Origin: Escherichia coli
GTDB lineage: Bacteria > Pseudomonadota > Gammaproteobacteria > Enterobacterales > Enterobacteriaceae
NCBI RefSeq assembly: GCF_009931435.1
Contig: NZ_CP043414.1
Length of the DNA: 64,000 nucleotides
Reading direction: 5' to 3' (one strand)
Shown: piece after piece, positions 1 to 64,000 of the stretch
Layout of the letters: every line of letters starts with the position of its first letter
Position numbering within the stretch: the first letter of the stretch is position 1
Position numbers and translations under genes: made by a program
Notes under the pieces: model-generated
What the model was told of the DNA's origin: nothing
What the model saw: the letters and a program-made list of their open reading frames with translations, nothing else
The model's database searches: none

Positions 1-726
1 ACGCTGCGCCTGGATGACGCCGATATCGCACCGTATCACGACAACTTTCATGCACAACCGCGCTATATCCCGCTCAGCCAGCCCATGCCTTTACTGGCAA
101 ATACACCGTTTATTGTCACCGGCTCCGGCAAATTCTTTCGTAACGTCCAGCTTGATCCTGCGGCTAACTTAGGCGTCGTAAAAGTCGACAGCGACGGCGC
201 GGGCTACCACATTCTCTGGGGGCTAACTCACGAAGCCGTTCCAACCTCTGAACTTCCGGCTCACTTCCTTTCCCACTGCGAGCGCATTAAAGCCACCAAC
301 GGTAAAGATCGGGTGATCATGCACTGCCACGCCACCAACCTGATCGCCCTTACCTACGTACTGGAAAACGACACCGCGCTCTTCACTCGCCAGCTTTGGG
401 AAGGCAGCACCGAGTGTCTGGTAGTGTTCCCGGATGGCGTCGGCATTTTGCCGTGGATGGTGCCCGGCACGGACGAAATCGGCCAGGCGACCGCACAGGA
501 AATGCAAAAACATTCGCTGGTGTTGTGGCCCTTCCACGGCGTCTTCGGCAGCGGTCCGACACTGGATGAAACATTCGGTTTAATCGACACCGCAGAAAAA
601 TCAGCACAAGTATTAGTGAAGGTTTATTCGATGGGCGGCATGAAACAGACCATCAGTCGTGAAGAGCTGATAGCACTCGGCCAGCGTTTCGGCGTTACAC
701 CACTTGCCAGTGCGCTGGCGCTGTAA
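1..726 (+). CDS. rhaD: L-rhamnulose-1-phosphate aldolase, 3' portion (5' end lies outside the window)
   Basis: Reading frame is open from base 1; translation [16 protein letters not shown]...[35 protein letters not shown] recognised as RhaD; followed directly by rhaM. Confidence 0.95.
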
Positions 727-735
727 GGAGCAAAT

Positions 736-1050
736 ATGATCCGCAAAGCCTTTGTCATGCAGGTTAACCCCGACGCCCACGAAGAGTATCAGCGTCGGCA
801 TAATCCAATCTGGCCGGAACTGGAAGCAGTGTTGAAATCTCACGGTGCGCATAACTACGCCATTTACCTCGACAAAGCGCGTAATCTGCTGTTTGCCACG
901 GTAGAGATTGAATCTGAAGAACGGTGGAATGCGGTAGCCAGTACTGATGTTTGCCAACGTTGGTGGAAGTATATGACCGACGTTATGCCAGCTAACCCGG
1001 ATAACAGCCCAGTCAGTAGCGAGCTGCAAGAAGTGTTTTACCTGCCTTAA
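736..1050 (+). CDS. rhaM: L-rhamnose mutarotase
   Basis: 104 aa [33 protein letters not shown]... recognised as RhaM (YiiL); 9 nt after rhaD stop. Confidence 0.95.
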
Positions 1051-1090
1051 TGAGTTGCGGTGCCGGAAAATATCCAGCACCGCGCCTTCA

Positions 1091-2485
1091 TCAGAAGAAG
1101 TATTTAAAGCGAACGCGTGCGCCGTAACGGTCATCATTATCATCACCGTGTTTTTTATCACCGTCGCTATCCAGAATGGAGTAATAAGTACCAAGGTAAA
1201 TATTAAAGTTCTCCATATCCATCACATTAGCGAACTGATAAGACGCATGAATGGTGTGAATGGTGTACGTCCCTTCATCATCAATCCAGCAGTCGTTATC
1301 ACAAACTACACCGCTGAATTCATCAATCTTATTGTGCGCGTAGATATAACCCAGCTCGAAACGTTTCCACAGCGCGTTAATCCCGGCAGTGAAATCTTTC
1401 TCATTATTAGCATCTAAATAGGCGGTATTAAGATTAACCACGACGCCATTTTCCGGATCCGTTTTCAGGCCATTCCAGGTCATGCTCATACCATAGCCGG
1501 TACGATCGGACTGATCGACAAAATTACCCTTGCTATCGGTATAACCATAAGCATTATTTACTACGTTCGCTTCCATCGCTGCGGAAACGGTGAATTCTTC
1601 CGTCGGCGACCAGGCAATTACCGGACGCAGATAAGCAACATTTTTCTGCTGCTCCATATCGCGTCCATGATAATTACCGTCATTATATAAAGATGTTCCG
1701 TCTTCAAGTAACGTGTTTAATTCAAAATACCAGTTATCGAGTTGTTTGCTGACGAGGAAATTACCGCCAGCGTTAGAGCGCCCGCGGCCCTCTTTCATCA
1801 TATAGATATAACCGCTGCCATCGTCATAAAGATCGTTCGCAGTATTACCGGAATGTTCAACAAAGGTATCCTGATTCAGCGGGAACATATCGTAGGCTTC
1901 AAAACGGCCTACTTTGACCTTCCAGTCGTTTTCTTTGCCAAAGAAGAATACCGCATCATCGATATTTACTGAACCGTGCATATCCCCCAGCGGTTGTGCG
2001 GAGAACCCGGCGAAATAACCATTATCCAGTTTTCGCATACCATCAAAACCTAACAGAATACGACCATTGAGATTCCACTGTTCATTAGTGGGATCGCTAT
2101 TCACATCAGCGTTGGTCATTGCCAGCAGGCCATGATTACTTTCCGCATCCATATTAAATTCTACGTCGCCGTAGATTTTTAAATCGCCATAACCTGAAAG
2201 CAAAAGATTAGGTGAGGTGGCATTTTTCTTTGCAGATTCCGCCGTTGTCTGTCCATTTACCGGCGTATTGCCCTGGGCAGCCTTAATTTCGCGGATCTCA
2301 GCGGCTTGTTGTGTCTGCAGCTGTTTTACCTGCCCCTCTGCTTTTGCTGCCCGCATTTCTGCCGCTTCCAGGCGTTCTTCCAGCAATGCCATGCGTTGTT
2401 CCAGCGTTAAATGCTGTGTTTTTGCCATTCCGGTACTACATGCCAATAATAAACCGATGGCTAAAGATAATGTCGATTTTTTCAT
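1091..2485 (-). CDS. Outer-membrane carbohydrate-selective porin-like protein (OprB-like), signal peptide plus N-terminal coiled coil
   Basis: 464 aa ORF; N-terminus MKKSTLSLAIGLLLACSTGMA looks like a signal peptide; then a heptad-like Ala/Glu/Gln/Leu-rich segment; Gly/Tyr/Asn/Asp-rich remainder ending ...RFKYFF (terminal Phe typical of beta-barrel OMPs). Family assignment from memory, not searched. Confidence 0.6.
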   Translation of the reverse strand: MKKSTLSLAIGLLLACSTGMAKTQHLTLEQRMALLEERLEAAEMRAAKAEGQVKQLQTQQAAEIREIKAAQGNTPVNGQTTAESAKKNATSPNLLLSGYGDLKIYGDVEFNMDAESNHGLLAMTNADVNSDPTNEQWNLNGRILLGFDGMRKLDNGYFAGFSAQPLGDMHGSVNIDDAVFFFGKENDWKVKVGRFEAYDMFPLNQDTFVEHSGNTANDLYDDGSGYIYMMKEGRGRSNAGGNFLVSKQLDNWYFELNTLLEDGTSLYNDGNYHGRDMEQQKNVAYLRPVIAWSPTEEFTVSAAMEANVVNNAYGYTDSKGNFVDQSDRTGYGMSMTWNGLKTDPENGVVVNLNTAYLDANNEKDFTAGINALWKRFELGYIYAHNKIDEFSGVVCDNDCWIDDEGTYTIHTIHASYQFANVMDMENFNIYLGTYYSILDSDGDKKHGDDNDDRYGARVRFKYFF

Positions 2486-2959
2486 TATTTACGTTCCCTG
2501 AAATAAAGGAGACCCTACGCTTTCCAAAAGGAATACGTATATAGAGAAATATAAGGTGTGCACTTTCGAATTTTTAATCCAACTTCAGCAGGCCGATGGA
2601 TAGTATCCCGCCACATAATATGAGTAAATCCGCTGATTTCCTGGAACGTGAGGAATATAACAATAGTGCCGTTTTTAACTAAATATCGTAAAATATTAGA
2701 TATAATTCACGCTGACTCATAAGCCACAAATATAAATAGCCTTGCTGCAAAATATGTGCGGCAGTTAAACATTCACAACATCATTAAATAATGATTTCTT
2801 ATTCACTGCATTTATTTTGCCCATCAATATGTGCCTTACACCGCAAAATTTATCCTTCACTCTGCCTTATATTGTCACGACTTCACGACATATCCGCGCT
2901 CATCACAAAACCGCCCCGCCGTTACAATTAACTATAATATTTTTTCATGGAGTCCAATA

Positions 2960-3406
2960 ATGGCAGCCCTTACTGCAAGCTGTATTGACCTGAATATTCA
3001 GGGCAATGGCACTTATTCCGTTCTGAAGCAGTTGGCGACAATGGCGTTACAAAACGGTTTTATCACCGACTCACATCAATTCCTGCAAACCCTGCTGGTG
3101 CGCGAAAAAATGCACTCCACCGGTTTTGGTTCTGGTGTCGCCGTGCCGCACGGTAAAAGCGCCTGTGTTAAACAACCGTTCGTATTATTCGCTCGCAAAG
3201 CGCAGGCCATTGACTGGAAAGCCAGCGATGGCGAAGACGTCAATTGCTGGATCTGCCTCGGCGTGCCGCAAAGTGGCGAAGAGGATCAGGTCAAAATCAT
3301 CGGCACGCTGTGTCGCAAAATTATCCACCAGGATTTTATCAACCAACTGCGACAAGGCGACGCCGTCCAGGTGCTTGCTTTGTTAAATCAAACCCTCAGC
3401 TCATAA
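2960..3406 (+). CDS. frvA: PTS fructose-like IIA component
   Basis: 148 aa from ATG at 2960 (MAALTASCIDLNIQGNG...); the longer ORF-track start at 2831 is judged an over-extension; matches remembered FrvA length. Confidence 0.9.
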   Translation: MAALTASCIDLNIQGNGTYSVLKQLATMALQNGFITDSHQFLQTLLVREKMHSTGFGSGVAVPHGKSACVKQPFVLFARKAQAIDWKASDGEDVNCWICLGVPQSGEEDQVKIIGTLCRKIIHQDFINQLRQGDAVQVLALLNQTLSS

Positions 3407-3416
3407 GGACGTGGCG

Positions 3417-4868
3417 ATGGAGTCATCCTTACGTATTGTCGCGATCACCAACTGCCCCGCCGGGATCGCTCACACCTACATGGTGGCGGAAGCCCTGGAA
3501 CAGAAAGCCCGTTCTCTCGGTCATACCATTAAAGTTGAAACTCAAGGATCAAGCGGCGTCGAAAACCGCTTATCCAGCGAAGAGATTGCCGCTGCCGATT
3601 ACGTGATTCTCGCTACCGGGCGTGGCCTGAGCGGTGATGATCGCGCGCGATTTGCCGGGAAAAAGGTTTATGAGATTGCCATCTCCCAGGCGCTGAAAAA
3701 TATCGACCAGATTTTCAGTGAATTACCGACAAACTCACAACTTTTTGCCGCAGATAGCGGCGTGAAGCTCGGCAAACAGGAAGTGCAAAGTGGCAGCGTA
3801 ATGAGCCATCTGATGGCGGGCGTCTCTGCGGCGCTGCCGTTTGTCATCGGTGGCGGTATCCTGGTGGCGCTTGCCAACATGCTGGTGCAGTTCGGTTTGC
3901 CGTATACCGATATGTCGAAAGGTGCGCCGTCGTTTACCTGGGTGGTTGAATCCATCGGTTATCTCGGTTTCACCTTTATGATCCCCATCATGGGCGCTTA
4001 TATTGCCTCGTCGATAGCCGATAAACCCGCTTTCGCTCCGGCGTTTCTGGTTTGCTATCTGGCGAACGACAAAGCCATGCTCGGCACCCAGTCTGGCGCG
4101 GGCTTCCTCGGTGCGGTGGTGCTGGGGCTGGCGATTGGCTATTTCGTCTTCTGGTTCCGTAAAGTCCGTCTCGGCAAAGCGTTACAACCGCTGCTCGGTT
4201 CCATGCTTATCCCGTTCGTTACTCTGCTGGTTTTTGGCGTACTGACTTACTACGTTATCGGACCGGTGATGTCCGACCTCATGGGCGGGTTGCTGCACTT
4301 CCTGAACACCATTCCTCCGTCAATGAAGTTTGCGGCGGCGTTTCTGGTTGGTGCGATGCTGGCATTCGATATGGGCGGCCCCATCAACAAAACCGCCTGG
4401 TTCTTCTGCTTCTCTCTGCTGGAAAAACACATTTACGACTGGTACGCCATCGTCGGCGTTGTCGCGCTAATGCCGCCTGTCGCGGCGGGTCTTGCGACGT
4501 TCATTGCGCCCAAACTGTTTACTCAACAGGAAAAAGAAGCCGCCAGTAGCGCCATAGTGGTCGGTGCCACAGTCGCAACCGAACCGGCTATTCCTTACGC
4601 TCTGGCCGCTCCGTTACCGATGATTACCGCCAACACGCTGGCGGGCGGTATTACCGGCGTGCTGGTGATCGCTTTCGGAATCAAACGGCTGGCACCGGGT
4701 TTGGGTATCTTTGACCCGCTGATCGGCCTGATGTCGCCGGTAGGTTCATTTTATCTGGTGCTGGCGATTGGCCTCGCGCTGAACATTTCATTCATTATCG
4801 TCCTGAAAGGATTATGGTTACGCCGCAAAGCCAAAGCTGCGCAACAGGAGCTTGTCCATGAACATTGA
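3417..4868 (+). CDS. frvB: PTS fructose-like IIBC component
   Basis: Large polytopic membrane ORF directly after frvA; start taken at MESSLRIV to give 483 aa (start +/- 2 codons). Confidence 0.9.
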   Translation: MESSLRIVAITNCPAGIAHTYMVAEALEQKARSLGHTIKVETQGSSGVENRLSSEEIAAADYVILATGRGLSGDDRARFAGKKVYEIAISQALKNIDQIFSELPTNSQLFAADSGVKLGKQEVQSGSVMSHLMAGVSAALPFVIGGGILVALANMLVQFGLPYTDMSKGAPSFTWVVESIGYLGFTFMIPIMGAYIASSIADKPAFAPAFLVCYLANDKAMLGTQSGAGFLGAVVLGLAIGYFVFWFRKVRLGKALQPLLGSMLIPFVTLLVFGVLTYYVIGPVMSDLMGGLLHFLNTIPPSMKFAAAFLVGAMLAFDMGGPINKTAWFFCFSLLEKHIYDWYAIVGVVALMPPVAAGLATFIAPKLFTQQEKEAASSAIVVGATVATEPAIPYALAAPLPMITANTLAGGITGVLVIAFGIKRLAPGLGIFDPLIGLMSPVGSFYLVLAIGLALNISFIIVLKGLWLRRKAKAAQQELVHEH

Positions 4869-5928
4869 GTTACTGCAACAGTTGTGCGAAGCCAGCGCCG
4901 TCAGCGGCGATGAACAGGAAGTTCGCGACATTCTGATAAACACGCTGGAACCCTGCGTGAATGAGATCACCTTCGATGGTCTGGGCAGCTTTGTTGCCCG
5001 TAAGGGGAATAAAGGTCCAAAAGTTGTTGTTGTCGGGCATATGGATGAAGTCGGCTTTATGGTCACCCACATCGATGAGAGCGGTTTTCTGCGCTTCACC
5101 ACCATTGGCGGCTGGTGGAATCAGTCGATGCTCAACCACCGGGTAACCATACGCACACACAAGGGATTTAAAATCCCTGGTGTAATTGGCTCCGTCGCGC
5201 CACATGCGTTAACCGAAAAGCAAAAGCAACAACCGCTGTCATTTGATGAGATGTTCATTGATATTGGCGCAAACAGTCGCGAAGAAGCGGAAAAACGTGG
5301 CGTGGAAATTGGCGATTTTATTAGCCCGGAAGCCAATTTTGCCTGCTGGGGCGAAGATAAAGTGGTCGGCAAGGCGTTGGATAACCGCATCGGCTGCGCA
5401 ATGATGGCTGAACTATTGCAGACGGTGAATAACCCCGAAATTACGCTTTATGGCGTTGGCAGTGTGGAAGAAGAAGTTGGGCTACGCGGGGCACAAACCT
5501 CGGCTGAACACATTAAACCGGATGTGGTGATCGTGCTGGATACCGCTGTCGCGGGCGATGTTCCAGGCATTGATAACATTAAATATCCGCTGAAACTGGG
5601 CAACGGGCCGGGGCTGATGCTGTTTGACAAGCGCTACTTCCCCAACCAGAAACTGGTAGCAGCGTTAAAAAGCTGTGCCACGCAGAATGATTTACCGCTG
5701 CAATTTTCCACTATGAAAACCGGTGCGACGGATGGCGGGCGCTACAACGTGATGGGCGGCGGACGTCCGGTTGTCGCGCTGTGCCTGCCAACGCGTTATC
5801 TGCACGCCAATAGCGGTATGATTTCAAAAGCCGATTACGATGCTCTGCTCACGTTGATAAGGGATTTTCTGACCACTTTAACCGCGGAGAAAGTCAACGC
5901 GTTTAGCCAGTTCCGTCAGGTGGATTAA
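4858..5928 (+). CDS. frvX: Putative aminopeptidase / cellulase-family protein FrvX
   Basis: 356 aa ORF (MNIELLQQLCEASAVSGDEQ...) with metallopeptidase-like HMDEVGF segment; overlaps frvB end; position in frv operon. Confidence 0.9.
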   Translation: MNIELLQQLCEASAVSGDEQEVRDILINTLEPCVNEITFDGLGSFVARKGNKGPKVVVVGHMDEVGFMVTHIDESGFLRFTTIGGWWNQSMLNHRVTIRTHKGFKIPGVIGSVAPHALTEKQKQQPLSFDEMFIDIGANSREEAEKRGVEIGDFISPEANFACWGEDKVVGKALDNRIGCAMMAELLQTVNNPEITLYGVGSVEEEVGLRGAQTSAEHIKPDVVIVLDTAVAGDVPGIDNIKYPLKLGNGPGLMLFDKRYFPNQKLVAALKSCATQNDLPLQFSTMKTGATDGGRYNVMGGGRPVVALCLPTRYLHANSGMISKADYDALLTLIRDFLTTLTAEKVNAFSQFRQVD

Positions 5929-7676
5929 TGCTAAACGAACGCCAGTTAAAGATTGTCGATCTGCTGGAGCAACAGCCACGCACGCCTGGCGAGCTGGCGC
6001 AACAGACTGGCGTTTCTGGCAGGACCATCCTGCGTGATATTGACTATCTCAACTTTACCCTTAACGGCAAAGCCCGCATTTCCGCCAGTGGCAACGCGGG
6101 CTATCAGCTGGAAATCTTCGAGCGCCGCAGCTTTTTTCAGTTGCTGCAAAAGCACGATAACGACGATCGGCTGCTGGCGCTGTTATTACTGAATACCTTC
6201 ACTCCCCGTGCGCAACTCGCCTCGGCGCTTAATTTGCCAGAAACGTGGGTAGCAGAGCGCCTGCCCCGCCTGAAACAGCGCTATGAACGCGGTTTTTGTC
6301 TCGCTAGTCGCCCTGGTTTGGGCCATTTCATTGATGAGACAGAAGAGAAACGCATTATTTTGCTGGCGAATCTTTTACGCAAAGATCCGTTTTTAATTCC
6401 GCTGTCGGGAGTAACACGAGACAATTTTCAACAATTAACCACCGCCTGCGAAAAGCAACGTCGCTGGCCGCTGATGCAAGGCGACTATCTCTCAAGCCTG
6501 ATTCTGGCTATTTACGCGTTGCGTAATCAGCTTACTGACATATGGCCTGAATATCCCGGTAGCGAGATAAAACAGATCGTTGAATATAGCGGCCTGTTTC
6601 TTGGTGATAATGCTGTAAGAACGTTGACGGGGTTGATAGAAAAACAGCATCAACAGGCGCAGGTTATTTGTGTCGATAATGTGCTGGCATTGCTGCAAAG
6701 GGTGCCGGGCATTGCGTCATTGAATATTATTGATACGCAACTGGTTGAGAATATTACCGGGCATTTATTACGTTGCCTTGCCGCGCCGGTGTGGATTGGA
6801 GAGCACCGCCAAAGCAGCATGAATAACCTGAAAGCCGCCTGGCCTGCGGCCTTTGATATGAGTCTGCACTTTATTACGCTACTGCGTGAACAACTCGATA
6901 TTCCCCTTTTCGACAGCGATCTGATTGGTTTGTATTTTGCCTGTGCGCTGGAACGGCATCAAAACGAACGCCAGCCGATCATTTTGCTCTCTGATCAAAA
7001 CGCGATTGCCACTATTAATCAGCTCGCCATTGAGCGCGACGTCCTGAATTGTCGGGTGATTATTGCCCGCTGCTTAAGCGAACTGGTTGCCATTCGCGAA
7101 GAGATTGAGCCGTTATTGATCATTAATAACAGCCATTATTTACTGGATGACGCGGTCAATAATTGCATCATCGTAAAAAATATCATTACGGCTGCCGGTA
7201 TCGAACAAATAAAACATTTTCTGGCGACGGCATTTATTCGCCAGCAACCGGAGCGTTTTTTTTCTGCCCCCGGAAGTTTTCATTATTCGAATGTACGTGG
7301 TGAAAGCTGGCAACATATTACCCGGCAAATATGTGCGCAATTAGTGACGCAACACCACATTACCGCCGATGAAGCACAACGGATCATCGCCCGCGAAAGC
7401 GAAGGCGAAAACCTGATTGTTAATCGTCTCGCCATCCCACATTGCTGGAGCGAACAGGAACGCCGTTTTCGTGGATTTTTTATTACCCTCGCCCAACCGG
7501 TTGAGGTGAATAACGAAGTAGTTAACCATGTACTGATCGCCTGTGCCGCCGCCGATGCGCGTCATGAGCTAAAAATATTTAGCTATCTTGCCAGCGTATT
7601 GTGTCAGCATCCGGCAGAGGTTATTGCCGGGTTAACAGGATATGAGGCATTTATGGAGTTACTTCACAAGGGGTGA
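5928..7676 (+). CDS. frvR: frv operon transcriptional regulator
   Basis: 582 aa ORF, N-terminal HTH-like region, start codon overlapping frvX stop (TAATG at 5926-5930). Confidence 0.9.
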   Translation: MLNERQLKIVDLLEQQPRTPGELAQQTGVSGRTILRDIDYLNFTLNGKARISASGNAGYQLEIFERRSFFQLLQKHDNDDRLLALLLLNTFTPRAQLASALNLPETWVAERLPRLKQRYERGFCLASRPGLGHFIDETEEKRIILLANLLRKDPFLIPLSGVTRDNFQQLTTACEKQRRWPLMQGDYLSSLILAIYALRNQLTDIWPEYPGSEIKQIVEYSGLFLGDNAVRTLTGLIEKQHQQAQVICVDNVLALLQRVPGIASLNIIDTQLVENITGHLLRCLAAPVWIGEHRQSSMNNLKAAWPAAFDMSLHFITLLREQLDIPLFDSDLIGLYFACALERHQNERQPIILLSDQNAIATINQLAIERDVLNCRVIIARCLSELVAIREEIEPLLIINNSHYLLDDAVNNCIIVKNIITAAGIEQIKHFLATAFIRQQPERFFSAPGSFHYSNVRGESWQHITRQICAQLVTQHHITADEAQRIIARESEGENLIVNRLAIPHCWSEQERRFRGFFITLAQPVEVNNEVVNHVLIACAAADARHELKIFSYLASVLCQHPAEVIAGLTGYEAFMELLHKG

Positions 7677-7679
7677 ACT

Positions 7680-7704
7680 GTGTCGGATGCGCCGCATCCG
7701 ACAC
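7680..7704. terminator. Palindromic hairpin between convergent frvR and yiiG (putative bidirectional terminator / REP-like)
   Basis: GTGTCGGATGCG..CGCATCCGACAC perfect inverted repeat at 7680-7704, just after the frvR stop and before the yiiG stop. Confidence 0.4.
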
Positions 7705-7731
7705 TGCATTTATCACCAAAATCAAAAACAT

Positions 7732-8787
7732 TTAACGCAGGCGATTATAGTCATCGACCATTTCGTTGTACTCGCGTAACGCTCGCGGAAATGAGTCGTC
7801 GACCATCCAGCTGGTGTTTGCATCCTGAAGTTGCTCTTTATCCCAGTCAGAGTACGGAACTTTATCTCTGACGCGGCGAACGTATTTTTTAGCCTCGAGT
7901 TGATACTGGTCTGCCGAATTAATGAACGAGAAATTCATACCGCCTTTATCCGCTTCTTTGGCCTGCGCCACCAGCGTTTCCAGTTCAGAGACTTTCTTCA
8001 TTGCCGCATCAACATCAAACTTCTCTTGCGAAATCAGGTTATTAATTTGTTTCGCTGAAATCATGACTGCCAGGGAGTAGTAGTGGAATGTTTTTCCTTC
8101 TGTTTCTTCAATATTTTTCAGTTCCGCAAGCTGACGCTTATCGTTAATTTCCTGAATCGCCGCATGATAAGATTCTGCTACAGGTTCAAAGGCTTCAAGA
8201 TTTTTTAAGAATGTCTGGTGCAGCGTTTTCCCTTTCGCAAACGCATCGTCTTTATAATTTTCCTGGGTGTAATATTTATCCATTTCGTTAATGGTATTAC
8301 CCAACGCCACGGCAGCATCAATATAACTCACCGCCACGCCATCAATAGGTTGCAGCGCAGGCGTTAACGCCACAGCACTTTTTACGCCTTTTTCACACTC
8401 AGCGAGGTTGGATTCACTAATACCGTAGATACCATAAACAGTACGCTCTTCACCGGTAGGGCCCTGTTTAAAATCTTTCAGCCAGTCAGCATAACGCGCC
8501 AGACTGCTCTGTACCGGGATCTGTAACTTGTTGTAGCACTTGATATAGACATCCATTTTTTCGTCGAAAACCGCTTGTTCATCGACCACCGGTTGCGCAG
8601 GTGTTTCAGGTTTAGCTTCTGCTTTTGCAACGGGAGCTTCAGTAGGTTTCGCTTCAGGAGTTGGTGCGGCAGGTTGACTATTGGCGGGCGGGGGCGTTTC
8701 TGTTTCGGATTTTTTATCGTCACAACCCGTGAGACCGAGAGCCATTATGGCGACTATAATAGCGGAAGATAATAAATTCCTTTTCAT
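7732..8787 (-). CDS. yiiG: Lipoprotein YiiG (DUF3829 family)
   Basis: 351 aa ORF with lipoprotein signal MKRNLLSSAIIVAIMALGLTGC followed by Pro/Ala/Glu-rich linker; position between frvR and fdhD. Confidence 0.9.
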   Translation of the reverse strand: MKRNLLSSAIIVAIMALGLTGCDDKKSETETPPPANSQPAAPTPEAKPTEAPVAKAEAKPETPAQPVVDEQAVFDEKMDVYIKCYNKLQIPVQSSLARYADWLKDFKQGPTGEERTVYGIYGISESNLAECEKGVKSAVALTPALQPIDGVAVSYIDAAVALGNTINEMDKYYTQENYKDDAFAKGKTLHQTFLKNLEAFEPVAESYHAAIQEINDKRQLAELKNIEETEGKTFHYYSLAVMISAKQINNLISQEKFDVDAAMKKVSELETLVAQAKEADKGGMNFSFINSADQYQLEAKKYVRRVRDKVPYSDWDKEQLQDANTSWMVDDSFPRALREYNEMVDDYNRLR

Positions 8788-8941
8788 TTAATTGCCTTAT
8801 AAATAGATAAATAAGAGAGTGAATATAATAAATGAAAAAAGAAAATGTCACTACACGCGTTTTGTTTATAAATAAGTCGATAATATTCATAAAATGAATA
8901 AGTCCTGTAATTTAATTTCTAAATCACAGGACTTATTTTAA

Positions 8942-9775
8942 TTAATTACTCAAACGCTGCGGATGGGTATAAACCGTTGCCCGACCCGGCTTACAAAAGC
9001 CCACCAGCGTCAAATTACAGCGCTCAGCCACTTCTACGGCAAGCGTGGTCGCGGCAGACACCGCAAACAAAATTTCTACGCCGCACATCGCTGACTTTTG
9101 CACCATTTCATAACTGGCACGACTGGAAACCAGCACCGCACCTTGCTGCCAGCTTTCCCCTTCTTGTGACCGGCGGCCTAACAGTTTATCCAGCGCCACA
9201 TGGCGACCCACGTCTTCATGCCCGCCTACCAGTTCGCCAGATGGCAACATCCAGGCAGCGGCGTGAGTACAACCAGTCAGTTGCCCCACTGGCTGGAAAT
9301 CATTGAGATGGCGTAATGCATCATCCAGTTTGTTGAGATCAAATGTCTGAGTGAACGGCAGCGGCTGCACCGGTTTACCGATGTCATTAAGTTGCTCCAC
9401 GCCGCACACACCACATCCCGTACGTCCCGCCAGTGCCCGACGACGCTCCTTCAACCCCATAAAGCGGCGGCTGGAAAGCTCAATTTGCACTTCCAGACCA
9501 TTACAGGAAGGAACGACATCCATACCGAAGATATCGCGCGGACTTTCGATAATCCCCTCGGAAAGCGAAAAACCGAGCGCAAAGTATTCAAGGTCTTTGG
9601 GCGACGCCATCATCACCACATGCGAAATGCCGTTGTAGACCAGCGCAACGGGAACCTCTTCCGCCACCTCATCTAACCGTGGGTGTTGTAAATCGTCACG
9701 CCGCCATAACTCAATTTGACGAACACCTGTGACATTTGTCACATTTTTGATTTCTTTTTGCTGTGTTTTTTTCAC
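8942..9775 (-). CDS. fdhD: Formate dehydrogenase accessory sulfurtransferase FdhD
   Basis: 277 aa [31 protein letters not shown]... recognised as FdhD; divergent from fdoG. Confidence 0.95.
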
Positions 9776-9968
9776 TTTCTATTAACCGGATAAGAACACA
9801 CACACCAACATTATGGTATTCTGTTACAAACCCTTCCTGGATGGAGGGAAATTGAGCCAATTCTGGACCTTTGCGGCCCCTTCCGCAAAGAAAAATAACT
9901 CCCACTCCCTGCACACGCAGCAAGCGAATGTAAATGGGACGTGACAATGTCGAAACAAGGAGCAATCC

Positions 9969-20274: not shown

Positions 20275-21143
20275 GGTTCGTCGTCTTCTTCTTGTTCAGC
20301 TGCTTGTTTTAGTTTGCGGTATTCCCCGAGAGTGACAGTAATTTCCGCGCCAAGCAAGACGATACACCATGTCCAGTAGACCCAGACAAAGAGAATGGGG
20401 ATCACCGCCAGCACGCCGTAAATGAGCTGGTATGACGGGAACATGGTGATATAAAGCGCGAAACCTTTCTTTCCTGCTTCGAACAGGAGTGCGGCGACAA
20501 ACGCACCGACAATCGCGTCGCGGTTAGGTACGCGAATGGTAGGAACAATGCTGTAGAGCAACCAAAAGGAGATCCACGACAACAACAGCGGAAAAATACG
20601 CAGCACATTGTCAATGACAGTATTGAGATCGCTTGCCCAACGCAGAGAGAGCAGATAGGAGCTGATCGCCAGACTGGCCCCTGCCAGCAGCGGCCCCAGC
20701 GTTAAAATCATCCAGTACACGGCAAACGAGTAAATTTTTGGTCGCGCTCGTTTACTGCGCCAGATGGTATTCAATGCGCTATCGATGGAGTACATCAGCA
20801 ATAATGCTGTGACGATCAGCCCGCACGCCCCGACGGCGGTCATTTTGTTGGAATTGGCGACAAACTGTTCGATATATCGCTGGATAACATCGCCAGTAGC
20901 AGGCAGAAAGTTGGCAAAAATAAAGTGACGCAACTGAATGCTGACGTCCGAAAACATGGGAAACGCGGCGAAAAGCGCAAAAACAACGGCAACCAGCGGC
21001 ACTAATGAGAGCAACGACACATAGGCAAGATTACCTGCCAGGGTTGTCATATTGTCCTCATCAATGCGTTGCCAGAGTAGTTTTAGCCAGGCCCATAGCG
21101 GACGGGTACGGTGCCTGGCTTTGTCCTGAATGTTTTTTAGCAT
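20271..21143 (-). CDS. yihY: Inner-membrane protein YihY (historically annotated as rbn / RNase BN)
   Basis: 290 aa polytopic membrane ORF between yihX and dtd. Confidence 0.9.
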
Positions 21144-21736
21144 AACACCTTCGCGAAATAGTCCGGGATGGTGGTTTTATCTTTCACCAGAATACTGGTA
21201 ATACCTAGCTGATTTGCTCCTTCTATATTATCGGCGTTGTCATCGAAAAAGACCGTATCGCTGGCTGAAAAACCTTCCGCCTGCAAAACATGCTGGTAAA
21301 TTCGTGCTTCAGGTTTGCGCATCCCCAGATCTTGCGACAGATAGATATGGTCAGCAGCATCACGAATTTCCGGGTATTCCTCCGGCCAGAAGGTGGTATG
21401 TAGGCGGTTAGTATTGGAAAGCACCACCACACGATGCCCCTGCTCACGCAGTTTATGCATGATGGCGATCACTTCCGGGCGCAGCGCGACAAACACCGCC
21501 TGCCAGCCGTGGGAAAACTGCTCATAGCTTAGCGGTAGAGCCATCTCATGACACAGCGCCTCTGCGAACGCTTCGTCGCTAATTTCCCCACGCTCATGCT
21601 GATGAAACGCCTCGCCCATGTGGAAACTCTTCTTAAGCGTAGCCAGGGGAACACGCGTTAAATCGCTCCAGGCTCCCAGCACACGGTTAAAGTCGATATC
21701 GACAATCACATTACCTAAATCAAAGATATAGAGCAT
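21137..21736 (-). CDS. yihX: alpha-D-glucose-1-phosphate phosphatase (HAD family)
   Basis: HAD motif [11 protein letters not shown] near the N-terminus; start taken at MLYIFDLG to give 199 aa (ORF track starts 7 codons earlier). Confidence 0.9.
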
Positions 21737-21834
21737 TTTTGCCTCCTTTCGCGCCACAAGAAATTAACTGTAGCGGGAAAGGATGGGTTTGGCTATGTGG
21801 TCAGGTATGAAGCAAGGTCAACGGTCACAAAATT

Positions 21835-22620
21835 CTACGCGTCTTCCTGGGGAAGGATGATTTCAATTTGGCTGTCTTGTAAGCGTGATTTTAGCGCAGC
21901 GGGCGGCAGCTCGTCGGTAAAGAGCGCAGTGACCTGTGCCACGTTACCAATTTCAACCGCCGCCGAAGCATGATACTTAGTGTGATCGGCGACCAGCAGA
22001 ATATTTCTCGCGTGCGCCATCATCGTTTTCACCACGTTAGCTTCGTTTACATCAAACTCCATCAACGCGCCATCGCTCTCAATCGCCCCAACGCTTGTTA
22101 CCAGATAATCAGCCCGAAAATCGGCCACAAAGGAAGCCGCTGAAGGGCCAATGATCCCGCTATTATGAGAGCGCAACGTACCGCCGGGCACCATCACTTC
22201 AAAGCGCGGGTTGTGGTACAGAATATGCGCCACACGCAGGCTGTTCGTGATTATCCGCAAATGATTATGGTTAAGTAACGCCCGGGCGACATGTTCGACA
22301 GTCGTACCGATGGTGATAAATATTGTCGATCCATCAGGAATATAGTCTGCCACCGCTTCGGCAATCGCTTTTTTCTCTTCAGTTTGCGAAACCTCACGCT
22401 GTTCGAACGCCGTATTAACGACGCTGGAGGCCCGACCCGCGCCACCGTGATGGCGCGTGATCAGCCCTTGCTCGCTTAATTTACGAATATCCCGGCGGAC
22501 CGTCTGCGTGGAAACATCCAGCAGATTTGCCAGCTCATCAATATTCATATACCCACGCTCGGCGATCAGCATGAGGAGTTGGTCGTGCCGCGGGTTACCG
22601 GTCAGTTCGGTAAGGCTCAT
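21835..22620 (-). CDS. csqR: DeoR-family repressor of the sulfoquinovose operon
   Basis: DeoR-type HTH (IDELANLLDVSTQTVRRDIRKL); start chosen at MSLTELTG, which has GAGG upstream (261 aa). Also known as yihW. Confidence 0.9.
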   Translation of the reverse strand: MSLTELTGNPRHDQLLMLIAERGYMNIDELANLLDVSTQTVRRDIRKLSEQGLITRHHGGAGRASSVVNTAFEQREVSQTEEKKAIAEAVADYIPDGSTIFITIGTTVEHVARALLNHNHLRIITNSLRVAHILYHNPRFEVMVPGGTLRSHNSGIIGPSAASFVADFRADYLVTSVGAIESDGALMEFDVNEANVVKTMMAHARNILLVADHTKYHASAAVEIGNVAQVTALFTDELPPAALKSRLQDSQIEIILPQEDA

Positions 22621-22653
22621 GAAAATTCCTCGAAAAACCATCACCCTGGCATT

Positions 22654-23550
22654 TTATACAAAAAGTGACAAAAAAGATCGGGTTTGATCACAGTCAGGGA
22701 TCCCGGCACGCCCACCGGGACGCGTGCATTTTAACGCCGCCACACCGCTGGCAAAGCGGACGGAATCCGCTAAATCTCCACCTGTTGCCAGCGCCACCGC
22801 CAATGCGCCGTGAAAAACATCGCCCGCACCGGTAGTATCTACCACATCAACTTTGAAAGCTGGCTGATGCTGTCGCCCGCCATTCTCCAGCCAGTCACAG
22901 CCTGCACTGCCCTGAGTAACATAGACATGTCCATTTGTGATCGTTTGTGCCTGTTTTAGGGCACTCGCCATCTCTTTCACGCCCGTTAGCCGCGCCAGAC
23001 CCGGTTCTGAAAAAGCGGCATGATCGCTTAACGCCACCAGCTCACTGATATCCTGCGGCGTAATATCACCGTCCAGCACGGTCATCACGCCCACCTGCCG
23101 GGCCAGGGTGAAGGCTTTTTTCGCGCCGTCGTGCCAGCGTACATCTGCCAGCACCACGTCCCACTGAGAGAAATCAATTTCCTCCAACCACTCTGCGTCA
23201 GGCAGCAGGTCCGGGCTGGGATAGTTAATGATGATTCGCTCGCCTTTGGCATCCACCATGATGGCGGATTGCGAAGATTTCGCCTGGTTATACCGTTTGG
23301 TGTAACGGGTGTTAACGCCCCAGGATTCCAGCTCTGCCAGCAGGCTGTTGCCCGTGTCGTCGTCACCGACGCGACCAATAAAATCGACCTGCGCACCCAG
23401 TCTGGCCGCCGCAACTGCTGCTGTAGCCGCTGGCCCGCCGCCAACTTCCGTATAATTTTTTGCCACGTACTTACCGCTCTCCGTCGGCAACCCTTCCACG
23501 TAATAGATGCGATCCATCACGGTAATTCCTACACAAGCAACACGAATCAT
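22654..23550 (-). CDS. yihV: 6-deoxy-6-sulfofructose kinase (PfkB family)
   Basis: PfkB/ribokinase-like ORF (GAGDVFHGALAVALA motif); start taken at MIRVACVG (298 aa). Confidence 0.9.
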   Translation of the reverse strand: MIRVACVGITVMDRIYYVEGLPTESGKYVAKNYTEVGGGPAATAAVAAARLGAQVDFIGRVGDDDTGNSLLAELESWGVNTRYTKRYNQAKSSQSAIMVDAKGERIIINYPSPDLLPDAEWLEEIDFSQWDVVLADVRWHDGAKKAFTLARQVGVMTVLDGDITPQDISELVALSDHAAFSEPGLARLTGVKEMASALKQAQTITNGHVYVTQGSAGCDWLENGGRQHQPAFKVDVVDTTGAGDVFHGALAVALATGGDLADSVRFASGVAALKCTRPGGRAGIPDCDQTRSFLSLFV

Positions 23551-23556
23551 GGTCAT

Positions 23557-23717
23557 TCCTTAAGCATTTTGGGATGCGTTCATTTTAATTTCACCAATTG
23601 TTTAAAAAGTGACGGCTGTCAATTTTTTGACGATAAATTACAAATACGATCAAAAACAGACAAGCAAGGCATGTCATAAATGACAAAAAGTGACATCACT
23701 GTATTCAGGAGAGGGTT
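23557..23717. promoter_or_regulatory. Divergent yihV / yihU promoter region with repeated AAAAAGTGAC motifs (candidate CsqR operators)
   Basis: AAAAAGTGAC at 23603-23612 and 23685-23694; palindrome TGTCATAAATGACA at 23669-23682; a third AAAAAGTGAC copy at 22660-22669 upstream of csqR. Confidence 0.5.
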
Positions 23718-24614
23718 ATGGCAGCAATCGCGTTTATCGGTTTAGGACAAATGGGTTCGCCAATGGCGAGCAATTTATTGCAGCAAGGGCATCAACTTTG
23801 CGTCTTCGATGTGAATGCCGAAGCCGTACAGCATCTGGTAGACAAAGGGGCGACTCCCGCTGCTAACCCAGCGCAGGCCGCTAAAGGTGCCGAATTTATC
23901 ATTACCATGTTGCCGAATGGCGATCTGGTGCGTCACGTGTTGTTCGGTGAAAACGGTGTCTGTGAGAGCTTATCTTCCGATGCGCTGGTCATTGATATGT
24001 CGACCATCCACCCGCTGCAAACCGATAAATTGATTGCTGATATGCAGGCCAGAGGCTTCAGCATGATGGATGTTCCGGTTGGCCGTACTTCCGCAAATGC
24101 CATTACCGGTACTCTGCTACTGCTGGCTGGCGGCACTGCTGAACAAGTTGAACGCGCCACGCCGATCCTGATGGCGATGGGCAGCGAGTTGATCAACGCG
24201 GGCGGTCCGGGCATGGGGATCCGCGTTAAGCTCATCAACAACTATATGAGTATCGCGCTCAATGCGCTTTCGGCAGAAGCTGCCGTTTTGTGCGAAGCCC
24301 TCAATCTTCCCTTCGATGTTGCCGTCAAGGTAATGAGCGGTACTGCCGCCGGTAAAGGCCACTTCACCACTTCCTGGCCGAACAAAGTCCTCAGCGGAGA
24401 TCTTTCTCCCGCCTTCATGATCGATCTTGCCCATAAGGATCTTGGCATCGCCCTTGATGTCGCCAACCAGTTGCATGTGCCGATGCCACTGGGGGCCGCC
24501 TCACGGGAGGTTTATAGCCAGGCGCGCGCAGCGGGTCGCGGTCGCCAGGACTGGTCCGCCATTCTGGAGCAGGTCCGTGTCAGTGCCGGGATGACTGCCA
24601 AAGTAAAAATGTAA
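23718..24614 (+). CDS. yihU: 3-sulfolactaldehyde reductase (NAD-binding, 3-hydroxyisobutyrate dehydrogenase-like)
   Basis: 298 aa ORF with N-terminal Rossmann motif [14 protein letters not shown]. Confidence 0.95.
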
Positions 24615-24637
24615 CGACTGGATAAAGGAATAAATGA

Positions 24638-25516
24638 ATGAATAAGTACACCATCAACGACATTACGCGCGCATCGGGCGGTTTTGCCATGCTGGCAGTC
24701 GATCAGCGCGAAGCCATGCGCATGATGTTTGCCGCGGCTGGCGCACCCGCTCCAGTAGCCGATAGCGTTTTAACTGATTTCAAAGTTAACGCCGCGAAGA
24801 CGCTTTCACCTTATGCATCGGCGATTCTGGTAGATCAACAATTCTGCTACCGCCAGGTGGTTGAGCAAAACGCGATTGCCAAAAGTTGCGCCATGATTGT
24901 CGCCGCCGATGAGTTCATCCCTGGCAACGGTATTCCGGTAGATAGCGTAGTCATTGACCGCAAAATCAACCCGCTACAAATCAAACAAGACGGTGGCAAA
25001 GCCCTGAAACTACTGGTGCTGTGGCGTAGTGATGAAGATGCGCAGCAACGCCTGGATATGGTGAAAGAGTTCAACGAACTGTGCCACTCACACGGTCTGG
25101 TAAGCATTATTGAGCCAGTCGTCCGCCCACCGCGTCGTGGCGATAAATTCGATCGCGAACAAGCGATCATCGATGCCGCCAAAGAGCTGGGCGACAGTGG
25201 CGCTGACCTCTACAAAGTTGAAATGCCGCTTTACGGAAAAGGTCCGCAACAAGAGCTTCTCAGTGCTTCACAACGTCTGAATGACCATATCAATATGCCG
25301 TGGGTGATCCTCTCTTCCGGCGTTGACGAAAAACTGTTCCCGCGTGCCGTGCGCGTGGCGATGACGGCGGGCGCATCGGGCTTCCTGGCCGGTCGGGCCG
25401 TCTGGGCATCGGTGGTCGGTTTACCAGACAACGAACTGATGCTGCGTGACGTTTGCGCACCGAAATTACAACAACTTGGCGATATCGTCGACGAAATGAT
25501 GGCTAAACGCCGTTAA
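24638..25516 (+). CDS. yihT: 6-deoxy-6-sulfofructose-1-phosphate aldolase
   Basis: 292 aa [31 protein letters not shown]... (class I aldolase-like) in conserved position. Confidence 0.95.
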
Positions 25517-25531
25517 GATGAGGATACAAAA

Positions 25532-26773
25532 ATGAAATGGTTTAACACCTTAAGTCACAACCGTTGGCTGGAACAGGAAACCGATCGCATCTTTGATTTT
25601 GGTAAAAATTCCGTAGTACCGACTGGCTTTGGCTGGTTAGGCAATAAAGGGCAAATCAAAGAAGAGATGGGCACCCATCTGTGGATCACCGCCCGTATGT
25701 TGCACGTTTATTCCGTTGCTGCGGCGATGGGTCGACCTGGCGCTTACTCGTTGGTTGATCATGGTATCAAAGCCATGAACGGCGCACTGCGCGATAAAAA
25801 ATATGGCGGCTGGTATGCCTGTGTCAATGACGAGGGCGTGGTGGATGCCTCCAAACAGGGCTATCAACATTTCTTTGCCCTGCTGGGTGCCGCCAGTGCT
25901 GTCACAACGGGTCACCCGGAAGCGCGTAAGCTGCTCGATTACACCATTGAAATTATCGAGAAATACTTCTGGAGCGAAGAAGAGCAGATGTGCCTGGAAT
26001 CCTGGGACGAAGCCTTCAGCAAAACCGAAGAGTACCGCGGCGGCAATGCCAATATGCACGCGGTGGAAGCTTTCTTGATTGTTTATGACGTAACGCATGA
26101 CAAAAAATGGCTGGATCGCGCGATTCGCGTGGCTTCCGTCATTATCCACGACGTCGCCAGAAATAATCATTATCGCGTTAACGAGCACTTCGATACCCAG
26201 TGGAATCCGCTGCCGGATTACAACAAAGATAACCCGGCGCACCGCTTCCGCGCATTCGGAGGCACGCCGGGCCACTGGATCGAATGGGGCCGTTTAATGC
26301 TGCATATCCACGCTGCCCTGGAAGCCCGTTGCGAACAACCTCCAGCATGGCTGCTAGAAGATGCCAAAGGTCTGTTCAACGCTACCGTGCGCGATGCCTG
26401 GGCGCCCGATGGTGCCGACGGGATTGTTTATACCGTTGACTGGGAAGGCAAACCGGTGGTCCGCGAACGTGTGCGTTGGCCTATCGTCGAAGCGATGGGT
26501 ACGGCTTACGCGCTCTACACCGTTACCGGCGATCGCCAGTACGAAACCTGGTATCAGACATGGTGGGACTACTGCATTAAGTACCTGATGGACTATGAAA
26601 ATGGTTCCTGGTGGCAGGAGCTGGATGCGGACAATAAGGTCACCACCAAAGTCTGGGACGGTAAACAGGATATTTATCACCTGCTGCATTGCCTGGTGAT
26701 CCCGCGTATCCCGTTAGCGCCAGGCCTGGCTCCGGCAGTTGCGGCGGGTCTGCTGGACGTGAATGCCAAATAA
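25532..26773 (+). CDS. yihS: Sulfoquinovose isomerase
   Basis: 413 aa [30 protein letters not shown]... recognised as YihS. Confidence 0.95.
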
Positions 26774-26788
26774 CTGACTGAAAACCCT

Positions 26789-26835
26789 AACCCTCTCCCC
26801 AAAGGGGAGAGGGGACCGCCCGGCGCAGTTTTTTG
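26789..26835 (+). terminator. GC-rich hairpin plus T-tract after yihS
   Basis: CCCCTCTCCCC-AAA-GGGGAGAGGGG (26789-26814) followed by TTTTTTGG (26829-26836). Confidence 0.4.
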
Positions 26836-26891
26836 GTTTGACATCAGCCTCATGGGAGGCTGTATGCCGTTTTTTAATTAAGGTGCCTCGT

Positions 26892-27794
26892 ATGCAAATC
26901 ACCAACATGCATTGCAGTGGACAAACCGTTTCACTTGCCGCGGGGGATTATCACGCGACTATCGTGACGGTTGGTGCTGGTCTGGCTGAATTAACTTTTC
27001 AGGGTTGTCATTTAGTCATCCCGCACAAACCCGAAGAGATGCCGCTGGCGCATCTGGGTAAAGTGCTTATTCCGTGGCCGAACCGGATCGCCAACGGCTG
27101 TTACCGCTATCAGGGACAGGAATATCAGTTACCCATTAATGAACATAGTTCAAAAGCCGCTATTCACGGGCTGCTTGCCTGGCGAGACTGGCAAATTAGC
27201 GAATTAACCGCCACCAGCGTTACCCTGACAGCTTTTCTACCGCCCAGTTACGGCTATCCGTTTATGCTGGCTTCGCAGGTTGTTTATTCGCTCAATGCTC
27301 GCACGGGCCTTTCCGTTGAGATCGCAAGCCAGAATATTGGTACTGTGACCGCACCTTATGGTGTGGGTATTCATCCTTATTTAACCTGCAACTTAACATC
27401 TGTTGATGACTATCTTTTCCAGCTTCCGGCAGAACAGGTTTATGCCGTCGATGAGCACGCAAATCCGACAACGCTTCACCACGTTGATGAGCTGAATTTA
27501 AATTTCACGCGGGCGACAAAAATAGCCGCGACAAAAATAGACCATACCTTTAAAACCGCTAATGATCTGTGGGAAATGACCATTACCCATCCACAGCAGG
27601 CACTTTCGGTGAGTCTTTGTTCCGATCAACCCTGGGTGCAGGTTTATAGCGGCGAAAAATCACAGCGTCAGGGACTGGCAGTTGAACCTATGAGTTGCCC
27701 GCCTAACGCCTTTAATTCAGGTATCGACTTATTATTACTGGAACCAGGAAAAACGCACCGCCTGTTTTTTAATATTCACGGGCAGCACAATTAA
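26892..27794 (+). CDS. yihR: Aldose-1-epimerase-like protein (putative sulfoquinovose mutarotase)
   Basis: ORF MQITNMHCSGQTVSLAAGDYHATIVTVGAGLAEL...; start uncertain (ATG at 26892 has AAGGTG upstream; ORF track starts at 26838). Confidence 0.85.
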   Translation: MQITNMHCSGQTVSLAAGDYHATIVTVGAGLAELTFQGCHLVIPHKPEEMPLAHLGKVLIPWPNRIANGCYRYQGQEYQLPINEHSSKAAIHGLLAWRDWQISELTATSVTLTAFLPPSYGYPFMLASQVVYSLNARTGLSVEIASQNIGTVTAPYGVGIHPYLTCNLTSVDDYLFQLPAEQVYAVDEHANPTTLHHVDELNLNFTRATKIAATKIDHTFKTANDLWEMTITHPQQALSVSLCSDQPWVQVYSGEKSQRQGLAVEPMSCPPNAFNSGIDLLLLEPGKTHRLFFNIHGQHN

Positions 27795-27854
27795 TTTTAT
27801 TAAGAAAAGAACGGGATCATTGTTTAGGGTTGTATTTACACAACAGGAAATATT

Positions 27855-28730
27855 ATGGACTTTTTTACGTTATTTTCGCCGGATGGGGCCATGGTGGAAA
27901 CAAGCGTGGTATGTATCGTTATCGCGTTAATGTTTCTTTATACCTTTGTGGGGATATGCGCGGGATTTGGCGGTGGTTTAACCACCATGCCGCTCGTCAC
28001 GTTAATGCTCCCCGTAAAAATGGCAACACCACTTTCGGTAATTGTCGGCACCGCAACCGCCTTGTACGCCACCTGGCTGTCACGTAAAGAAACGGATTGG
28101 CGATCGGCAATGGTACTGATTATTTTCTCGTTTCTGGGAATACCCGTCGGTTTATATGCGCTGTCGTATTTACCCGACCATTTTATGAAAGTGGGCTTAG
28201 GCGGATTCCTTATCCTTTACTCGTTTTACAGCATGTTTATTCCTCGCCTGCCGATTTATGACCGTAACTGGATCGCCGCACCTATCGGCGCAGTAGCTGG
28301 TGCATTAGGCGCGGCGTTCTCAACCAACGGGCCGCCGATGGTTATCTACGGGATGCTGCGTAACTTAGGTCCGGCGGCATTTCGCGGCACACTGAACGCC
28401 TTCTTCACCGCAAACAACATCGCGGTGATCGGCGGGCTGGCGACCAGCGGAATTTTGACTGTTTCTATCTTTAAACTGGTGCTGTTTTGTATTCCCACCA
28501 TGATCCTCGGTTCACTGATTGGACAATATGTGCATAAACGCATTTCGGTCAAAGTGTTTCGTGTGATGGTCTTTTTATTGTTGATTGCCTCCGGTTCTAT
28601 GTTGATAAAAGGTGCGTTGGGAATTCCCGCCGCTGCCGCACTTCTGCCTCCGTTTACCTTGTTAGTTATACTGCAACTGGCATTTGGTAAAAAAGTGGCT
28701 GCAATCCGCCGAGCTGAAGAAAGTAAATAA
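27855..28730 (+). CDS. TauE/SafE-family (DUF81) membrane transporter, putative sulfite/sulfonate exporter
   Basis: 291 aa polytopic ORF with the family-typical Gly-rich TM motif (FVGICAGFGGGLTTMPLV) and internal duplication; sits between yihR and yihQ, where I recall K-12 having no gene. Confidence 0.75.
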   Translation: MDFFTLFSPDGAMVETSVVCIVIALMFLYTFVGICAGFGGGLTTMPLVTLMLPVKMATPLSVIVGTATALYATWLSRKETDWRSAMVLIIFSFLGIPVGLYALSYLPDHFMKVGLGGFLILYSFYSMFIPRLPIYDRNWIAAPIGAVAGALGAAFSTNGPPMVIYGMLRNLGPAAFRGTLNAFFTANNIAVIGGLATSGILTVSIFKLVLFCIPTMILGSLIGQYVHKRISVKVFRVMVFLLLIASGSMLIKGALGIPAAAALLPPFTLLVILQLAFGKKVAAIRRAEESK

Positions 28731-28837
28731 TCACTTGCGCGGGTTTTAATTTATACCCGCACACATTCTTTGATTAATGAAACCTGTAATAACAGGATGG
28801 CATGAAATATTAGTTTTATACTCTATGGAGATTATTT

Positions 28838-30874
28838 ATGGATACGCCACGCCCACAGTTATTAGATTTTCAATTTCATCAGAATAACGACAGTTTTACT
28901 CTACGTTTTCAAGACCGTCTTATTTTAATCCATAGCAAAGATAATCCTTGCTTATCGATTGGCTCAGGTATAGCGGATATCGATATGTTCCGCGGTAATT
29001 TCAGCATTAAAGATAAATTGCAGGAGAAGATTGCGCTCACCGACGCCATCGTCAGCCAGTCACCGGATGGCTGGTTAATCCATTTCAGCCGTGGTTCTGA
29101 CATTAGCGCCACGCTGCGTATCTCTGCCGACGATCAGGGCCGTTTATTGCTGGAACTACAAAACGACAACCATCACCACAACCGCATCTGGCTGCGTCTT
29201 GCCGCACAACCAGAGGACCATATCTACGGCTGCGGCGAACAATTCTCCTACTTTGATCTGCGCGGCAAACCGTTCCCGCTATGGACCAGTGAACAAGGCG
29301 TTGGTCGCAACAAACAAACCTATGTCACCTGGCAGGCCGACTGCAAAGAGAACGCGGGCGGCGACTATTACTGGACTTTCTTCCCGCAGCCTACTTTTGT
29401 CAGCACGCAGAAGTATTACTGCCATGTTGATAACAGTTGCTATATGAACTTCGACTTTAGTGCCCCGGAATACCATGAACTGGCGCTGTGGGAAGACAAA
29501 GCAACGCTGCGTTTTGAATGTACTGATACATACATCTCCCTGCTGGAAAAATTAACTGCCCTGCTGGGACGTCAGCCAGAACTGCCCGACTGGATTTATG
29601 ACGGGGTAACGCTCGGCATTCAGGGTGGGACGGAAGTGTGTCAGAAGAAACTGGACACCATGCGTAACGCGGGCGTGAAGGTCAACGGCATCTGGGCGCA
29701 GGACTGGTCCGGGATCCGTATGACCTCTTTTGGCAAACGTGTGATGTGGAACTGGAAGTGGAACAGTGAAAACTACCCACAGTTAGATTCCCGCATCAAG
29801 CAATGGAAAGAAGAAGGCGTGCAGTTCCTCGCCTACATCAACCCGTATGTTGCCAGCGATAAAGATCTCTGCGAAGAAGCGGCGCAACATGGCTATCTGG
29901 CAAAAGATGCCTCTGGCGGTGACTATCTGGTGGAATTTGGGGAGTTTTACGGCGGCGTTGTCGATTTGACCAATCCTGAAGCCTATTCCTGGTTTAAAGA
30001 GGTCATCAAGAAAAACATGATCGAATTGGGCTGCGGCGGCTGGATGGCAGATTTTGGCGAATATTTGCCGACCGATACGTATCTGCATAACGGCGTTAGC
30101 GCCGAAATTATGCATAACGCCTGGCCCGCACTGTGGGCGAAATGTAACTACGAAGCCCTTGAAGAAACGGGCAAGCTTGGCGAGATCCTTTTCTTTATGC
30201 GCGCCGGTTCTACCGGTAGCCAGAAATACTCCACCATGATGTGGGCGGGCGACCAGAACGTCGACTGGAGTCTGGACGATGGCCTGGCGTCGGTTGTTCC
30301 GGCGGCGCTCTCGCTGGCGATGACCGGGCATGGCCTGCATCACAGTGACATTGGCGGTTACACCACCCTGTTTGAGATGAAGCGCAGCAAAGAGCTGCTG
30401 CTGCGCTGGTGCGATTTCAGCGCCTTCACGTCGATGATGCGCACCCACGAAGGCAACCGTCCGGGCGACAACTGGCAGTTTGACGGCGACGCGGAAACTA
30501 TTGCCCATTTTGCCCGTATGACCACCGTCTTCACCACCCTGAAACCTTACCTGAAAGAGGCCGTCGCGCTGAATGCGAAGTCCGGCCTGCCGGTTATGCG
30601 CCCGCTGTTCCTGCATTACGAAGACGATGCGCAGACCTACACCCTGAAATATCAGTACCTGTTAGGCCGCGACATTCTGGTCGCTCCGGTGCATGAACAA
30701 GGCCGTAGCGACTGGACGCTCTATCTGCCGGAGGATAACTGGGTCCACGCCTGGACAGGTGAAGCGTTCCAGGGCGAGGAAGTTACCGTTAATGCGCCCA
30801 TCGGTAAACCGCCGGTCTTTTATCGCGCCGATAGCGAATGGGCGGTACTGTTCGCGTCGTTAAAAAGCATCTAA
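28838..30874 (+). CDS. yihQ: Sulfoquinovosidase (GH31 alpha-glucosidase family)
   Basis: 678 aa ORF MDTPRPQLLDFQFHQNNDSFTLRF...; GH31-like WAQDWSG region. Confidence 0.95.
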   Translation: MDTPRPQLLDFQFHQNNDSFTLRFQDRLILIHSKDNPCLSIGSGIADIDMFRGNFSIKDKLQEKIALTDAIVSQSPDGWLIHFSRGSDISATLRISADDQGRLLLELQNDNHHHNRIWLRLAAQPEDHIYGCGEQFSYFDLRGKPFPLWTSEQGVGRNKQTYVTWQADCKENAGGDYYWTFFPQPTFVSTQKYYCHVDNSCYMNFDFSAPEYHELALWEDKATLRFECTDTYISLLEKLTALLGRQPELPDWIYDGVTLGIQGGTEVCQKKLDTMRNAGVKVNGIWAQDWSGIRMTSFGKRVMWNWKWNSENYPQLDSRIKQWKEEGVQFLAYINPYVASDKDLCEEAAQHGYLAKDASGGDYLVEFGEFYGGVVDLTNPEAYSWFKEVIKKNMIELGCGGWMADFGEYLPTDTYLHNGVSAEIMHNAWPALWAKCNYEALEETGKLGEILFFMRAGSTGSQKYSTMMWAGDQNVDWSLDDGLASVVPAALSLAMTGHGLHHSDIGGYTTLFEMKRSKELLLRWCDFSAFTSMMRTHEGNRPGDNWQFDGDAETIAHFARMTTVFTTLKPYLKEAVALNAKSGLPVMRPLFLHYEDDAQTYTLKYQYLLGRDILVAPVHEQGRSDWTLYLPEDNWVHAWTGEAFQGEEVTVNAPIGKPPVFYRADSEWAVLFASLKSI

Positions 30875-30919
30875 TCACGTCCGCCCGTGGGGAAACTCAC
30901 GGGCAAAGGGAGAACAACG

Positions 30920-32305
30920 ATGAGTCACATCACAACGGAAGATCCTGCTACTTTACGTCTGCCCTTTAAAGAGAAACTCTCTTACGGTATCGGAGATCTG
31001 GCCTCTAACATCCTGCTGGATATCGGCACGCTTTATCTTTTGAAGTTTTATACCGACGTTCTGGGGCTGCCCGGCACCTATGGCGGTATTATCTTTTTGA
31101 TCTCGAAATTCTTTACCGCCTTTACCGACATGGGTACCGGCATCATGCTCGATTCCCGGCGTAAGATCGGTCCAAAAGGTAAGTTCCGTCCTTTTATTCT
31201 GTATGCGTCATTCCCGGTCACCTTACTGGCGATCGCCAACTTTGTCGGCACACCGTTTGATGTCACCGGTAAAACGGTGATGGCCACTATCCTGTTTATG
31301 CTCTACGGGCTGTTTTTCAGCATGATGAACTGCTCTTATGGCGCAATGGTCCCCGCTATTACCAAAAACCCCAACGAACGCGCATCACTGGCGGCATGGC
31401 GTCAGGGTGGCGCTACATTGGGCCTGCTGCTTTGTACGGTGGGATTCGTGCCGGTTATGAATCTTATCGAGGGTAATCAGCAACTTGGCTATATCTTCGC
31501 CGCCACGCTATTTTCACTGTTCGGCCTGCTGTTTATGTGGATCTGCTACTCGGGCGTGAAAGAGCGTTATGTCGAAACCCAACCTGCAAATCCGGCGCAA
31601 AAGCCAGGCTTGTTGCAATCTTTCCGTGCGATTGCCGGTAACCGCCCGCTGTTCATTTTGTGCATTGCTAACCTCTGTACCTTAGGGGCATTTAACGTCA
31701 AGCTCGCCATTCAGGTCTATTACACCCAGTACGTGCTTAACGATCCCATCCTGTTGTCATATATGGGATTTTTCAGCATGGGCTGTATTTTCATCGGCGT
31801 GTTCCTGATGCCTGGTGCAGTCAGACGTTTTGGTAAGAAGAAAGTCTATATCGGCGGTCTGCTGATCTGGGTGCTGGGCGATCTGCTCAACTATTTCTTC
31901 GGCGGCGGCTCGGTCAGCTTTGTGGCGTTCTCCTGCCTGGCGTTCTTCGGCTCAGCGTTTGTTAACAGCCTGAACTGGGCGCTGGTTTCTGACACCGTCG
32001 AGTACGGCGAGTGGCGCACCGGCGTTCGTTCGGAAGGTACGGTCTACACCGGCTTCACCTTCTTTCGCAAAGTATCTCAGGCGCTGGCAGGTTTCTTCCC
32101 AGGCTGGATGCTGACGCAAATCGGCTATGTGCCAAACGTGGCGCAGGCTGACCATACCATCGAAGGTTTACGCCAGCTGATCTTCATCTACCCAAGCGCA
32201 CTGGCGGTAGTCACCATTGTGGCGATGGGTTGCTTCTACAGTCTGAACGAGAAAATGTACGTCCGCATTGTTGAAGAAATAGAAGCCCGTAAACGCACGG
32301 CATAA
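30920..32305 (+). CDS. yihP: GPH-family transporter YihP
   Basis: 12-TM ORF; start at MSHITTEDPATL with AGGGAG upstream (461 aa); paralogous to the following yihO. Confidence 0.9.
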   Translation: MSHITTEDPATLRLPFKEKLSYGIGDLASNILLDIGTLYLLKFYTDVLGLPGTYGGIIFLISKFFTAFTDMGTGIMLDSRRKIGPKGKFRPFILYASFPVTLLAIANFVGTPFDVTGKTVMATILFMLYGLFFSMMNCSYGAMVPAITKNPNERASLAAWRQGGATLGLLLCTVGFVPVMNLIEGNQQLGYIFAATLFSLFGLLFMWICYSGVKERYVETQPANPAQKPGLLQSFRAIAGNRPLFILCIANLCTLGAFNVKLAIQVYYTQYVLNDPILLSYMGFFSMGCIFIGVFLMPGAVRRFGKKKVYIGGLLIWVLGDLLNYFFGGGSVSFVAFSCLAFFGSAFVNSLNWALVSDTVEYGEWRTGVRSEGTVYTGFTFFRKVSQALAGFFPGWMLTQIGYVPNVAQADHTIEGLRQLIFIYPSALAVVTIVAMGCFYSLNEKMYVRIVEEIEARKRTA

Positions 32306-32345
32306 ATAATAAACAACGCCCTGCGGGGCGTTATAAGGAGTGATT

Positions 32346-33749
32346 ATGTCTGACCATAATCCACTGACATTAAAACTGAATCTGCGGGAAAAAATCGCTT
32401 ATGGCATGGGCGACGTCGGTTCGAATTTAATGCTTAGCATCGGCACTCTGTATCTCCTCAAATTTTATACCGATGAATTAGGGATGCCTGCTTACTATGG
32501 CGGGATTATCTTTCTGGTGGCGAAATTCTTTACCGCGTTTACCGATATGCTCACCGGATTTTTACTCGACTCGCGGAAAAATATTGGGCCTAAAGGCAAA
32601 TTTCGTCCCTTTATTTTATATGCAGCGGTTCCGGCGGCGTTAATTGCAACGCTCCAGTTTATCGCCACCACCTTTAGTTTGCCGGTTAAAACGACGATTG
32701 CCACCGCGCTGTTTATGATGTTTGGACTTTCATACAGTCTGATGAACTGCTCGTATGGCGCGATGATCCCGGCCATTACCAAAAACCCCAATGAGCGCGC
32801 GCAGCTCGCAGCTTATCGACAAGGAGGAGCCACCATAGGGCTATTGATTTGTACCGTGGCGTTTATTCCGTTGCAGTCGCTATTTTCTGACCCCACCGTC
32901 GGTTACGCCTGCGCGGCACTGATGTTCTCCATTGGCGGCTTTATTTTTATGATGCTGTGCTACAGAGGCGTCAAAGAGCATTATGTGGACGCAACGCCAA
33001 CCGGACATAAAGCCAGTATTCTCAAATCATTTTGCGCGATATTTCGTAATCCGCCATTGCTGGTTTTATGCATTGCTAACCTGTGTACCCTGGCGGCATT
33101 TAATATCAAACTGGCAATTCAGGTCTATTACACCCAGTATGTGCTGAATGATATTAATTTATTGTCGTGGATGGGATTCTTCAGTATGGGATGCATCCTC
33201 ATCGGCGTATTGCTGGTGCCATTAACTGTAAAATGTTTTGGTAAAAAACAGGTTTATTTAGCTGGCATGGTGCTGTGGGCGGTGGGGGATATCCTGAATT
33301 ATTTCTGGGGCAGTAACTCTTTCACTTTCGTCATGTTCTCTTGTGTCGCCTTTTTTGGTACGGCCTTTGTAAACAGCCTGAACTGGGCGCTGGTACCGGA
33401 TACCGTAGATTATGGTGAATGGAAAACCGGTATTCGTGCCGAAGGTTCTGTTTATACCGGTTATACCTTCTTTCGTAAAATTTCAGCCGCACTTGCTGGC
33501 TTCTTGCCAGGCATTATGCTGACGCAAATCGGTTATGTTCCCAACATCGCGCAAAGCGATGCAACATTACAGGGTTTGCGTCAGCTCATTTTTATTTGGC
33601 CTTGTGCGCTGGCGATAATTGCTGCATTGACGATGGGATTCTTTTACACGCTCAATGAAAAACGTTTTGCGTTAATTATTGAGGACATCAACCAACGTAA
33701 AAATAAAGAGATTGAGACAAAAGAAAAAACTGCTTCCGTAACGTTATAA
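32346..33749 (+). CDS. yihO: GPH-family transporter YihO (sulfoquinovose importer)
   Basis: ORF MSDHNPLTLKLNLREKIAYGMGDVGSNLML...; clear paralog of yihP by eye. Confidence 0.9.
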   Translation: MSDHNPLTLKLNLREKIAYGMGDVGSNLMLSIGTLYLLKFYTDELGMPAYYGGIIFLVAKFFTAFTDMLTGFLLDSRKNIGPKGKFRPFILYAAVPAALIATLQFIATTFSLPVKTTIATALFMMFGLSYSLMNCSYGAMIPAITKNPNERAQLAAYRQGGATIGLLICTVAFIPLQSLFSDPTVGYACAALMFSIGGFIFMMLCYRGVKEHYVDATPTGHKASILKSFCAIFRNPPLLVLCIANLCTLAAFNIKLAIQVYYTQYVLNDINLLSWMGFFSMGCILIGVLLVPLTVKCFGKKQVYLAGMVLWAVGDILNYFWGSNSFTFVMFSCVAFFGTAFVNSLNWALVPDTVDYGEWKTGIRAEGSVYTGYTFFRKISAALAGFLPGIMLTQIGYVPNIAQSDATLQGLRQLIFIWPCALAIIAALTMGFFYTLNEKRFALIIEDINQRKNKEIETKEKTASVTL

Positions 33750-33816
33750 ATGTCAATAGCCGCTATTTCCATCCTGATGGGTGGCGGCCCCCCTACGTTA
33801 AAAAAATGGACTTATT

Positions 33817-34509
33817 ATGAAAAAGATTAATGCAATAATTTTATTATCTTCTCTGACCTCTGCCTCGGTATTTGCTGGCGCATACGTCGAAAACAGGGAG
33901 GCATATAATCTCGCCTCCGATCAGGCAGAAATTATGCTACGTGTAGGTTATAACTTCGATATGGGCGCGGGTATCATGTTAACCAATACCTATAATTTTC
34001 AGAGAGAAGATGAGCTTAAACATGGCTACAATGAAATTGAAGGTTGGTATCCTTTATTCAAACCAACCGATAAATTAACCATCCAACCCGGTGGCTTAAT
34101 TAATGATAAAAGCACCGGTTCCGGTGGTGCAGTATATCTGGACGTCAACTATAAATTTGTACCATGGTTTAATCTGACAGTGCGAAATCGCTATAACCAT
34201 AATAACTATAGTTCAACAGATTTGAACGGGGAGCTGGATAATAATGACACCTATGAAATTGGTACCTACTGGAATTTTAAAATCACCGAGAAATTCTCCT
34301 ATACATTTGAGCCACATTATTTCATACGCGTAAATGACTTTAATAGCAGCAATGGAAAAGATCATCATTGGGAAATCACTAATACCTTCCGTTACCGTAT
34401 TAATGAACACTGGCTGCCTTATTTCGAATTACGCTGGTTAGATCGTAATATAGAACCATACCACCGCGAGCAAAACCAGATTCGTATCGGGACGAAGTAT
34501 TTCTTCTGA
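33817..34509 (+). CDS. ompL: Outer membrane porin L
   Basis: 230 aa ORF with signal peptide MKKINAIILLSSLTSASVFA and C-terminal ...GTKYFF. Confidence 0.9.
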   Translation: MKKINAIILLSSLTSASVFAGAYVENREAYNLASDQAEIMLRVGYNFDMGAGIMLTNTYNFQREDELKHGYNEIEGWYPLFKPTDKLTIQPGGLINDKSTGSGGAVYLDVNYKFVPWFNLTVRNRYNHNNYSSTDLNGELDNNDTYEIGTYWNFKITEKFSYTFEPHYFIRVNDFNSSNGKDHHWEITNTFRYRINEHWLPYFELRWLDRNIEPYHREQNQIRIGTKYFF

Positions 34510-34518
34510 TGTGAAACT

Positions 34519-34594
<76 letters not shown>

Positions 34595-34599
34595 ATTAA

Positions 34600-35865
34600 T
34601 CAAGCTTCAGCCGCCAGCATCTCTTTCTTACGTTGGCTAATACGCTTAACCAGCATTACGGAAACCACCGCACCACAGAATGCGAAGCAGGCCATAATGC
34701 CAAACACGATTTTGTAGCCAATAATCCCCGGATTTAAATCCAGAATGTAACCATACAGACTGAAGCAGAACATCGCCGGGGCGTAACCGATAAAGCTACC
34801 CAACGCCATCGCCGCGCCTGTTTTATTTTCAGCAATTTTTGCTTCGCCGATAGGTGCAAAAAATACGGCTCGCTGTGTAAAGACTATCGCGCCAAAGCCT
34901 AATGTACAGGCCATCCCTAAATAGACCGGCATACTTTCGTGCGGCAGCATAATCAACAGTACGAGCGCAGCGGTACTGATGATAAAGGTGTAGCATAGAT
35001 ATTTACTCGGCGATTTCAGGATCTTATCTGAAATCATGCCACCAATCGGTCCACCGATCATTTTCAGACAGTATTGGTTAATGATGCCGTAAGCACCCAC
35101 CAGCGCAACGGGCAGCAGATAGATGTTTTTCAGGAATGGAATGAAGAATGTCAGGCCACAGTAAACCGCGTAAACGAAGAAGACGTTGAAAGCGATAAGC
35201 CAGATGGTTTTATCTCTCAGCACCGAAGTCATACTGGTGTTTTGCGATGCTTCGTCTTCTTTTTTCACCTCCACGGACGGTGCCTCTTCTTTGTCATTGA
35301 GTACAAAGAAAATGATAACGCCCACGGCAATCACAATAAGGGAATAGAACCAGATACCCGCTTTAAAGCCCAACAAGCCACTGCCAAACCAGGTAAATAC
35401 TGCCAACGCAGAAAATGCCACCACAGTATCGACAATTCCACGCCCTGTTTCGAAGAAGCCAAACAAACGACCTTGTTGTTCGCTATTGCCCAGTCGACTT
35501 ACCGACTTGAGCAAGACAGGCCAGTTCATCATGTCGCAGGTAACGCCAAATAGCGCCCAGACAAAGAGGATGCCCCAATACCCCGGCATTGTCGTCAAAT
35601 AAACACCCAGTAATCCCGTCGCAATGAGGGAGAATGACATGGTGTATCTGCGCGGTAGTTTATCGGCAAAATAAATAGACAGAAAAAAGCCCACTGTGGT
35701 GACAAATGAGTTTACCGACATAGCATTACCAATTTGACCATTGGTCAAATGGAAATATTCCTGCATCGGGATATAAAACGCATCTTTCAACGACGGTAAT
35801 TTATAAATTGTACCGCCACACAGTGTTAATAGACTAAATAACGCCCATTTCTTTTTCGTGAGCAT
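34600..35865 (-). CDS. yihN: MFS-family transporter YihN
   Basis: 421 aa polytopic ORF MLTKKKWALFSLLTLCGGTIYKLPSLKDAFY... Confidence 0.9.
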   Translation of the reverse strand: MLTKKKWALFSLLTLCGGTIYKLPSLKDAFYIPMQEYFHLTNGQIGNAMSVNSFVTTVGFFLSIYFADKLPRRYTMSFSLIATGLLGVYLTTMPGYWGILFVWALFGVTCDMMNWPVLLKSVSRLGNSEQQGRLFGFFETGRGIVDTVVAFSALAVFTWFGSGLLGFKAGIWFYSLIVIAVGVIIFFVLNDKEEAPSVEVKKEDEASQNTSMTSVLRDKTIWLIAFNVFFVYAVYCGLTFFIPFLKNIYLLPVALVGAYGIINQYCLKMIGGPIGGMISDKILKSPSKYLCYTFIISTAALVLLIMLPHESMPVYLGMACTLGFGAIVFTQRAVFFAPIGEAKIAENKTGAAMALGSFIGYAPAMFCFSLYGYILDLNPGIIGYKIVFGIMACFAFCGAVVSVMLVKRISQRKKEMLAAEA

Positions 35866-35964
35866 AACATCCCCTAAGCGATTTTGAAAATCACTGTTCT
35901 AAAGGCAATAAGATACCGGCCATTCTTATGGAATGGTTTTTATTAACAGCGGATGAGTTAAAGC

Positions 35965-36948
35965 TTATGAGTGGTTCAGAAGATGGCTTGCCTCTTGTTT
36001 GATTTGTTGTAGTACGTTACGCACATGATTTATCTGATTAATTGCATCTTCTTTTTCTTTACGTAACCGCGCATCCAGTAAATGATTTTCTGGCAGTGGT
36101 GTTTCACTCATCTGGCGATAAGGGATCCACGGATTATCATCTTCGTCTTCAAAGCGGAACGCCGGAGCATAATAATCAACCTCTTCTTCCAGGCCATACG
36201 CTGTCACCTGCGGTTCTTCATCGCCAAGGCAGATAAGGTGTGTTAATAACTCTTTGAATGGCATATCACCCTGACCTGAAATACAGGCTTTATGGCCCAG
36301 GCCACCTTGTTCTTTAACAATCAAGGCATCTTTGATATGGACCTGGGTAATATGTGGTGCCATCGTTTTTAAAGCGTCTATGGGATGCTCATTCGCATTG
36401 ATCATATTCGCAAAATCAAACAGTAAGGAAAGTGATTTCATCTCACTGTCTTTGACCAGCGACACCAGTTCATGGCTTTTTAAATCTTCATGCTGTTCGA
36501 TCGTAAAGGTCAGGCCGCTGTCCTGATACGTTTCCCGAACATAGGCAATATCGTTAGCAATGATCGATAATACGTCGCGTAAATTACCTTCATAACGCGG
36601 ATAAAAACGCACGGACGATGCCCCGGTTTTCAACGCAATGGCGACGGCTTCGTCAATAGATGCCTTATCTGAAGCGCTGGTTTCAATATGAATATCAAGG
36701 TTCAGATGGCGGGCTTTATCGCCAAAGGCAGAGAGTTCTTTATCTGCCATATTGCCCAAAGAAAAACGTTCGCCATCCAGAACATGAATTTTTACGCCTC
36801 GCAGATTATTTTCACTCGCAATATCAAGTAAATCAGCTGGCAATACTCTTTCCAGCCGCATATTTAAATGAAAAGCGTAGGCATGCAAATAAAGAGGAAG
36901 AGTATCGACACGTTGTAGAATCTTTCTTGCGTTATTTATTGTCACCAT
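35965..36948 (-). CDS. yihM: Sugar phosphate isomerase/epimerase (xylose isomerase-like TIM barrel)
   Basis: ORF ...MVTINNARKILQRVDTLPLYLHAYAFHLNMRLE...; start taken at MVTINN (about 327 aa); ORF track starts 18 codons earlier. Confidence 0.85.
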   Translation of the reverse strand: MVTINNARKILQRVDTLPLYLHAYAFHLNMRLERVLPADLLDIASENNLRGVKIHVLDGERFSLGNMADKELSAFGDKARHLNLDIHIETSASDKASIDEAVAIALKTGASSVRFYPRYEGNLRDVLSIIANDIAYVRETYQDSGLTFTIEQHEDLKSHELVSLVKDSEMKSLSLLFDFANMINANEHPIDALKTMAPHITQVHIKDALIVKEQGGLGHKACISGQGDMPFKELLTHLICLGDEEPQVTAYGLEEEVDYYAPAFRFEDEDDNPWIPYRQMSETPLPENHLLDARLRKEKEDAINQINHVRNVLQQIKQEASHLLNHS

Positions 36949-36955
36949 AAAACAC

Positions 36956-37666
36956 CTACAGATTAATGATGAGATCCACGGCCTCAAATCGCCAATATTC
37001 AATATCTATCTGGACAATATTGCCTTGCTGGTCAGCGCGATGTTTTTCAATTAAGATCGCAGGCATGCCCGCTGAACCGCCAAGAAATTTACTGATATCA
37101 CCCGGCATTCTTACGGGTTTGAAAACCAGTTTTTTTACTACCGTCTCTTTTTGGTAGCATTTTTCCCAGACTGAAGAAAATGAGTGGTTTTCAAGTTGCT
37201 CTATAAAACCTGGGGCAACTTCAGGATTAATATATGTTTCGTGATAGAAAACTTTATGTCCTTCCAGCGCCCCCCAGCCGGTAATGCGATAGAGTTCAGT
37301 TGATGGCGTCACTGCAACCAGTGGCGCGAGCGTCTCGGGAATGTCGCTGGTACGGCTTTTCTCAGTAAAGCCCCAGGAAGGTTCCCGCCCTTGCTCAATT
37401 GCGGCCCGCTGAAAGCTCGCCGACAGCTCCGGACTGTAATTAAATCGCGGCTGAGTCACGAACCACCCTTTACGATCCTTACGGAAAATTTTGGATTCTG
37501 CCTCAAGGTTCAGCAACGCCTGGCGTAACGTCATACGTTTAATGCCCAGCAACTCTCCCAGCTCTCTTTCTGAAGGGAGTTTTCCACCCGGCGTGGTGAT
37601 GCCATCTTTCAACCACCGATCCAGTTTCTCTTTTGCATTTTCTACGGTGGATTGATTCTCCGCCAT
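36956..37666 (-). CDS. yihL: GntR-family transcriptional regulator YihL
   Basis: 236 aa ORF with N-terminal GntR HTH (ERELGELLGIKRMTLRQAL). Confidence 0.9.
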   Translation of the reverse strand: MAENQSTVENAKEKLDRWLKDGITTPGGKLPSERELGELLGIKRMTLRQALLNLEAESKIFRKDRKGWFVTQPRFNYSPELSASFQRAAIEQGREPSWGFTEKSRTSDIPETLAPLVAVTPSTELYRITGWGALEGHKVFYHETYINPEVAPGFIEQLENHSFSSVWEKCYQKETVVKKLVFKPVRMPGDISKFLGGSAGMPAILIEKHRADQQGNIVQIDIEYWRFEAVDLIINL

Positions 37667-37882
37667 TGTTTAATCCTTTTGGTTTAAACCAGATGAGGCA
37701 TCTTACGCTTACGCCAAAAAAGAAAGCAATTAACAGCGTATGACTTTGCAGATAATTGTGACAAAGCTCTCTATTGACGTAACCACAAACTTATAAGGGA
37801 GATACTCGCACTGGTGAGAACTTACGACAGGCAAAAAAAAACCTGCCATCACTGGCAGGTTTTTTATGACTAAAAAACGAAA

Positions 37883-39706
37883 TTAATCGTCTTTCGGTGC
37901 GCGGTTGGCGCGACGACGATCGTTTTCCGTCAGGTGACGTTTACGAATACGGATAGAGGTCGGAGTCACTTCTACCAGTTCGTCATCATCGATGAACTCC
38001 AGAGCTTGTTCCAGAGTCATGCGGATAGGCGGAACCAGAACAACGGCTTCGTCAGTACCGGAAGCACGCATGTTGGTCAGTTTCTTACCGGTCAGACAGT
38101 TTACAGTCAGGTCGTTAGAACGGCTGTGAATACCGATAATCTGACCTTCGTAAACTTCTGCACCGTGACCGAGGAACAGCTTACCGCGATCCTGCAGACC
38201 GAACAGCGCGAACGCGACCGCTTTACCCTGACCGTTAGAGATCAGTACGCCATTCTGACGCTGACCCACTTCGCCCGGACGTACGTCGTCGTAGTGGCTG
38301 AAGGTGGAGTACAGCAGACCAGTACCGGAAGTCATGGTCATGAACTCAGAACGGAAGCCAATCAGACCACGGCTTGGGATCACGTAGTCGAGACGTACGC
38401 GGCCTTTACCGTCTGGATTCATGTTTTTCAGGTCGCCTTTACGTTCGCCCAGCGCCTGCATTACAGAACCCTGATGCTGTTCTTCAACGTCCAGAGTCAC
38501 GTTTTCATACGGCTCTTGTTTACGACCGTCAATTTCACGGAAGATAACTTTCGGACGGGATACCGCCAGTTCGAAACCTTCACGACGCATGTTTTCGATC
38601 AGAACAGACAAGTGCAGTTCGCCACGGCCAGAAACGCGGAACGCATCGGCATCTTCGGTTTCTTCTACGCGCAGCGCAACGTTGTGTACCAGTTCTTTGT
38701 TCAGACGATCCAGGATCTGACGAGACGTTACGAACTTACCTTCTTTACCGCAGAACGGTGAGGTGTTAACGCAGAAGAACATAGAAACGGTCGGCTCATC
38801 AACGGAGAGTGCCGGCAGCGCTTCAACGTTTTGCGTGTCGCAAACGGTGTCAGAAATGTTCAGTTCGCCCAGGCCCGTGATCGCCACGATATCGCCAGCT
38901 TCCGCCAGATCGGTTTCGATACGTTCCAGACCGAGGTGGCCCAGCACTTTACCGACTTTCGCGTTGCGGGTTTTGCCTTCGCTATCGATGATAGTAACTT
39001 GCTGGTTCGGCTTCACTTTACCGCGCTTGATGCGGCCAATGCCGATAACGCCAACATAGCTGTTGTAATCGAGCTGAGAAATCTGCATCTGGAACGGACC
39101 GTCAAGGTCAACGTCCGGCGCAGGAACGTGGTCAACAATTGCCTGATACAGCGGGGTCATGTCTTCTGCCATATCTTCGTGGTCCAGACCCGCGATACCG
39201 TTCAGCGCAGAAGCGTAAACGATCGGGAAGTCCAGCTGCTCGTCAGTCGCGTCGAGGTTAACGAACAGGTCGAATACCTGATCCACAACCCAGTCAGGAC
39301 GCGCGCCAGGGCGGTCAACTTTGTTGATAACAACAATTGGCTTCAGGCCGTAAGCAAACGCTTTTTTGGTTACGAAGCGCGTTTGCGGCATCGGGCCGTC
39401 AAATGCGTCAACCACCAGCAGCACTGAGTCTACCATGGACATTACACGTTCAACTTCACCACCGAAGTCGGCGTGCCCCGGGGTATCAACGATGTTGATA
39501 CGGTAATCATTCCATTTGATAGCGGTGTTTTTCGCGAGGATGGTAATCCCACGCTCTTTCTCCAAATCGTTGGAGTCCATCACGCGCTCTTGGGTTTCGG
39601 CACGAGAGTCGAACGTACCGGATTGTTGGAGCAGCTTGTCTACCAGGGTGGTTTTACCATGGTCTACGTGCGCGATGATGGCGATATTACGCAATTTTTC
39701 GATCAC
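37883..39706 (-). CDS. typA: Ribosome-dependent translational GTPase TypA/BipA
   Basis: 607 aa [29 protein letters not shown]... with EF-G-like GTPase motifs. Confidence 0.95.
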
Positions 39707-39856
39707 AACTTTGCCTCAGGCATTAGAAATAGCGCGTTATTGTACACGGATTAATCGCACTACAAAACAGGATCACAAACATCCTCCGCAAACAAGTATT
39801 GCAGAGTCCCTTTGTGATCGCTTTCACGGAGCATAAAAAGGGTTATCCAAAGGTCA

Positions 39857-39905
39857 TTGCACCAATATGGTGCTTAATGTTTCCATTGAAGCACTATATT
39901 GGTGC
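39857..39905 (+). promoter_or_regulatory. NtrC (NRI) enhancer binding sites upstream of glnA
   Basis: Palindromes TGCACCAATATGGTGC (39857-39872) and GCACTATATTGGTGCA (39890-39905), plus further TGCAC/GTGCA half-sites up to about 39950. Confidence 0.7.
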
Positions 39906-39978
39906 AACATTAACATCGTGGTGCAGCCCTTTTGCACGATGGTGCGCATGATAACGCCTTTTAGGGGCAATTTAAAAG

Positions 39979-39995
39979 TTGGCACAGATTTCGCT
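39979..39995 (+). promoter_or_regulatory. sigma54 promoter glnAp2
   Basis: TTGGCACAGATTTCGCT fits the -24 GG / -12 GC sigma54 consensus (TGGCAC-N5-TTGCW-like), about 85 nt upstream of the glnA start. Confidence 0.75.
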
Positions 39996-40078
39996 TTATC
40001 TTTTTTACGGCGACACGGCCAAAATAATTGCAGATTTCGTTACCACGACGACCATGACCAATCCAGGAGAGTTAAAGT

Positions 40079-41488
40079 ATGTCCGCTGAACACGTACTGA
40101 CGATGCTGAACGAGCACGAAGTGAAGTTTGTTGATTTGCGCTTCACCGACACCAAAGGTAAAGAACAGCACGTCACTATCCCTGCTCATCAGGTGAATGC
40201 TGAATTCTTCGAAGAAGGCAAAATGTTTGACGGCTCCTCGATTGGCGGCTGGAAAGGCATTAACGAATCCGACATGGTGCTGATGCCAGACGCATCCACC
40301 GCAGTGATTGACCCGTTCTTCGCGGACTCTACCCTGATTATCCGTTGCGATATCCTTGAACCAGGCACCCTGCAAGGCTATGACCGTGACCCGCGTTCCA
40401 TCGCGAAGCGCGCTGAAGATTACCTGCGTTCTACTGGCATTGCCGACACCGTACTGTTCGGGCCAGAACCTGAATTCTTCCTGTTCGATGACATCCGTTT
40501 CGGCGCGTCTATCTCCGGTTCTCATGTTGCCATCGACGATATCGAAGGTGCATGGAACTCCTCCACCAAATATGAAGGTGGTAACAAAGGTCACCGTCCG
40601 GCAGTGAAAGGCGGTTACTTCCCGGTTCCGCCGGTAGACTCTGCTCAGGATATCCGTTCTGAAATGTGTCTGGTGATGGAACAGATGGGTCTGGTTGTTG
40701 AAGCCCATCACCACGAAGTAGCGACTGCTGGTCAGAACGAAGTGGCTACCCGCTTCAATACCATGACCAAAAAAGCTGACGAAATTCAGATCTACAAATA
40801 TGTTGTGCACAACGTTGCACACCGCTTCGGTAAAACCGCGACCTTTATGCCAAAACCGATGTTCGGTGATAACGGCTCCGGTATGCACTGCCACATGTCA
40901 CTGTCTAAAAACGGCGTCAACCTGTTCGCTGGCGACAAATATGCAGGTCTGTCTGAGCAGGCGTTGTACTACATTGGCGGCGTAATCAAACACGCTAAAG
41001 CAATTAACGCCCTGGCAAACCCGACCACCAACTCTTACAAGCGTCTGGTCCCGGGCTACGAAGCACCGGTAATGCTGGCTTACTCTGCACGCAACCGTTC
41101 TGCGTCTATCCGTATTCCAGTGGTTTCTTCTCCGAAAGCACGTCGTATCGAAGTCCGTTTCCCGGACCCAGCGGCTAACCCGTACCTGTGCTTTGCTGCC
41201 CTGCTGATGGCCGGTCTTGATGGTATCAAGAACAAGATCCACCCAGGCGAAGCCATGGACAAAAACCTGTATGACCTGCCGCCAGAAGAAGCGAAAGAGA
41301 TCCCACAGGTTGCAGGCTCTCTGGAAGAAGCACTGAACGAACTGGATCTGGACCGCGAGTTCCTGAAAGCCGGTGGCGTGTTCACTGACGAAGCCATTGA
41401 TGCGTACATCGCTCTGCGTCGCGAAGAAAATGACCGCGTGCGTATGACTCCGCATCCGGTAGAGTTTGAGCTGTACTACAGCGTCTAA
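40079..41488 (+). CDS. glnA: Glutamine synthetase
   Basis: 469 aa [35 protein letters not shown]... recognised as GlnA. Confidence 0.97.
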
Positions 41489-41549
41489 TAGTTGAAGTTG
41501 TACTACCCGGTGCAAAGAAGGCCGGGATTTAGTTGCCGTGGAAACTTTC

Positions 41550-41576
41550 AGCCCATCTCTGCATGGGCTTTTTTCT
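41550..41576 (+). terminator. Intrinsic terminator in glnA 3' UTR
   Basis: Hairpin AGCCCAT-CTCTGC-ATGGGCT followed by TTTTTTCT; an additional hairpin CCCGGTGCAAAGAAGGCCGGG at 41506-41526. Confidence 0.6.
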
Positions 41577-41662
41577 CCGTAACTTCTTTGATGCTTCGCG
41601 CTTTTTATCCGTAAAAAGCTATAATGCACTAAAATGGTGCAACCTGTTCAGGAGACTGCTTT

Positions 41663-42712
41663 ATGGCAACAGGCACGCAGCCCGATGCTGGGCAGATCCT
41701 CAACTCACTGATTAACAGTATTTTGTTAATTGATGACAACCTGGCAATCCATTACGCCAACCCCGCCGCGCAACAACTACTCGCCCAAAGCTCCCGCAAA
41801 TTGTTTGGTACGCCGTTACCGGAACTGTTGAGCTACTTCTCATTAAATATCGAGCTGATGCAAGAAAGTCTGGAGGCGGGGCAAGGTTTTACCGATAACG
41901 AAGTGACGCTGGTGATCGACGGTCGCTCGCATATCCTTTCTGTGACGGCCCAGCGTATGCCGGACGGCATGATCCTGCTGGAGATGGCACCGATGGATAA
42001 CCAGCGCCGCTTAAGTCAGGAACAGCTACAGCACGCCCAGCAGGTTGCTGCCCGTGATTTAGTGCGCGGCCTGGCGCATGAGATTAAAAATCCGCTTGGC
42101 GGTTTACGTGGCGCGGCCCAGTTGCTCAGCAAAGCATTACCTGACCCGTCACTGCTGGAATATACCAAAGTGATTATTGAACAGGCGGATCGGTTGCGAA
42201 ATCTGGTCGACCGTCTGTTGGGGCCGCAACTGCCCGGTACGCGCGTTACCGAAAGTATTCACAAAGTGGCTGAACGCGTGGTGACGCTGGTGTCGATGGA
42301 ACTGCCGGACAACGTGCGGTTGATTCGTGATTACGACCCCAGCCTGCCGGAACTGGCGCACGACCCGGATCAAATTGAACAGGTATTGCTGAATATTGTG
42401 CGCAATGCGCTACAGGCACTGGGGCCGGAAGGTGGTGAAATCATTCTGCGTACCCGCACCGCGTTTCAACTGACCTTACACGGCGAGCGCTATCGGCTGG
42501 CGGCGCGGATTGATGTGGAAGATAACGGGCCAGGCATTCCGCCTCATTTGCAGGATACGCTGTTTTACCCGATGGTCAGCGGCCGCGAAGGTGGCACCGG
42601 GCTTGGCTTATCCATCGCCCGTAATTTGATTGATCAGCATTCAGGCAAAATTGAATTTACCAGTTGGCCAGGTCATACCGAGTTCTCGGTTTACCTGCCT
42701 ATCAGGAAATAA
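41663..42712 (+). CDS. glnL: Nitrogen regulation sensor histidine kinase NtrB (NRII)
   Basis: 349 aa ORF with H-box HEIKNPLGG. Confidence 0.95.
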
Positions 42713-42723
42713 AGGTGACGTTT

Positions 42724-44133
42724 ATGCAACGAGGGATAGTCTGGGTAGTCGATGACGATAGTTCCATCCGTTGGGTGCTTGAACGTGCGCTCGCTGGAGC
42801 AGGTTTAACCTGTACGACGTTTGAGAACGGCGCGGAAGTGCTGGAGGCGCTGGCGAGCAAAACACCGGATGTACTGCTTTCAGATATCCGTATGCCGGGA
42901 ATGGACGGGCTTGCGCTGCTCAAGCAGATTAAACAGCGCCATCCGATGCTTCCGGTCATCATTATGACCGCACATTCCGATCTGGATGCTGCCGTCAGCG
43001 CCTATCAACAAGGGGCGTTTGATTATCTGCCCAAACCGTTTGATATCGACGAAGCCGTGGCGCTGGTTGAGCGCGCCATCAGCCATTATCAGGAACAGCA
43101 GCAACCGCGTAATGTTCAGCTTAACGGCCCGACGACCGATATCATCGGCGAAGCGCCAGCCATGCAGGACGTGTTCCGGATTATCGGTCGGCTTTCACGT
43201 TCTTCTATTAGCGTGCTGATTAACGGCGAATCCGGCACCGGTAAAGAACTGGTCGCTCATGCCCTGCATCGCCACAGTCCTCGAGCCAAAGCGCCGTTTA
43301 TCGCGCTGAATATGGCGGCTATCCCGAAGGATTTGATCGAATCAGAACTGTTCGGTCACGAGAAAGGCGCGTTTACCGGCGCGAATACCATTCGTCAGGG
43401 GCGTTTTGAACAGGCCGATGGCGGCACGTTATTCCTCGATGAAATTGGCGATATGCCGCTCGATGTACAGACGCGTTTGCTGCGCGTGCTGGCAGACGGT
43501 CAGTTTTATCGCGTTGGCGGCTATGCGCCGGTGAAAGTGGATGTGCGGATTATCGCTGCGACCCATCAGAATCTCGAACAGCGGGTACAGGAAGGCAAGT
43601 TCCGTGAGGATTTGTTCCACCGCCTGAACGTTATCCGCGTTCATCTGCCGCCGCTGCGTGAGCGTCGGGAAGATATTCCCCGTCTGGCACGCCATTTTTT
43701 ACAGGTTGCCGCGCGCGAACTGGGCGTAGAAGCGAAGTTGCTGCATCCGGAAACCGAAGCCGCGCTGACGCGTCTGGCATGGCCGGGTAACGTGCGCCAG
43801 CTGGAAAACACCTGCCGTTGGTTAACGGTGATGGCCGCCGGGCAGGAAGTGTTGATTCAGGATTTGCCTGGCGAACTGTTTGAATCAACGGTTGCGGAGA
43901 GTACTCCGCAAATGCAACCGGACAGTTGGGCAACGCTGTTAGCGCAGTGGGCAGACAGAGCGCTGCGTTCCGGTCATCAAAATTTGCTTTCCGAAGCGCA
44001 GCCTGAGCTTGAGCGGACGTTACTGACGACCGCGTTGCGACATACGCAGGGGCATAAACAGGAAGCTGCGCGGCTACTTGGCTGGGGGCGTAACACCCTG
44101 ACGCGGAAGTTAAAAGAGCTGGGGATGGAGTGA
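42724..44133 (+). CDS. glnG: Nitrogen regulation response regulator NtrC (NRI)
   Basis: Start at [19 protein letters not shown] (469 aa); receiver domain, sigma54-activator AAA+ domain (GESGTGKE), C-terminal HTH. Confidence 0.95.
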
Positions 44134-44244
44134 TTCACAGCTTGTGTGTAAAGATTGATTATTGAGCGCAAATTGCTGGTATTTTGCGCTTTACTGTTCC
44201 GATAAGTTCAGTATGATCTTGCCCGGAAAACGGGGAGAGTCATT

Positions 44245-44355
44245 ATGCTGGAATCAATAATTAATCTGGTATCGAGTGGCGCAGTTGACAGCCACACACC
44301 GCAAACTGCCGTTGCTGCCGTGCTGTGTGCTGCGATGATTGGGCTGTTTAGCTGA
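44245..44355 (+). CDS. yshB: Small membrane protein YshB (36 aa)
   Basis: Short ORF MLESIINLVSSGAVDSHTPQTAVAAVLCAAMIGLFS preceded by GGGGAGAG; below the ORF-track size cut-off; location between glnG and hemN as I recall for yshB. Confidence 0.75.
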   Translation: MLESIINLVSSGAVDSHTPQTAVAAVLCAAMIGLFS

Positions 44356-44364
44356 AGCTCGTTG

Positions 44365-44500
44365 TTTATGCCGGATGCGGAGAAAGTCGTAGGCCTGATA
44401 AGACGCGACCAGCGTCGCATCAGGCATCATGCTCAGATGCCGGATGCCGGATGCCGGATGCCGGATGCCGGATGCCGGATGCAGCGTAAACGCCTTATCC
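44365..44500. repeat. REP/BIME cluster containing a 5-copy GCCGGAT heptanucleotide tandem repeat
   Basis: REP-like palindromes (GCCTGATAAGACGCGACCAGCGTCGCATCAGGC; GCGTAAACGCCTTATCCGGCCTAC) flank five complete GCCGGAT units at 44439-44473. Confidence 0.6.
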
Positions 44501-44618
44501 GGCCTACAAAAGCAATAATTTCAACAGGTTTTCTTAACCAGCGCATCAGGCAATCTTGTTCTCAGCACATTGATGGCGCTTTCGTTTTCTACTTTGTAAA
44601 CGAAGCGCCATTCACCAT

Positions 44619-45992
44619 TTAAATCACTCGTGAGAACTGCTGCATCCGCGCTTTCTGGCGCAGATAGGTATCAAAGCACATGCAAATGTTGCGGATCAGC
44701 AGGCGACCTTTCGCCGTTACCTGAATCCCCTTCTCATCCACATCCACCAGCCCATCTTTTGCTAACGGGGCAAGCAGCTTGAGATCTTCTGCAAAGTAGT
44801 CAGCGAAGTGCAAATCCCACTGTTGCTCAATGGGGGCATAATCCAGACGGAAGTTGCAGATGAGCGACTTAATCACATCGCGACGAATACAGTCATCACG
44901 CGTTAGCGCAATACCACGCCACAGCGCATTGCCTTGTTCATCCACTTGCTGATAGTACTGCTTCAACTCTTTCTGATTCTGCGCGTAGCAGTCGCCAATC
45001 ATGCTAATGGCTGAAACGCCCATCCCCAGCAGATCGGTATCGCCCTGAGTGGTGTAGCCCTGGAAGTTACGATGAAGCACGCCTTCACGTTGGGCCACCG
45101 CCAGCTCATCATCCGGGCGAGCAAAGTGATCCATACCGATAAACTGATAGCCCGATTGTGTCAGGAAGGCGATGGTTTCCTGCAGGATATCGAGTTTTTG
45201 CTGCGGACTCGGCAGGTCAGCATCTTTGATTTTACGCTGAGCAGCAAAAATGGTCGGCAAATGCGCGTAGTTAAAGACACTCAGGCGATCGGGGTTAAGT
45301 TCCGCCACGCGTTTCAGGGTAAAGGCGAAACTCTCCGGCGTCTGTTTCGGCAGGCCGTAAATCAGGTCGATGTTGGTGGAAGTAAAGCCAATCTCACGCG
45401 CATGGTTAAGCAGTGCAAAGATGAACTCTTCATCCTGCTCGCGGTTAACCAGACGTTGCACTTCTTTGTTGAAGTCCTGCACGCCCATGCTCAGGCGATT
45501 AAAGCCTTCGGCGCGTAAATGATCGAGTACATCCAGTTCGATTTCCCGCGGATCGACTTCGATCGAAATCTCCGCATCGGCATTGAACTGGAAGTTTTCG
45601 CGCAGCAACTTCATCAGTCGGCTGATTTGCGCTTTGTTCAGATACGTCGGCGTACCACCGCCCCAGTGCAATTGGCTGACGTGACGCCCGGCGAACAGCG
45701 GTGCACGATGGACGATTTCTTGCTCCAGCGCGTCCAGATACTGATCGGCCTTGTGCTGCTGGCGAGTAACAATCTTATTGCAACCGCAGAAGTAACAAAG
45801 CTTATGGCAGAACGGGATATGTACGTAGAGAGATAATGGACGCTCAGGATAGCGCGCCACGGCTTGTAAAAACGCCTGTTCGCCGAAGTCTTCTGAAAAC
45901 TCCAGCGCGGTCGGGTACGAGGTGTATCGTGGCCCGGAATAGTTATATTTCTGGATCAGGGCCAGATCCCAGTCGATTTGCTGTACAGACAT
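44619..45992 (-). CDS. hemN: Oxygen-independent coproporphyrinogen III oxidase (radical SAM)
   Basis: Start at MSVQQIDWDLALIQKYNYSGPRYTSYPTALEF (457 aa); radical-SAM CxxxCxxC (CHKLCYFCGC). Confidence 0.95.
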   Translation of the reverse strand: MSVQQIDWDLALIQKYNYSGPRYTSYPTALEFSEDFGEQAFLQAVARYPERPLSLYVHIPFCHKLCYFCGCNKIVTRQQHKADQYLDALEQEIVHRAPLFAGRHVSQLHWGGGTPTYLNKAQISRLMKLLRENFQFNADAEISIEVDPREIELDVLDHLRAEGFNRLSMGVQDFNKEVQRLVNREQDEEFIFALLNHAREIGFTSTNIDLIYGLPKQTPESFAFTLKRVAELNPDRLSVFNYAHLPTIFAAQRKIKDADLPSPQQKLDILQETIAFLTQSGYQFIGMDHFARPDDELAVAQREGVLHRNFQGYTTQGDTDLLGMGVSAISMIGDCYAQNQKELKQYYQQVDEQGNALWRGIALTRDDCIRRDVIKSLICNFRLDYAPIEQQWDLHFADYFAEDLKLLAPLAKDGLVDVDEKGIQVTAKGRLLIRNICMCFDTYLRQKARMQQFSRVI

Positions 45993-46180
45993 GCTCACTC
46001 CTTCCGATGGCGTCTCTGGCGGCTACGGCGTACCGGCGAATGCCCGTTTCGGGTCATCAGCCGGTTGCGCAGCCACTTTTGTCGCCGCGACAACCGCTGT
46101 AGTTTAACGAATAACCACACCAGATAACATATAACCGGAAGGGTTATCAGCAGAACGGGAAGGCCCACGGCGGCAATCCG

Positions 46181-46690
46181 TTAGTTGCCCCGCAGCAGAC
46201 GCATCATGTCTTCTTGCTTCTCGTCTTCTTCCTCTTCTTCGTCATCGTCATAAGAGAGGCCGAGTTTCTGCATCAACTCATCAATACGATCCAGTTTGGC
46301 ATCCACCCAGGATTGCTCTTCGGCGCTCAGGGTTTCGCCTGCCTCCAGACGTTCCAGCAGCGCATCCAGACGCTCATCCGTTTCCAGTAACTCCAACTCC
46401 GCCTGCGGTGAAAGCATAGGTTTCTCACTCTTCGGTTTGTGCTGTTTGGTGACTTTTTCAGTCACGCCCAATGGAATAGGGGTTTTACTGCCAATACGTG
46501 GATCTTTCGGTGCGTTCTGGCCTTTGCTGCCTGACGTGGTGTTACCGCCCGCTGCGCGGCTGCCCGGCGCATGACCACGACGTTTTTTCTGACGCTTACG
46601 GTCACGAGCTTCCTGATCCAGCTCCTCGCGTGTTTTTCGACGCGCTTTTGCATGACCTTTGCTGCGTGAGTTTGAAGATGATGGTTTCAT
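46181..46690 (-). CDS. yihI: Der GTPase-activating protein YihI
   Basis: 169 aa from [19 protein letters not shown]...; very basic N-terminus, acidic C-terminus ([10 protein letters not shown]). The ORF-track start at 46753 would run into the CsrC terminator and is rejected. Confidence 0.9.
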
Positions 46691-46758
46691 AATGGTTCGT
46701 CTTTTAGCCGTTTTATTCAGTATAGATTTGCGGCGGAATCTAACAGAAAGCAAGCAAA

Positions 46759-47001
46759 GAAAAAAGGCGACAGATTACTCTGTCGCCTTTTTTCCTGACT
46801 CATAACCCTTAACGGGTCTTACAATCCCTGCAGGCCGCCAACACACCCTGTTTTTCCATTAGCCGGAACAATCCGTGTTGATTCCATTTCCGTTTAATTA
46901 CGTCTCCGGACGTTTGTCTTCCTGACAATCCTCTGTCTTCGCCTCCTGGCGCTCCTGACCCTCATCCTGAGTCATTGTTCCTGTTAGCGTCCTCGCTCTA
47001 T
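46759..47001 (-). ncRNA. csrC: CsrC small RNA (CsrA-sequestering)
   Basis: Minus-strand sequence reads ATAGAGCGAGGACGCTAACAGGAACAATGACTCAGGATGAGGGTCAGGAGCGCCAGGAGG..., with many GGA motifs, ending in hairpin GGCGACAGAGTAATCTGTCGCC plus U-tract; matches CsrC as I remember it. Ends +/- a few nt. Confidence 0.85.
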
Positions 47002-47271
47002 GGGTGCTACTTTACGCCTTTGCTTTAAACAAACAATCAACCGCCATCAGTATTTGCACATTTTCAGAGTTTTATATAAAAGCAATTAACTGATTTATAT
47101 AGCTTATTTGACATGCATCGCAGAATTTTCTCTGCTATTTCGCATAAAGACTATCGGCAATGTCTCACAAAGCGTATGGCTTTTACTTACAACGCTCACG
47201 CCGAAAAATCCGCCTTTTATTATGGTTCAGGTATAATCGCCGCAAAGCTTTGACTGACGGAGACGACCGCT

Positions 47272-47904
47272 TTGACTAATTTGAATTATCAACAGACGCA
47301 TTTTGTGATGAGTGCGCCTGATATTCGCCACCTACCTTCCGATACCGGAATTGAAGTGGCTTTTGCAGGCCGTTCCAACGCAGGTAAATCCAGCGCGCTG
47401 AACACGCTGACTAACCAGAAAAGCCTGGCGCGGACCTCAAAAACCCCAGGGCGCACCCAGCTTATCAACCTGTTTGAAGTGGCTGACGGCAAGCGTCTGG
47501 TTGACCTGCCCGGCTATGGCTACGCGGAAGTCCCGGAAGAGATGAAGCGCAAATGGCAGCGCGCGCTCGGCGAGTACCTCGAAAAACGTCAGAGCCTGCA
47601 AGGCCTGGTGGTACTCATGGATATTCGCCATCCGCTGAAAGATTTGGATCAGCAGATGATTGAGTGGGCGGTAGACAGCAATATCGCCGTGCTGGTGCTG
47701 CTGACCAAAGCGGACAAACTGGCAAGCGGCGCACGTAAAGCGCAATTGAATATGGTGCGTGAAGCGGTGCTGGCGTTTAACGGTGATGTGCAGGTTGAAA
47801 CGTTCTCTTCGCTGAAGAAGCAAGGCGTGGACAAGCTGCGGCAGAAACTGGATACCTGGTTTAGCGAGATGCAGCCTGTAGAAGAAACGCAGGACGGCGA
47901 ATAA
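47272..47904 (+). CDS. engB: Ribosome biogenesis GTPase EngB (YihA)
   Basis: 210 aa ORF starting at TTG ([23 protein letters not shown]...); G1 motif GRSNAGKSS. Confidence 0.9.
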
Positions 47905-47924
47905 TTTTCTTGCCTTAATGCTTG

Positions 47925-47975
47925 TGCCGGATGTGGCGTATCCGGCTCTGGCATAGGCCTGAGAAGCATCAGGCA
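47925..47975. repeat. REP-like palindromic element downstream of engB
   Basis: GCCGGATGTGGCGTATCCGGC ... GCCTGAGAAGCATCAGGC inverted repeats. Confidence 0.5.
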
Positions 47976-47998
47976 TTACGATCTTTTCTTTCGCCCAA

Positions 47999-48107
47999 TA
48001 AAAAACGCCCCAGTCATTACTGACTGGGGCGGCTAAAATATTCAGCCAAATCCGATTACGTGAAGTAAAAGGTCTGAAAGATAGAACATCTTACCTCTGT
48101 ACCCTAC
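47999..48107 (-). ncRNA. spf: Spot 42 small RNA
   Basis: Minus-strand sequence GTAGGGTACAGAGGTAAGATGTTCTATCTTTCAGACCTTTTACTTCACGTAATCGGATTTGGCTGAATATTTTAGCCGCCCCAGTCAGTAATGACTGGGGCGTTTTTTA recognised as Spot 42; lies just downstream of polA. Confidence 0.9.
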
Positions 48108-48254
48108 GCGACTAACTTTACTCTTTTTTGTTCAGTTCAGAAAGCATTTTTTGTAATTTTTTTTCAGTTGTTGCATAGGAATTTCTAATAGCCATCACAA
48201 AACGTGACAGCTTATGTTGCTTACTTACGAAAAAAGGGCATGTTCAGGCGAATC

Positions 48255-51041
48255 TTAGTGCGCCTGATCCCAGTTTTCGCCACTCCCCACTTCCACCAGC
48301 AGCGGCACATCCAGACGGGTACAGTTTTCCATCAGTTGATGAATCTGTTTCGCGACGGCATCGACATCATCTTTATGAACTTCAAATACCAGTTCATCGT
48401 GTACCTGCATAATCATACGCACACGCGGTTGCTCAGCTTGTAACCACGCATCAACGGCAATCATCGCTCGTTTGATAATGTCGGCGGCGGTTCCCTGCAT
48501 TGGCGCGTTAATGGCTGCACGTTCAGCCGCTGCACGACGAGCACCATTGCTGGATTTGATATCCGGCAGATACAGACGGCGTCCGTCCAGCGTTTCAACG
48601 TAGCCCTGTTCTTTCGCCTGCGCACGGGTGCGCTCCATATACTCCAGCACGCCTGGGTAGCGTTCGAAGTAAAGGTCCATGTACTTCTGCGCTTCTTTAC
48701 GTGGAATGTTCAATTGTCGCGCCAGACCGAAAGCACTCATGCCATAAATCAGACCAAAGTTGATCGCTTTCGCGCTACGACGTTGCTCGCTGGTGACGGT
48801 TTCCAGTGGCAAACCAAACACTTCTGCCGCCGTAGCCCGGTGGATATCTTTTCCTTCCGCGAATGCGGTCAGCAAGCCTTTGTCACGCGAGAGATGCGCC
48901 ATAATGCGCAGTTCAATCTGCGAGTAGTCCGCCGAGACAATCACATAATCCTCTGGCGCAATAAACGCCTGGCGGATACGACGACCTTCTTCGTTACGCA
49001 CCGGAATGTTTTGCAGGTTAGGATCGGTTGACGATAAACGTCCCGTAGCGGTTACTGCCTGGTGATAAGAGGTATGTACACGCCCGGTTTTCGGGTTGAT
49101 CATCAGCGGCAGCTTGTCGGTGTAGGTCGATTTCAGCTTCGCCAGACCACGATACTCCAGAATCACTTTTGGCAACGGATAGTCCAGCGCCAGTTCTTCC
49201 AGTACCTCTTCCGACGTTGACGGCGCACCACCCGGCGTTTTCTTCAGCGGTTTAATGCCCTGTTTTTCAAACAGAATGGTTTGTAACTGCTTGGTGGAAG
49301 AAAGGTTAAATTCTTCACCTGCAATTTCATGCGCTTTCTTTTCCAGCTCAGCCAGACGTAGAGTGAGCTCTTCAGAATGATTATGAAGCACTTTCGGATC
49401 GATCTTCACACCGTTACGTTCAATGCGTGAAAGCACCGGCACCAGCGGCATTTCGATGTTCTCGAAGACGTTCAACGGCCCTTTGTGTTTTTGCAGATCC
49501 GGCCACATTTTCAGATGCAACTGCAAGGTGACATCTGCATCTTCGGCGGCGTAACGTCCGGCCTCTTCGAGGGCAATCTGGTTAAAGGTCAGTTGATTTT
49601 TGCCTTTACCCGCAATCTCTTCAAAAGTGATGGTTTTGTGCTTCAACCAACGTTCCGCGAGGCTGTCCATATCGTGACGCCCGGCAACGCTATTGAGAAT
49701 GTAGGACTCCAGCATGGTATCAAACGCAATCCCACGCAGCTCAATGCCGTAGTTCGCCAGAATACCGCGATCGTATTTCAGGTTTTGCCCGACCTTCAGC
49801 GCCTTTTCATCTTCCAGCAGCGGTTTTAGCAACTCGAGTGCACGCTCGCGAGAGATTTGATCGGGCGCATCAAGATAATCATGAGCAACCGGAATATATG
49901 CCGCTACGCCTGGCTCGATAGCAAAAGAAAGCCCGACCAGGTTAGCAGAGATGTTATCAAGGCTGTCGGTTTCGGTATCAAATGCAAATACCGGCGATTT
50001 TTCCAGCTTCGCAATCCACGCTTTCAGTGTTTCTTCATCAAGGATGGTGACGTAGTTGTCATAAGAAATCACCGTTGCCGTCACTTCTGGCGCTTCGTCT
50101 GCAACACTGGTTTCCTGCGGCTTCGCGGCTGGTTTTGCCCCTTTGGCCTGTAACCATTTGCCCGCTTCGACATCAGCAGTCCAGCGTTTGAACTCATACT
50201 TTTTGAACAGCCCCAACAACTCTTCCGCCGCCGGTTGCTGCACTTCTAGTTGTTCACAGGTAAGCTCCAGTTCAACGTCGGTTTTAATCGTCGCCAGCTG
50301 GTAAGAGAGATAAGCCACTTCTTTGTTTTGCTCGAGCTTCGCCGCCATTGTTTTCGCGCCACGGAAGCTCAACCCAGCAATTTTTTCTGGCTCGGCATAC
50401 AGCGTATCCAGTCCGCCAAGACCTTGTAGCAATGCTTGCGCGGTTTTTTCACCGACGCCCGGTACGCCAGGGATGTTATCAGAGGAGTCACCCATCAGCG
50501 CCAGGAAGTCGATGATCAGTTCTGGCGGCACGCCGTACTTATTCACCACCTCTTCCGGTCCGAGGATGGTATTCGTCATGGTATTGATAAGCGTAATATT
50601 TGGCGTCACCAGCTGCGCCATATCTTTATCGCCTGTGCTTATCAGCACCGGACGCCCGGCTTTTTCGGCTTCGCGCGCCAGAGTACCGATAACGTCGTCC
50701 GCTTCTACGCCAGAAACCGCCAGCAGCGGCAGTCCCATCGCTTTAACCATCGCGTGCAGAGGTTCGATTTGTGCTCGCAGATCGTCCGGCATTGGCGGAC
50801 GATGTGATTTGTAATGTTCAAACAGTTCATCACGAAAGGTTTTTCCCTTGGCGTCAAAGACCACCGCTGCATGCGTCGGTTTATATTGCATGATTAGACT
50901 GCGCAGCATGTTGAGGACACCATACATCGCACCGGTCGGCTCGCCTGCGCTGTTAGTCAGCGGGGGAAACGCGTGATAGGCGCGATAAAGATAAGATGAA
51001 CCATCTACAAGGATAAGTGGATTTTGGGGGATCTGAACCAT
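48255..51041 (-). CDS. polA: DNA polymerase I
   Basis: 928 aa [44 protein letters not shown]... recognised as PolA. Confidence 0.97.
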
Positions 51042-51154
51042 AATGTCCGTGCCTGTTTATCAGATTATGGGTAAAGGATGCCACAGACAGGATGAAAACA
51101 TGAGTTTTTCACCGCTTTTCGTGAAAATCTTTTGTAGATCTTCTGGATCGCTCG

Positions 51155-51163
51155 CAAATCGTC
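51155..51163. promoter_or_regulatory. DnaA box in the polA upstream region
   Basis: TGTGGATAA (reverse complement TTATCCACA, perfect DnaA-box consensus) about 115 nt upstream of the polA start; a second near-consensus box TGTGGATAG at 51306-51314. Confidence 0.5.
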
Positions 51164-51404
51164 ATGTGGATAACTTTGTGCATAAATTATTTACATCGCT
51201 TTTAATTTATTATCATGCTTTTTACAGCATGATGTTTGTCTTTGCTTTTCATACAGTTAAATATAAAGCCATCCCTAATAATTGTGATAATGGGATTTTT
51301 TCTAATGTGGATAGATATGAATTATTTTTCTCCTTAAGGATCATCCGTTATTTGGGGCGTTTTCTGCTAAAATCGGCGCCTTGCGCTTCTTTAGCGCACT
51401 GTCT

Positions 51405-52337
51405 ATGGCTAACCTTTTGAATAAATTCATTATGACGAGAATACTCGCTGCGATAACCCTTTTGCTGAGTATCGTATTGACCATTTTGGTCACTATTTTT
51501 TGCTCCGTCCCGATCATCATTGCCGGGATTGTAAAACTATTGCTACCTGTGCCAGTCATTTGGCGAAAGGTTTCGCGTTTTTGTGATTTTATGATGTATT
51601 GCTGGTGTGAAAGTCTGGCGGTATTACTGCATCTGAACCCACACCTGCAATGGGAAGTTCACGGGCTGGAAGGGTTAAGTAAGAAGAACTGGTATCTGCT
51701 TATTTGTAACCACCGTAGTTGGGCAGATATTGTCGTACTGTGCGTGCTGTTTCGTAAGCACATTCCGATGAATAAATATTTCCTCAAGCAGCAGCTTGCC
51801 TGGGTGCCATTTCTTGGCCTGGCATGCTGGGCGCTGGATATGCCGTTTATGAAGCGTTATTCCCGCGCTTATTTATTACGTCATCCGGAGAGACGTGGTA
51901 AAGATGTTGAAACCACACGGCGTTCTTGTGAAAAGTTTCGCCTGCACCCCACCACCATTGTCAATTTCGTTGAAGGCTCCCGTTTCACGCAAGAAAAACA
52001 TCAGCAAACCCACTCCACTTTTCAAAACTTGTTGCCACCAAAGGCGGCAGGCATTGCGATGGCGCTAAATGTACTGGGTAAACAATTCGATAAACTGCTT
52101 AATGTTACGCTGTGTTATCCCGACAATAACCGTCAGCCGTTCTTCGATATGTTAAGCGGTAAACTGACGCGAATTGTCGTACATGTGGATTTACAGCCTA
52201 TTGCCGATGAGTTACATGGCGACTACATCAATGACAAAAGCTTTAAGCGCCATTTTCAGCAATGGCTGAACTCACTGTGGCAGGAAAAAGACCGACTTCT
52301 GACGTCGTTGATGTCATCACAGCGTCAGAATAAGTAA
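51405..52337 (+). CDS. yihG: Acyltransferase-family inner membrane protein YihG
   Basis: Start at [14 protein letters not shown] (310 aa); acyltransferase HxxxxD-like motif NHRSWADI. Confidence 0.9.
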
Positions 52338-52377
52338 GTTTTACTCGCCTCTGAATGAGCAGAGGCGAGTGAGTATT

Positions 52378-53808
52378 TTAATGAACAAAACGTCCGGCAC
52401 GAGACATAAATTCTTCTTCGCTCATTTCCTGTCCGTTAAAAACAACTTTACCCGGTGTATAACGCAGTTGCAGCGAGGCGGTATTGTTGTCAATCGTGAT
52501 TAACTGAAACATCTGACCTAATGTCATCATCCCGCTGATTTGTTTATCAGCCTGCTTTTGCGCTTTTTCAGCATCCATTCCTTCAGATAAATTAAGCTGT
52601 TTTGCGGTTTCTGTGACGACATTAAGCGGTAACTTCACATCAAAAATGAGCGATTTAATATCTTTGTTTGTGGATGATGAGGATTTGGCTGGGTCGGCAA
52701 TACTGATATCCAGATTGGCATTTAGTTCGCCGAGTGCGTTCTTCCATCTTACCGGTTGTTTAATGGTCGGCTCACTTTTTTGTAATAACGGTAAATACTC
52801 TTTGAACAATGCAGCATTCACTTCTTGCAGAGCAACTTCATCGTTTGCTAACTCAGGGTGTGCAGCAAGCTGCTTCTGCATCGCAATGTTATACTGAATG
52901 ATAAATTGGCGCACCGCTGAGGGATCAATAGATTCCGCAATCAAGGACCACTCACCACTACCGAGTTGCTGATTTCCTTTTGTTAACTTATCAAGTTCGT
53001 AGGTCAGATTGACATTGATATAATCTTTGTCTTTAACGCGATCCAGCCTGGTTTTTGCAACGAAAGCATCGATTTGGGCAACGTCTTCTCCCTGATTGAT
53101 AATGTTAATCTGATTGAATTTCGACTCGCTTTCGCCAACCGGAAATTTCTTTTCTTCTAATCGCGTTAGAGAATCAATGGTAAAACTTTTCGCCGTTACT
53201 TTATTCAATGGCGATAATTCCAGAACAAGATCTTCGACTTTGCCTTCAATATCCAGATTAGACAATGAACTACCATCACCATTAAAAGTAAACTGGCCCT
53301 CACCAAAAGAAAACTTTCCATATTTTGCAGGGGCAACATCTAATGTCGTGGAGAATGAGCCACCAAACGCGAATCGCAATGTCGCTTCCACGGGCGATTT
53401 ATTTTTTGCGGCGATAAATAGCGGTTGTGTCAGTTCATTATTCACTAAGTTCACTTTTGCCGCTGCCAGTGCGGGGATGACATTACCACGCATTAACATT
53501 GTGATGGGCAACGGACCGTGCTCAACATCCACATCAAATGCAACTTTCTGGCCTGGCTTGATATTGAGATCGGGTGCACCGTTATCAAATGTCATTTGCA
53601 TTTGAAAATGAGAATTAAAAAAGCCTTTGTCAAAGTTTTTATAACTTAACGTCATATCGTAGGCATGTTCACCTTTCTCTTTAGCATCGTTAAAATCTTT
53701 AATGAACTTTTCGACACCAGGCTGAATTTGCGTACCTGTGTACCATGTGCCACCACCCCAGATTACGGCTAACGCAACAATAACACCTGTAGCTGACTTA
53801 CGTATCAT
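52378..53808 (-). CDS. yihF: DUF945-family protein YihF
   Basis: Start taken at MIRKSATGVIVALAVIWGGG (476 aa); ORF track extends 14 codons further upstream. Confidence 0.85.
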   Translation of the reverse strand: MIRKSATGVIVALAVIWGGGTWYTGTQIQPGVEKFIKDFNDAKEKGEHAYDMTLSYKNFDKGFFNSHFQMQMTFDNGAPDLNIKPGQKVAFDVDVEHGPLPITMLMRGNVIPALAAAKVNLVNNELTQPLFIAAKNKSPVEATLRFAFGGSFSTTLDVAPAKYGKFSFGEGQFTFNGDGSSLSNLDIEGKVEDLVLELSPLNKVTAKSFTIDSLTRLEEKKFPVGESESKFNQINIINQGEDVAQIDAFVAKTRLDRVKDKDYINVNLTYELDKLTKGNQQLGSGEWSLIAESIDPSAVRQFIIQYNIAMQKQLAAHPELANDEVALQEVNAALFKEYLPLLQKSEPTIKQPVRWKNALGELNANLDISIADPAKSSSSTNKDIKSLIFDVKLPLNVVTETAKQLNLSEGMDAEKAQKQADKQISGMMTLGQMFQLITIDNNTASLQLRYTPGKVVFNGQEMSEEEFMSRAGRFVH

Positions 53809-53962
53809 ATAAATATTCCCTGATAAAACAGCAAAACTTTGAATATCCACTTATGCTGAAATAATGTCCAGCGGCAGGACGCATTATCAGAATGTATTTA
53901 TATTTATTAAATAATAAAAAAAGCCCGTGAATATTCACGGGCTTTATGTAATTTACATTGAA

Positions 53963-54589
53963 TTATTTTTTCTCGGACAGATATTTCACAGTATCAGCAT
54001 ACTGCTGAACAAAAACATCCATATTGCTGGTATCCATACCCTGCGGATTCAGCTGATATTTACCGTTAACAAACATCGCCGGAACGCCACGCAATTGCAC
54101 GTCGGCTGCGGCTTTTTCCTGCTGAGCCACCAGAGATTTCACCACGAAGCTGTTCCAGGCCGCGTCGTACTCTTCACCTTTAATACCTGCGTTGATAAAT
54201 ACATCGCGGATATCAGATGCAGAACGAATGGTCTGGGTTTTCTGTACGCCTTCAAACAGCGGAACAGTCACTTTGTCTTCCACGCCCAGCGCCATCGCCA
54301 CTGCCCATGCCTGAGTCAGTTCTTTGCCCAGATCCCCACCCATGAAGTTGACGTGGTATTTAGTCATTTTCACGCCTTCCGGCAGTTTTTTCTTCACGTT
54401 CTCAGAAATATGCAGAACTTCTTCAAACTGATAGCAGTGCGGGCAGAAGAAAGAGAAAAACTCCAGCACTTGCGGCGCGCCAGCAACCGGTTTTTCCAGG
54501 GTGGTGTACTGTTTACCATCTTCATACTGCGCCGCCGATGCGCTAAACGCTAAAACTAAACCAGCCAGCGCCAGCCAAATCTTTTTCAT
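53963..54589 (-). CDS. dsbA: Periplasmic thiol:disulfide oxidoreductase DsbA
   Basis: 208 aa ORF with signal peptide and active-site CPHC ([12 protein letters not shown]). Confidence 0.95.
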
Positions 54590-54605
54590 GATCTACTCTC
54601 TCCGA

Positions 54606-55592
54606 TTAATACATAGGTGTTAATTGCAAAGGGGGTTCTTGTAGAACTTTTGCCTGTTCTATAAAAGTCGCCGTCTGTCGCAGCCAGTAATCTTCCCCGG
54701 TTAACCACGGGAAATTTTTCGGGAACGCGGGATCAGCCCAACGCCGCATTAGCCAGGCAAGATAATAAACCAAACGCATGGCGCGTAAAGGTTCAATCAG
54801 TCCGATTTCAGCGATATCGAACTCGCTAAATTCTTCATAAGCCTCAATAATAGTTTCCAGTTGCATCCGCTGCTCAGCTTTATCGCCATTGAGCAACATC
54901 CACAAATCCTGAATAGCCGGACCATTACGTGCATCATCCAGATCAACAAACATTGGACCATCGCGCCAGAGGATATTCCCGGCGTGGCAGTCTCCATGTA
55001 GCCGCAGAACGGTGAAATCTTCCCGCCAGTGTGCTGTAACGGCGGCGATCAGCTCATCTGTCGCTTTCAGGAATGCCGCTTTCAACCCGGAAGGTATCAG
55101 TGTGGCGTCCTCAAACAGCTTGCGTGGCTCAATGAGATATTCATTCAGACCGATGGTCGGGCGATGGATAAAAAGCTGTTTGCGCCCCGTCTGGTGCATA
55201 CGCCCTAAATAACGCCCAACAGCTTCCATCTGATCGATATTATCAGCTTCGAACTGGCGACCACCGACGCTTGGAAAAACAGCGAAATAAAATCCCTGAT
55301 GATTCAATAAAGTCTGACCGTTAAAGGCCACAGGCGCTGCGACCGGAACTTCATCGTTAACCAGCTGCAACGCAAATTGATGTTCTTCGAAGATTTGATC
55401 GGCTGTCCAACGTTCAGGGCGATAAAATTTGACGACAAAACGTCGACGATCTTCGTCCTGAAATTGATAGACACGGTTTTCATAGCTGTTAAGCGGGGTA
55501 AGACCGGAATCCACCCGGATCCCATGCTCAAACAGAGCGTCCATGATGGTATCCGGGTGTAGTGTCTGGAAAGTAAAAGCGCTGTTGTTCAT
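54606..55592 (-). CDS. srkA: Stress response Ser/Thr kinase SrkA (YihE/RdoA)
   Basis: 328 aa ORF MNNSAFTFQTLHPDTIMDALFEHGIRVDSG...; kinase-like HGDCHAGNILW; immediately upstream of dsbA. Confidence 0.9.
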   Translation of the reverse strand: MNNSAFTFQTLHPDTIMDALFEHGIRVDSGLTPLNSYENRVYQFQDEDRRRFVVKFYRPERWTADQIFEEHQFALQLVNDEVPVAAPVAFNGQTLLNHQGFYFAVFPSVGGRQFEADNIDQMEAVGRYLGRMHQTGRKQLFIHRPTIGLNEYLIEPRKLFEDATLIPSGLKAAFLKATDELIAAVTAHWREDFTVLRLHGDCHAGNILWRDGPMFVDLDDARNGPAIQDLWMLLNGDKAEQRMQLETIIEAYEEFSEFDIAEIGLIEPLRAMRLVYYLAWLMRRWADPAFPKNFPWLTGEDYWLRQTATFIEQAKVLQEPPLQLTPMY

Positions 55593-55668
55593 CCCATCAT
55601 CCGGAAAACATTACGAATGATGAAGGATATCATTTCACGATGATTTTGGTTGCGCCGCTTACAAGCTT

Positions 55669-55938
55669 TTACTCTTTAATTACGCCACGTGCGCGTAATA
55701 GCGCCGTTTTGAAATCTTCTTCATAATCTTTCTGCAAACCCGGGATCACCGCATCTTTCGCGGAATCACGCATTTTCAGGTGATAGATCAGAATGTCATC
55801 CGTCAAATCCGCCAGTTCGCCGTCAAAACCTGACTCTTTCGCCAGTTTCTGCAAAAATTGCAGCAGGTTAAGGTCTGGTTCTTTTTGCCAGGCTGGCTGG
55901 AGGAGTTCAATAACTTCATTCAGACGTTTACATTTCAT
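55669..55938 (-). CDS. yihD: Small protein YihD (DUF1040)
   Basis: 89 aa from [29 protein letters not shown]...; ORF track starts 10 codons earlier. Confidence 0.85.
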
Positions 55939-56007
55939 AGTGATGCTCCTTACTCTTGAGACAGACACGTTAGCAGGGTCAATCCCACAATAAAAGAGGC
56001 GATATCG

Positions 56008-56592
56008 GTGAATCTGATGACGACGATAACAGGCGTTGTGCTGGCGGGCGGTAAAGCCAGACGAATGGGCGGCGTAGATAAAGGATTGCTTGAATTAAAC
56101 GGCAAACCATTATGGCAACATGTCGCTGACGCGCTTATGACGCAGCTCTCTCACGTCGTGGTTAATGCTAATCGTCATCAGGAAATCTATCAGGCAAGCG
56201 GTCTGAAAGTGATTGAAGATACACTGGCGGATTACCCAGGCCCTCTGGCAGGAATGCTTTCAGTAATGCAGCAGGAAGCGGGGGAGTGGTTTTTGTTTTG
56301 CCCATGCGATACGCCTTACATTCCCCCTGATTTAGCTGCCCGGCTTAATCATCAGCGCAAAGATGCGCCTGTCGTGTGGGTCCACGACGGTGAACGCGAT
56401 CACCCGACTATTGCTCTGGTAAACCGCGCAATTGAGCCTTTATTACTGGAATATCTGCAAGCAGGAGAACGCCGGGTAATGGCATTTATGCGTCTGGCTG
56501 GCGGTCATGCGGTTGATTTCAGCGATAATAAAAATGCATTTATTAACGTGAATACGCCAGAGGAGCTTGCCCGATGGCAGGAAAAACGATGA
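56008..56592 (+). CDS. mobA: Molybdenum cofactor guanylyltransferase
   Basis: 194 aa [42 protein letters not shown]... recognised as MobA. Confidence 0.95.
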
Positions 56593-57092
56593 TACCGTTA
56601 CTCGCCTTTGCCGCGTGGAGTGGCACTGGAAAAACTACGCTGCTGAAAAAACTGATCCCGGCATTATGCGCCAGAGGGATCCGTCCAGGGCTGATTAAGC
56701 ATACGCACCATGATATGGATGTTGATAAACCGGGCAAAGATAGCTATGAGCTGCGCAAGGCTGGCGCGGCACAAACCATCGTTGCCAGCCAGCAGCGATG
56801 GGCCTTGATGACGGAAACACCAGACGAAGAAGAGCTGGATCTACATTTTCTCGCAAGTCGAATGGATACCTCAAAGCTGGATTTGATTCTGGTCGAAGGG
56901 TTTAAGCATGAAGAGATCGCAAAGATTGTGCTGTTTCGCGATGGAGCCGGACATCGACCGGAAGAATTAGTGATAGACAGACATGTTATTGCTGTAGCCA
57001 GTGATGTGCCGCTTAATCTTGATGTCGCGTTACTGGATATTAATGATGTTGAGGGGCTGGCTGATTTTGTGGTGGAGTGGATGCAAAAGTAG
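56589..57092 (+). CDS. mobB: Molybdopterin-guanine dinucleotide biosynthesis adapter protein MobB
   Basis: P-loop GTGKTT; start taken at [19 protein letters not shown], overlapping the mobA stop (an alternative ATG lies at 56574). Confidence 0.9.
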
Positions 57093-57094
57093 GC

Positions 57095-57130
57095 TGGATA
57101 AGATGCGCCAGCGTCGCATCCGGCATGATT
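57095..57130. repeat. REP-like palindrome downstream of mobB
   Basis: GATAAGATGCGCCAGCGTCGCATCCGGC. Confidence 0.5.
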
Positions 57131-57142
57131 TTCTGCACCAAT

Positions 57143-57176
57143 GCAAAAAGGCCATCCGTCAGGATGGCCTTTCGCT
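57143..57176 (-). terminator. rrnA operon terminator hairpin downstream of 5S rRNA
   Basis: Minus-strand reads AAGCGAAAGGCCATCCTGACGGATGGCCTTTTTGCA: GC stem plus U-tract immediately 3' of rrfA. Confidence 0.6.
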
Positions 57177-57183
57177 TAATTTG

Positions 57184-57303
57184 ATGCCTGGCAGTTCCCT
57201 ACTCTCGCATGGGGAGACCCCACACTACCATCGGCGCTACGGCGTTTCACTTCTGAGTTCGGCATGGGGTCAGGTGGGACCACCGCGCTAAGGCCGCCAG
57301 GCA
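57184..57303 (-). rRNA. rrfA: 5S ribosomal RNA
   Basis: 120 nt matching E. coli 5S rRNA on the minus strand (TGCCTGGCGGCC...GGAACTGCCAGGCAT), with one apparent difference near the 5' end (CTTAGCG rather than the CGTAGCG I recall). Confidence 0.95.
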
Positions 57304-57396
57304 AATTCTGTTTCATCAGACCGCTTCTGCGTTCTGATTTAATCTGTATCAGGCTGAAAATCTTCTCTCAATCCGCCAAAACATCTTCGGCGTTGT

Positions 57397-60301
<2,905 letters not shown>

Positions 60302-60484
60302 TCACAACCCGAAGATGTTTCTTGCGATTCATCATCGTGTTGCGAAAATTTGAGAGACTCACGAACAACTTTCGTTGTTCAGTGTTTCAATTTTCAGCTT
60401 GATCCAGATTTTTAAAGAGCAAAACTTCGCAGTGAACCTTTGCAGGTACACTCTGAAGTATTTTTTATTTAATCACTACAGAGA

Positions 60485-60560
60485 TGGTGGAGCTATGCGG
60501 GATCGAACCGCAGACCTCCTGCGTGCAAAGCAGGCGCTCTCCCAGCTGAGCTATAGCCCC
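60485..60560 (-). tRNA. alaT: tRNA-Ala (UGC), 16S-23S spacer
   Basis: Reverse complement is GGGGCTATAGCTCAGCTGGGAGAGCGCCTGCTTTGCACGCAGGAGGTCTGCGGTTCGATCCCGCATAGCTCCACCA. Confidence 0.97.
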
Positions 60561-60602
60561 ATAACATGTAGTTAAAACCTCTTCAAATTTGCGGTGCAAA
60601 TT

Positions 60603-60679
<77 letters not shown>

Positions 60680-60747
60680 GTAGAGGTTTTACTGCTCATT
60701 TTCATCAGACAATCTGTGTGAGCACTGCAAAGTACGCTTCTTTAAGG

Positions 60748-62289
<1,542 letters not shown>

Positions 62290-62470
62290 AAAAGTTTGAT
62301 GCTCAAAGAATTAAACTTCGTAATGAATTACGTGTTCACTCTTGAGACTTGGTATTCATTTTTCGTCTTGCGACGTTAAGAATCCGTATCTTCGAGTGCC
62401 CACACAGATTGTCTGATAAATTGTTAAAGAGCAGTGCCGCTTCGCTTTTTCTCAGCGGCGCGGGGTGTGC

Positions 62471-62498
62471 ATAATACACTTTCCCGCTACAGAGTCAA
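62471..62498 (-). promoter_or_regulatory. rrnA P2 promoter
   Basis: On the minus strand: -35 TTGACT (62493-62498) and -10 TATTAT (62471-62476), followed by the GC-rich discriminator CACACCCCGC. Confidence 0.7.
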
Positions 62499-62588
62499 GC
62501 ATTTTTTTGCTTTTCTCTGTCGAGATTCTCAGGAGAACCTCGCTGACCCGGCGGCGTGTTTGCCGTTGTTCCGTGTCAGTGGTGGCGC

Positions 62589-62616
62589 ATTATAGGGAGT
62601 TATTCCGGCCTGACAA
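62589..62616 (-). promoter_or_regulatory. rrnA P1 promoter
   Basis: On the minus strand: -35 TTGTCA (62611-62616) and -10 TATAAT (62589-62594), then GCGCCACC discriminator; A/T-rich UP-element-like sequence upstream. Confidence 0.7.
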
Positions 62617-62665
62617 GAGGAAATTTAAAATAATTTTCCGACCGCGCATTTTTTACTCTTTATGC

Positions 62666-63211
62666 TTATTTCAGCGTCGGTTTGTCGGTTAAATGGGCGA
62701 TTTCTCGGGCGAAATTCGCCACCTGCTGCCAATCGGTATAGACAACTTCTTTGCGCGTATCCGTTTCACCGCCTGACATCTTCATAATCAGCTTGATCAT
62801 AAAGCGGTCGTACCAGCGGTAACGTGGATAACGTAGCGCCCCGGCAATGACGGCACAGCGATCGGGACGCCATTGTGAACTCATCAGAAACTTGCGCGCG
62901 TAGCTGTTGGTCTGTGGAGTACGCTTCTCCGGTTTACGCGCCACCAGGTTTACGGAGTAAAAGGCGCTCGGCATCGAATTCAGCCGCGTCGCATGCTTTT
63001 TGACAAATTCCTGGAACGCAGAGTGGTAGTGACCATAGCGAATAGAAGCACCAATGACCACACGGTCGTAGTTTTCCCACTGGGGTTCTTCAATGCGGTG
63101 CACATTGGCGACATCCGCCTGGATCCCCAGTTCTTTCAGTTCCGAAGCCAGGTAGGAGGCAATCTCGCGCGTTTGTCCGTCCCTTGTTGAGAAAAGAATT
63201 AATGTTTTCAC
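62666..63211 (-). CDS. hemG: Protoporphyrinogen IX dehydrogenase (menaquinone-dependent), flavodoxin-like
   Basis: 181 aa [41 protein letters not shown]... recognised as HemG. Confidence 0.95.
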
Positions 63212-63222
63212 GTATTACTCCA

Positions 63223-64000
63223 TCATTCACGCCAGAAAGTCGGGGTAAAGAGCACCAGCAATGTAAAGACCTCGAGACGACCAAACAGCATGTTGGCAAT
63301 CAGGATCCATTTAGCCACCGGGTTCATACTGGTAAAGTTATCAGCAACCACGCCAAGCCCTGGTCCCAGGTTATTCAATGTCGCAACAACCGAGGCAAAG
63401 GCAGAAAAGTCATCCACACCCGTGGCGATAATCGCCAGCATACTGACAATAAACACCAATGCATAGGCGGAGAAAAATCCCCAAACGGCTTCGAGGATAC
63501 GTTCCGGCAGTGCGCGATTCCCCAGCTTAATGCTATACACGGCGTTCGGGTGCACCAGTCGTTTCAGCTCACGGTTCCCCTGCTTAAACAGCAGCAGAAT
63601 GCGGATCACTTTCAGGCCACCGCCCGTAGACCCGGCGCAACCGCCAATAAATGCTGAACATAAAAGCAGTACCGGCAAAAAGAGCGGCCAGCGGGCAATG
63701 CTATCTGTCGTAAATCCGGCGGTCGTCGCCATCGACACCACCTGAAAAAACGCCTGGTTAATTGTCATCAGCGCCGAACTGTAGACATTATGAAACCACA
63801 GCACGAGGGTACAAATAACCACCAGCGTAAACTGTACGCCGATAAACATGCGAAATTCCGGATCGCGCCAATAAACCTTCAGACTACGCCCACTTAACAG
63901 CGAAAAGTGCAGACCGTAGTTACAGCCGGAGATCAGCAGGAAGATAGCAATGATGGTGTTAATAGTCGGGCTGTCGAAATAACCGATACTGGCATCATGT
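63223..64000 (-). CDS. trkH: Potassium uptake protein TrkH, 3' portion (N-terminal part outside window)
   Basis: Polytopic ORF in frame up to the window edge; C-terminal sequence ...GGCAGSTGGGLKVIRILLLFKQGNRELKRL...TFWRE recognised as TrkH. Confidence 0.9.
   Translation of the reverse strand, partial: HDASIGYFDSPTINTIIAIFLLISGCNYGLHFSLLSGRSLKVYWRDPEFRMFIGVQFTLVVICTLVLWFHNVYSSALMTINQAFFQVVSMATTAGFTTDSIARWPLFLPVLLLCSAFIGGCAGSTGGGLKVIRILLLFKQGNRELKRLVHPNAVYSIKLGNRALPERILEAVWGFFSAYALVFIVSMLAIIATGVDDFSAFASVVATLNNLGPGLGVVADNFTSMNPVAKWILIANMLFGRLEVFTLLVLFTPTFWRE

What the first reader, a model, noticed from the sequence alone, without database searches (positions are those of the whole stretch)
44437..44475. 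Heptanucleotide tandem repeat (GCCGGAT x5) inside a REP cluster between yshB and hemN
Five perfect tandem copies of a REP-derived heptamer form a microsatellite-like tract flanked by classical REP palindromes. Such tracts are prone to slipped-strand copy-number change and could alter the structure or spacing of the surrounding REP/BIME element, or serve as a strain-typing VNTR.
Basis: seen in the sequence. Interest (0 to 1): 0.4.

Follow-up and report, generated by a model that had tools for sequence, protein, structure and literature searches.

The report
Hypervariable 7-base repeat on a REP element
A 7-base unit copied from the start of a common E. coli palindromic repeat (REP) has multiplied to six tandem copies between two genes, and its copy number changes (1, 2, 4, 5, 6, 8) between otherwise almost identical strains, so it is a genuine but ordinary, probably harmless, fast-mutating microsatellite found in only a few rare lineages.

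Summary
The tract is real but longer than reported. It runs 44436..44482, with period 7, 6.7 perfect copies and six full GCCGGAT units, not five. It lies between the convergent genes yshB and hemN, in the head-to-head linker of two inverted REP palindromes, and its last unit is the 5' arm of the right-hand REP.

Of 5,426 complete E. coli genomes, two carry 2 copies. In every other sampled or top-ranked record the locus has 1 copy or a different REP architecture. Exact-protein look-ups found the window's own rare E. coli clone. Five contigs of 11-15 kb, four of them with 0-1 SNP against the window, carry 4, 4, 5, 5 and 6 copies, and three of them differ from it only by a 7- or 14-nt gap. A second clone has 2 versus 4 copies (1 SNP in 10.7 kb). 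A third haplotype has 8 versus 1.

GCCTGAT alleles, including K-12, were always 1 copy.

A second REP-head array turned up between tkt and ypfG: a 14-nt unit in 1, 3, 4 or 5 copies.

No promoter, credible ORF or RNA family overlaps the tract, so it is most likely neutral. It is a known kind of feature and of low to moderate interest.

The parts
44245..44355 (+). yshB (36-aa small membrane protein), upstream convergent gene
   Evidence: ORF; the homologous locus is annotated yshB in RefSeq genomes; Pfam PF28018 YshB on related contigs.
44368..44385 (+). Isolated REP-head remnant (ATGCCGGATGCGGAGAAA)
   Evidence: Direct-repeat family D2 with the real REP head at 44472-44489.
44389..44428 (-). 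Inverted REP (GCCTGAT-type head; hairpin arms 44393-44406 / 44412-44425). It carries the T-type proto-repeat GATGCCTGATGC, which was 1 copy in every sequence examined
   Evidence: Inverted repeats I1 and I3; REP head and tail regex hits; 1 copy in all printed spacer sequences.
44429..44435 (.). Centre of the head-to-head linker (ATGCTCA), the dyad centre of the REP pair
   Evidence: Sequence; folds place it at the apex when the two REPs pair.
44436..44482 (+). Heptanucleotide tandem repeat: 6.7 perfect copies of GATGCCG, equal to six full GCCGGAT units at 44439-44480
   Evidence: TRF; pattern search against shuffles; alleles of 1, 2, 4, 5, 6 and 8 units in other genomes.
44474..44507 (+). Direct Y-type REP (GCCGGATGCAGCGTAAACGCCTTATCCGGCCTAC). 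Its 5' arm is the last repeat unit
   Evidence: Inverted repeat I4; REP head and tail hits; DNA hairpin -9.3 kcal/mol, z -3.4.
44542..44552 (-). Degenerate third REP remnant (CGCATCAGGCA). It is a full inverted REP in other E. coli
   Evidence: Direct repeat D3; a full REP (GCAGGCCTGATAAGCGTAGCGCATCAGGC) at this position in L003, L004 and L006.
44573..44611 (-). Stem-loop just after the hemN stop codon (likely hemN terminator), lying between hemN and the REP cluster
   Evidence: Inverted repeat I7; conserved in all loci compared. The terminator function is inferred; the simple consensus scan did not call it.
44619..45992 (-). hemN (oxygen-independent coproporphyrinogen III oxidase), downstream convergent gene
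   Evidence: ORF; its 457-aa translation matches called HemN proteins exactly; RefSeq annotation at the homologous locus.

Best explanation
The tract is a hypermutable microsatellite (VNTR) born from the 5' arm ('head') of a REP element. It is most likely selectively neutral. The ancestral sequence, still present in related strains, is CAGATGCCGGATGCAGCG. Here the REP head and the two bases before it already form 1.7 copies of a 7-nt period (GATGC..GATGC). Replication slippage between those 5-nt repeats made the first duplication, and further slippage adds or removes whole units (inferred mechanism). Two features probably raise the rate, and both are inferred. The GCCGGAT allele gives the REP a perfect, more stable stem that can pause the polymerase. 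Once several units exist, any of them can pair with the REP 3' arm (ATCCGGC), with the head of the opposing inverted REP, or with each other through CCGG, so the pairing register is ambiguous. What is shown is that copy number changes in unit steps far faster than point substitution, in at least two independent clones. What it changes physically is the length of the spacer between the two REP heads (13 nt in the 1-copy form, 48 nt here). It lies downstream of both flanking genes, so no effect on expression is expected.
For: Perfect 6.7-copy array. The 1-copy allele has a yshB-hemN spacer otherwise identical to the window's in strain 2013C-4282. Clone of the window: L150 has 6 copies and is 100% identical over 11,664 bp; L148 has 5 copies, 0 SNPs and one 7-nt gap over 14,787 bp; L149 has 4 copies, 1 SNP and one 14-nt gap over 11,781 bp; L162 has 4 copies and 0 SNPs over 11,571 bp; L161 has 5 copies. 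Second clone: L157 (4 copies) against MFDS1022581 (2 copies) shows 1 SNP and one 14-nt gap over 10,707 bp. Third haplotype: L140 (8 copies) against L141 (1 copy) shows 8 differences in 2.7 kb, while both differ from the window by 31-33. The sequence immediately 3' of the tract differs between haplotypes (GCAGCG against GCGGCG), which argues for independent expansions. All GCCTGAT (T-allele) loci examined have 1 copy, including the opposing REP head within the expanded strains. The REP hairpin is -9.3 kcal/mol for the G allele and -6.3 for the K-12 T allele. In the 6-copy fold the distal unit pairs with the REP 3' arm in the minimum-energy structure, while the centroid keeps the canonical hairpin, so registers are ambiguous. 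The whole REP pair folds with z about -4, with the tract at the apex. The same kind of array exists at a second REP (tkt-ypfG, 14-nt unit TGCCGGATGCTGAT, with 1, 3, 4 or 5 units in different strains). No promoter-like or terminator-like site and no Rfam family overlaps the tract.
Against: The slippage mechanism itself is inferred from the pattern of alleles and was not observed. The tract alone is not significantly more structured than shuffled sequence (z -1.3 to -1.6), so hairpin-driven instability is unproven. The T allele has an equally perfect 12-nt proto-repeat, so why only the G allele expands is not settled. The sample of expanded alleles is small (11 sequences counting the window, on three haplotypes). 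Neutrality is argued only from position; effects on glnALG-yshB mRNA 3' ends or on gyrase/IHF binding were not testable. Copy numbers come mostly from draft assemblies, although a 47-nt tract is well within read length.
Confidence: 0.8

Rival explanations
1. The array is produced or remodelled by a REP-specific enzymatic process, namely cleavage and rejoining by the REP-associated tyrosine transposase RAYT/TnpA-REP, rather than by simple polymerase slippage.
For: Arrays sit exactly on REP heads at two unrelated loci. Nunvar et al. argue that BIME length variation is unlikely to result solely from recombination or slippage and propose RAYT as the driver (PMC2817692).
Against: The unit is 7 nt, a fraction of a REP, not a REP or REP pair. 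Changes of +/-1 or 2 units between near-identical strains are the classic slippage signature. From my own knowledge, E. coli TnpA-REP is reported to cut at a CT dinucleotide; the heptamer has no CT. The same heptamer forms arrays in many taxa with no REP context (2 of 122 tracts have ATCCGGC within 45 nt).
Confidence: 0.07
2. The tract is a functional, selected switch. Copy number tunes the 3' end processing or stability of the glnALG-yshB transcript, or the spacing-dependent binding of gyrase or IHF to the BIME, giving heritable but reversible variation.
For: Hypermutability in unit steps resembles contingency loci. Each unit adds about 4.3 kcal/mol of predicted RNA ensemble stability and about 2 kcal/mol for DNA. 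From my own knowledge, REPs are known to stabilise upstream mRNA; BIME-2 elements are reported to bind gyrase strongly and the BIME-1 inter-REP sequence to bind IHF (PMC2817692).
Against: The tract lies downstream of both convergent genes. hemN has its own stem-loop between its stop codon and the tract. There is no promoter-like site and no Rfam RNA. The only ORF through it is translated REP/repeat sequence. All but two of 5,426 complete genomes manage with 1 copy or a different layout.
Confidence: 0.08
3. The tract is an assembly or sequencing artefact of the source genome.
For: No complete RefSeq E. coli genome has more than 2 copies, and the metagenome scans found nothing.
Against: Independent assemblies from NCBI and Logan carry 2, 4, 5, 6 and 8 perfect units at the same position with identical flanks. 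The tract (47 nt) is shorter than a sequencing read. The metagenome collection also lacked the 1-copy allele, so its silence is uninformative.
Confidence: 0.01

Closest known systems
Bacterial VNTR / microsatellite loci used in MLVA typing (short units that change by replication slippage)
   Same: Perfect head-to-tail short units; whole-unit gains and losses between otherwise near-identical isolates; intergenic position; variation faster than SNPs.
   Different: No description was found in the searchable literature. It is polymorphic only in a few rare lineages, since most E. coli have 1 copy. The unit is derived from a REP arm rather than from unique sequence.
E. coli REP / BIME elements and their known interstrain polymorphism
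   Same: The flanks are classical REPs in inverted orientation between convergent genes. The locus shows the known kind of BIME polymorphism, with several architectures that differ in the number of REPs.
   Different: Known BIME variation concerns whole REPs or REP pairs, deletions between REPs, and IS insertion. Here a 7-nt sub-REP fragment (the head) is amplified in tandem. At tkt-ypfG a 14-nt head-plus-spacer unit is amplified.
Phase-variable contingency loci (simple sequence repeats in promoters or ORFs, for example in Neisseria, Haemophilus and Campylobacter)
   Same: A short unit whose length is not a multiple of three, with high-frequency reversible unit changes.
   Different: The tract is not in a promoter or a credible ORF, so there is nothing to switch. 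It resembles these loci in how it mutates, but it is not a member of the class.
tkt(tktB)-ypfG REP-head array in E. coli
   Same: A tandem array that abuts the 5' arm of a REP, with the last unit serving as the REP head. It shares the GCCGGATGC core and is copy-number polymorphic among strains (1, 3, 4 or 5 units).
   Different: The unit is 14 nt (head plus a TGAT-T spacer) and is 95% rather than 100% perfect. It is widespread: K-12 has 1 unit plus the REP head, and 134 genomes have the long form. It is accompanied by a 19-nt duplication of the REP tail.

Membership tests
REP (repetitive extragenic palindrome / palindromic unit) of E. coli | An imperfect palindrome of about 35 nt with the conserved head GCC[G/T]GATG and the tail CTTATC[C/A]GGCCTAC | tested here: met
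   Both flanking elements match: 44389..44428 (-) and 44474..44507 (+) ([I3, I4], 63).
REP (repetitive extragenic palindrome / palindromic unit) of E. coli | Extragenic, typically at the 3' ends of genes | tested here: met
   It lies between the stop codons of the convergent genes yshB and hemN.
REP (repetitive extragenic palindrome / palindromic unit) of E. coli | Many dispersed copies per genome | tested here: met
   A query based on the Y-REP consensus hit the 40-piece-per-record limit in 5,030 records. There are 5 REP heads in this 64-kb window.
BIME (bacterial interspersed mosaic element) | Two or more REPs in alternating orientation separated by short linkers | tested here: met
   Two REPs lie head-to-head with 88% complementary outer arms (I1). 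Together they fold as one long hairpin. The linker motif type (S/L) was not assigned.
BIME (bacterial interspersed mosaic element) | Binding of IHF, DNA gyrase or DNA polymerase I | not testable with these tools
   This needs biochemical assays.
VNTR / microsatellite | Head-to-tail copies of a short unit | tested here: met
   TRF: period 7, 6.7 copies, 100% match.
VNTR / microsatellite | Copy number varies between isolates in whole units | tested here: met
   1, 2, 4, 5, 6 and 8 units with identical flanks.
VNTR / microsatellite | Length changes outpace point substitution | tested here: met
   0-1 SNP over 10.7-14.8 kb between contigs that differ by 1 or 2 units, in two clones.
VNTR / microsatellite | Length heterogeneity within a culture | not testable with these tools
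   No read-level data are available.
Phase-variable contingency locus | The repeat lies in a promoter or coding sequence, so unit changes switch a gene on or off | tested here: not met
   The tract is 3' of both genes. There is no promoter-like site in or next to it. The only ORF through it (37 codons, minus strand) is translated REP/repeat sequence.
RAYT-mobilised REP/REPIN proliferation | The unit that multiplies is a whole REP or an inverted REP pair | tested here: not met
   The unit is 7 nt, one fifth of a REP.
RAYT-mobilised REP/REPIN proliferation | Dependence on a rayT (yafM) gene | not tested
   I did not look for a rayT gene in the window; the source genome is not available and a genetic test is needed.
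Published E. coli MLVA/VNTR loci | The locus or repeat string is described in the literature | tested here: inconclusive
   No paper in the searchable library contains the repeat string or describes a VNTR near hemN in E. coli. Subscription literature is not covered.

The most novel reading that the evidence does not exclude
REP heads may be general nurseries of hypermutable microsatellites. Their built-in 7-nt periodicity (TGCCGGATGC), together with a perfect-stem (GCCGGAT) hairpin or the head-to-head quasi-palindrome, would specifically drive expansion. The resulting arrays would tune BIME function (mRNA 3'-end stability, or gyrase/IHF spacing) in a heritable, reversible way. That would be an unrecognised class of 3'-intergenic contingency element in Enterobacteria.
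Probability: 0.12. Interest if true: 0.5.

Novelty: new member of a known kind. Interest (0 to 1): 0.3.

Why it matters
In practice, this is a very fast marker that can separate isolates of a rare E. coli clone which are indistinguishable by SNPs over more than 10 kb. It could help in outbreak-scale typing of those lineages, but it is useless species-wide. Conceptually, it is a clean natural example of how a microsatellite is born from a dispersed repeat. A single G/T difference in the REP head coincides with no expansion in the T-allele genomes examined and repeated expansion on three G-allele haplotypes. A second REP-head array at tkt-ypfG shows this is not a one-off. For annotation and variant calling, such tracts are a source of length differences in REP/BIME regions that should not be mistaken for assembly errors.

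Tried and rejected
Only 2 of 122 tracts have a REP-like partner nearby.

2. Two metagenome scans were run: left flank plus at least 2.7 copies, and the 1.7-copy allele plus right flank as a positive control. Both were empty. The collection does not sample this allele, so the negative result means nothing.

3. HemN and TypA exact-protein look-ups were too widely shared to find the clone. GlnG, PolA and YihF worked.

4. I considered a coding or phase-variation reading. The ORFs across the tract (86 aa on the plus strand, 37 aa on the minus strand) are translated REP/repeat sequence with no support, so I rejected it.

5. Rfam at gathering threshold and the promoter/terminator scan found nothing at the tract.

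6. Self-structure of the tract as the driver of instability: the z-score is only -1.3 to -1.6, so it is not compelling alone.

7. My per-copy pairing probabilities in the long context were dominated by REP-REP pairing and did not give a clean picture of pairing registers. I use only the energies from that call.

8. Literature searches for the repeat strings, for REP plus VNTR, and for hemN plus VNTR found no prior description.

Full report
**Observation**

The sequence at 44430-44490 reads ...CTCA GATGCCG x6 GATGC AGCG.... Tandem Repeats Finder reports one array at 44436..44482: period 7, 6.7 copies, 100% matches, no indels, score 94. It is by far the strongest tandem repeat in the 64-kb window. 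The 14-mer GCCGGATGCCGGAT occurs five times against 0.03 expected from dinucleotide shuffles, so the tract is not a chance feature.

**Anatomy**

The tract lies in the 263-nt spacer between two convergent genes, yshB (44245..44355, +) and hemN (44619..45992, -). Both assignments come from RefSeq annotation of the homologous locus and from exact-protein and Pfam matches.

The spacer contains, in order:
- a REP-head remnant (44368..44385);
- an inverted REP (44389..44428, hairpin arms I3);
- a 7-nt centre (ATGCTCA);
- the tract;
- a direct Y-type REP (44474..44507, arms I4) whose 5' arm is the last repeat unit;
- a degenerate REP remnant (44542..44552);
- a stem-loop next to the hemN stop codon (44573..44611).

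The two REPs face head-to-head and their outer arms are 88% complementary (I1). As single strands the whole pair folds as one long hairpin (DNA, -33.4 and -33.5 kcal/mol, z about -4) with the tract at its apex. No Rfam family and no promoter-like or terminator-like site overlaps the tract. The only ORFs through it are translated REP/repeat sequence.

**Comparison with complete E. coli genomes**

Against 5,426 complete RefSeq E. coli genomes, all of the top 60 matches to the locus are exactly 35 bp (five units) shorter than the window. Strain 2013C-4282 has a yshB-hemN spacer identical to the window's except that it has one unit: CAGATGCCGGATGCAGCG. K-12 has GCCTGAT at that position.

I then used a synthetic query with 12.7 units, designed so that genomes with more copies rank first. 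No genome covered at least 80% of it. Only two genomes (MFDS1022581 and MFDS1019527) stood out, with a span 7 nt longer, and the MFDS1022581 sequence confirms two units.

The locus itself comes in several BIME architectures across E. coli, with spacers of 228, 232, 137 and 189 nt. This is the known kind of BIME polymorphism.

**The window's lineage**

Over 20 kb the window is only 98.9% identical to its nearest complete genome and 97.4% identical to typical E. coli. Its PolA sequence is labelled Escherichia coli by its sources and has been seen on only 17 contigs. It is therefore a rare E. coli clone that is absent from the complete-genome set.

**Close relatives**

Exact-protein look-ups with the window's GlnG, PolA and YihF found that clone and its neighbours. 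Copy numbers and distances from the window are:

| Locus | Assembly or run | Copies | Comparison with the window |
|---|---|---|---|
| L150 | GCA_054240625.1 | 6 | 100% identical over 11,664 bp |
| L148 | GCA_035607835.1 | 5 | 0 SNPs, one 7-nt gap, 14,787 bp |
| L149 | GCA_036246705.1 | 4 | 1 SNP, one 14-nt gap, 11,781 bp |
| L162 | Logan SRR25824453 | 4 | 0 SNPs, one 14-nt gap, 11,571 bp |
| L161 | GCA_016664965.1 | 5 | noisier assembly (7 mismatches, 11 gap openings) |

Within one clone the tract is therefore 4, 4, 5, 5, 6 or 6 units, while four of the five contigs show 0-1 other differences from the window.

A second clone behaves the same way. L157 (4 units) differs from MFDS1022581 (2 units) by 1 SNP and one 14-nt gap over 10,707 bp.

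On a third haplotype, L140 has 8 units and its near neighbour L141 has 1. They differ at 8 positions in 2.7 kb, and both are 31-33 differences from the window.

The base three positions after the tract differs between haplotypes (GCAGCG against GCGGCG), which argues that expansion arose more than once. Every GCCTGAT (T-allele) locus examined has one unit (K-12, L130, L139, L142). So does the T-type head of the opposing REP in the expanded strains themselves.

**Generality**

A query made of eight units fused to the consensus Y-REP found, in 134 genomes, a different locus between tkt and ypfG. There a 14-nt unit, TGCCGGATGCTGAT, is repeated 6.7 times (95% match) directly against the 5' arm of a REP. 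The REP tail is also duplicated, as 19 nt x2. That locus occurs in length classes stepping by 14 nt. Sequences confirm 1 unit (K-12 BW25113 and 2009C-3133) and 3, 4 or 5 units in other strains. Tandem amplification of the REP head is therefore recurrent in E. coli.

By contrast, (GCCGGAT)n tracts in unrelated bacteria are not associated with REP-like palindromes.

**Mechanism**

Shown: whole-unit gains and losses that outpace point substitution, in at least two clones and on three haplotypes.

Inferred: replication slippage. The ancestral GATGCCGGATGC is already 1.7 copies of the period, that is 5-nt direct repeats 7 nt apart. The REP consensus head TGCCGGATGC carries the same periodicity, which gives slippage a foothold. 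Slippage between short repeats through polymerase pausing and dissociation is established knowledge (work cited in PMC2884548).

The G allele forms a stronger REP hairpin than the K-12 T allele (-9.3 against -6.3 kcal/mol). In the 6-copy form the minimum-energy fold pairs the most distal unit with the REP 3' arm while the centroid keeps the canonical hairpin, so several registers compete. In the full BIME fold, the head of the opposing REP pairs with the last units and the remaining units self-pair through CCGG. Each added unit lowers the ensemble energy by about 2 kcal/mol for DNA and about 4.3 kcal/mol for RNA.

These observations fit hairpin-assisted slippage but do not prove it. The tract alone is not significantly structured (z -1.3 to -1.6), and the T allele has an equally good proto-repeat.

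**Function**

The tract lies 3' of both genes, and hemN has its own stem-loop between its stop codon and the tract. Nearly all E. coli carry one unit or a different layout. The best reading is a neutral by-product. An effect on glnALG-yshB mRNA 3' ends, or on protein binding to the BIME, cannot be excluded with these tools.

**Comparison with known systems**

The tract works like a classical VNTR/microsatellite and passes every feature of that class that could be tested. Its flanks are bona fide REPs forming a BIME. It mutates like a contingency locus but fails the defining feature of one, which is a position in a promoter or ORF. It is not a RAYT/REPIN-type duplication, because the unit is a fifth of a REP.

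I found no prior description of this tract or of the tkt-ypfG array in the searchable literature. Interstrain BIME length variation and slippage at short repeats are well known (PMC2817692, PMC2884548).

**Verdict**

The feature is a new member of a known kind. It is useful as a very fast marker within a few rare clones and as a tidy example of microsatellite birth from a dispersed repeat, but it is not surprising to a specialist. Interest 0.3.

Noticed in passing
L143 568..708 (E. coli CP53, NZ_CP033096.1 about 1302540-1302627); also L144-L147: A second REP-head tandem array lies between tkt (tktB) and ypfG. The 14-nt unit TGCCGGATGCTGAT is present as 1 unit (K-12 BW25113 and 2009C-3133) or 3, 4 or 5 units in different strains. 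A 19-nt duplication of the REP tail (GCGTCTTATCCGGCCTACA x2) is present in CP53, 2018-01-1CC, 162.2 and K-12 but absent in 2009C-3133.
   Followed up: partly
window 44356..44618 compared with L001-L008 and L129-L160: The yshB-hemN spacer exists in several BIME architectures across E. coli (228, 232, 137 and 189 nt). One of them is a clean deletion between two CGCATCAGGC repeats (L005, strain SF-173).
   Followed up: partly
L135 (GCA_032837815.1), yshB-hemN spacer: A contig encoding the identical HemN has a completely different spacer with no REPs. It contains a CCCTC/GAGGG-rich palindromic element (…CCCTCACCCTAACCCTCTCCCCAATGGGGCGAGGGGAC…), possibly a BoxC-like repeat.
   Followed up: no
L137 (GCA_033546895.1, CP137855.1): Here hemN is followed by a glycosyltransferase and a polysaccharide deacetylase gene instead of yshB-glnG, which indicates a rearrangement or insertion at this junction in a 4.39-Mb genome.
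   Followed up: no
L060-L080 (Acidobacteriota MAG CSMAG_2587); L026-L031 and L052-L059 (Bacteroidales MAGs): (GCCGGAT)n tracts of 3 to 14 units occur across the 120 loci returned. In single MAGs they appear on many contigs, often at contig ends. That suggests either a genome-specific dispersed repeat that breaks assemblies or an artefact.
   Followed up: no
window 46748..47001 (-), 47999..48117 (-), 39788..39895 (-), 10551..10609 (+), 57186..62289 (-): Rfam finds CsrC, Spot 42, the ES222 sRNA, a SECIS_3 element and a complete rRNA operon with two tRNAs and StyR-44. The gene order in 36-56 kb matches that annotated in reference E. coli genomes (typA, glnALG, yshB, hemN, yihI, yihA, polA, yihG, yihF, dsbA).
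   Followed up: no
window 36000..56000: The window is only 98.9% identical to its nearest complete RefSeq E. coli genome and 97.4% identical to typical strains. Its exact PolA is on only 17 contigs in public data, so the source is a rare E. coli lineage that is poorly represented among finished genomes.
   Followed up: partly

Follow-up and report, generated by a model that had tools for sequence, protein, structure and literature searches.

The segment 46756..47001 (minus strand) of the window, by which we mean the whole stretch of DNA analysed (64,000 nucleotides), is with near certainty csrC, carried by a chromosome of the Escherichia coli lineage. In E. coli the global regulator CsrA has two main antagonists, of which CsrC, the product of this gene, is one; at the engB-yihI locus it is an already-known, ordinary small RNA.

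The identification is based on a comparison of the entire 64 kb with the 4,227 families of Rfam, each at its gathering threshold, in which the CsrC family (RF00084) matched 46748..47001 (-) with a score of 280.1 bits (gathering score 61; E 2.1e-88). This match spans the model from end to end (positions 1-255 of 255) with posterior probabilities close to the maximum, and when the consensus pairs of RF00084 were threaded on the window sequence, all 59 proved canonical and none non-canonical. In E. coli K-12 MG1655 the ncRNA gene csrC (b4457; 4051036-4051281, 246 nt) lies between yihA and yihI and maps to window positions 46756..47001; upon alignment, the complete engB-yihI intergenic region is 99% identical to that of MG1655. 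It has been reported that csrC is always found near yihA and yihI, i.e. that it has a conserved neighbourhood (PMC1488887). Given the 99% identity to a curated K-12 ncRNA, a discrete transcript of about 245 nt would be expected from this locus. The features of the region are as follows.

46756..47001, minus strand: csrC, the CsrC small RNA; +1 at 47001, 3' end placed by equivalence to K-12 b4457 (246 nt)
46757..46796, minus strand: Rho-independent terminator of csrC, AGGAAAAAAGGCGACAGAGUAAUCUGUCGCCUUUUUUCUU; detected by a terminator scan (18-pair stem with 7 G-C pairs, 4-nt loop, T-rich tail)
46793..46992, minus strand: array of 14 GGA motifs, presumptive CsrA-binding sites; defined by counting, chance controls and placement on the Rfam structure
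47009..47036, minus strand: putative core promoter of csrC, with -10 TAAAGT (47009..47014), -35 TTGTTT (47031..47036) and a 16-nt spacer; proposed from hexamer scoring (7/12)
47152..47169, minus strand: predicted UvrY-binding 18-nt imperfect inverted repeat TGTGAGACATTGCCGATA, at -168..-151 from +1; verbatim match to the published E. coli csrC sequence (PMC4682653)
47186..47191, minus strand: TGTAAG half-site, 16 nt upstream of the inverted repeat, spaced as described in PMC4682653
47272..47904, plus strand: engB / yihA, ribosome-biogenesis GTPase, the divergent upstream neighbour; defined by its ORF and the aligned K-12 yihA start at 47272
46181..46690, minus strand: yihI, Der GTPase-activating protein, the downstream neighbour; ATG start at 46690, 169 aa, placed by the K-12 and PGAP annotations, the alignment to NCBIfam NF003560 and cross-genus in-frame stops

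A preliminary description of this DNA had placed a minus-strand RNA at 46759-47001, within the 581-bp gap between engB and yihI, had taken it for CsrC, and had named comparison with the Rfam CsrC covariance model as the deciding one. The full-length match (280 bits against the threshold of 61), the 99% identity to K-12 csrC and the yihA/engB-yihI locus all bear this out; the 5' end given there was exact and the 3' end lies at most 3 nt from the K-12-based annotation. The RNA gene and yihI are encoded on the same strand, with 66 nt between the 3' end of CsrC and the yihI ATG.

That the window belongs to the E. coli lineage is evident from the 701 bp surrounding csrC (46600..47300), which find a match in 5,425 of the 5,426 complete E. 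coli genomes compared, with at least 95% identity in nearly all of them. The region around csrC is absent from one complete E. coli genome (both 46600..47300 and 46748..47001 were compared). In NZ_CM149864.1, no more than 58% of the 701-bp query is covered and there are three matching places, a pattern that could reflect a rearrangement or an insertion near csrC. The same comparison of E. coli genomes located two matching places for the csrC region on plasmids.

The anatomy of the predicted transcript is shown by these analyses to be that of a CsrA sponge, i.e. a series of short hairpins and linkers that would expose GGA motifs, preceded by a putative UvrY site and closed by a strong terminator. 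The 243-nt RNA-sense sequence folds with a minimum free energy of -84.9 kcal/mol, compared with a mean of -57.8 +/- 4.1 for shuffled sequences (z = -6.6), and none of the 200 shuffles was as stable. The shuffles, both for folding (200) and for GGA content (5000), preserved the dinucleotides. The 14 GGA motifs, 8 AGGA and one AGGGA among them, stand at CsrC RNA positions 10, 21, 35, 47, 56, 71, 80, 95, 111, 117, 128, 145, 175 and 207; when they are placed on the Rfam consensus structure, six fall within hairpin loops and five within unpaired linkers, and the other three are located fully or in part in stems. Since the csrC sequence is purine-rich, its shuffles already contain many GGA motifs (9.1 on average, sd 2.0), and 77 of the 5000 reach 14; measured against its own dinucleotide composition, the excess is thus only moderate. 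The genomic background is much lower: all 243-nt windows on both strands of the 64 kb contain a mean of 3.05 GGA, and the maximum of 14 is found at csrC alone. Both the many GGA motifs in predicted loops and the strong intrinsic terminator (46796..46757 on the minus strand) had been noticed in the preliminary description, and neither observation needs to be revised.

The next-highest GGA density in the window was found at 29500..29860 (+), with 12 motifs in 361 nt. This segment lies inside a long ORF (whose translation includes ...GIWAQDWSGIRMTSFGKRVMWNWKWN...), and it served as a negative control; as a candidate CsrA sponge it was rejected, being coding sequence within that ORF.

Upstream of csrC, the organization agrees with what has been described for E. 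coli. Using ChIP-exo and footprinting, Zere et al. placed UvrY at the weakly symmetric 18-nt repeat TGTGAGACATTGCCGATA, within a region extending from -223 to -143, and described both a TGTAAG half-site another 16 bp upstream and a proximal UvrY crosslinking region at -49 to +32 (PMC4682653). In the window, the inverted repeat at -168..-151 falls within the former region, while the latter spans the putative core promoter. The sequence of the site predicts that transcription of csrC would depend on the BarA-UvrY system. A sigma-70 consensus scan of 46600..47300 returned no promoter, the 7/12 score of the csrC hexamers being below the scan threshold; such a weak core promoter would fit a gene that depends on an activator.

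Compared with K-12, the csrC of the window carries two substitutions, each of which adjoins a GGA and leaves its core intact. At RNA position 144 the window has U where K-12 has A (AAAGGAA to AAUGGAA), with the loss of one AGGA, while at position 174, in a GGA-bearing loop, it has G in place of A (CAAGGAU to CAGGGAU; plus-strand C at 46828). Position 174 is A in K-12 and in the best-matching E. coli genome, and no complete E. coli genome among the 5,424 compared carries G174, each of them differing from the window in a 57-nt probe centred on 46828; in the aligned sequences from other genera, G is the commonest state at this position. Over the surrounding 20 kb, identity to the closest of the complete E. 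coli genomes is only 98.9%, and CsrC shows one private change in 254 nt. Because this is below the expectation from 98.9% identity, CsrC is better conserved than its neighbourhood and the private G174 is unremarkable. The variant does hint that the lineage of the window, perhaps Shigella or a divergent Escherichia clade, has no representative among the genomes compared.

Relatives were sought in other Enterobacteriaceae by scanning species-representative genomes for the 16-mer AGCGCCAGGAGGCGAA. At least 120 loci were recovered, most of them in unrelated, largely G+C-rich taxa and lacking CsrC context; by a rough estimate, about 140 chance matches to a 16-mer are expected in 298 Gb. Among the matches listed, 15 were Enterobacteriaceae loci, of which one labelled E. 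coli was left out and the 14 from other genera were used. They represent seven genera (Citrobacter, Enterobacter, Kosakonia, Pluralibacter, Pseudescherichia, Superficieibacter and Pseudocitrobacter). A full-length CsrC is present in all 14 (140-275 bits), and each of these orthologues has kept 13-15 GGA; a Vibrio cholerae locus from the same 16-mer scan gave no match to the CsrC model. The gene order is equally stable: yihI follows on the same strand, 53-64 nt beyond the point where the CsrC model ends, in 14 of 14 loci (15 of 15 when the window is included), and engB lies divergently upstream in all 12 loci long enough to reveal it, the remaining two of the 14 being too short to show engB.

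The window and the 14 loci were combined into a 15-sequence alignment. RNAalifold run on the raw MAFFT alignment recovered a partial structure (46 pairs), because the 5' third was misaligned in the most divergent sequences, and the Rfam structure was therefore projected onto the alignment. In register, 88.9% of cells pair, compared with 39-47% after a shift of the 3' partners by 1-3 columns, and compensatory double changes occur at six pairs. In the terminator helix (helix 10), 12 of 16 pairs are invariant across the 15 loci and 98.7% of cells are paired. Conservation across the genera tracks the stems and GGA loops and not a codon pattern. The covariation supports the CsrC fold, although, with sequences so close and many pairs invariant, this support is modest and would not be decisive alone.

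Current annotation of this region deserves comment. The preliminary description had foreseen that the RNA would be missed by protein-only annotation, and this is what we found upon opening a RefSeq PGAP record: NZ_CP023820.1 contains no csrC or spf RNA feature in the region, and in place of csrC it has, at 4388882-4389048 (equivalent to window positions 46809..46975, -), a pseudo-CDS described as 'hypothetical protein; frameshifted; internal stop'. Among the top-listed genomes of E. coli, 'hypothetical protein' is likewise the only feature beneath the CsrC match. It seems that a non-coding RNA was here miscalled by protein homology and that the pipeline has propagated the spurious call.

A second correction concerns the start of yihI. 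The mechanical ORF list begins this gene at TTG 46753 (190 aa), whereas K-12 and PGAP annotate 510 nt (169 aa), i.e. window positions 46181..46690, with a product starting MKPSSSN. Position 2 of the NCBIfam YihI equivalog (NF003560) aligns to residue 23 of the 190-aa ORF, and tblastn alignments from other genera start at, or within a few codons of, ATG 46690. An in-frame stop separates CsrC from the yihI ATG in 9 of the 14 other-genus loci, so the 21-codon extension is not conserved as coding sequence. Taken together, these comparisons support ATG 46690, not TTG 46753, as the start of yihI. The suspicion voiced in the preliminary description that the listed start is wrong was hence well founded; the overlap with the terminator mentioned there is slightly inexact, in that TTG 46753 abuts it, lying 3 nt past the annotated end of CsrC and 4 nt past the hairpin (46757-46796), so that any overlap is confined to the 3' tail of the match to the Rfam model (46748-46758). 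The value of recognizing CsrC here is one of annotation hygiene, in that it would fix an apparently spurious pseudogene and 21 false yihI codons; it adds no new biology.

Three other readings of the locus have to be weighed against that of an RNA gene of the CsrC family. The label assigned by the RefSeq pipeline, namely the pseudo-CDS at the equivalent of 46809..46975 (-) and the 'hypothetical protein' of the top-listed genomes, would make the region a decayed protein-coding gene. We find this scarcely credible, since neither strand contains an ORF of at least 40 aa within 46806..47107, each of the three sense frames contains 4-5 stops, the RNA covariance model fits at 280 bits with every pair intact, the curated K-12 annotation is ncRNA csrC, and cross-genus conservation follows stems and GGA loops and has no codon pattern; a search of the 14 other-genus loci for an intact conserved ORF with codon-like substitutions found none. 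If the element is an RNA gene, it could in principle be a CsrB-type paralogue, acting by the same mechanism and belonging to a different family, as Rfam assigns CsrB and CsrC to one clan (CL00106) and both RNAs present their GGA motifs in hairpin loops. The probability of this is negligible, given that the full-length CsrC match was retained after Rfam clan competition, that an element of about 246 nt with 14 GGA contrasts with the 22 GGA of CsrB, that the locus is yihA/yihI and not yqcC/syd, and that the upstream repeat is the weakly symmetric csrC version and not the csrB palindrome TGTGAGAGATCTCTTACA. A CsrB would be recognized by about 22 GGA, the syd locus, and a near-perfect 18-nt palindrome with an IHF site upstream; the element does not fit this description.

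The third reading accepts the RNA and changes its role: csrC would act mainly in cis, as a 5' UTR leading into yihI whose terminator is of the attenuator type, and would not be an independent trans-acting RNA. The two genes do share a strand, with 66 nt from the CsrC 3' end to the yihI ATG, this tandem arrangement and its spacing are kept in all 14 other-genus loci, and the consensus scan of 46600..47300 revealed no promoter-like site. The scan is, however, crude, and it also missed the promoter of csrC itself; the terminator, with its 18 pairs and U tract, is very strong; and for the CsrC family, experiments have demonstrated a trans action through the sequestration of CsrA (PMC7652899). Moreover, read-through into yihI could coexist with a trans function and would then be an addition to the main reading, not a true alternative to it. 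We thus judge a mainly cis-acting role to be very unlikely, and retain csrC as a predicted independent, trans-acting RNA. The milder proposal, that the conserved csrC-yihI tandem reflects a functional coupling in which part of yihI expression comes from read-through of the csrC terminator, we consider unlikely; the literature search, as judged from its listings, returned nothing on this point. YihI, the GTPase-activating protein of Der, takes part in the biogenesis of the 50S ribosomal subunit, and if such coupling were true, BarA-UvrY signalling would tune not only CsrA but also a factor of ribosome assembly.

Several further RNA features are encoded in the window. The gene of the Spot 42 sRNA (spf; Rfam RF00021, 122.8 bits) is located between engB and polA at 47999..48117 (minus strand); K-12 annotates a small protein, SpfP, inside spf, and a UvrY ChIP-exo signal has been observed near spf as well (PMC4682653). 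Spot 42 is also found about 1 kb further upstream in all 11 other-genus loci long enough to reveal it. A match to the ES222 sRNA (RF02755, 133 bits; 39788..39895, minus strand), present also in a Citrobacter werkmanii locus, is placed directly upstream of a same-strand 607-aa ORF (37883..39706), in the gap before a divergent 469-aa ORF at 40079. Judging by their size and neighbourhood, these ORFs are probably typA and glnA, two genes that appear among the features listed for this region, in which case ES222 may be a typA leader. A selenocysteine insertion sequence (SECIS_3, 84.3 bits) at 10551..10609 (plus strand) implies a selenoprotein gene, probably that of a formate dehydrogenase subunit, whose in-frame TGA would split it in the mechanical ORF track. 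Finally, a complete rRNA operon (16S, two tRNAs, 23S, 5S) occupies 57186..62289 (minus strand), with a StyR-44 match (60309..60417) in the spacer just upstream of 23S and a terminator-like hairpin (57147..57172) followed by REP-like sequence downstream of 5S. RrA-type RNA, binding CsrA and Hfq, has been reported downstream of rrnA, rrnB and rrnD in K-12 (PMC8144298); such an RNA was not evident downstream of the 5S gene in the window, where 56950..57190 (-) contains two GGA and REP-like sequence.

The way in which the CsrC of the window would work may be proposed by analogy with the near-identical K-12 gene. Phosphorylated UvrY, the response regulator of the BarA-UvrY two-component system, would activate transcription of csrC, and the resulting RNA would bind several CsrA dimers through its GGA sites (PMC7652899, PMC4682653). 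CsrA dimers are known to prefer GGA sites in hairpin loops, with the SELEX consensus RUACARGGAUGU (PMC7652899, PMC4682653). By sequestering the protein, CsrC would antagonize CsrA regulation, as in the experiments performed with K-12 CsrC (PMC7652899), and CsrB, judging from work in the same strain, would do the same job (PMC7652899, PMC4682653). Turnover of CsrC in K-12 requires RNase E, PNPase and CsrD, and its trigger is unphosphorylated EIIA-Glc, formed when glucose is available (PMC7652899, PMC4682653); the CsrC described here would probably be removed in the same CsrD-dependent manner when a preferred carbon source is present.

Among known systems, CsrB (RF00018), the RsmY and RsmZ RNAs of Pseudomonas and further RNAs that sequester CsrA or RsmA (clan CL00106) follow the same principle as CsrC, in which many GGA motifs in short loops and linkers titrate CsrA or RsmA, and they share with it both activation by BarA-UvrY (GacS-GacA) and an intrinsic terminator. 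Nevertheless, the CsrB and CsrC sequences are too different for a homology search to recover one from the other (PMC1488887). CsrB is longer than CsrC, carries 22 GGA and adjoins syd; the UvrY site of csrB is the near-perfect palindrome TGTGAGAGATCTCTTACA and IHF is needed, unlike at csrC, which has no such requirement (PMC4682653). The closest counterpart is the CsrC of K-12, with which the element of the window has in common its locus, strand relations, 5' end, terminator, UvrY inverted repeat and the whole architecture of hairpins and GGA motifs.

What the first reader, a model, noticed from the sequence alone, without database searches (positions are those of the whole stretch)
47999..48107. 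Spot 42 (spf) sRNA downstream of polA
A 109 nt sequence matching Spot 42, with its terminator hairpin, lies on the minus strand between polA and engB.
Basis: partly seen in the sequence, partly recalled or inferred. Interest (0 to 1): 0.25.

Follow-up and report, generated by a model that had tools for sequence, protein, structure and literature searches.

The report
Spot 42 (spf) small RNA gene
This is the ordinary, textbook Spot 42 (spf) regulatory RNA gene of Escherichia coli, identical base for base to the laboratory strain's copy and sitting in its usual place between polA and engB, so nothing here is new.

Summary
The observation and the interpretation are both correct. Window 47999-48107 (minus strand) is a 109-nt sequence that matches Rfam RF00021 (Spot_42) over the full model at 122.8 bits (gathering score 80, E 4.5e-25). 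It is 100% identical to spf of E. coli K-12 MG1655. It folds into three hairpins, and the last is a GC-rich stem followed by U6 (an intrinsic terminator). It carries the 15-codon spfP frame (MFYLSDLLLHVIGFG). It lies between polA (927/928 aa identical to K-12) and yihA/engB (210/210 aa). The published CRP site is present exactly, 74-95 nt upstream, and a -10 hexamer (TAAAGT) sits at -13..-8. In 111 homologous loci from four gammaproteobacterial orders, the polA-spf-engB order holds in 90. The E. coli fold is kept in 99.4% of pair cells, with compensatory changes in 9 pairs. The first 61 nt are strongly complementary to the K-12 galK start region. Mechanism, taken from the literature: a glucose-induced, CRP-repressed, Hfq-dependent base-pairing sRNA that also encodes SpfP, an inhibitor of CRP. 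Only two things differ from K-12: a common -40 G>A promoter allele, and a rare shortened REP-like spacer downstream of the terminator. Already known; low interest.

The parts
47999..48107 (-). spf gene: the 109-nt Spot 42 RNA (+1 = 48107, 3' end = 47999)
   Evidence: Rfam RF00021 at 122.8 bits against a gathering score of 80. 100% identical to K-12 spf b3864.
48060..48107 (-). Hairpin 1 (RNA nt 1-48). Its 5' end and apical loop are among the published single-stranded seed regions. It sequesters the spfP Shine-Dalgarno (GAGG, 48094-48097) and start codon.
   Evidence: The minimum-free-energy fold and the RNAalifold consensus agree. 19 pairs are 99.9-100% paired in 70 distinct homologs, with only wobble changes at pairs 6:43 and 7:42. 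Sequestration of the ribosome-binding site is described in PMC8916003.
48042..48089 (-). spfP: a 15-codon ORF plus stop, inside the RNA (RNA nt 19-66)
   Evidence: It translates to MFYLSDLLLHVIGFG*. Its position matches K-12 b4837. A 15-aa frame is kept in 108 of 111 homologous loci. Translation and CRP binding were shown in E. coli (PMC8916003).
48048..48059 (-). Unpaired linker (RNA nt 49-60, GUAAUCGGAUUU). This is the third single-stranded base-pairing region and contains the single GGA (48051-48053).
   Evidence: Unpaired in both the minimum-free-energy and consensus folds. Pairs with the galK Shine-Dalgarno region in RNAduplex. The GGA is the published CsrA site (PMC8916003, PMC12612679).
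48031..48047 (-). Hairpin 2 (RNA nt 61-77)
   Evidence: Pair 61:77 shows the compensatory change G-C to A-U in 10 homologs.
48000..48030 (-). Intrinsic terminator: a 10-11 bp GC-rich stem (RNA nt 78-101) followed by G and U6
   Evidence: Terminator scan and fold. 8 of its 10 pairs show compensatory double changes across homologs.
48115..48120 (-). -10 hexamer TAAAGT at -13..-8
   Evidence: Read directly from the sequence. All 111 homologous loci have a TAnnnT hexamer (mostly TAnAGT) at the same distance: TAAAGT 38, TAGAGT 36, TACAGT 18, TACATT 17, TATTAT 1, TATAGT 1. The simple sigma-70 scan found no two-hexamer promoter because the -35 is weak.
48147..48164 (-). A-rich tract AAAAAAAATTACAAAAAA at -57..-40, a possible UP-element-like promoter feature. 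It includes the -40 A (48147) that is G in K-12.
   Evidence: Sequence. Most columns are 90% or more conserved across 111 loci in a MAFFT alignment. The allele comes and its frequency. The UP-element reading is my inference.
48181..48202 (-). CRP-cAMP binding site TTTTGTGATGGCTATTAGAAAT, centred at -84.5
   Evidence: Exact single match in the window, with none expected by chance. The site sequence is the one given for E. coli spf in PMC3295665, citing Polayes et al. 1988. TGTGA starts at -92 or -91 in 48 of 111 homologous loci.
47905..47998 (-). Spacer between the spf terminator and the convergent engB stop codon, with two REP-like palindromes. It is 30 nt shorter than in K-12.
   Evidence: Alignment. 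This exact form is found full-length in 1 of 5426 complete E. coli genomes. It is not part of the RNA.

Best explanation
This is the spf gene of an Escherichia coli-type chromosome. It is transcribed from its own sigma-70 promoter, starting at 48107 on the minus strand and ending at the intrinsic terminator at about 47999. The product is the 109-nt Spot 42 RNA. According to the published work on the identical K-12 sequence, transcription is high in glucose and repressed by cAMP-CRP. The RNA binds Hfq. It uses three single-stranded regions to pair with the translation-initiation regions of mRNAs for the uptake and catabolism of non-preferred carbon sources (galK, srlA, fucI, nanT, gltA and others), lowering their translation and stability. 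This forms a multi-output feed-forward loop with CRP. The same transcript is also a weak mRNA for the 15-aa protein SpfP, which binds CRP and blocks activation of some promoters, mainly at high temperature. Shown here: sequence identity, covariance-model membership, fold, terminator, ORF, promoter elements, CRP-site sequence, synteny, cross-species covariation, and complementarity to galK. Inferred from the literature, not tested here: expression, CRP repression, Hfq dependence, target repression and SpfP activity.
For: Rfam RF00021 matches the full model at 122.8 bits against a gathering score of 80, E 4.5e-25. The sequence is 109/109 identical to K-12 spf, and the region is present in 5424 of 5426 complete E. 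coli genomes. The three-hairpin fold has an energy of -40.6 kcal/mol, z = -5.08. The intrinsic terminator is found by the scan. The spfP frame MFYLSDLLLHVIGFG equals K-12 b4837. The published CRP site is present exactly at 48181-48202 (PMC3295665). The -10 hexamer sits at a fixed distance in all 111 homologous loci. The order polA - spf - convergent engB holds here and in 90 of 111 loci from Enterobacterales, Vibrionales, Aeromonadales and Alteromonadales. On 70 distinct homologs the E. coli fold is kept in 99.4% of cells, with 9 pairs changed on both sides; 0 of 500 shuffles reach this, and the slid controls give only 39-52% paired. RNAalifold finds the same three hairpins independently. Spot 42 nt 1-61 against K-12 galK -20..+39 gives -43.5 kcal/mol with 46 paired bases, against -22.0 +/- 3.8 for shuffles, 0 of 1000 as good. 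The mechanism comes from PMC8916003, PMC12612679 and PMC3295665.
Against: Nothing argues against the identification. Several limits apply. No expression data exist for this particular strain. The simple sigma-70 scan reports no two-hexamer promoter because the -35 is weak. The CRP site is centred at -84.5, which is far upstream for a simple steric repressor, so how it represses is not something I could verify. The homologs were collected by exact match to RNA nt 13-37, so the invariance of the hairpin-1 apex and of the first SpfP codons is partly forced by that sampling. The galK sequence was taken from K-12, not from this genome.
Confidence: 0.97

Rival explanations
1. The locus acts mainly as a tiny protein-coding gene (spfP), and the RNA is only its messenger, not a base-pairing regulator.
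For: The 15-codon frame with a GAGG Shine-Dalgarno is intact. A 15-aa frame is kept in 108 of 111 homologous loci. SpfP is translated and binds CRP (PMC8916003).
Against: The two roles are not exclusive, and the literature shows both. The Shine-Dalgarno and the AUG are buried in hairpin 1. The stop-codon mutant RNA still represses targets (PMC8916003). The extensive complementarity to galK is far beyond shuffles. Hairpins 2 and 3, which lie outside or at the end of the ORF, covary. Conservation of the frame is confounded by conservation of the RNA seed sequences and by my search pattern.
Confidence: 0.02
2. The sequence is intact but silent or altered in expression in this strain, because of the -40 G>A promoter change or the shortened REP-like spacer downstream.
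For: Both differences from K-12 are real. The short spacer is very rare, found in 1 of 5426 genomes.
Against: The 61-mer carrying the -40 A is identical in 1487 of 5417 complete genomes, so this is a common natural allele. The -10 hexamer, the CRP site, +1 and the terminator are all unchanged. The spacer lies after the terminator and outside the RNA.
Confidence: 0.01
3. A chance resemblance, or merely the 3' untranslated tail and terminator of polA with no independent RNA product.
For: The scan found no terminator-like site between the polA stop codon (48255) and spf +1. polA transcripts may therefore read through to the spf terminator. That is my inference.
Against: The E-value is 4.5e-25 and the identity is 100%. 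A -10 hexamer is conserved at a fixed distance from +1 in all 111 loci. The Aeromonas homologs keep the RNA without polA upstream. Spot 42 has been known as a discrete, abundant RNA since the 1970s (PMC8916003).
Confidence: 0

Closest known systems
Spot 42 RNA / spf of Escherichia coli K-12 MG1655 (b3864; Rfam RF00021)
   Same: All 109 nucleotides, the three-hairpin fold, the terminator, the -10 hexamer, the CRP site, the embedded spfP frame, and the neighbours polA, yihA/engB and csrC.
   Different: The differences are all outside the RNA: A instead of G at -40, one extra C just after the polA stop codon, and a spacer to engB that is 30 nt shorter and partly substituted.
Spot 42 of Vibrionaceae (for example Aliivibrio salmonicida, PMC3295665) and of Aeromonas
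   Same: RNA nt 1-41 are identical. The architecture is the same, as is the polA-spf-engB order in Vibrionales. Rfam scores are 110-124 bits.
   Different: Hairpin 2 has a shorter loop. The terminator stem is changed by compensatory substitutions. SpfP differs at positions 9 and 13-15. In Aeromonas, GAA replaces the GGA and polA is not upstream.
Other CRP-controlled dual-function sRNAs of carbon metabolism (SgrS/SgrT, AzuCR, VcdRP)
   Same: One transcript serves as both a base-pairing regulator and a small-protein mRNA acting on carbon-source choice (PMC8916003, PMC12612679).
   Different: They are unrelated in sequence and sit at other loci. In SgrST the ORF and the seed are separate, whereas here they overlap.

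Membership tests
Spot 42 RNA (Rfam RF00021, spf) | Covariance-model score at or above the curated gathering score, over the full model | tested here: met
   122.8 bits against 80, model positions 1-115 of 115, E 4.5e-25.
Spot 42 RNA (Rfam RF00021, spf) | An RNA of about 109 nt with three hairpins, the last being a Rho-independent terminator | tested here: met
   The minimum-free-energy fold has three hairpins at -40.6 kcal/mol, z = -5.08. The terminator has 11 pairs followed by T6. RNAalifold gives the same fold, which is supported by 9 covarying pairs.
Spot 42 RNA (Rfam RF00021, spf) | Conserved 5' half carrying the seed regions that pair with target mRNAs such as galK | tested here: met
   Nt 1-41 are invariant in 70 distinct homologs, although nt 13-37 were fixed by the search pattern. 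The duplex with K-12 galK -20..+39 is -43.5 kcal/mol, and 0 of 1000 shuffles are as good.
Spot 42 RNA (Rfam RF00021, spf) | Genomic position downstream of polA and convergent with yihA/engB | tested here: met
   polA is 927/928 aa and engB 210/210 aa identical to K-12. The same order is found in 90 of 111 loci. It is described in PMC3295665.
Spot 42 RNA (Rfam RF00021, spf) | Own promoter with a CRP-cAMP site; transcription repressed by cAMP-CRP and high in glucose | tested here: inconclusive
   The sequence elements are present: an exact CRP site at 48181-48202 and a conserved -10 hexamer. Repression itself cannot be tested with these tools.
Spot 42 RNA (Rfam RF00021, spf) | Hfq binding and Hfq-dependent target repression | not testable with these tools
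   The U-rich 3' tail and the A/U-rich linker are present. Binding is known only from experiments on the identical K-12 RNA (PMC8916003).
Dual-function sRNA encoding SpfP | An intact 15-codon ORF (MFYLSDLLLHVIGFG) with a Shine-Dalgarno, inside the RNA | tested here: met
   It is identical in position to K-12 b4837, and the GAGG lies 4 nt before the AUG.
Dual-function sRNA encoding SpfP | SpfP is translated and binds CRP | not testable with these tools
   Shown only experimentally, in E. coli K-12 (PMC8916003).

The most novel reading that the evidence does not exclude
The only parts that are not textbook are the flanks. The rare shortened REP-like spacer directly after the terminator is seen in 1 of 5426 complete E. 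coli genomes. It, or the -40 A allele inside the A-rich upstream tract, might measurably change Spot 42 3'-end formation, stability or promoter strength in this lineage. That would give a natural expression variant of a global catabolite-repression regulator.
Probability: 0.04. Interest if true: 0.15.

Novelty: already known. Interest (0 to 1): 0.04.

Why it matters
It matters only as a correct annotation. Spot 42 is one of the oldest and best-characterised bacterial sRNAs: a regulator of catabolite repression and, since 2022, a dual-function RNA encoding SpfP. Confirming it here adds no new biology. The practical point is that many RefSeq/PGAP E. coli records list no feature under spf, so a covariance-model scan is needed to annotate it.

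Tried and rejected
1. The simple sigma-70 scan found no two-hexamer promoter in 47850-48350. I did not read this as absence of a promoter. The -10 hexamer is conserved at a fixed distance in all 111 homologs, and the -35 is simply weak.

2. My first end-finding rule for the homologs (first run of four or more T after nt 85) cut inside terminator loops. I replaced it with a rule anchored on the stem.

3. RNAduplex with full-length Spot 42 gave -60.4 kcal/mol, but it paired the terminator with upstream galT sequence (one search failed on a file name). That pairing is an artefact of ignoring intramolecular structure, so I repeated the test with nt 1-61 only.

4. Three primary papers could not be read because they are not held: Polayes 1988 (PMC211256), Beisel & Storz 2011 (PMC3072601) and Beisel 2012 (PMC3343335). 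The exact published coordinates of the three seed regions, and the experimental evidence for the CRP site, are therefore taken second-hand from PMC3295665, PMC8916003 and PMC12612679.

5. A search for 'polA' in PMC8577784 matched only 'polarity', so I found no information on polA-spf co-transcription.

6. I considered whether the window comes from strain 2017-02-2CC, the only genome with the same spacer. Over 20 kb, however, no complete E. coli genome reaches 99% identity, so the source is not in that collection.

Full report
**Observation.** On the minus strand, window 48107 down to 47999 reads GTAGGGTACAGAGGTAAGATGTTCTATCTTTCAGACCTTTTACTTCACGTAATCGGATTTGGCTGAATATTTTAGCCGCCCCAGTCAGTAATGACTGGGGCGTTTTTTA, which is 109 nt. 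The Rfam covariance model RF00021 (Spot_42) matches 47999-48117 (-) over all 115 model positions. The score is 122.8 bits against a curated gathering score of 80, with E 4.5e-25 in an 8-kb scan and 3.6e-24 in the whole window. The ten extra 5' bases are the upstream flank built into the Rfam model. RefSeq annotates K-12 spf two bases longer at the 3' end.

**Identity and context.** The intergenic region is present in 5424 of 5426 complete E. coli genomes. Aligned with K-12 MG1655, all 109 RNA positions are identical. Upstream on the same strand lies a 928-aa ORF (48255-51041) that is 927/928 identical to K-12 PolA. Downstream and convergent lies a 210-aa ORF (47272-47904) that is 210/210 identical to K-12 YihA/EngB. 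The next feature beyond engB is CsrC (46748-47001, 280 bits). This gives the K-12 order polA-spf-yihA-csrC-yihI, with the window inverted relative to the K-12 record.

**Anatomy of the RNA.** The RNA folds into three hairpins: nt 1-48, nt 61-77 and nt 78-101. The energy is -40.6 kcal/mol, z = -5.08, and 0 of 200 dinucleotide shuffles fold as well. The third hairpin plus U6 is picked up by the terminator scan, with 11 pairs of which 8 are G-C. RNA nt 19-66 (window 48042-48089) translate to MFYLSDLLLHVIGFG*. This is the small protein SpfP, annotated in K-12 as b4837 at the same offset. Its GAGG Shine-Dalgarno and its AUG lie inside hairpin 1.

**Anatomy of the promoter.** Upstream there is a TAAAGT hexamer at -13..-8 and an A-rich tract at -57..-40. 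The 22-mer TTTTGTGATGGCTATTAGAAAT occurs at -74..-95 (window 48181-48202), as a single exact match with none expected by chance. PMC3295665 gives this 22-mer as the E. coli spf CRP site, citing Polayes et al. 1988.

**Independent cross-species test.** They come from Enterobacterales, Vibrionales, Aeromonadales and Alteromonadales, and 111 had enough sequence to use.

- **Synteny.** polA lies upstream on the same strand and engB lies downstream and convergent in 90 of 111 loci. Most of the others simply lack flanking DNA. The exceptions with enough DNA are mainly Aeromonas, which has no polA upstream.
- **Structure.** I aligned 70 distinct sequences including the window. On this alignment the E. 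coli minimum-free-energy structure is kept in 99.4% of pair cells. Nine pairs show changes on both sides: 8 of the 10 terminator pairs, and pair 61:77 of hairpin 2. No shuffle out of 500 reached the observed values, and sliding the 3' partners by 1-3 columns dropped pairing to 39-52%. RNAalifold, run without my structure, returns the same three hairpins.
- **Hairpin 1.** It is essentially invariant (nt 1-41 are identical in all sequences) and tolerates only G-C to G-U and U-A to U-G changes. This is expected if its sequence is constrained by target pairing and by spfP. However, nt 13-37 were fixed by my search pattern, so that part of the invariance carries no weight.
- **Promoter.** A -10 hexamer of form TAnnnT (mostly TAnAGT) sits at -13..-8 in all 111 loci, which supports the transcription start. 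TGTGA starts at -92 or -91 in 48 of them.
- **SpfP.** The frame is 15 codons long in 108 of 111 loci, with five main sequence variants. That conservation cannot be separated from RNA-level constraint with these data.

**Mechanism.** Because the RNA is identical to the K-12 molecule, the published mechanism is the best explanation. Spot 42 is abundant in glucose. [quoted passage not shown] It binds Hfq, and through three single-stranded regions it pairs with mRNAs for the use of non-preferred carbon sources (galK first, then srlA, fucI, nanT, gltA, sthA and others). This forms a multi-output feed-forward loop with CRP. CsrA binds its single GGA and protects it from RNase E. The same transcript encodes SpfP, which binds CRP and blocks activation of some promoters, especially at 42 C when hairpin 1 opens (PMC8916003, PMC12612679).

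As a sequence-level check of the pairing step, I compared nt 1-61 of the window's RNA with the K-12 galK region from -20 to +39. They form an interrupted duplex of 46 paired bases at -43.5 kcal/mol that covers the galK Shine-Dalgarno and AUG. Shuffled targets give -22.0 +/- 3.8, and 0 of 1000 are as good. The gal operon is not in the window, so this used the K-12 sequence. Expression, CRP repression, Hfq binding, target repression and SpfP activity are inferred from the literature and were not tested here.

**Differences from the reference.** All of them lie outside the RNA.

1. Position -40 is A instead of G. The 61-mer carrying it is identical in 1487 of 5417 genomes, so it is a common allele.
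2. There is one extra C just after the polA stop codon.
3. The spacer between the terminator and the engB stop codon is 94 nt rather than 124. It has a shortened first REP-like palindrome and a replaced segment. This exact form occurs full-length in only one of 5426 complete genomes, strain 2017-02-2CC.

I see no reason to think any of these affects function. This is the only place where something non-textbook could hide, and I rate that as unlikely.

**Rivals.** Three were considered: a purely protein-coding reading (spfP only), a silent copy, and a polA 3' tail or chance resemblance. The evidence is against all three. The Shine-Dalgarno and AUG are sequestered and the stop-mutant RNA remains active (PMC8916003). 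The promoter elements are intact and the -40 allele is common. The -10 hexamer is conserved, and Aeromonas homologs lack polA upstream. One open detail remains. The scan finds no terminator-like site between the polA stop codon and spf +1, so polA read-through into spf is possible. I could not find literature on this in the held library.

**Verdict.** This is the known spf/Spot 42 gene, already described in full. Interest is low.

Noticed in passing
window 47905-47998: The spacer between the spf terminator and the convergent engB stop codon is 94 nt, against 124 nt in K-12. The first REP-like palindrome is shortened and the segment between the two palindromes is replaced. This exact form is found full-length in only 1 of 5426 complete E. 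coli genomes, strain 2017-02-2CC.
   Followed up: partly
window 48147: Position -40 of the spf promoter is A, where K-12 has G, which extends the A-rich tract at -57..-40. The 61-mer with A is identical in 1487 of 5417 complete E. coli genomes, so it is a common polymorphism.
   Followed up: yes
window 46748-47001 (-); L001 2810-2976; L002 2780-2946: The CsrC sRNA is present (RF00084, 280 bits). In two RefSeq/PGAP E. coli records, a 'hypothetical protein, frameshifted; internal stop' pseudo-CDS is annotated where K-12 has csrC, and most of the listed records carry no feature under spf. These look like annotation gaps or artefacts in public records.
   Followed up: partly
window 36000-56000: Over this 20-kb stretch, no complete E. 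coli genome in the 5426-genome collection reaches 99% identity (the best is 98.9%), although polA and engB are nearly identical to K-12. The source is therefore a lineage not in that collection, or the stretch contains a locally divergent segment.
   Followed up: no
L093 994-1066 (-), Bowmanella denitrificans: A truncated 73-nt Spot 42-like RNA at the orthologous polA-engB locus. It has hairpin 1 (nt 1-40 identical to E. coli) joined directly to a terminator, with no linker region and no hairpin 2. The SpfP frame has no stop at codon 16. It scores 52.9 bits, below the Rfam gathering score of 80, so a standard annotation would miss it.
   Followed up: partly
L016, L021, L026, L028, L032, L046, L063, L094 (Aeromonas); L113 (Neiella): These homologs have GAA instead of the GGA at RNA nt 55-57, which is the CsrA-binding site in E. 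coli. Their SpfP ends in ...HVIECG (Aeromonas) or ...HVIE (Neiella). Aeromonas has no polA within the 0.6-6.6 kb of DNA available upstream.
   Followed up: no
window 39788-39895 (-), 10551-10609 (+), 57186-62289 (-): Other Rfam hits in the window: ES222 sRNA (133 bits); a SECIS_3 selenocysteine insertion element (84 bits); and a complete rRNA operon (16S, two spacer tRNAs, 23S, 5S) with a StyR-44 match at 60309-60417.
   Followed up: no
L004 393-458 (+), Vibrio hannami: A RyhB-like match (50.8 bits, just under the gathering score of 55) lies about 3.4 kb upstream of the Vibrio spf gene. This fits the report that RyhB is encoded in the neighbouring intergenic region in Aliivibrio (PMC3295665).
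   Followed up: no

What the first reader, a model, noticed from the sequence alone, without database searches (positions are those of the whole stretch)
51155..51314. DnaA boxes in the polA-yihG divergent intergenic region
A perfect DnaA box (TTATCCACA on the minus strand, 51155-51163) and a one-mismatch box (51306-51314) lie in the AT-rich ~360 bp region upstream of polA, consistent with reported DnaA-dependent regulation of polA.
Basis: partly seen in the sequence, partly recalled or inferred. Interest (0 to 1): 0.3.

Follow-up and report, generated by a model that had tools for sequence, protein, structure and literature searches.

The report
Conserved DnaA site upstream of polA

Summary
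The boxes are real but one coordinate is wrong. The perfect TTATCCACA lies at 51165-51173 (-), not 51155-51163. CTATCCACA at 51306-51314 (-) is correct. Together these two are the 'double DnaA box' tTTATGCACAaagTTATCCACAt published for E. coli K-12. The strong DnaA ChIP-seq summit upstream of polA sits on it (123x over control). Three same-strand boxes never arose in 20,000 shuffles of this AT-rich spacer. What I could not find in the papers I could reach is the wider architecture. In 66 of 68 assessable loci from Enterobacterales, Vibrionaceae and Alteromonadales-like genera, both boxes are kept on the polA strand 141-148 bp apart, whatever gene lies upstream. The same holds in metagenomic lineages whose PolA is only 49-60% identical. 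An IHF-type site lies between the boxes, and its inferred bend centre stays about 64 bp from the distal box even where the site is inverted. A conserved TRTGGCATNCT motif (probable extended -10) lies about 40 nt before the ATG. Pasteurellaceae lack all of this and carry TATAAT there instead. A looped DnaA-IHF complex is inferred, not shown.

The parts
51165..51173 (-). Proximal DnaA box, perfect consensus TTATCCACA. It is the strong member of the double box.
   Evidence: It is TTATCCACA in 64 of 66 related loci that carry the module. It lies under the K-12 ChIP-seq summit.
51177..51185 (-). Partner DnaA box TTATGCACA (fits TTWTNCACA), separated by the 3-bp spacer AAG from the proximal box. The two form a 'double DnaA box'.
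   Evidence: It is listed verbatim in PMC11317965 Table 1. In relatives the position is kept as nnnnnCACA or AACA with 1-4 mismatches.
51306..51314 (-). Distal DnaA box CTATCCACA (one mismatch, at position 1), same strand, 141 bp start-to-start upstream of the proximal box.
   Evidence: The box and its spacing are conserved: 141-143 bp in 47 of 48 Enterobacterales and 9 of 9 Vibrionaceae, and 144-148 bp in 8 of 9 Alteromonadales-like loci.
51247..51259 (+). IHF-type site. It reads TTTCATACAGTTA on the + strand, 2 mismatches from WATCAANNNNTTR, which is TAACTGTATGAAA on the polA strand. The inferred bend centre is 64.5 bp from the centres of both the distal box and the partner box.
   Evidence: At this register, 15 of 33 genera match with at most 1 mismatch, against a mean of 0.16 per other offset. 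IHF binding itself was not tested.
51075..51086 (-). Conserved motif CTGTGGCATCCT (general form TRTGGCATNCT), read as an extended -10 (TRTGn) plus the weak hexamer CATCCT. The predicted start is near 51068, about 27 nt before the ATG.
   Evidence: It is present 36-55 nt before the ATG in nearly all loci with the module and in 26 of 28 metagenomic polA loci. Pasteurellaceae have TATAAT at the same place. No RNA structure was found. The transcription start is not verified.
51136..51149 (.). Two GATC (Dam) sites, 51137-51140 (within AGATCT) and 51146-51149, just downstream of the double box in polA orientation.
   Evidence: GATC is enriched about 8-fold in this 45-bp zone across genera (1.15 observed against 0.14 expected). 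The pair is lost in E. coli Z1323HEC0067 and in Citrobacter werkmanii.
51152..51157 (-). TTGCGA, a -35-like hexamer 7 nt after the proximal box. It is conserved in part of the Enterobacterales only.
   Evidence: No consistent -10 partner was found across genera. Its function is unknown.
48255..51041 (-). polA (DNA polymerase I), the gene the module travels with.

Best explanation
The spacer carries the known high-affinity DnaA site of the polA control region. DnaA binds the double box TTATGCACA-aag-TTATCCACA (51165-51185, minus strand). Binding is shown by ChIP-seq in K-12, whose sequence is identical here. According to the literature, this binding raises polA transcription in stationary phase. 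The rest is inferred from comparative anatomy. The double box is one end of a self-contained module about 150 bp long. The third, same-direction box (51306-51314) is the other end. An IHF-type bending site lies midway, with its bend centre about 64 bp from the distal box and about 64 bp from the partner box. A sharp IHF bend would fold the DNA so that DnaA on the distal box meets DnaA on the double box, stabilising a small DnaA oligomer. This complex sits at a variable distance (47-196 bp) upstream of a weak, conserved extended -10 promoter (TRTGGCATNCT, about 40 nt before the ATG) and makes polA expression depend on DnaA. GATC clusters next to the boxes suggest that Dam methylation and SeqA link occupancy to passage of the replication fork.
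For: Binding and identity:
- The 23-nt double box equals the K-12 ChIP-seq entry (summit 4046831, 123x).
- It maps to 4046822-4046842.

Not chance:
-.

Regulation of polA:
- Reviews citing Quinones 1997.

Conservation of both boxes and their spacing:
- Enterobacterales: 48 of 50 loci.
- Vibrionaceae: 9 of 9.
- Alteromonadales-like genera: 9 of 9.
- Pasteurellaceae: 0 of 11.
- The rest of the spacer has near-zero information content.

The module follows polA:
- The upstream neighbour is yihG, dsbA, an elbB-like gene or others in different lineages.
- 28 metagenomic loci found by the box pattern alone have polA 88-190 nt downstream, with PolA identity down to 49%.

IHF-type site:
- Its position is strongly enriched.
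- The site is inverted in Alteromonadales-like and distant lineages, yet the inferred bend centre stays 62.5-65.5 bp from the distal box.

Promoter:
- The motif is invariant at a fixed distance from the ATG.
- Lineages without the module have a perfect TATAAT at the same place.
- There is no conserved RNA fold.

GATC enrichment:
-.
Against: - No transcription-start data for polA could be reached, so the promoter assignment is a sequence argument. The simple promoter scan did not flag it.
- The E. coli copy of the IHF-type site has 2 mismatches, and no IHF ChIP data for this spacer were accessible. The oriC IBS1 also has 2 mismatches.
- ChIP-seq reports a single summit and cannot say whether the distal box is occupied.
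- Single boxes are often unbound in vivo.
- The distance from the box to the promoter motif varies and shows no clean 10.5-bp phasing, so DnaA is not a classical promoter-proximal activator here.
- Most of the DnaA regulon, polA not singled out, kept wild-type protein levels when datA, DARS1 and DARS2 were deleted.
- The GATC pair is not universal.
- The bend-centre offset rests on my recollection of the IHF-H' structure.
Confidence: 0.75

Rival explanations
1. The module is mainly a chromosomal DnaA-control locus, and polA regulation is secondary. It would either titrate DnaA near the origin or act like datA or DARS to change the nucleotide state of DnaA.
For: - ChIP signal (123x) is in the range of oriC (174-218x), datA (213x) and DARS2 (78-213x), and far above classical promoter sites (dnaA 5x, nrdA 14x, mioC 25x).
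- The parts list matches datA: one IHF site plus same-direction boxes including a 3-bp-spaced pair.
- The internal geometry is rigid, but the distance to the promoter is loose.
- polA lies in the origin-proximal zone of high box density, and the authors of that study suggest promoter boxes may also titrate DnaA.
- The window itself has 25 boxes with at most one mismatch against 13 expected.
Against: - The module stays glued to polA while neighbours change. A pure DnaA-control element would not need that.
- Loss of the module in Pasteurellaceae coincides with a consensus -10 at polA, which points to a link with polA transcription.
- No activity assay exists.
- A conserved DARS-type oppositely oriented box is absent.
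Confidence: 0.2
2. Only the double box matters, as a simple activator site. The distal box and the IHF-like motif would be conserved for unrelated reasons, such as a different protein, DNA curvature, or a roadblock to read-through from upstream genes.
For: - The ChIP study shows that double boxes predict binding and that single boxes are often unbound.
- The E. coli IHF-like site is weak.
- The purH site, equally strong in ChIP, has no comparable distal box or IHF arrangement.
Against: - The distal 9-mer is a DnaA box in every lineage, with TCCACA invariant and the same strand.
- Its spacing to the proximal box is fixed to within 1 bp across two orders while the intervening sequence is unconstrained.
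- The bend centre is preserved despite inversion of the IHF-type site.
Confidence: 0.15
3. The distal box belongs to the divergent yihG promoter and regulates yihG rather than polA.
For: It lies 91 bp before the yihG ATG in this window.
Against: The same box at the same spacing is present where the upstream neighbour is co-directional dsbA, a divergent elbB-like gene, or other genes, and yihG is absent.
Confidence: 0.05
4. The boxes are chance matches in AT-rich DNA.
For: One perfect box per 64 kb is within expectation.
Against: - Shuffles of the spacer almost never give the observed set.
- Published ChIP occupancy.
- Deep conservation.
Confidence: 0.01

Closest known systems
The polA DnaA site of E. 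coli K-12 (Quinones et al. 1997; 'double DnaA box' at ChIP-seq summit 4046831, Stringer, Fitzgerald and Wade 2024, PMC11317965)
   Same: It is the same locus. The 23-nt double box is identical, lies at the same distance from the polA ATG, and the whole promoter-proximal 220 bp is identical.
   Different: In the papers I could read there is no mention of the distal box, the IHF-type site, the fixed 141-148 bp spacing, the TRTGGCATNCT motif or conservation outside E. coli.
datA (DnaA-ATP hydrolysis locus; one IHF site plus DnaA boxes 2, 3, 7 essential and 4 stimulatory; PMC10950094)
   Same: Both have one IHF-type site flanked by same-direction DnaA boxes, including a pair with a 3-bp spacer (TTGTAAACA-gag-TTATCCACA in datA). 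The IHF site has the same orientation relative to the boxes as in Enterobacterales polA. ChIP occupancy is very high. Total span is about 150-180 bp.
   Different: In datA the pair lies on the other side of the IHF site, and the arms are about 20 bp longer. datA is not tied to a promoter of a replication gene. DnaA-ATP hydrolysis activity is untested for polA. I could not verify which K-12 coordinate is 'box 7'.
oriC left half (R1 - IBS1 - R5M and following sites)
   Same: Both have a high-affinity box, an IHF site and further same-direction boxes, with GATC clustering. The IHF site tolerates 2 mismatches to the consensus.
   Different: No AT-rich 13-mer unwinding element was seen. The arms are 21.5 and 33.5 bp in oriC against about 64 and 65 bp here. 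Only three boxes are present.
DARS1 / DARS2 (DnaA-reactivating sequences)
   Same: They contain a double box of the same form. DARS2 also uses IHF.
   Different: From my own knowledge, the DARS core needs a box in the opposite orientation next to the pair. E. coli has only a 2-mismatch candidate (TTATTTACA), and that position is not conserved in relatives.
Other DnaA-bound promoter regions with double boxes (nrdA, mioC, purH, nrdD)
   Same: They have the same two-box unit with a 2-3 bp spacer upstream of a gene of DNA or nucleotide metabolism.
   Different: The purH region shows no IHF-type site, and its only distal candidate is a 2-mismatch box. The other regions were not examined.

Membership tests
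High-affinity DnaA box (TTATCCACA / TTWTNCACA) | 9-mer matching the consensus | tested here: met
   51165-51173 is perfect. 51177-51185 fits TTWTNCACA. 51306-51314 (CTATCCACA) misses position 1 and does not fit TTWTNCACA, but the same 9-mer is listed as a DARS2 box in PMC11317965.
High-affinity DnaA box (TTATCCACA / TTWTNCACA) | Occupied by DnaA in vivo | tested here: met
   What I tested is sequence identity to the published bound site. The K-12 double box at 4046822-4046842 sits under the ChIP-seq summit 4046831, and the window is identical there. Occupancy of the distal box is unresolved.
Double DnaA box (Stringer et al. 2024) | Two boxes, same orientation, 2 or 3 bp apart, one close to consensus | tested here: met
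   TTATGCACA-AAG-TTATCCACA. The 3-bp spacing is kept in all 66 related loci.
DnaA-regulated promoter | DnaA-dependent change in transcription of the downstream gene | not testable with these tools
   Known only from the literature: activation in stationary phase, Quinones 1997 as cited. The ChIP study did not test regulation of polA beyond tag neutrality.
DnaA-regulated promoter | Box positioned relative to a mapped transcription start | tested here: inconclusive
   No start-site data were reachable. The predicted extended -10 at 51075-51086 puts the double box about 100-115 bp upstream. The distance varies between 47 and 196 bp among genera without clear phasing.
datA-type DnaA-IHF locus | One IHF-binding sequence flanked by DnaA boxes | tested here: inconclusive
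   The motif is present at a fixed register. It is perfect in many genera but has 2 mismatches in this window.
datA-type DnaA-IHF locus | IHF binding in vivo or in vitro | not testable with these tools
   The supplements of the IHF genome-wide studies that were held did not mention polA or yihG, or were not held at all.
datA-type DnaA-IHF locus | IHF-dependent stimulation of DnaA-ATP hydrolysis | not testable with these tools
   Needs a biochemical assay.
DARS | Core of three boxes with box I oriented opposite to boxes II and III (my own knowledge of Fujimitsu et al. 2009) | tested here: not met
   There is only a 2-mismatch inverted 9-mer next to the partner box in E. coli. That position carries no conservation in 33 genera.
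Replication origin | AT-rich unwinding element with 13-mer repeats next to the box cluster | not tested
   I ran no scan for 13-mer repeats or an unwinding element. I only inspected the alignments by eye, and beyond the boxes they show no conserved block.

The most novel reading that the evidence does not exclude
The region upstream of polA is a fourth chromosomal DnaA-IHF nucleoprotein locus, alongside oriC, datA and DARS2. It would be an ancient hairpin of about 150 bp in which an IHF bend brings a lone DnaA box against a double box. It is kept with near base-pair precision across several gammaproteobacterial orders. It would either feed back on the initiator (titration or nucleotide state) or couple DNA polymerase I supply to the DnaA cycle through a mechanism other than ordinary promoter-proximal activation.
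Probability: 0.25. Interest if true: 0.65.

Novelty: already known. Interest (0 to 1): 0.35.

Why it matters
The DnaA site at polA is textbook-level knowledge, so the finding as written adds nothing new. The comparative result is worth a specialist's attention for three reasons.

- The polA site is one of the most strongly occupied DnaA sites on the E. coli chromosome.
- Its activation mechanism is described as poorly understood.
- Its rigid box / IHF-type site / double-box geometry has survived while everything around it, including the neighbouring gene, has changed.

This yields a concrete structural hypothesis, a bent three-DnaA complex, that can be tested with a handful of point and spacing mutants. 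It also bears on whether promoter-associated DnaA boxes near the origin contribute to initiator titration.

Tried and rejected
- **Rfam:** a scan of the spacer gave only a chance SprX hit (16 bits against a gathering score of 80). There is no known RNA here.
- **RNA-level reading of TRTGGCATNCT:** RNAalifold on 24 genera gave zero pairs.
- **Sigma-54, sigma-32 and sigma-E readings of the motif:** I rejected these by inspection of spacing and consensus. This is my own reasoning, not a tool result.
- **A conserved sigma-70 promoter directly after the double box:** no consistent -35/-10 pair across genera.
- **Helical phasing between the box and the promoter motif:** no specific peak near 10.5 bp.
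- **DARS-like inverted box:** found in E. coli only.
- **The same architecture at purH:** not found.
- **The 8-9 bp inverted repeat at 51211-51234:** not conserved even in a divergent E. coli or in Citrobacter.
- **Transcription-start and IHF ChIP look-ups:** these failed or were empty.
- **Non-polA matches of the metagenome pattern:** the few I inspected were other DnaA-box clusters (rnpA-dnaA, murC-dnaD-like and uvrB-adjacent regions in other phyla) or contexts I could not identify.

Full report
**Observation**

polA occupies 48255-51041 on the minus strand. yihG starts at the ATG at 51405 on the plus strand, as annotated in an E. coli genome identical over the spacer. The spacer is 363 bp with 36% G+C, against 50% for the window.

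- The only perfect DnaA box in the window is at 51165-51173 (-).
- CTATCCACA at 51306-51314 (-) is as stated.
- A third box, TTATGCACA at 51177-51185 (-), lies 3 bp upstream of the perfect one in polA orientation.

A single perfect box in 64 kb is unremarkable (expected 0.41). The set is not. In 20,000 dinucleotide shuffles of the spacer, a perfect box arose 68 times, three boxes once, three on one strand never, and a 2-3 bp spaced pair never.

**What it is**

The window is E. coli. 5,425 of 5,426 complete genomes match the spacer, but only 22 at 99% identity or more. It differs from K-12 at 7 spacer positions. None is in a box, and the stretch from the inverted repeat to the ATG is identical.

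The K-12 DnaA ChIP-seq study lists 16 bound regions. One is 'polA', summit 4046831, 123x over control, with the double box tTTATGCACAaagTTATCCACAt. In NC_000913.3 that string spans 4046822-4046842, centred on the summit, with the polA ATG at 4046966. The same paper and a review cite Quinones et al. 1997 for DnaA activation of polA, in stationary phase.

**Conservation**

A scan of one genome per species with the first 300 residues of PolA gave 80 loci. In polA orientation, the results by group were:

| Group | Loci with both boxes | Start-to-start spacing (bp) |
|---|---|---|
| Enterobacterales | 48 of 50 | 141 (14 loci), 142 (30), 143 (3), 132 (1) |
| Vibrionaceae (assessable) | 9 of 9 | 142 in all |
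| Alteromonadales-like genera | 9 of 9 | 144-148 (8 loci), 129 (1) |
| Pasteurellaceae | 0 of 11 | no boxes |

- The proximal box is TTATCCACA in 64 of the 66 loci that carry both boxes.
- The distal box is (A/C)TATCCACA in Enterobacterales and TT(T/G)TCCACA elsewhere.
- Two reduced enterobacterial genomes also lack the boxes.
- Outside the boxes the sequence between them is essentially unconstrained.

The upstream neighbour differs between lineages: divergent yihG, co-directional dsbA, a divergent elbB-like gene, and others. The module therefore belongs to polA, not to the polA-yihG pair.

A metagenome scan with the bare pattern TCCACA-N(124-134)-ACA-NNN-TTATCCACA returned 120 loci. In 28 of them polA starts on the same strand, in 26 of them 88-184 nt after the box and in two much further away (408 and 1140 nt). 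Seventeen of the 28 have a PolA only 49-61% identical to the window's, more distant than any named genus in the first set. The few other matches I inspected were unrelated DnaA-box clusters or contexts I could not identify.

**Further conserved parts**

1. *IHF-type site.* A 13-mer lies between the boxes. On the polA strand YAANNNNTTGATW matches with at most 1 mismatch at offset -87/-86 from the proximal box in 15 of 33 genera, against a mean of 0.16 per other offset or orientation. It is perfect in many genera. The copy in this window (51247-51259) has 2 mismatches, as does the functional IBS1 of oriC. In Alteromonadales-like genera and the distant metagenomic lineages the 13-mer is inverted. 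Before running the analysis I placed the bend centre about 1.5 bp outside the W end, from my recollection of the IHF-H' co-crystal DNA. On that basis, both orientation classes put the bend centre 62.5-65.5 bp from the centre of the distal box. It lies 64.5-70.5 bp from the centre of the partner box. An asymmetric motif that flips about a fixed point argues that the bend is the selected feature.
2. *Promoter-like motif.* TRTGGCATNCT lies 36-55 nt before the ATG in nearly all loci with the module and in 26 of 28 metagenomic loci. It reads as a TRTGn extended -10 with a weak hexamer CATNCT. Nine of 11 Pasteurellaceae loci have a perfect TATAAT at -38 to -45 instead. No conserved RNA fold involves the motif.
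3. *GATC clusters.* GATC is enriched 6-8 fold next to the boxes. The cluster lies after the proximal box in Enterobacterales and after the distal box in Vibrionaceae. It is not universal.

**Mechanism**

*Shown:* DnaA occupies the double box in K-12.

*From the literature:* DnaA stimulates polA in stationary phase.

*Inferred:* IHF bends the DNA midway. The distal box then lies against the double box and a small DnaA oligomer is stabilised. This unit acts at a distance on a deliberately weak promoter, and Dam/SeqA may time it.

*Against a classical activator:* the box-to-promoter distance ranges from 47 to 196 bp without clear helical phasing.

*Against strong dose-sensitivity:* most of the DnaA regulon kept normal protein levels in datA/DARS deletion strains.

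**Comparison with known systems**

- **datA.** The parts list (one IHF site, same-direction boxes including a 3-bp-spaced pair, very high occupancy) is closest to datA. The pair lies on the other side of the IHF site, the arms are shorter, and no hydrolysis activity is known here.
- **oriC left half.** It resembles this in ingredients but not in distances. I ran no scan for an unwinding element.
- **DARS.** It fails the requirement for a conserved opposite-orientation box.
- **purH.** This site is equally strong in ChIP but lacks the arrangement.

**Novelty and score**

The DnaA site at polA is already known. The rigidly spaced box / IHF-type site / double-box module, its depth of conservation, and the promoter swap in Pasteurellaceae did not appear in any paper I could search or read.

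Interest is modest for the finding as given and moderate for the architectural hypothesis.

Noticed in passing
window 51211-51234: There is a near-perfect inverted repeat TATCATGCT-ttttac-AGCATGATg between the IHF-type site and the double box. The scan flagged it as terminator-like on the + strand. It is present in K-12 but degraded in E. coli Z1323HEC0067 and Citrobacter, so it is not part of the conserved module.
   Followed up: partly
window 51382-51398: A hairpin TGCGCT-tcttt-AGCGCA lies 6 nt before the yihG ATG. The stem is kept through compensatory changes in E. albertii (T:A to G:C), E. coli SCPM-O-B-8794 (C:G to T:A) and E. coli Z1323HEC0067. It may be a structured yihG leader or a protein site.
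   Followed up: partly
whole window: There are 25 DnaA-box 9-mers with at most one mismatch against 13.0 expected, and 0 of 100 shuffles reach 25. This fits the reported origin-proximal enrichment of DnaA boxes in E. coli. Two of them (62466, 62823) lie just upstream of the 16S gene of the rRNA operon at 57186-62289.
   Followed up: no
window 51260-51288 (-): The only promoter-like hit of the simple scan (ATCACA-17-TATATT, polA direction) is created by two substitutions specific to this lineage relative to K-12 (ATCTCA, TATTTT). It is probably chance: 1.9 hits are expected per shuffle.
   Followed up: partly
window 51042-51404 versus E. coli genomes: Only 22 of 5,425 complete E. coli genomes are at least 99% identical over the spacer, and most are 95-99% identical. 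The first 300 PolA residues are 100% identical to those of the E. albertii type strain. The window therefore comes from an uncommon E. coli lineage.
   Followed up: no
L051-L080 (Pasteurellaceae loci), 38-45 nt before polA ATG: All 11 Pasteurellaceae loci lack both DnaA boxes. Nine carry a perfect TATAAT where other orders have CATNCT. This is an apparent switch from a regulated to a consensus promoter.
   Followed up: partly
L128 (metagenome), module 1.1 kb upstream of polA: The box module (spacing 143, perfect IHF-type site) is separated from polA by about 1.1 kb, while TGTGGCATTCT still sits 50 nt before the ATG. Something seems to have been inserted between the module and the promoter.
   Followed up: no
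L168, L148, L131 (metagenome): These loci carry arrays of perfect TTATCCACA boxes repeating with periods of 36 to 144 bp. They are probably origins or iteron-like regions of unidentified replicons.
   Followed up: no
L050, L054, L060, L069, L079, L049 (Vibrionaceae, Plesiomonas), first 50 bp after the distal box: There are three to five GATC sites packed directly after the distal box, a density reminiscent of oriC. In Enterobacterales the GATC pair instead follows the proximal box.
   Followed up: partly
window 46748-47001, 47999-48117, 39788-39895, 10551-10609: CsrC, Spot 42 (directly downstream of polA), an ES222 sRNA and a SECIS element were recovered at Rfam gathering scores. This is the ordinary K-12-like context.
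   Followed up: no
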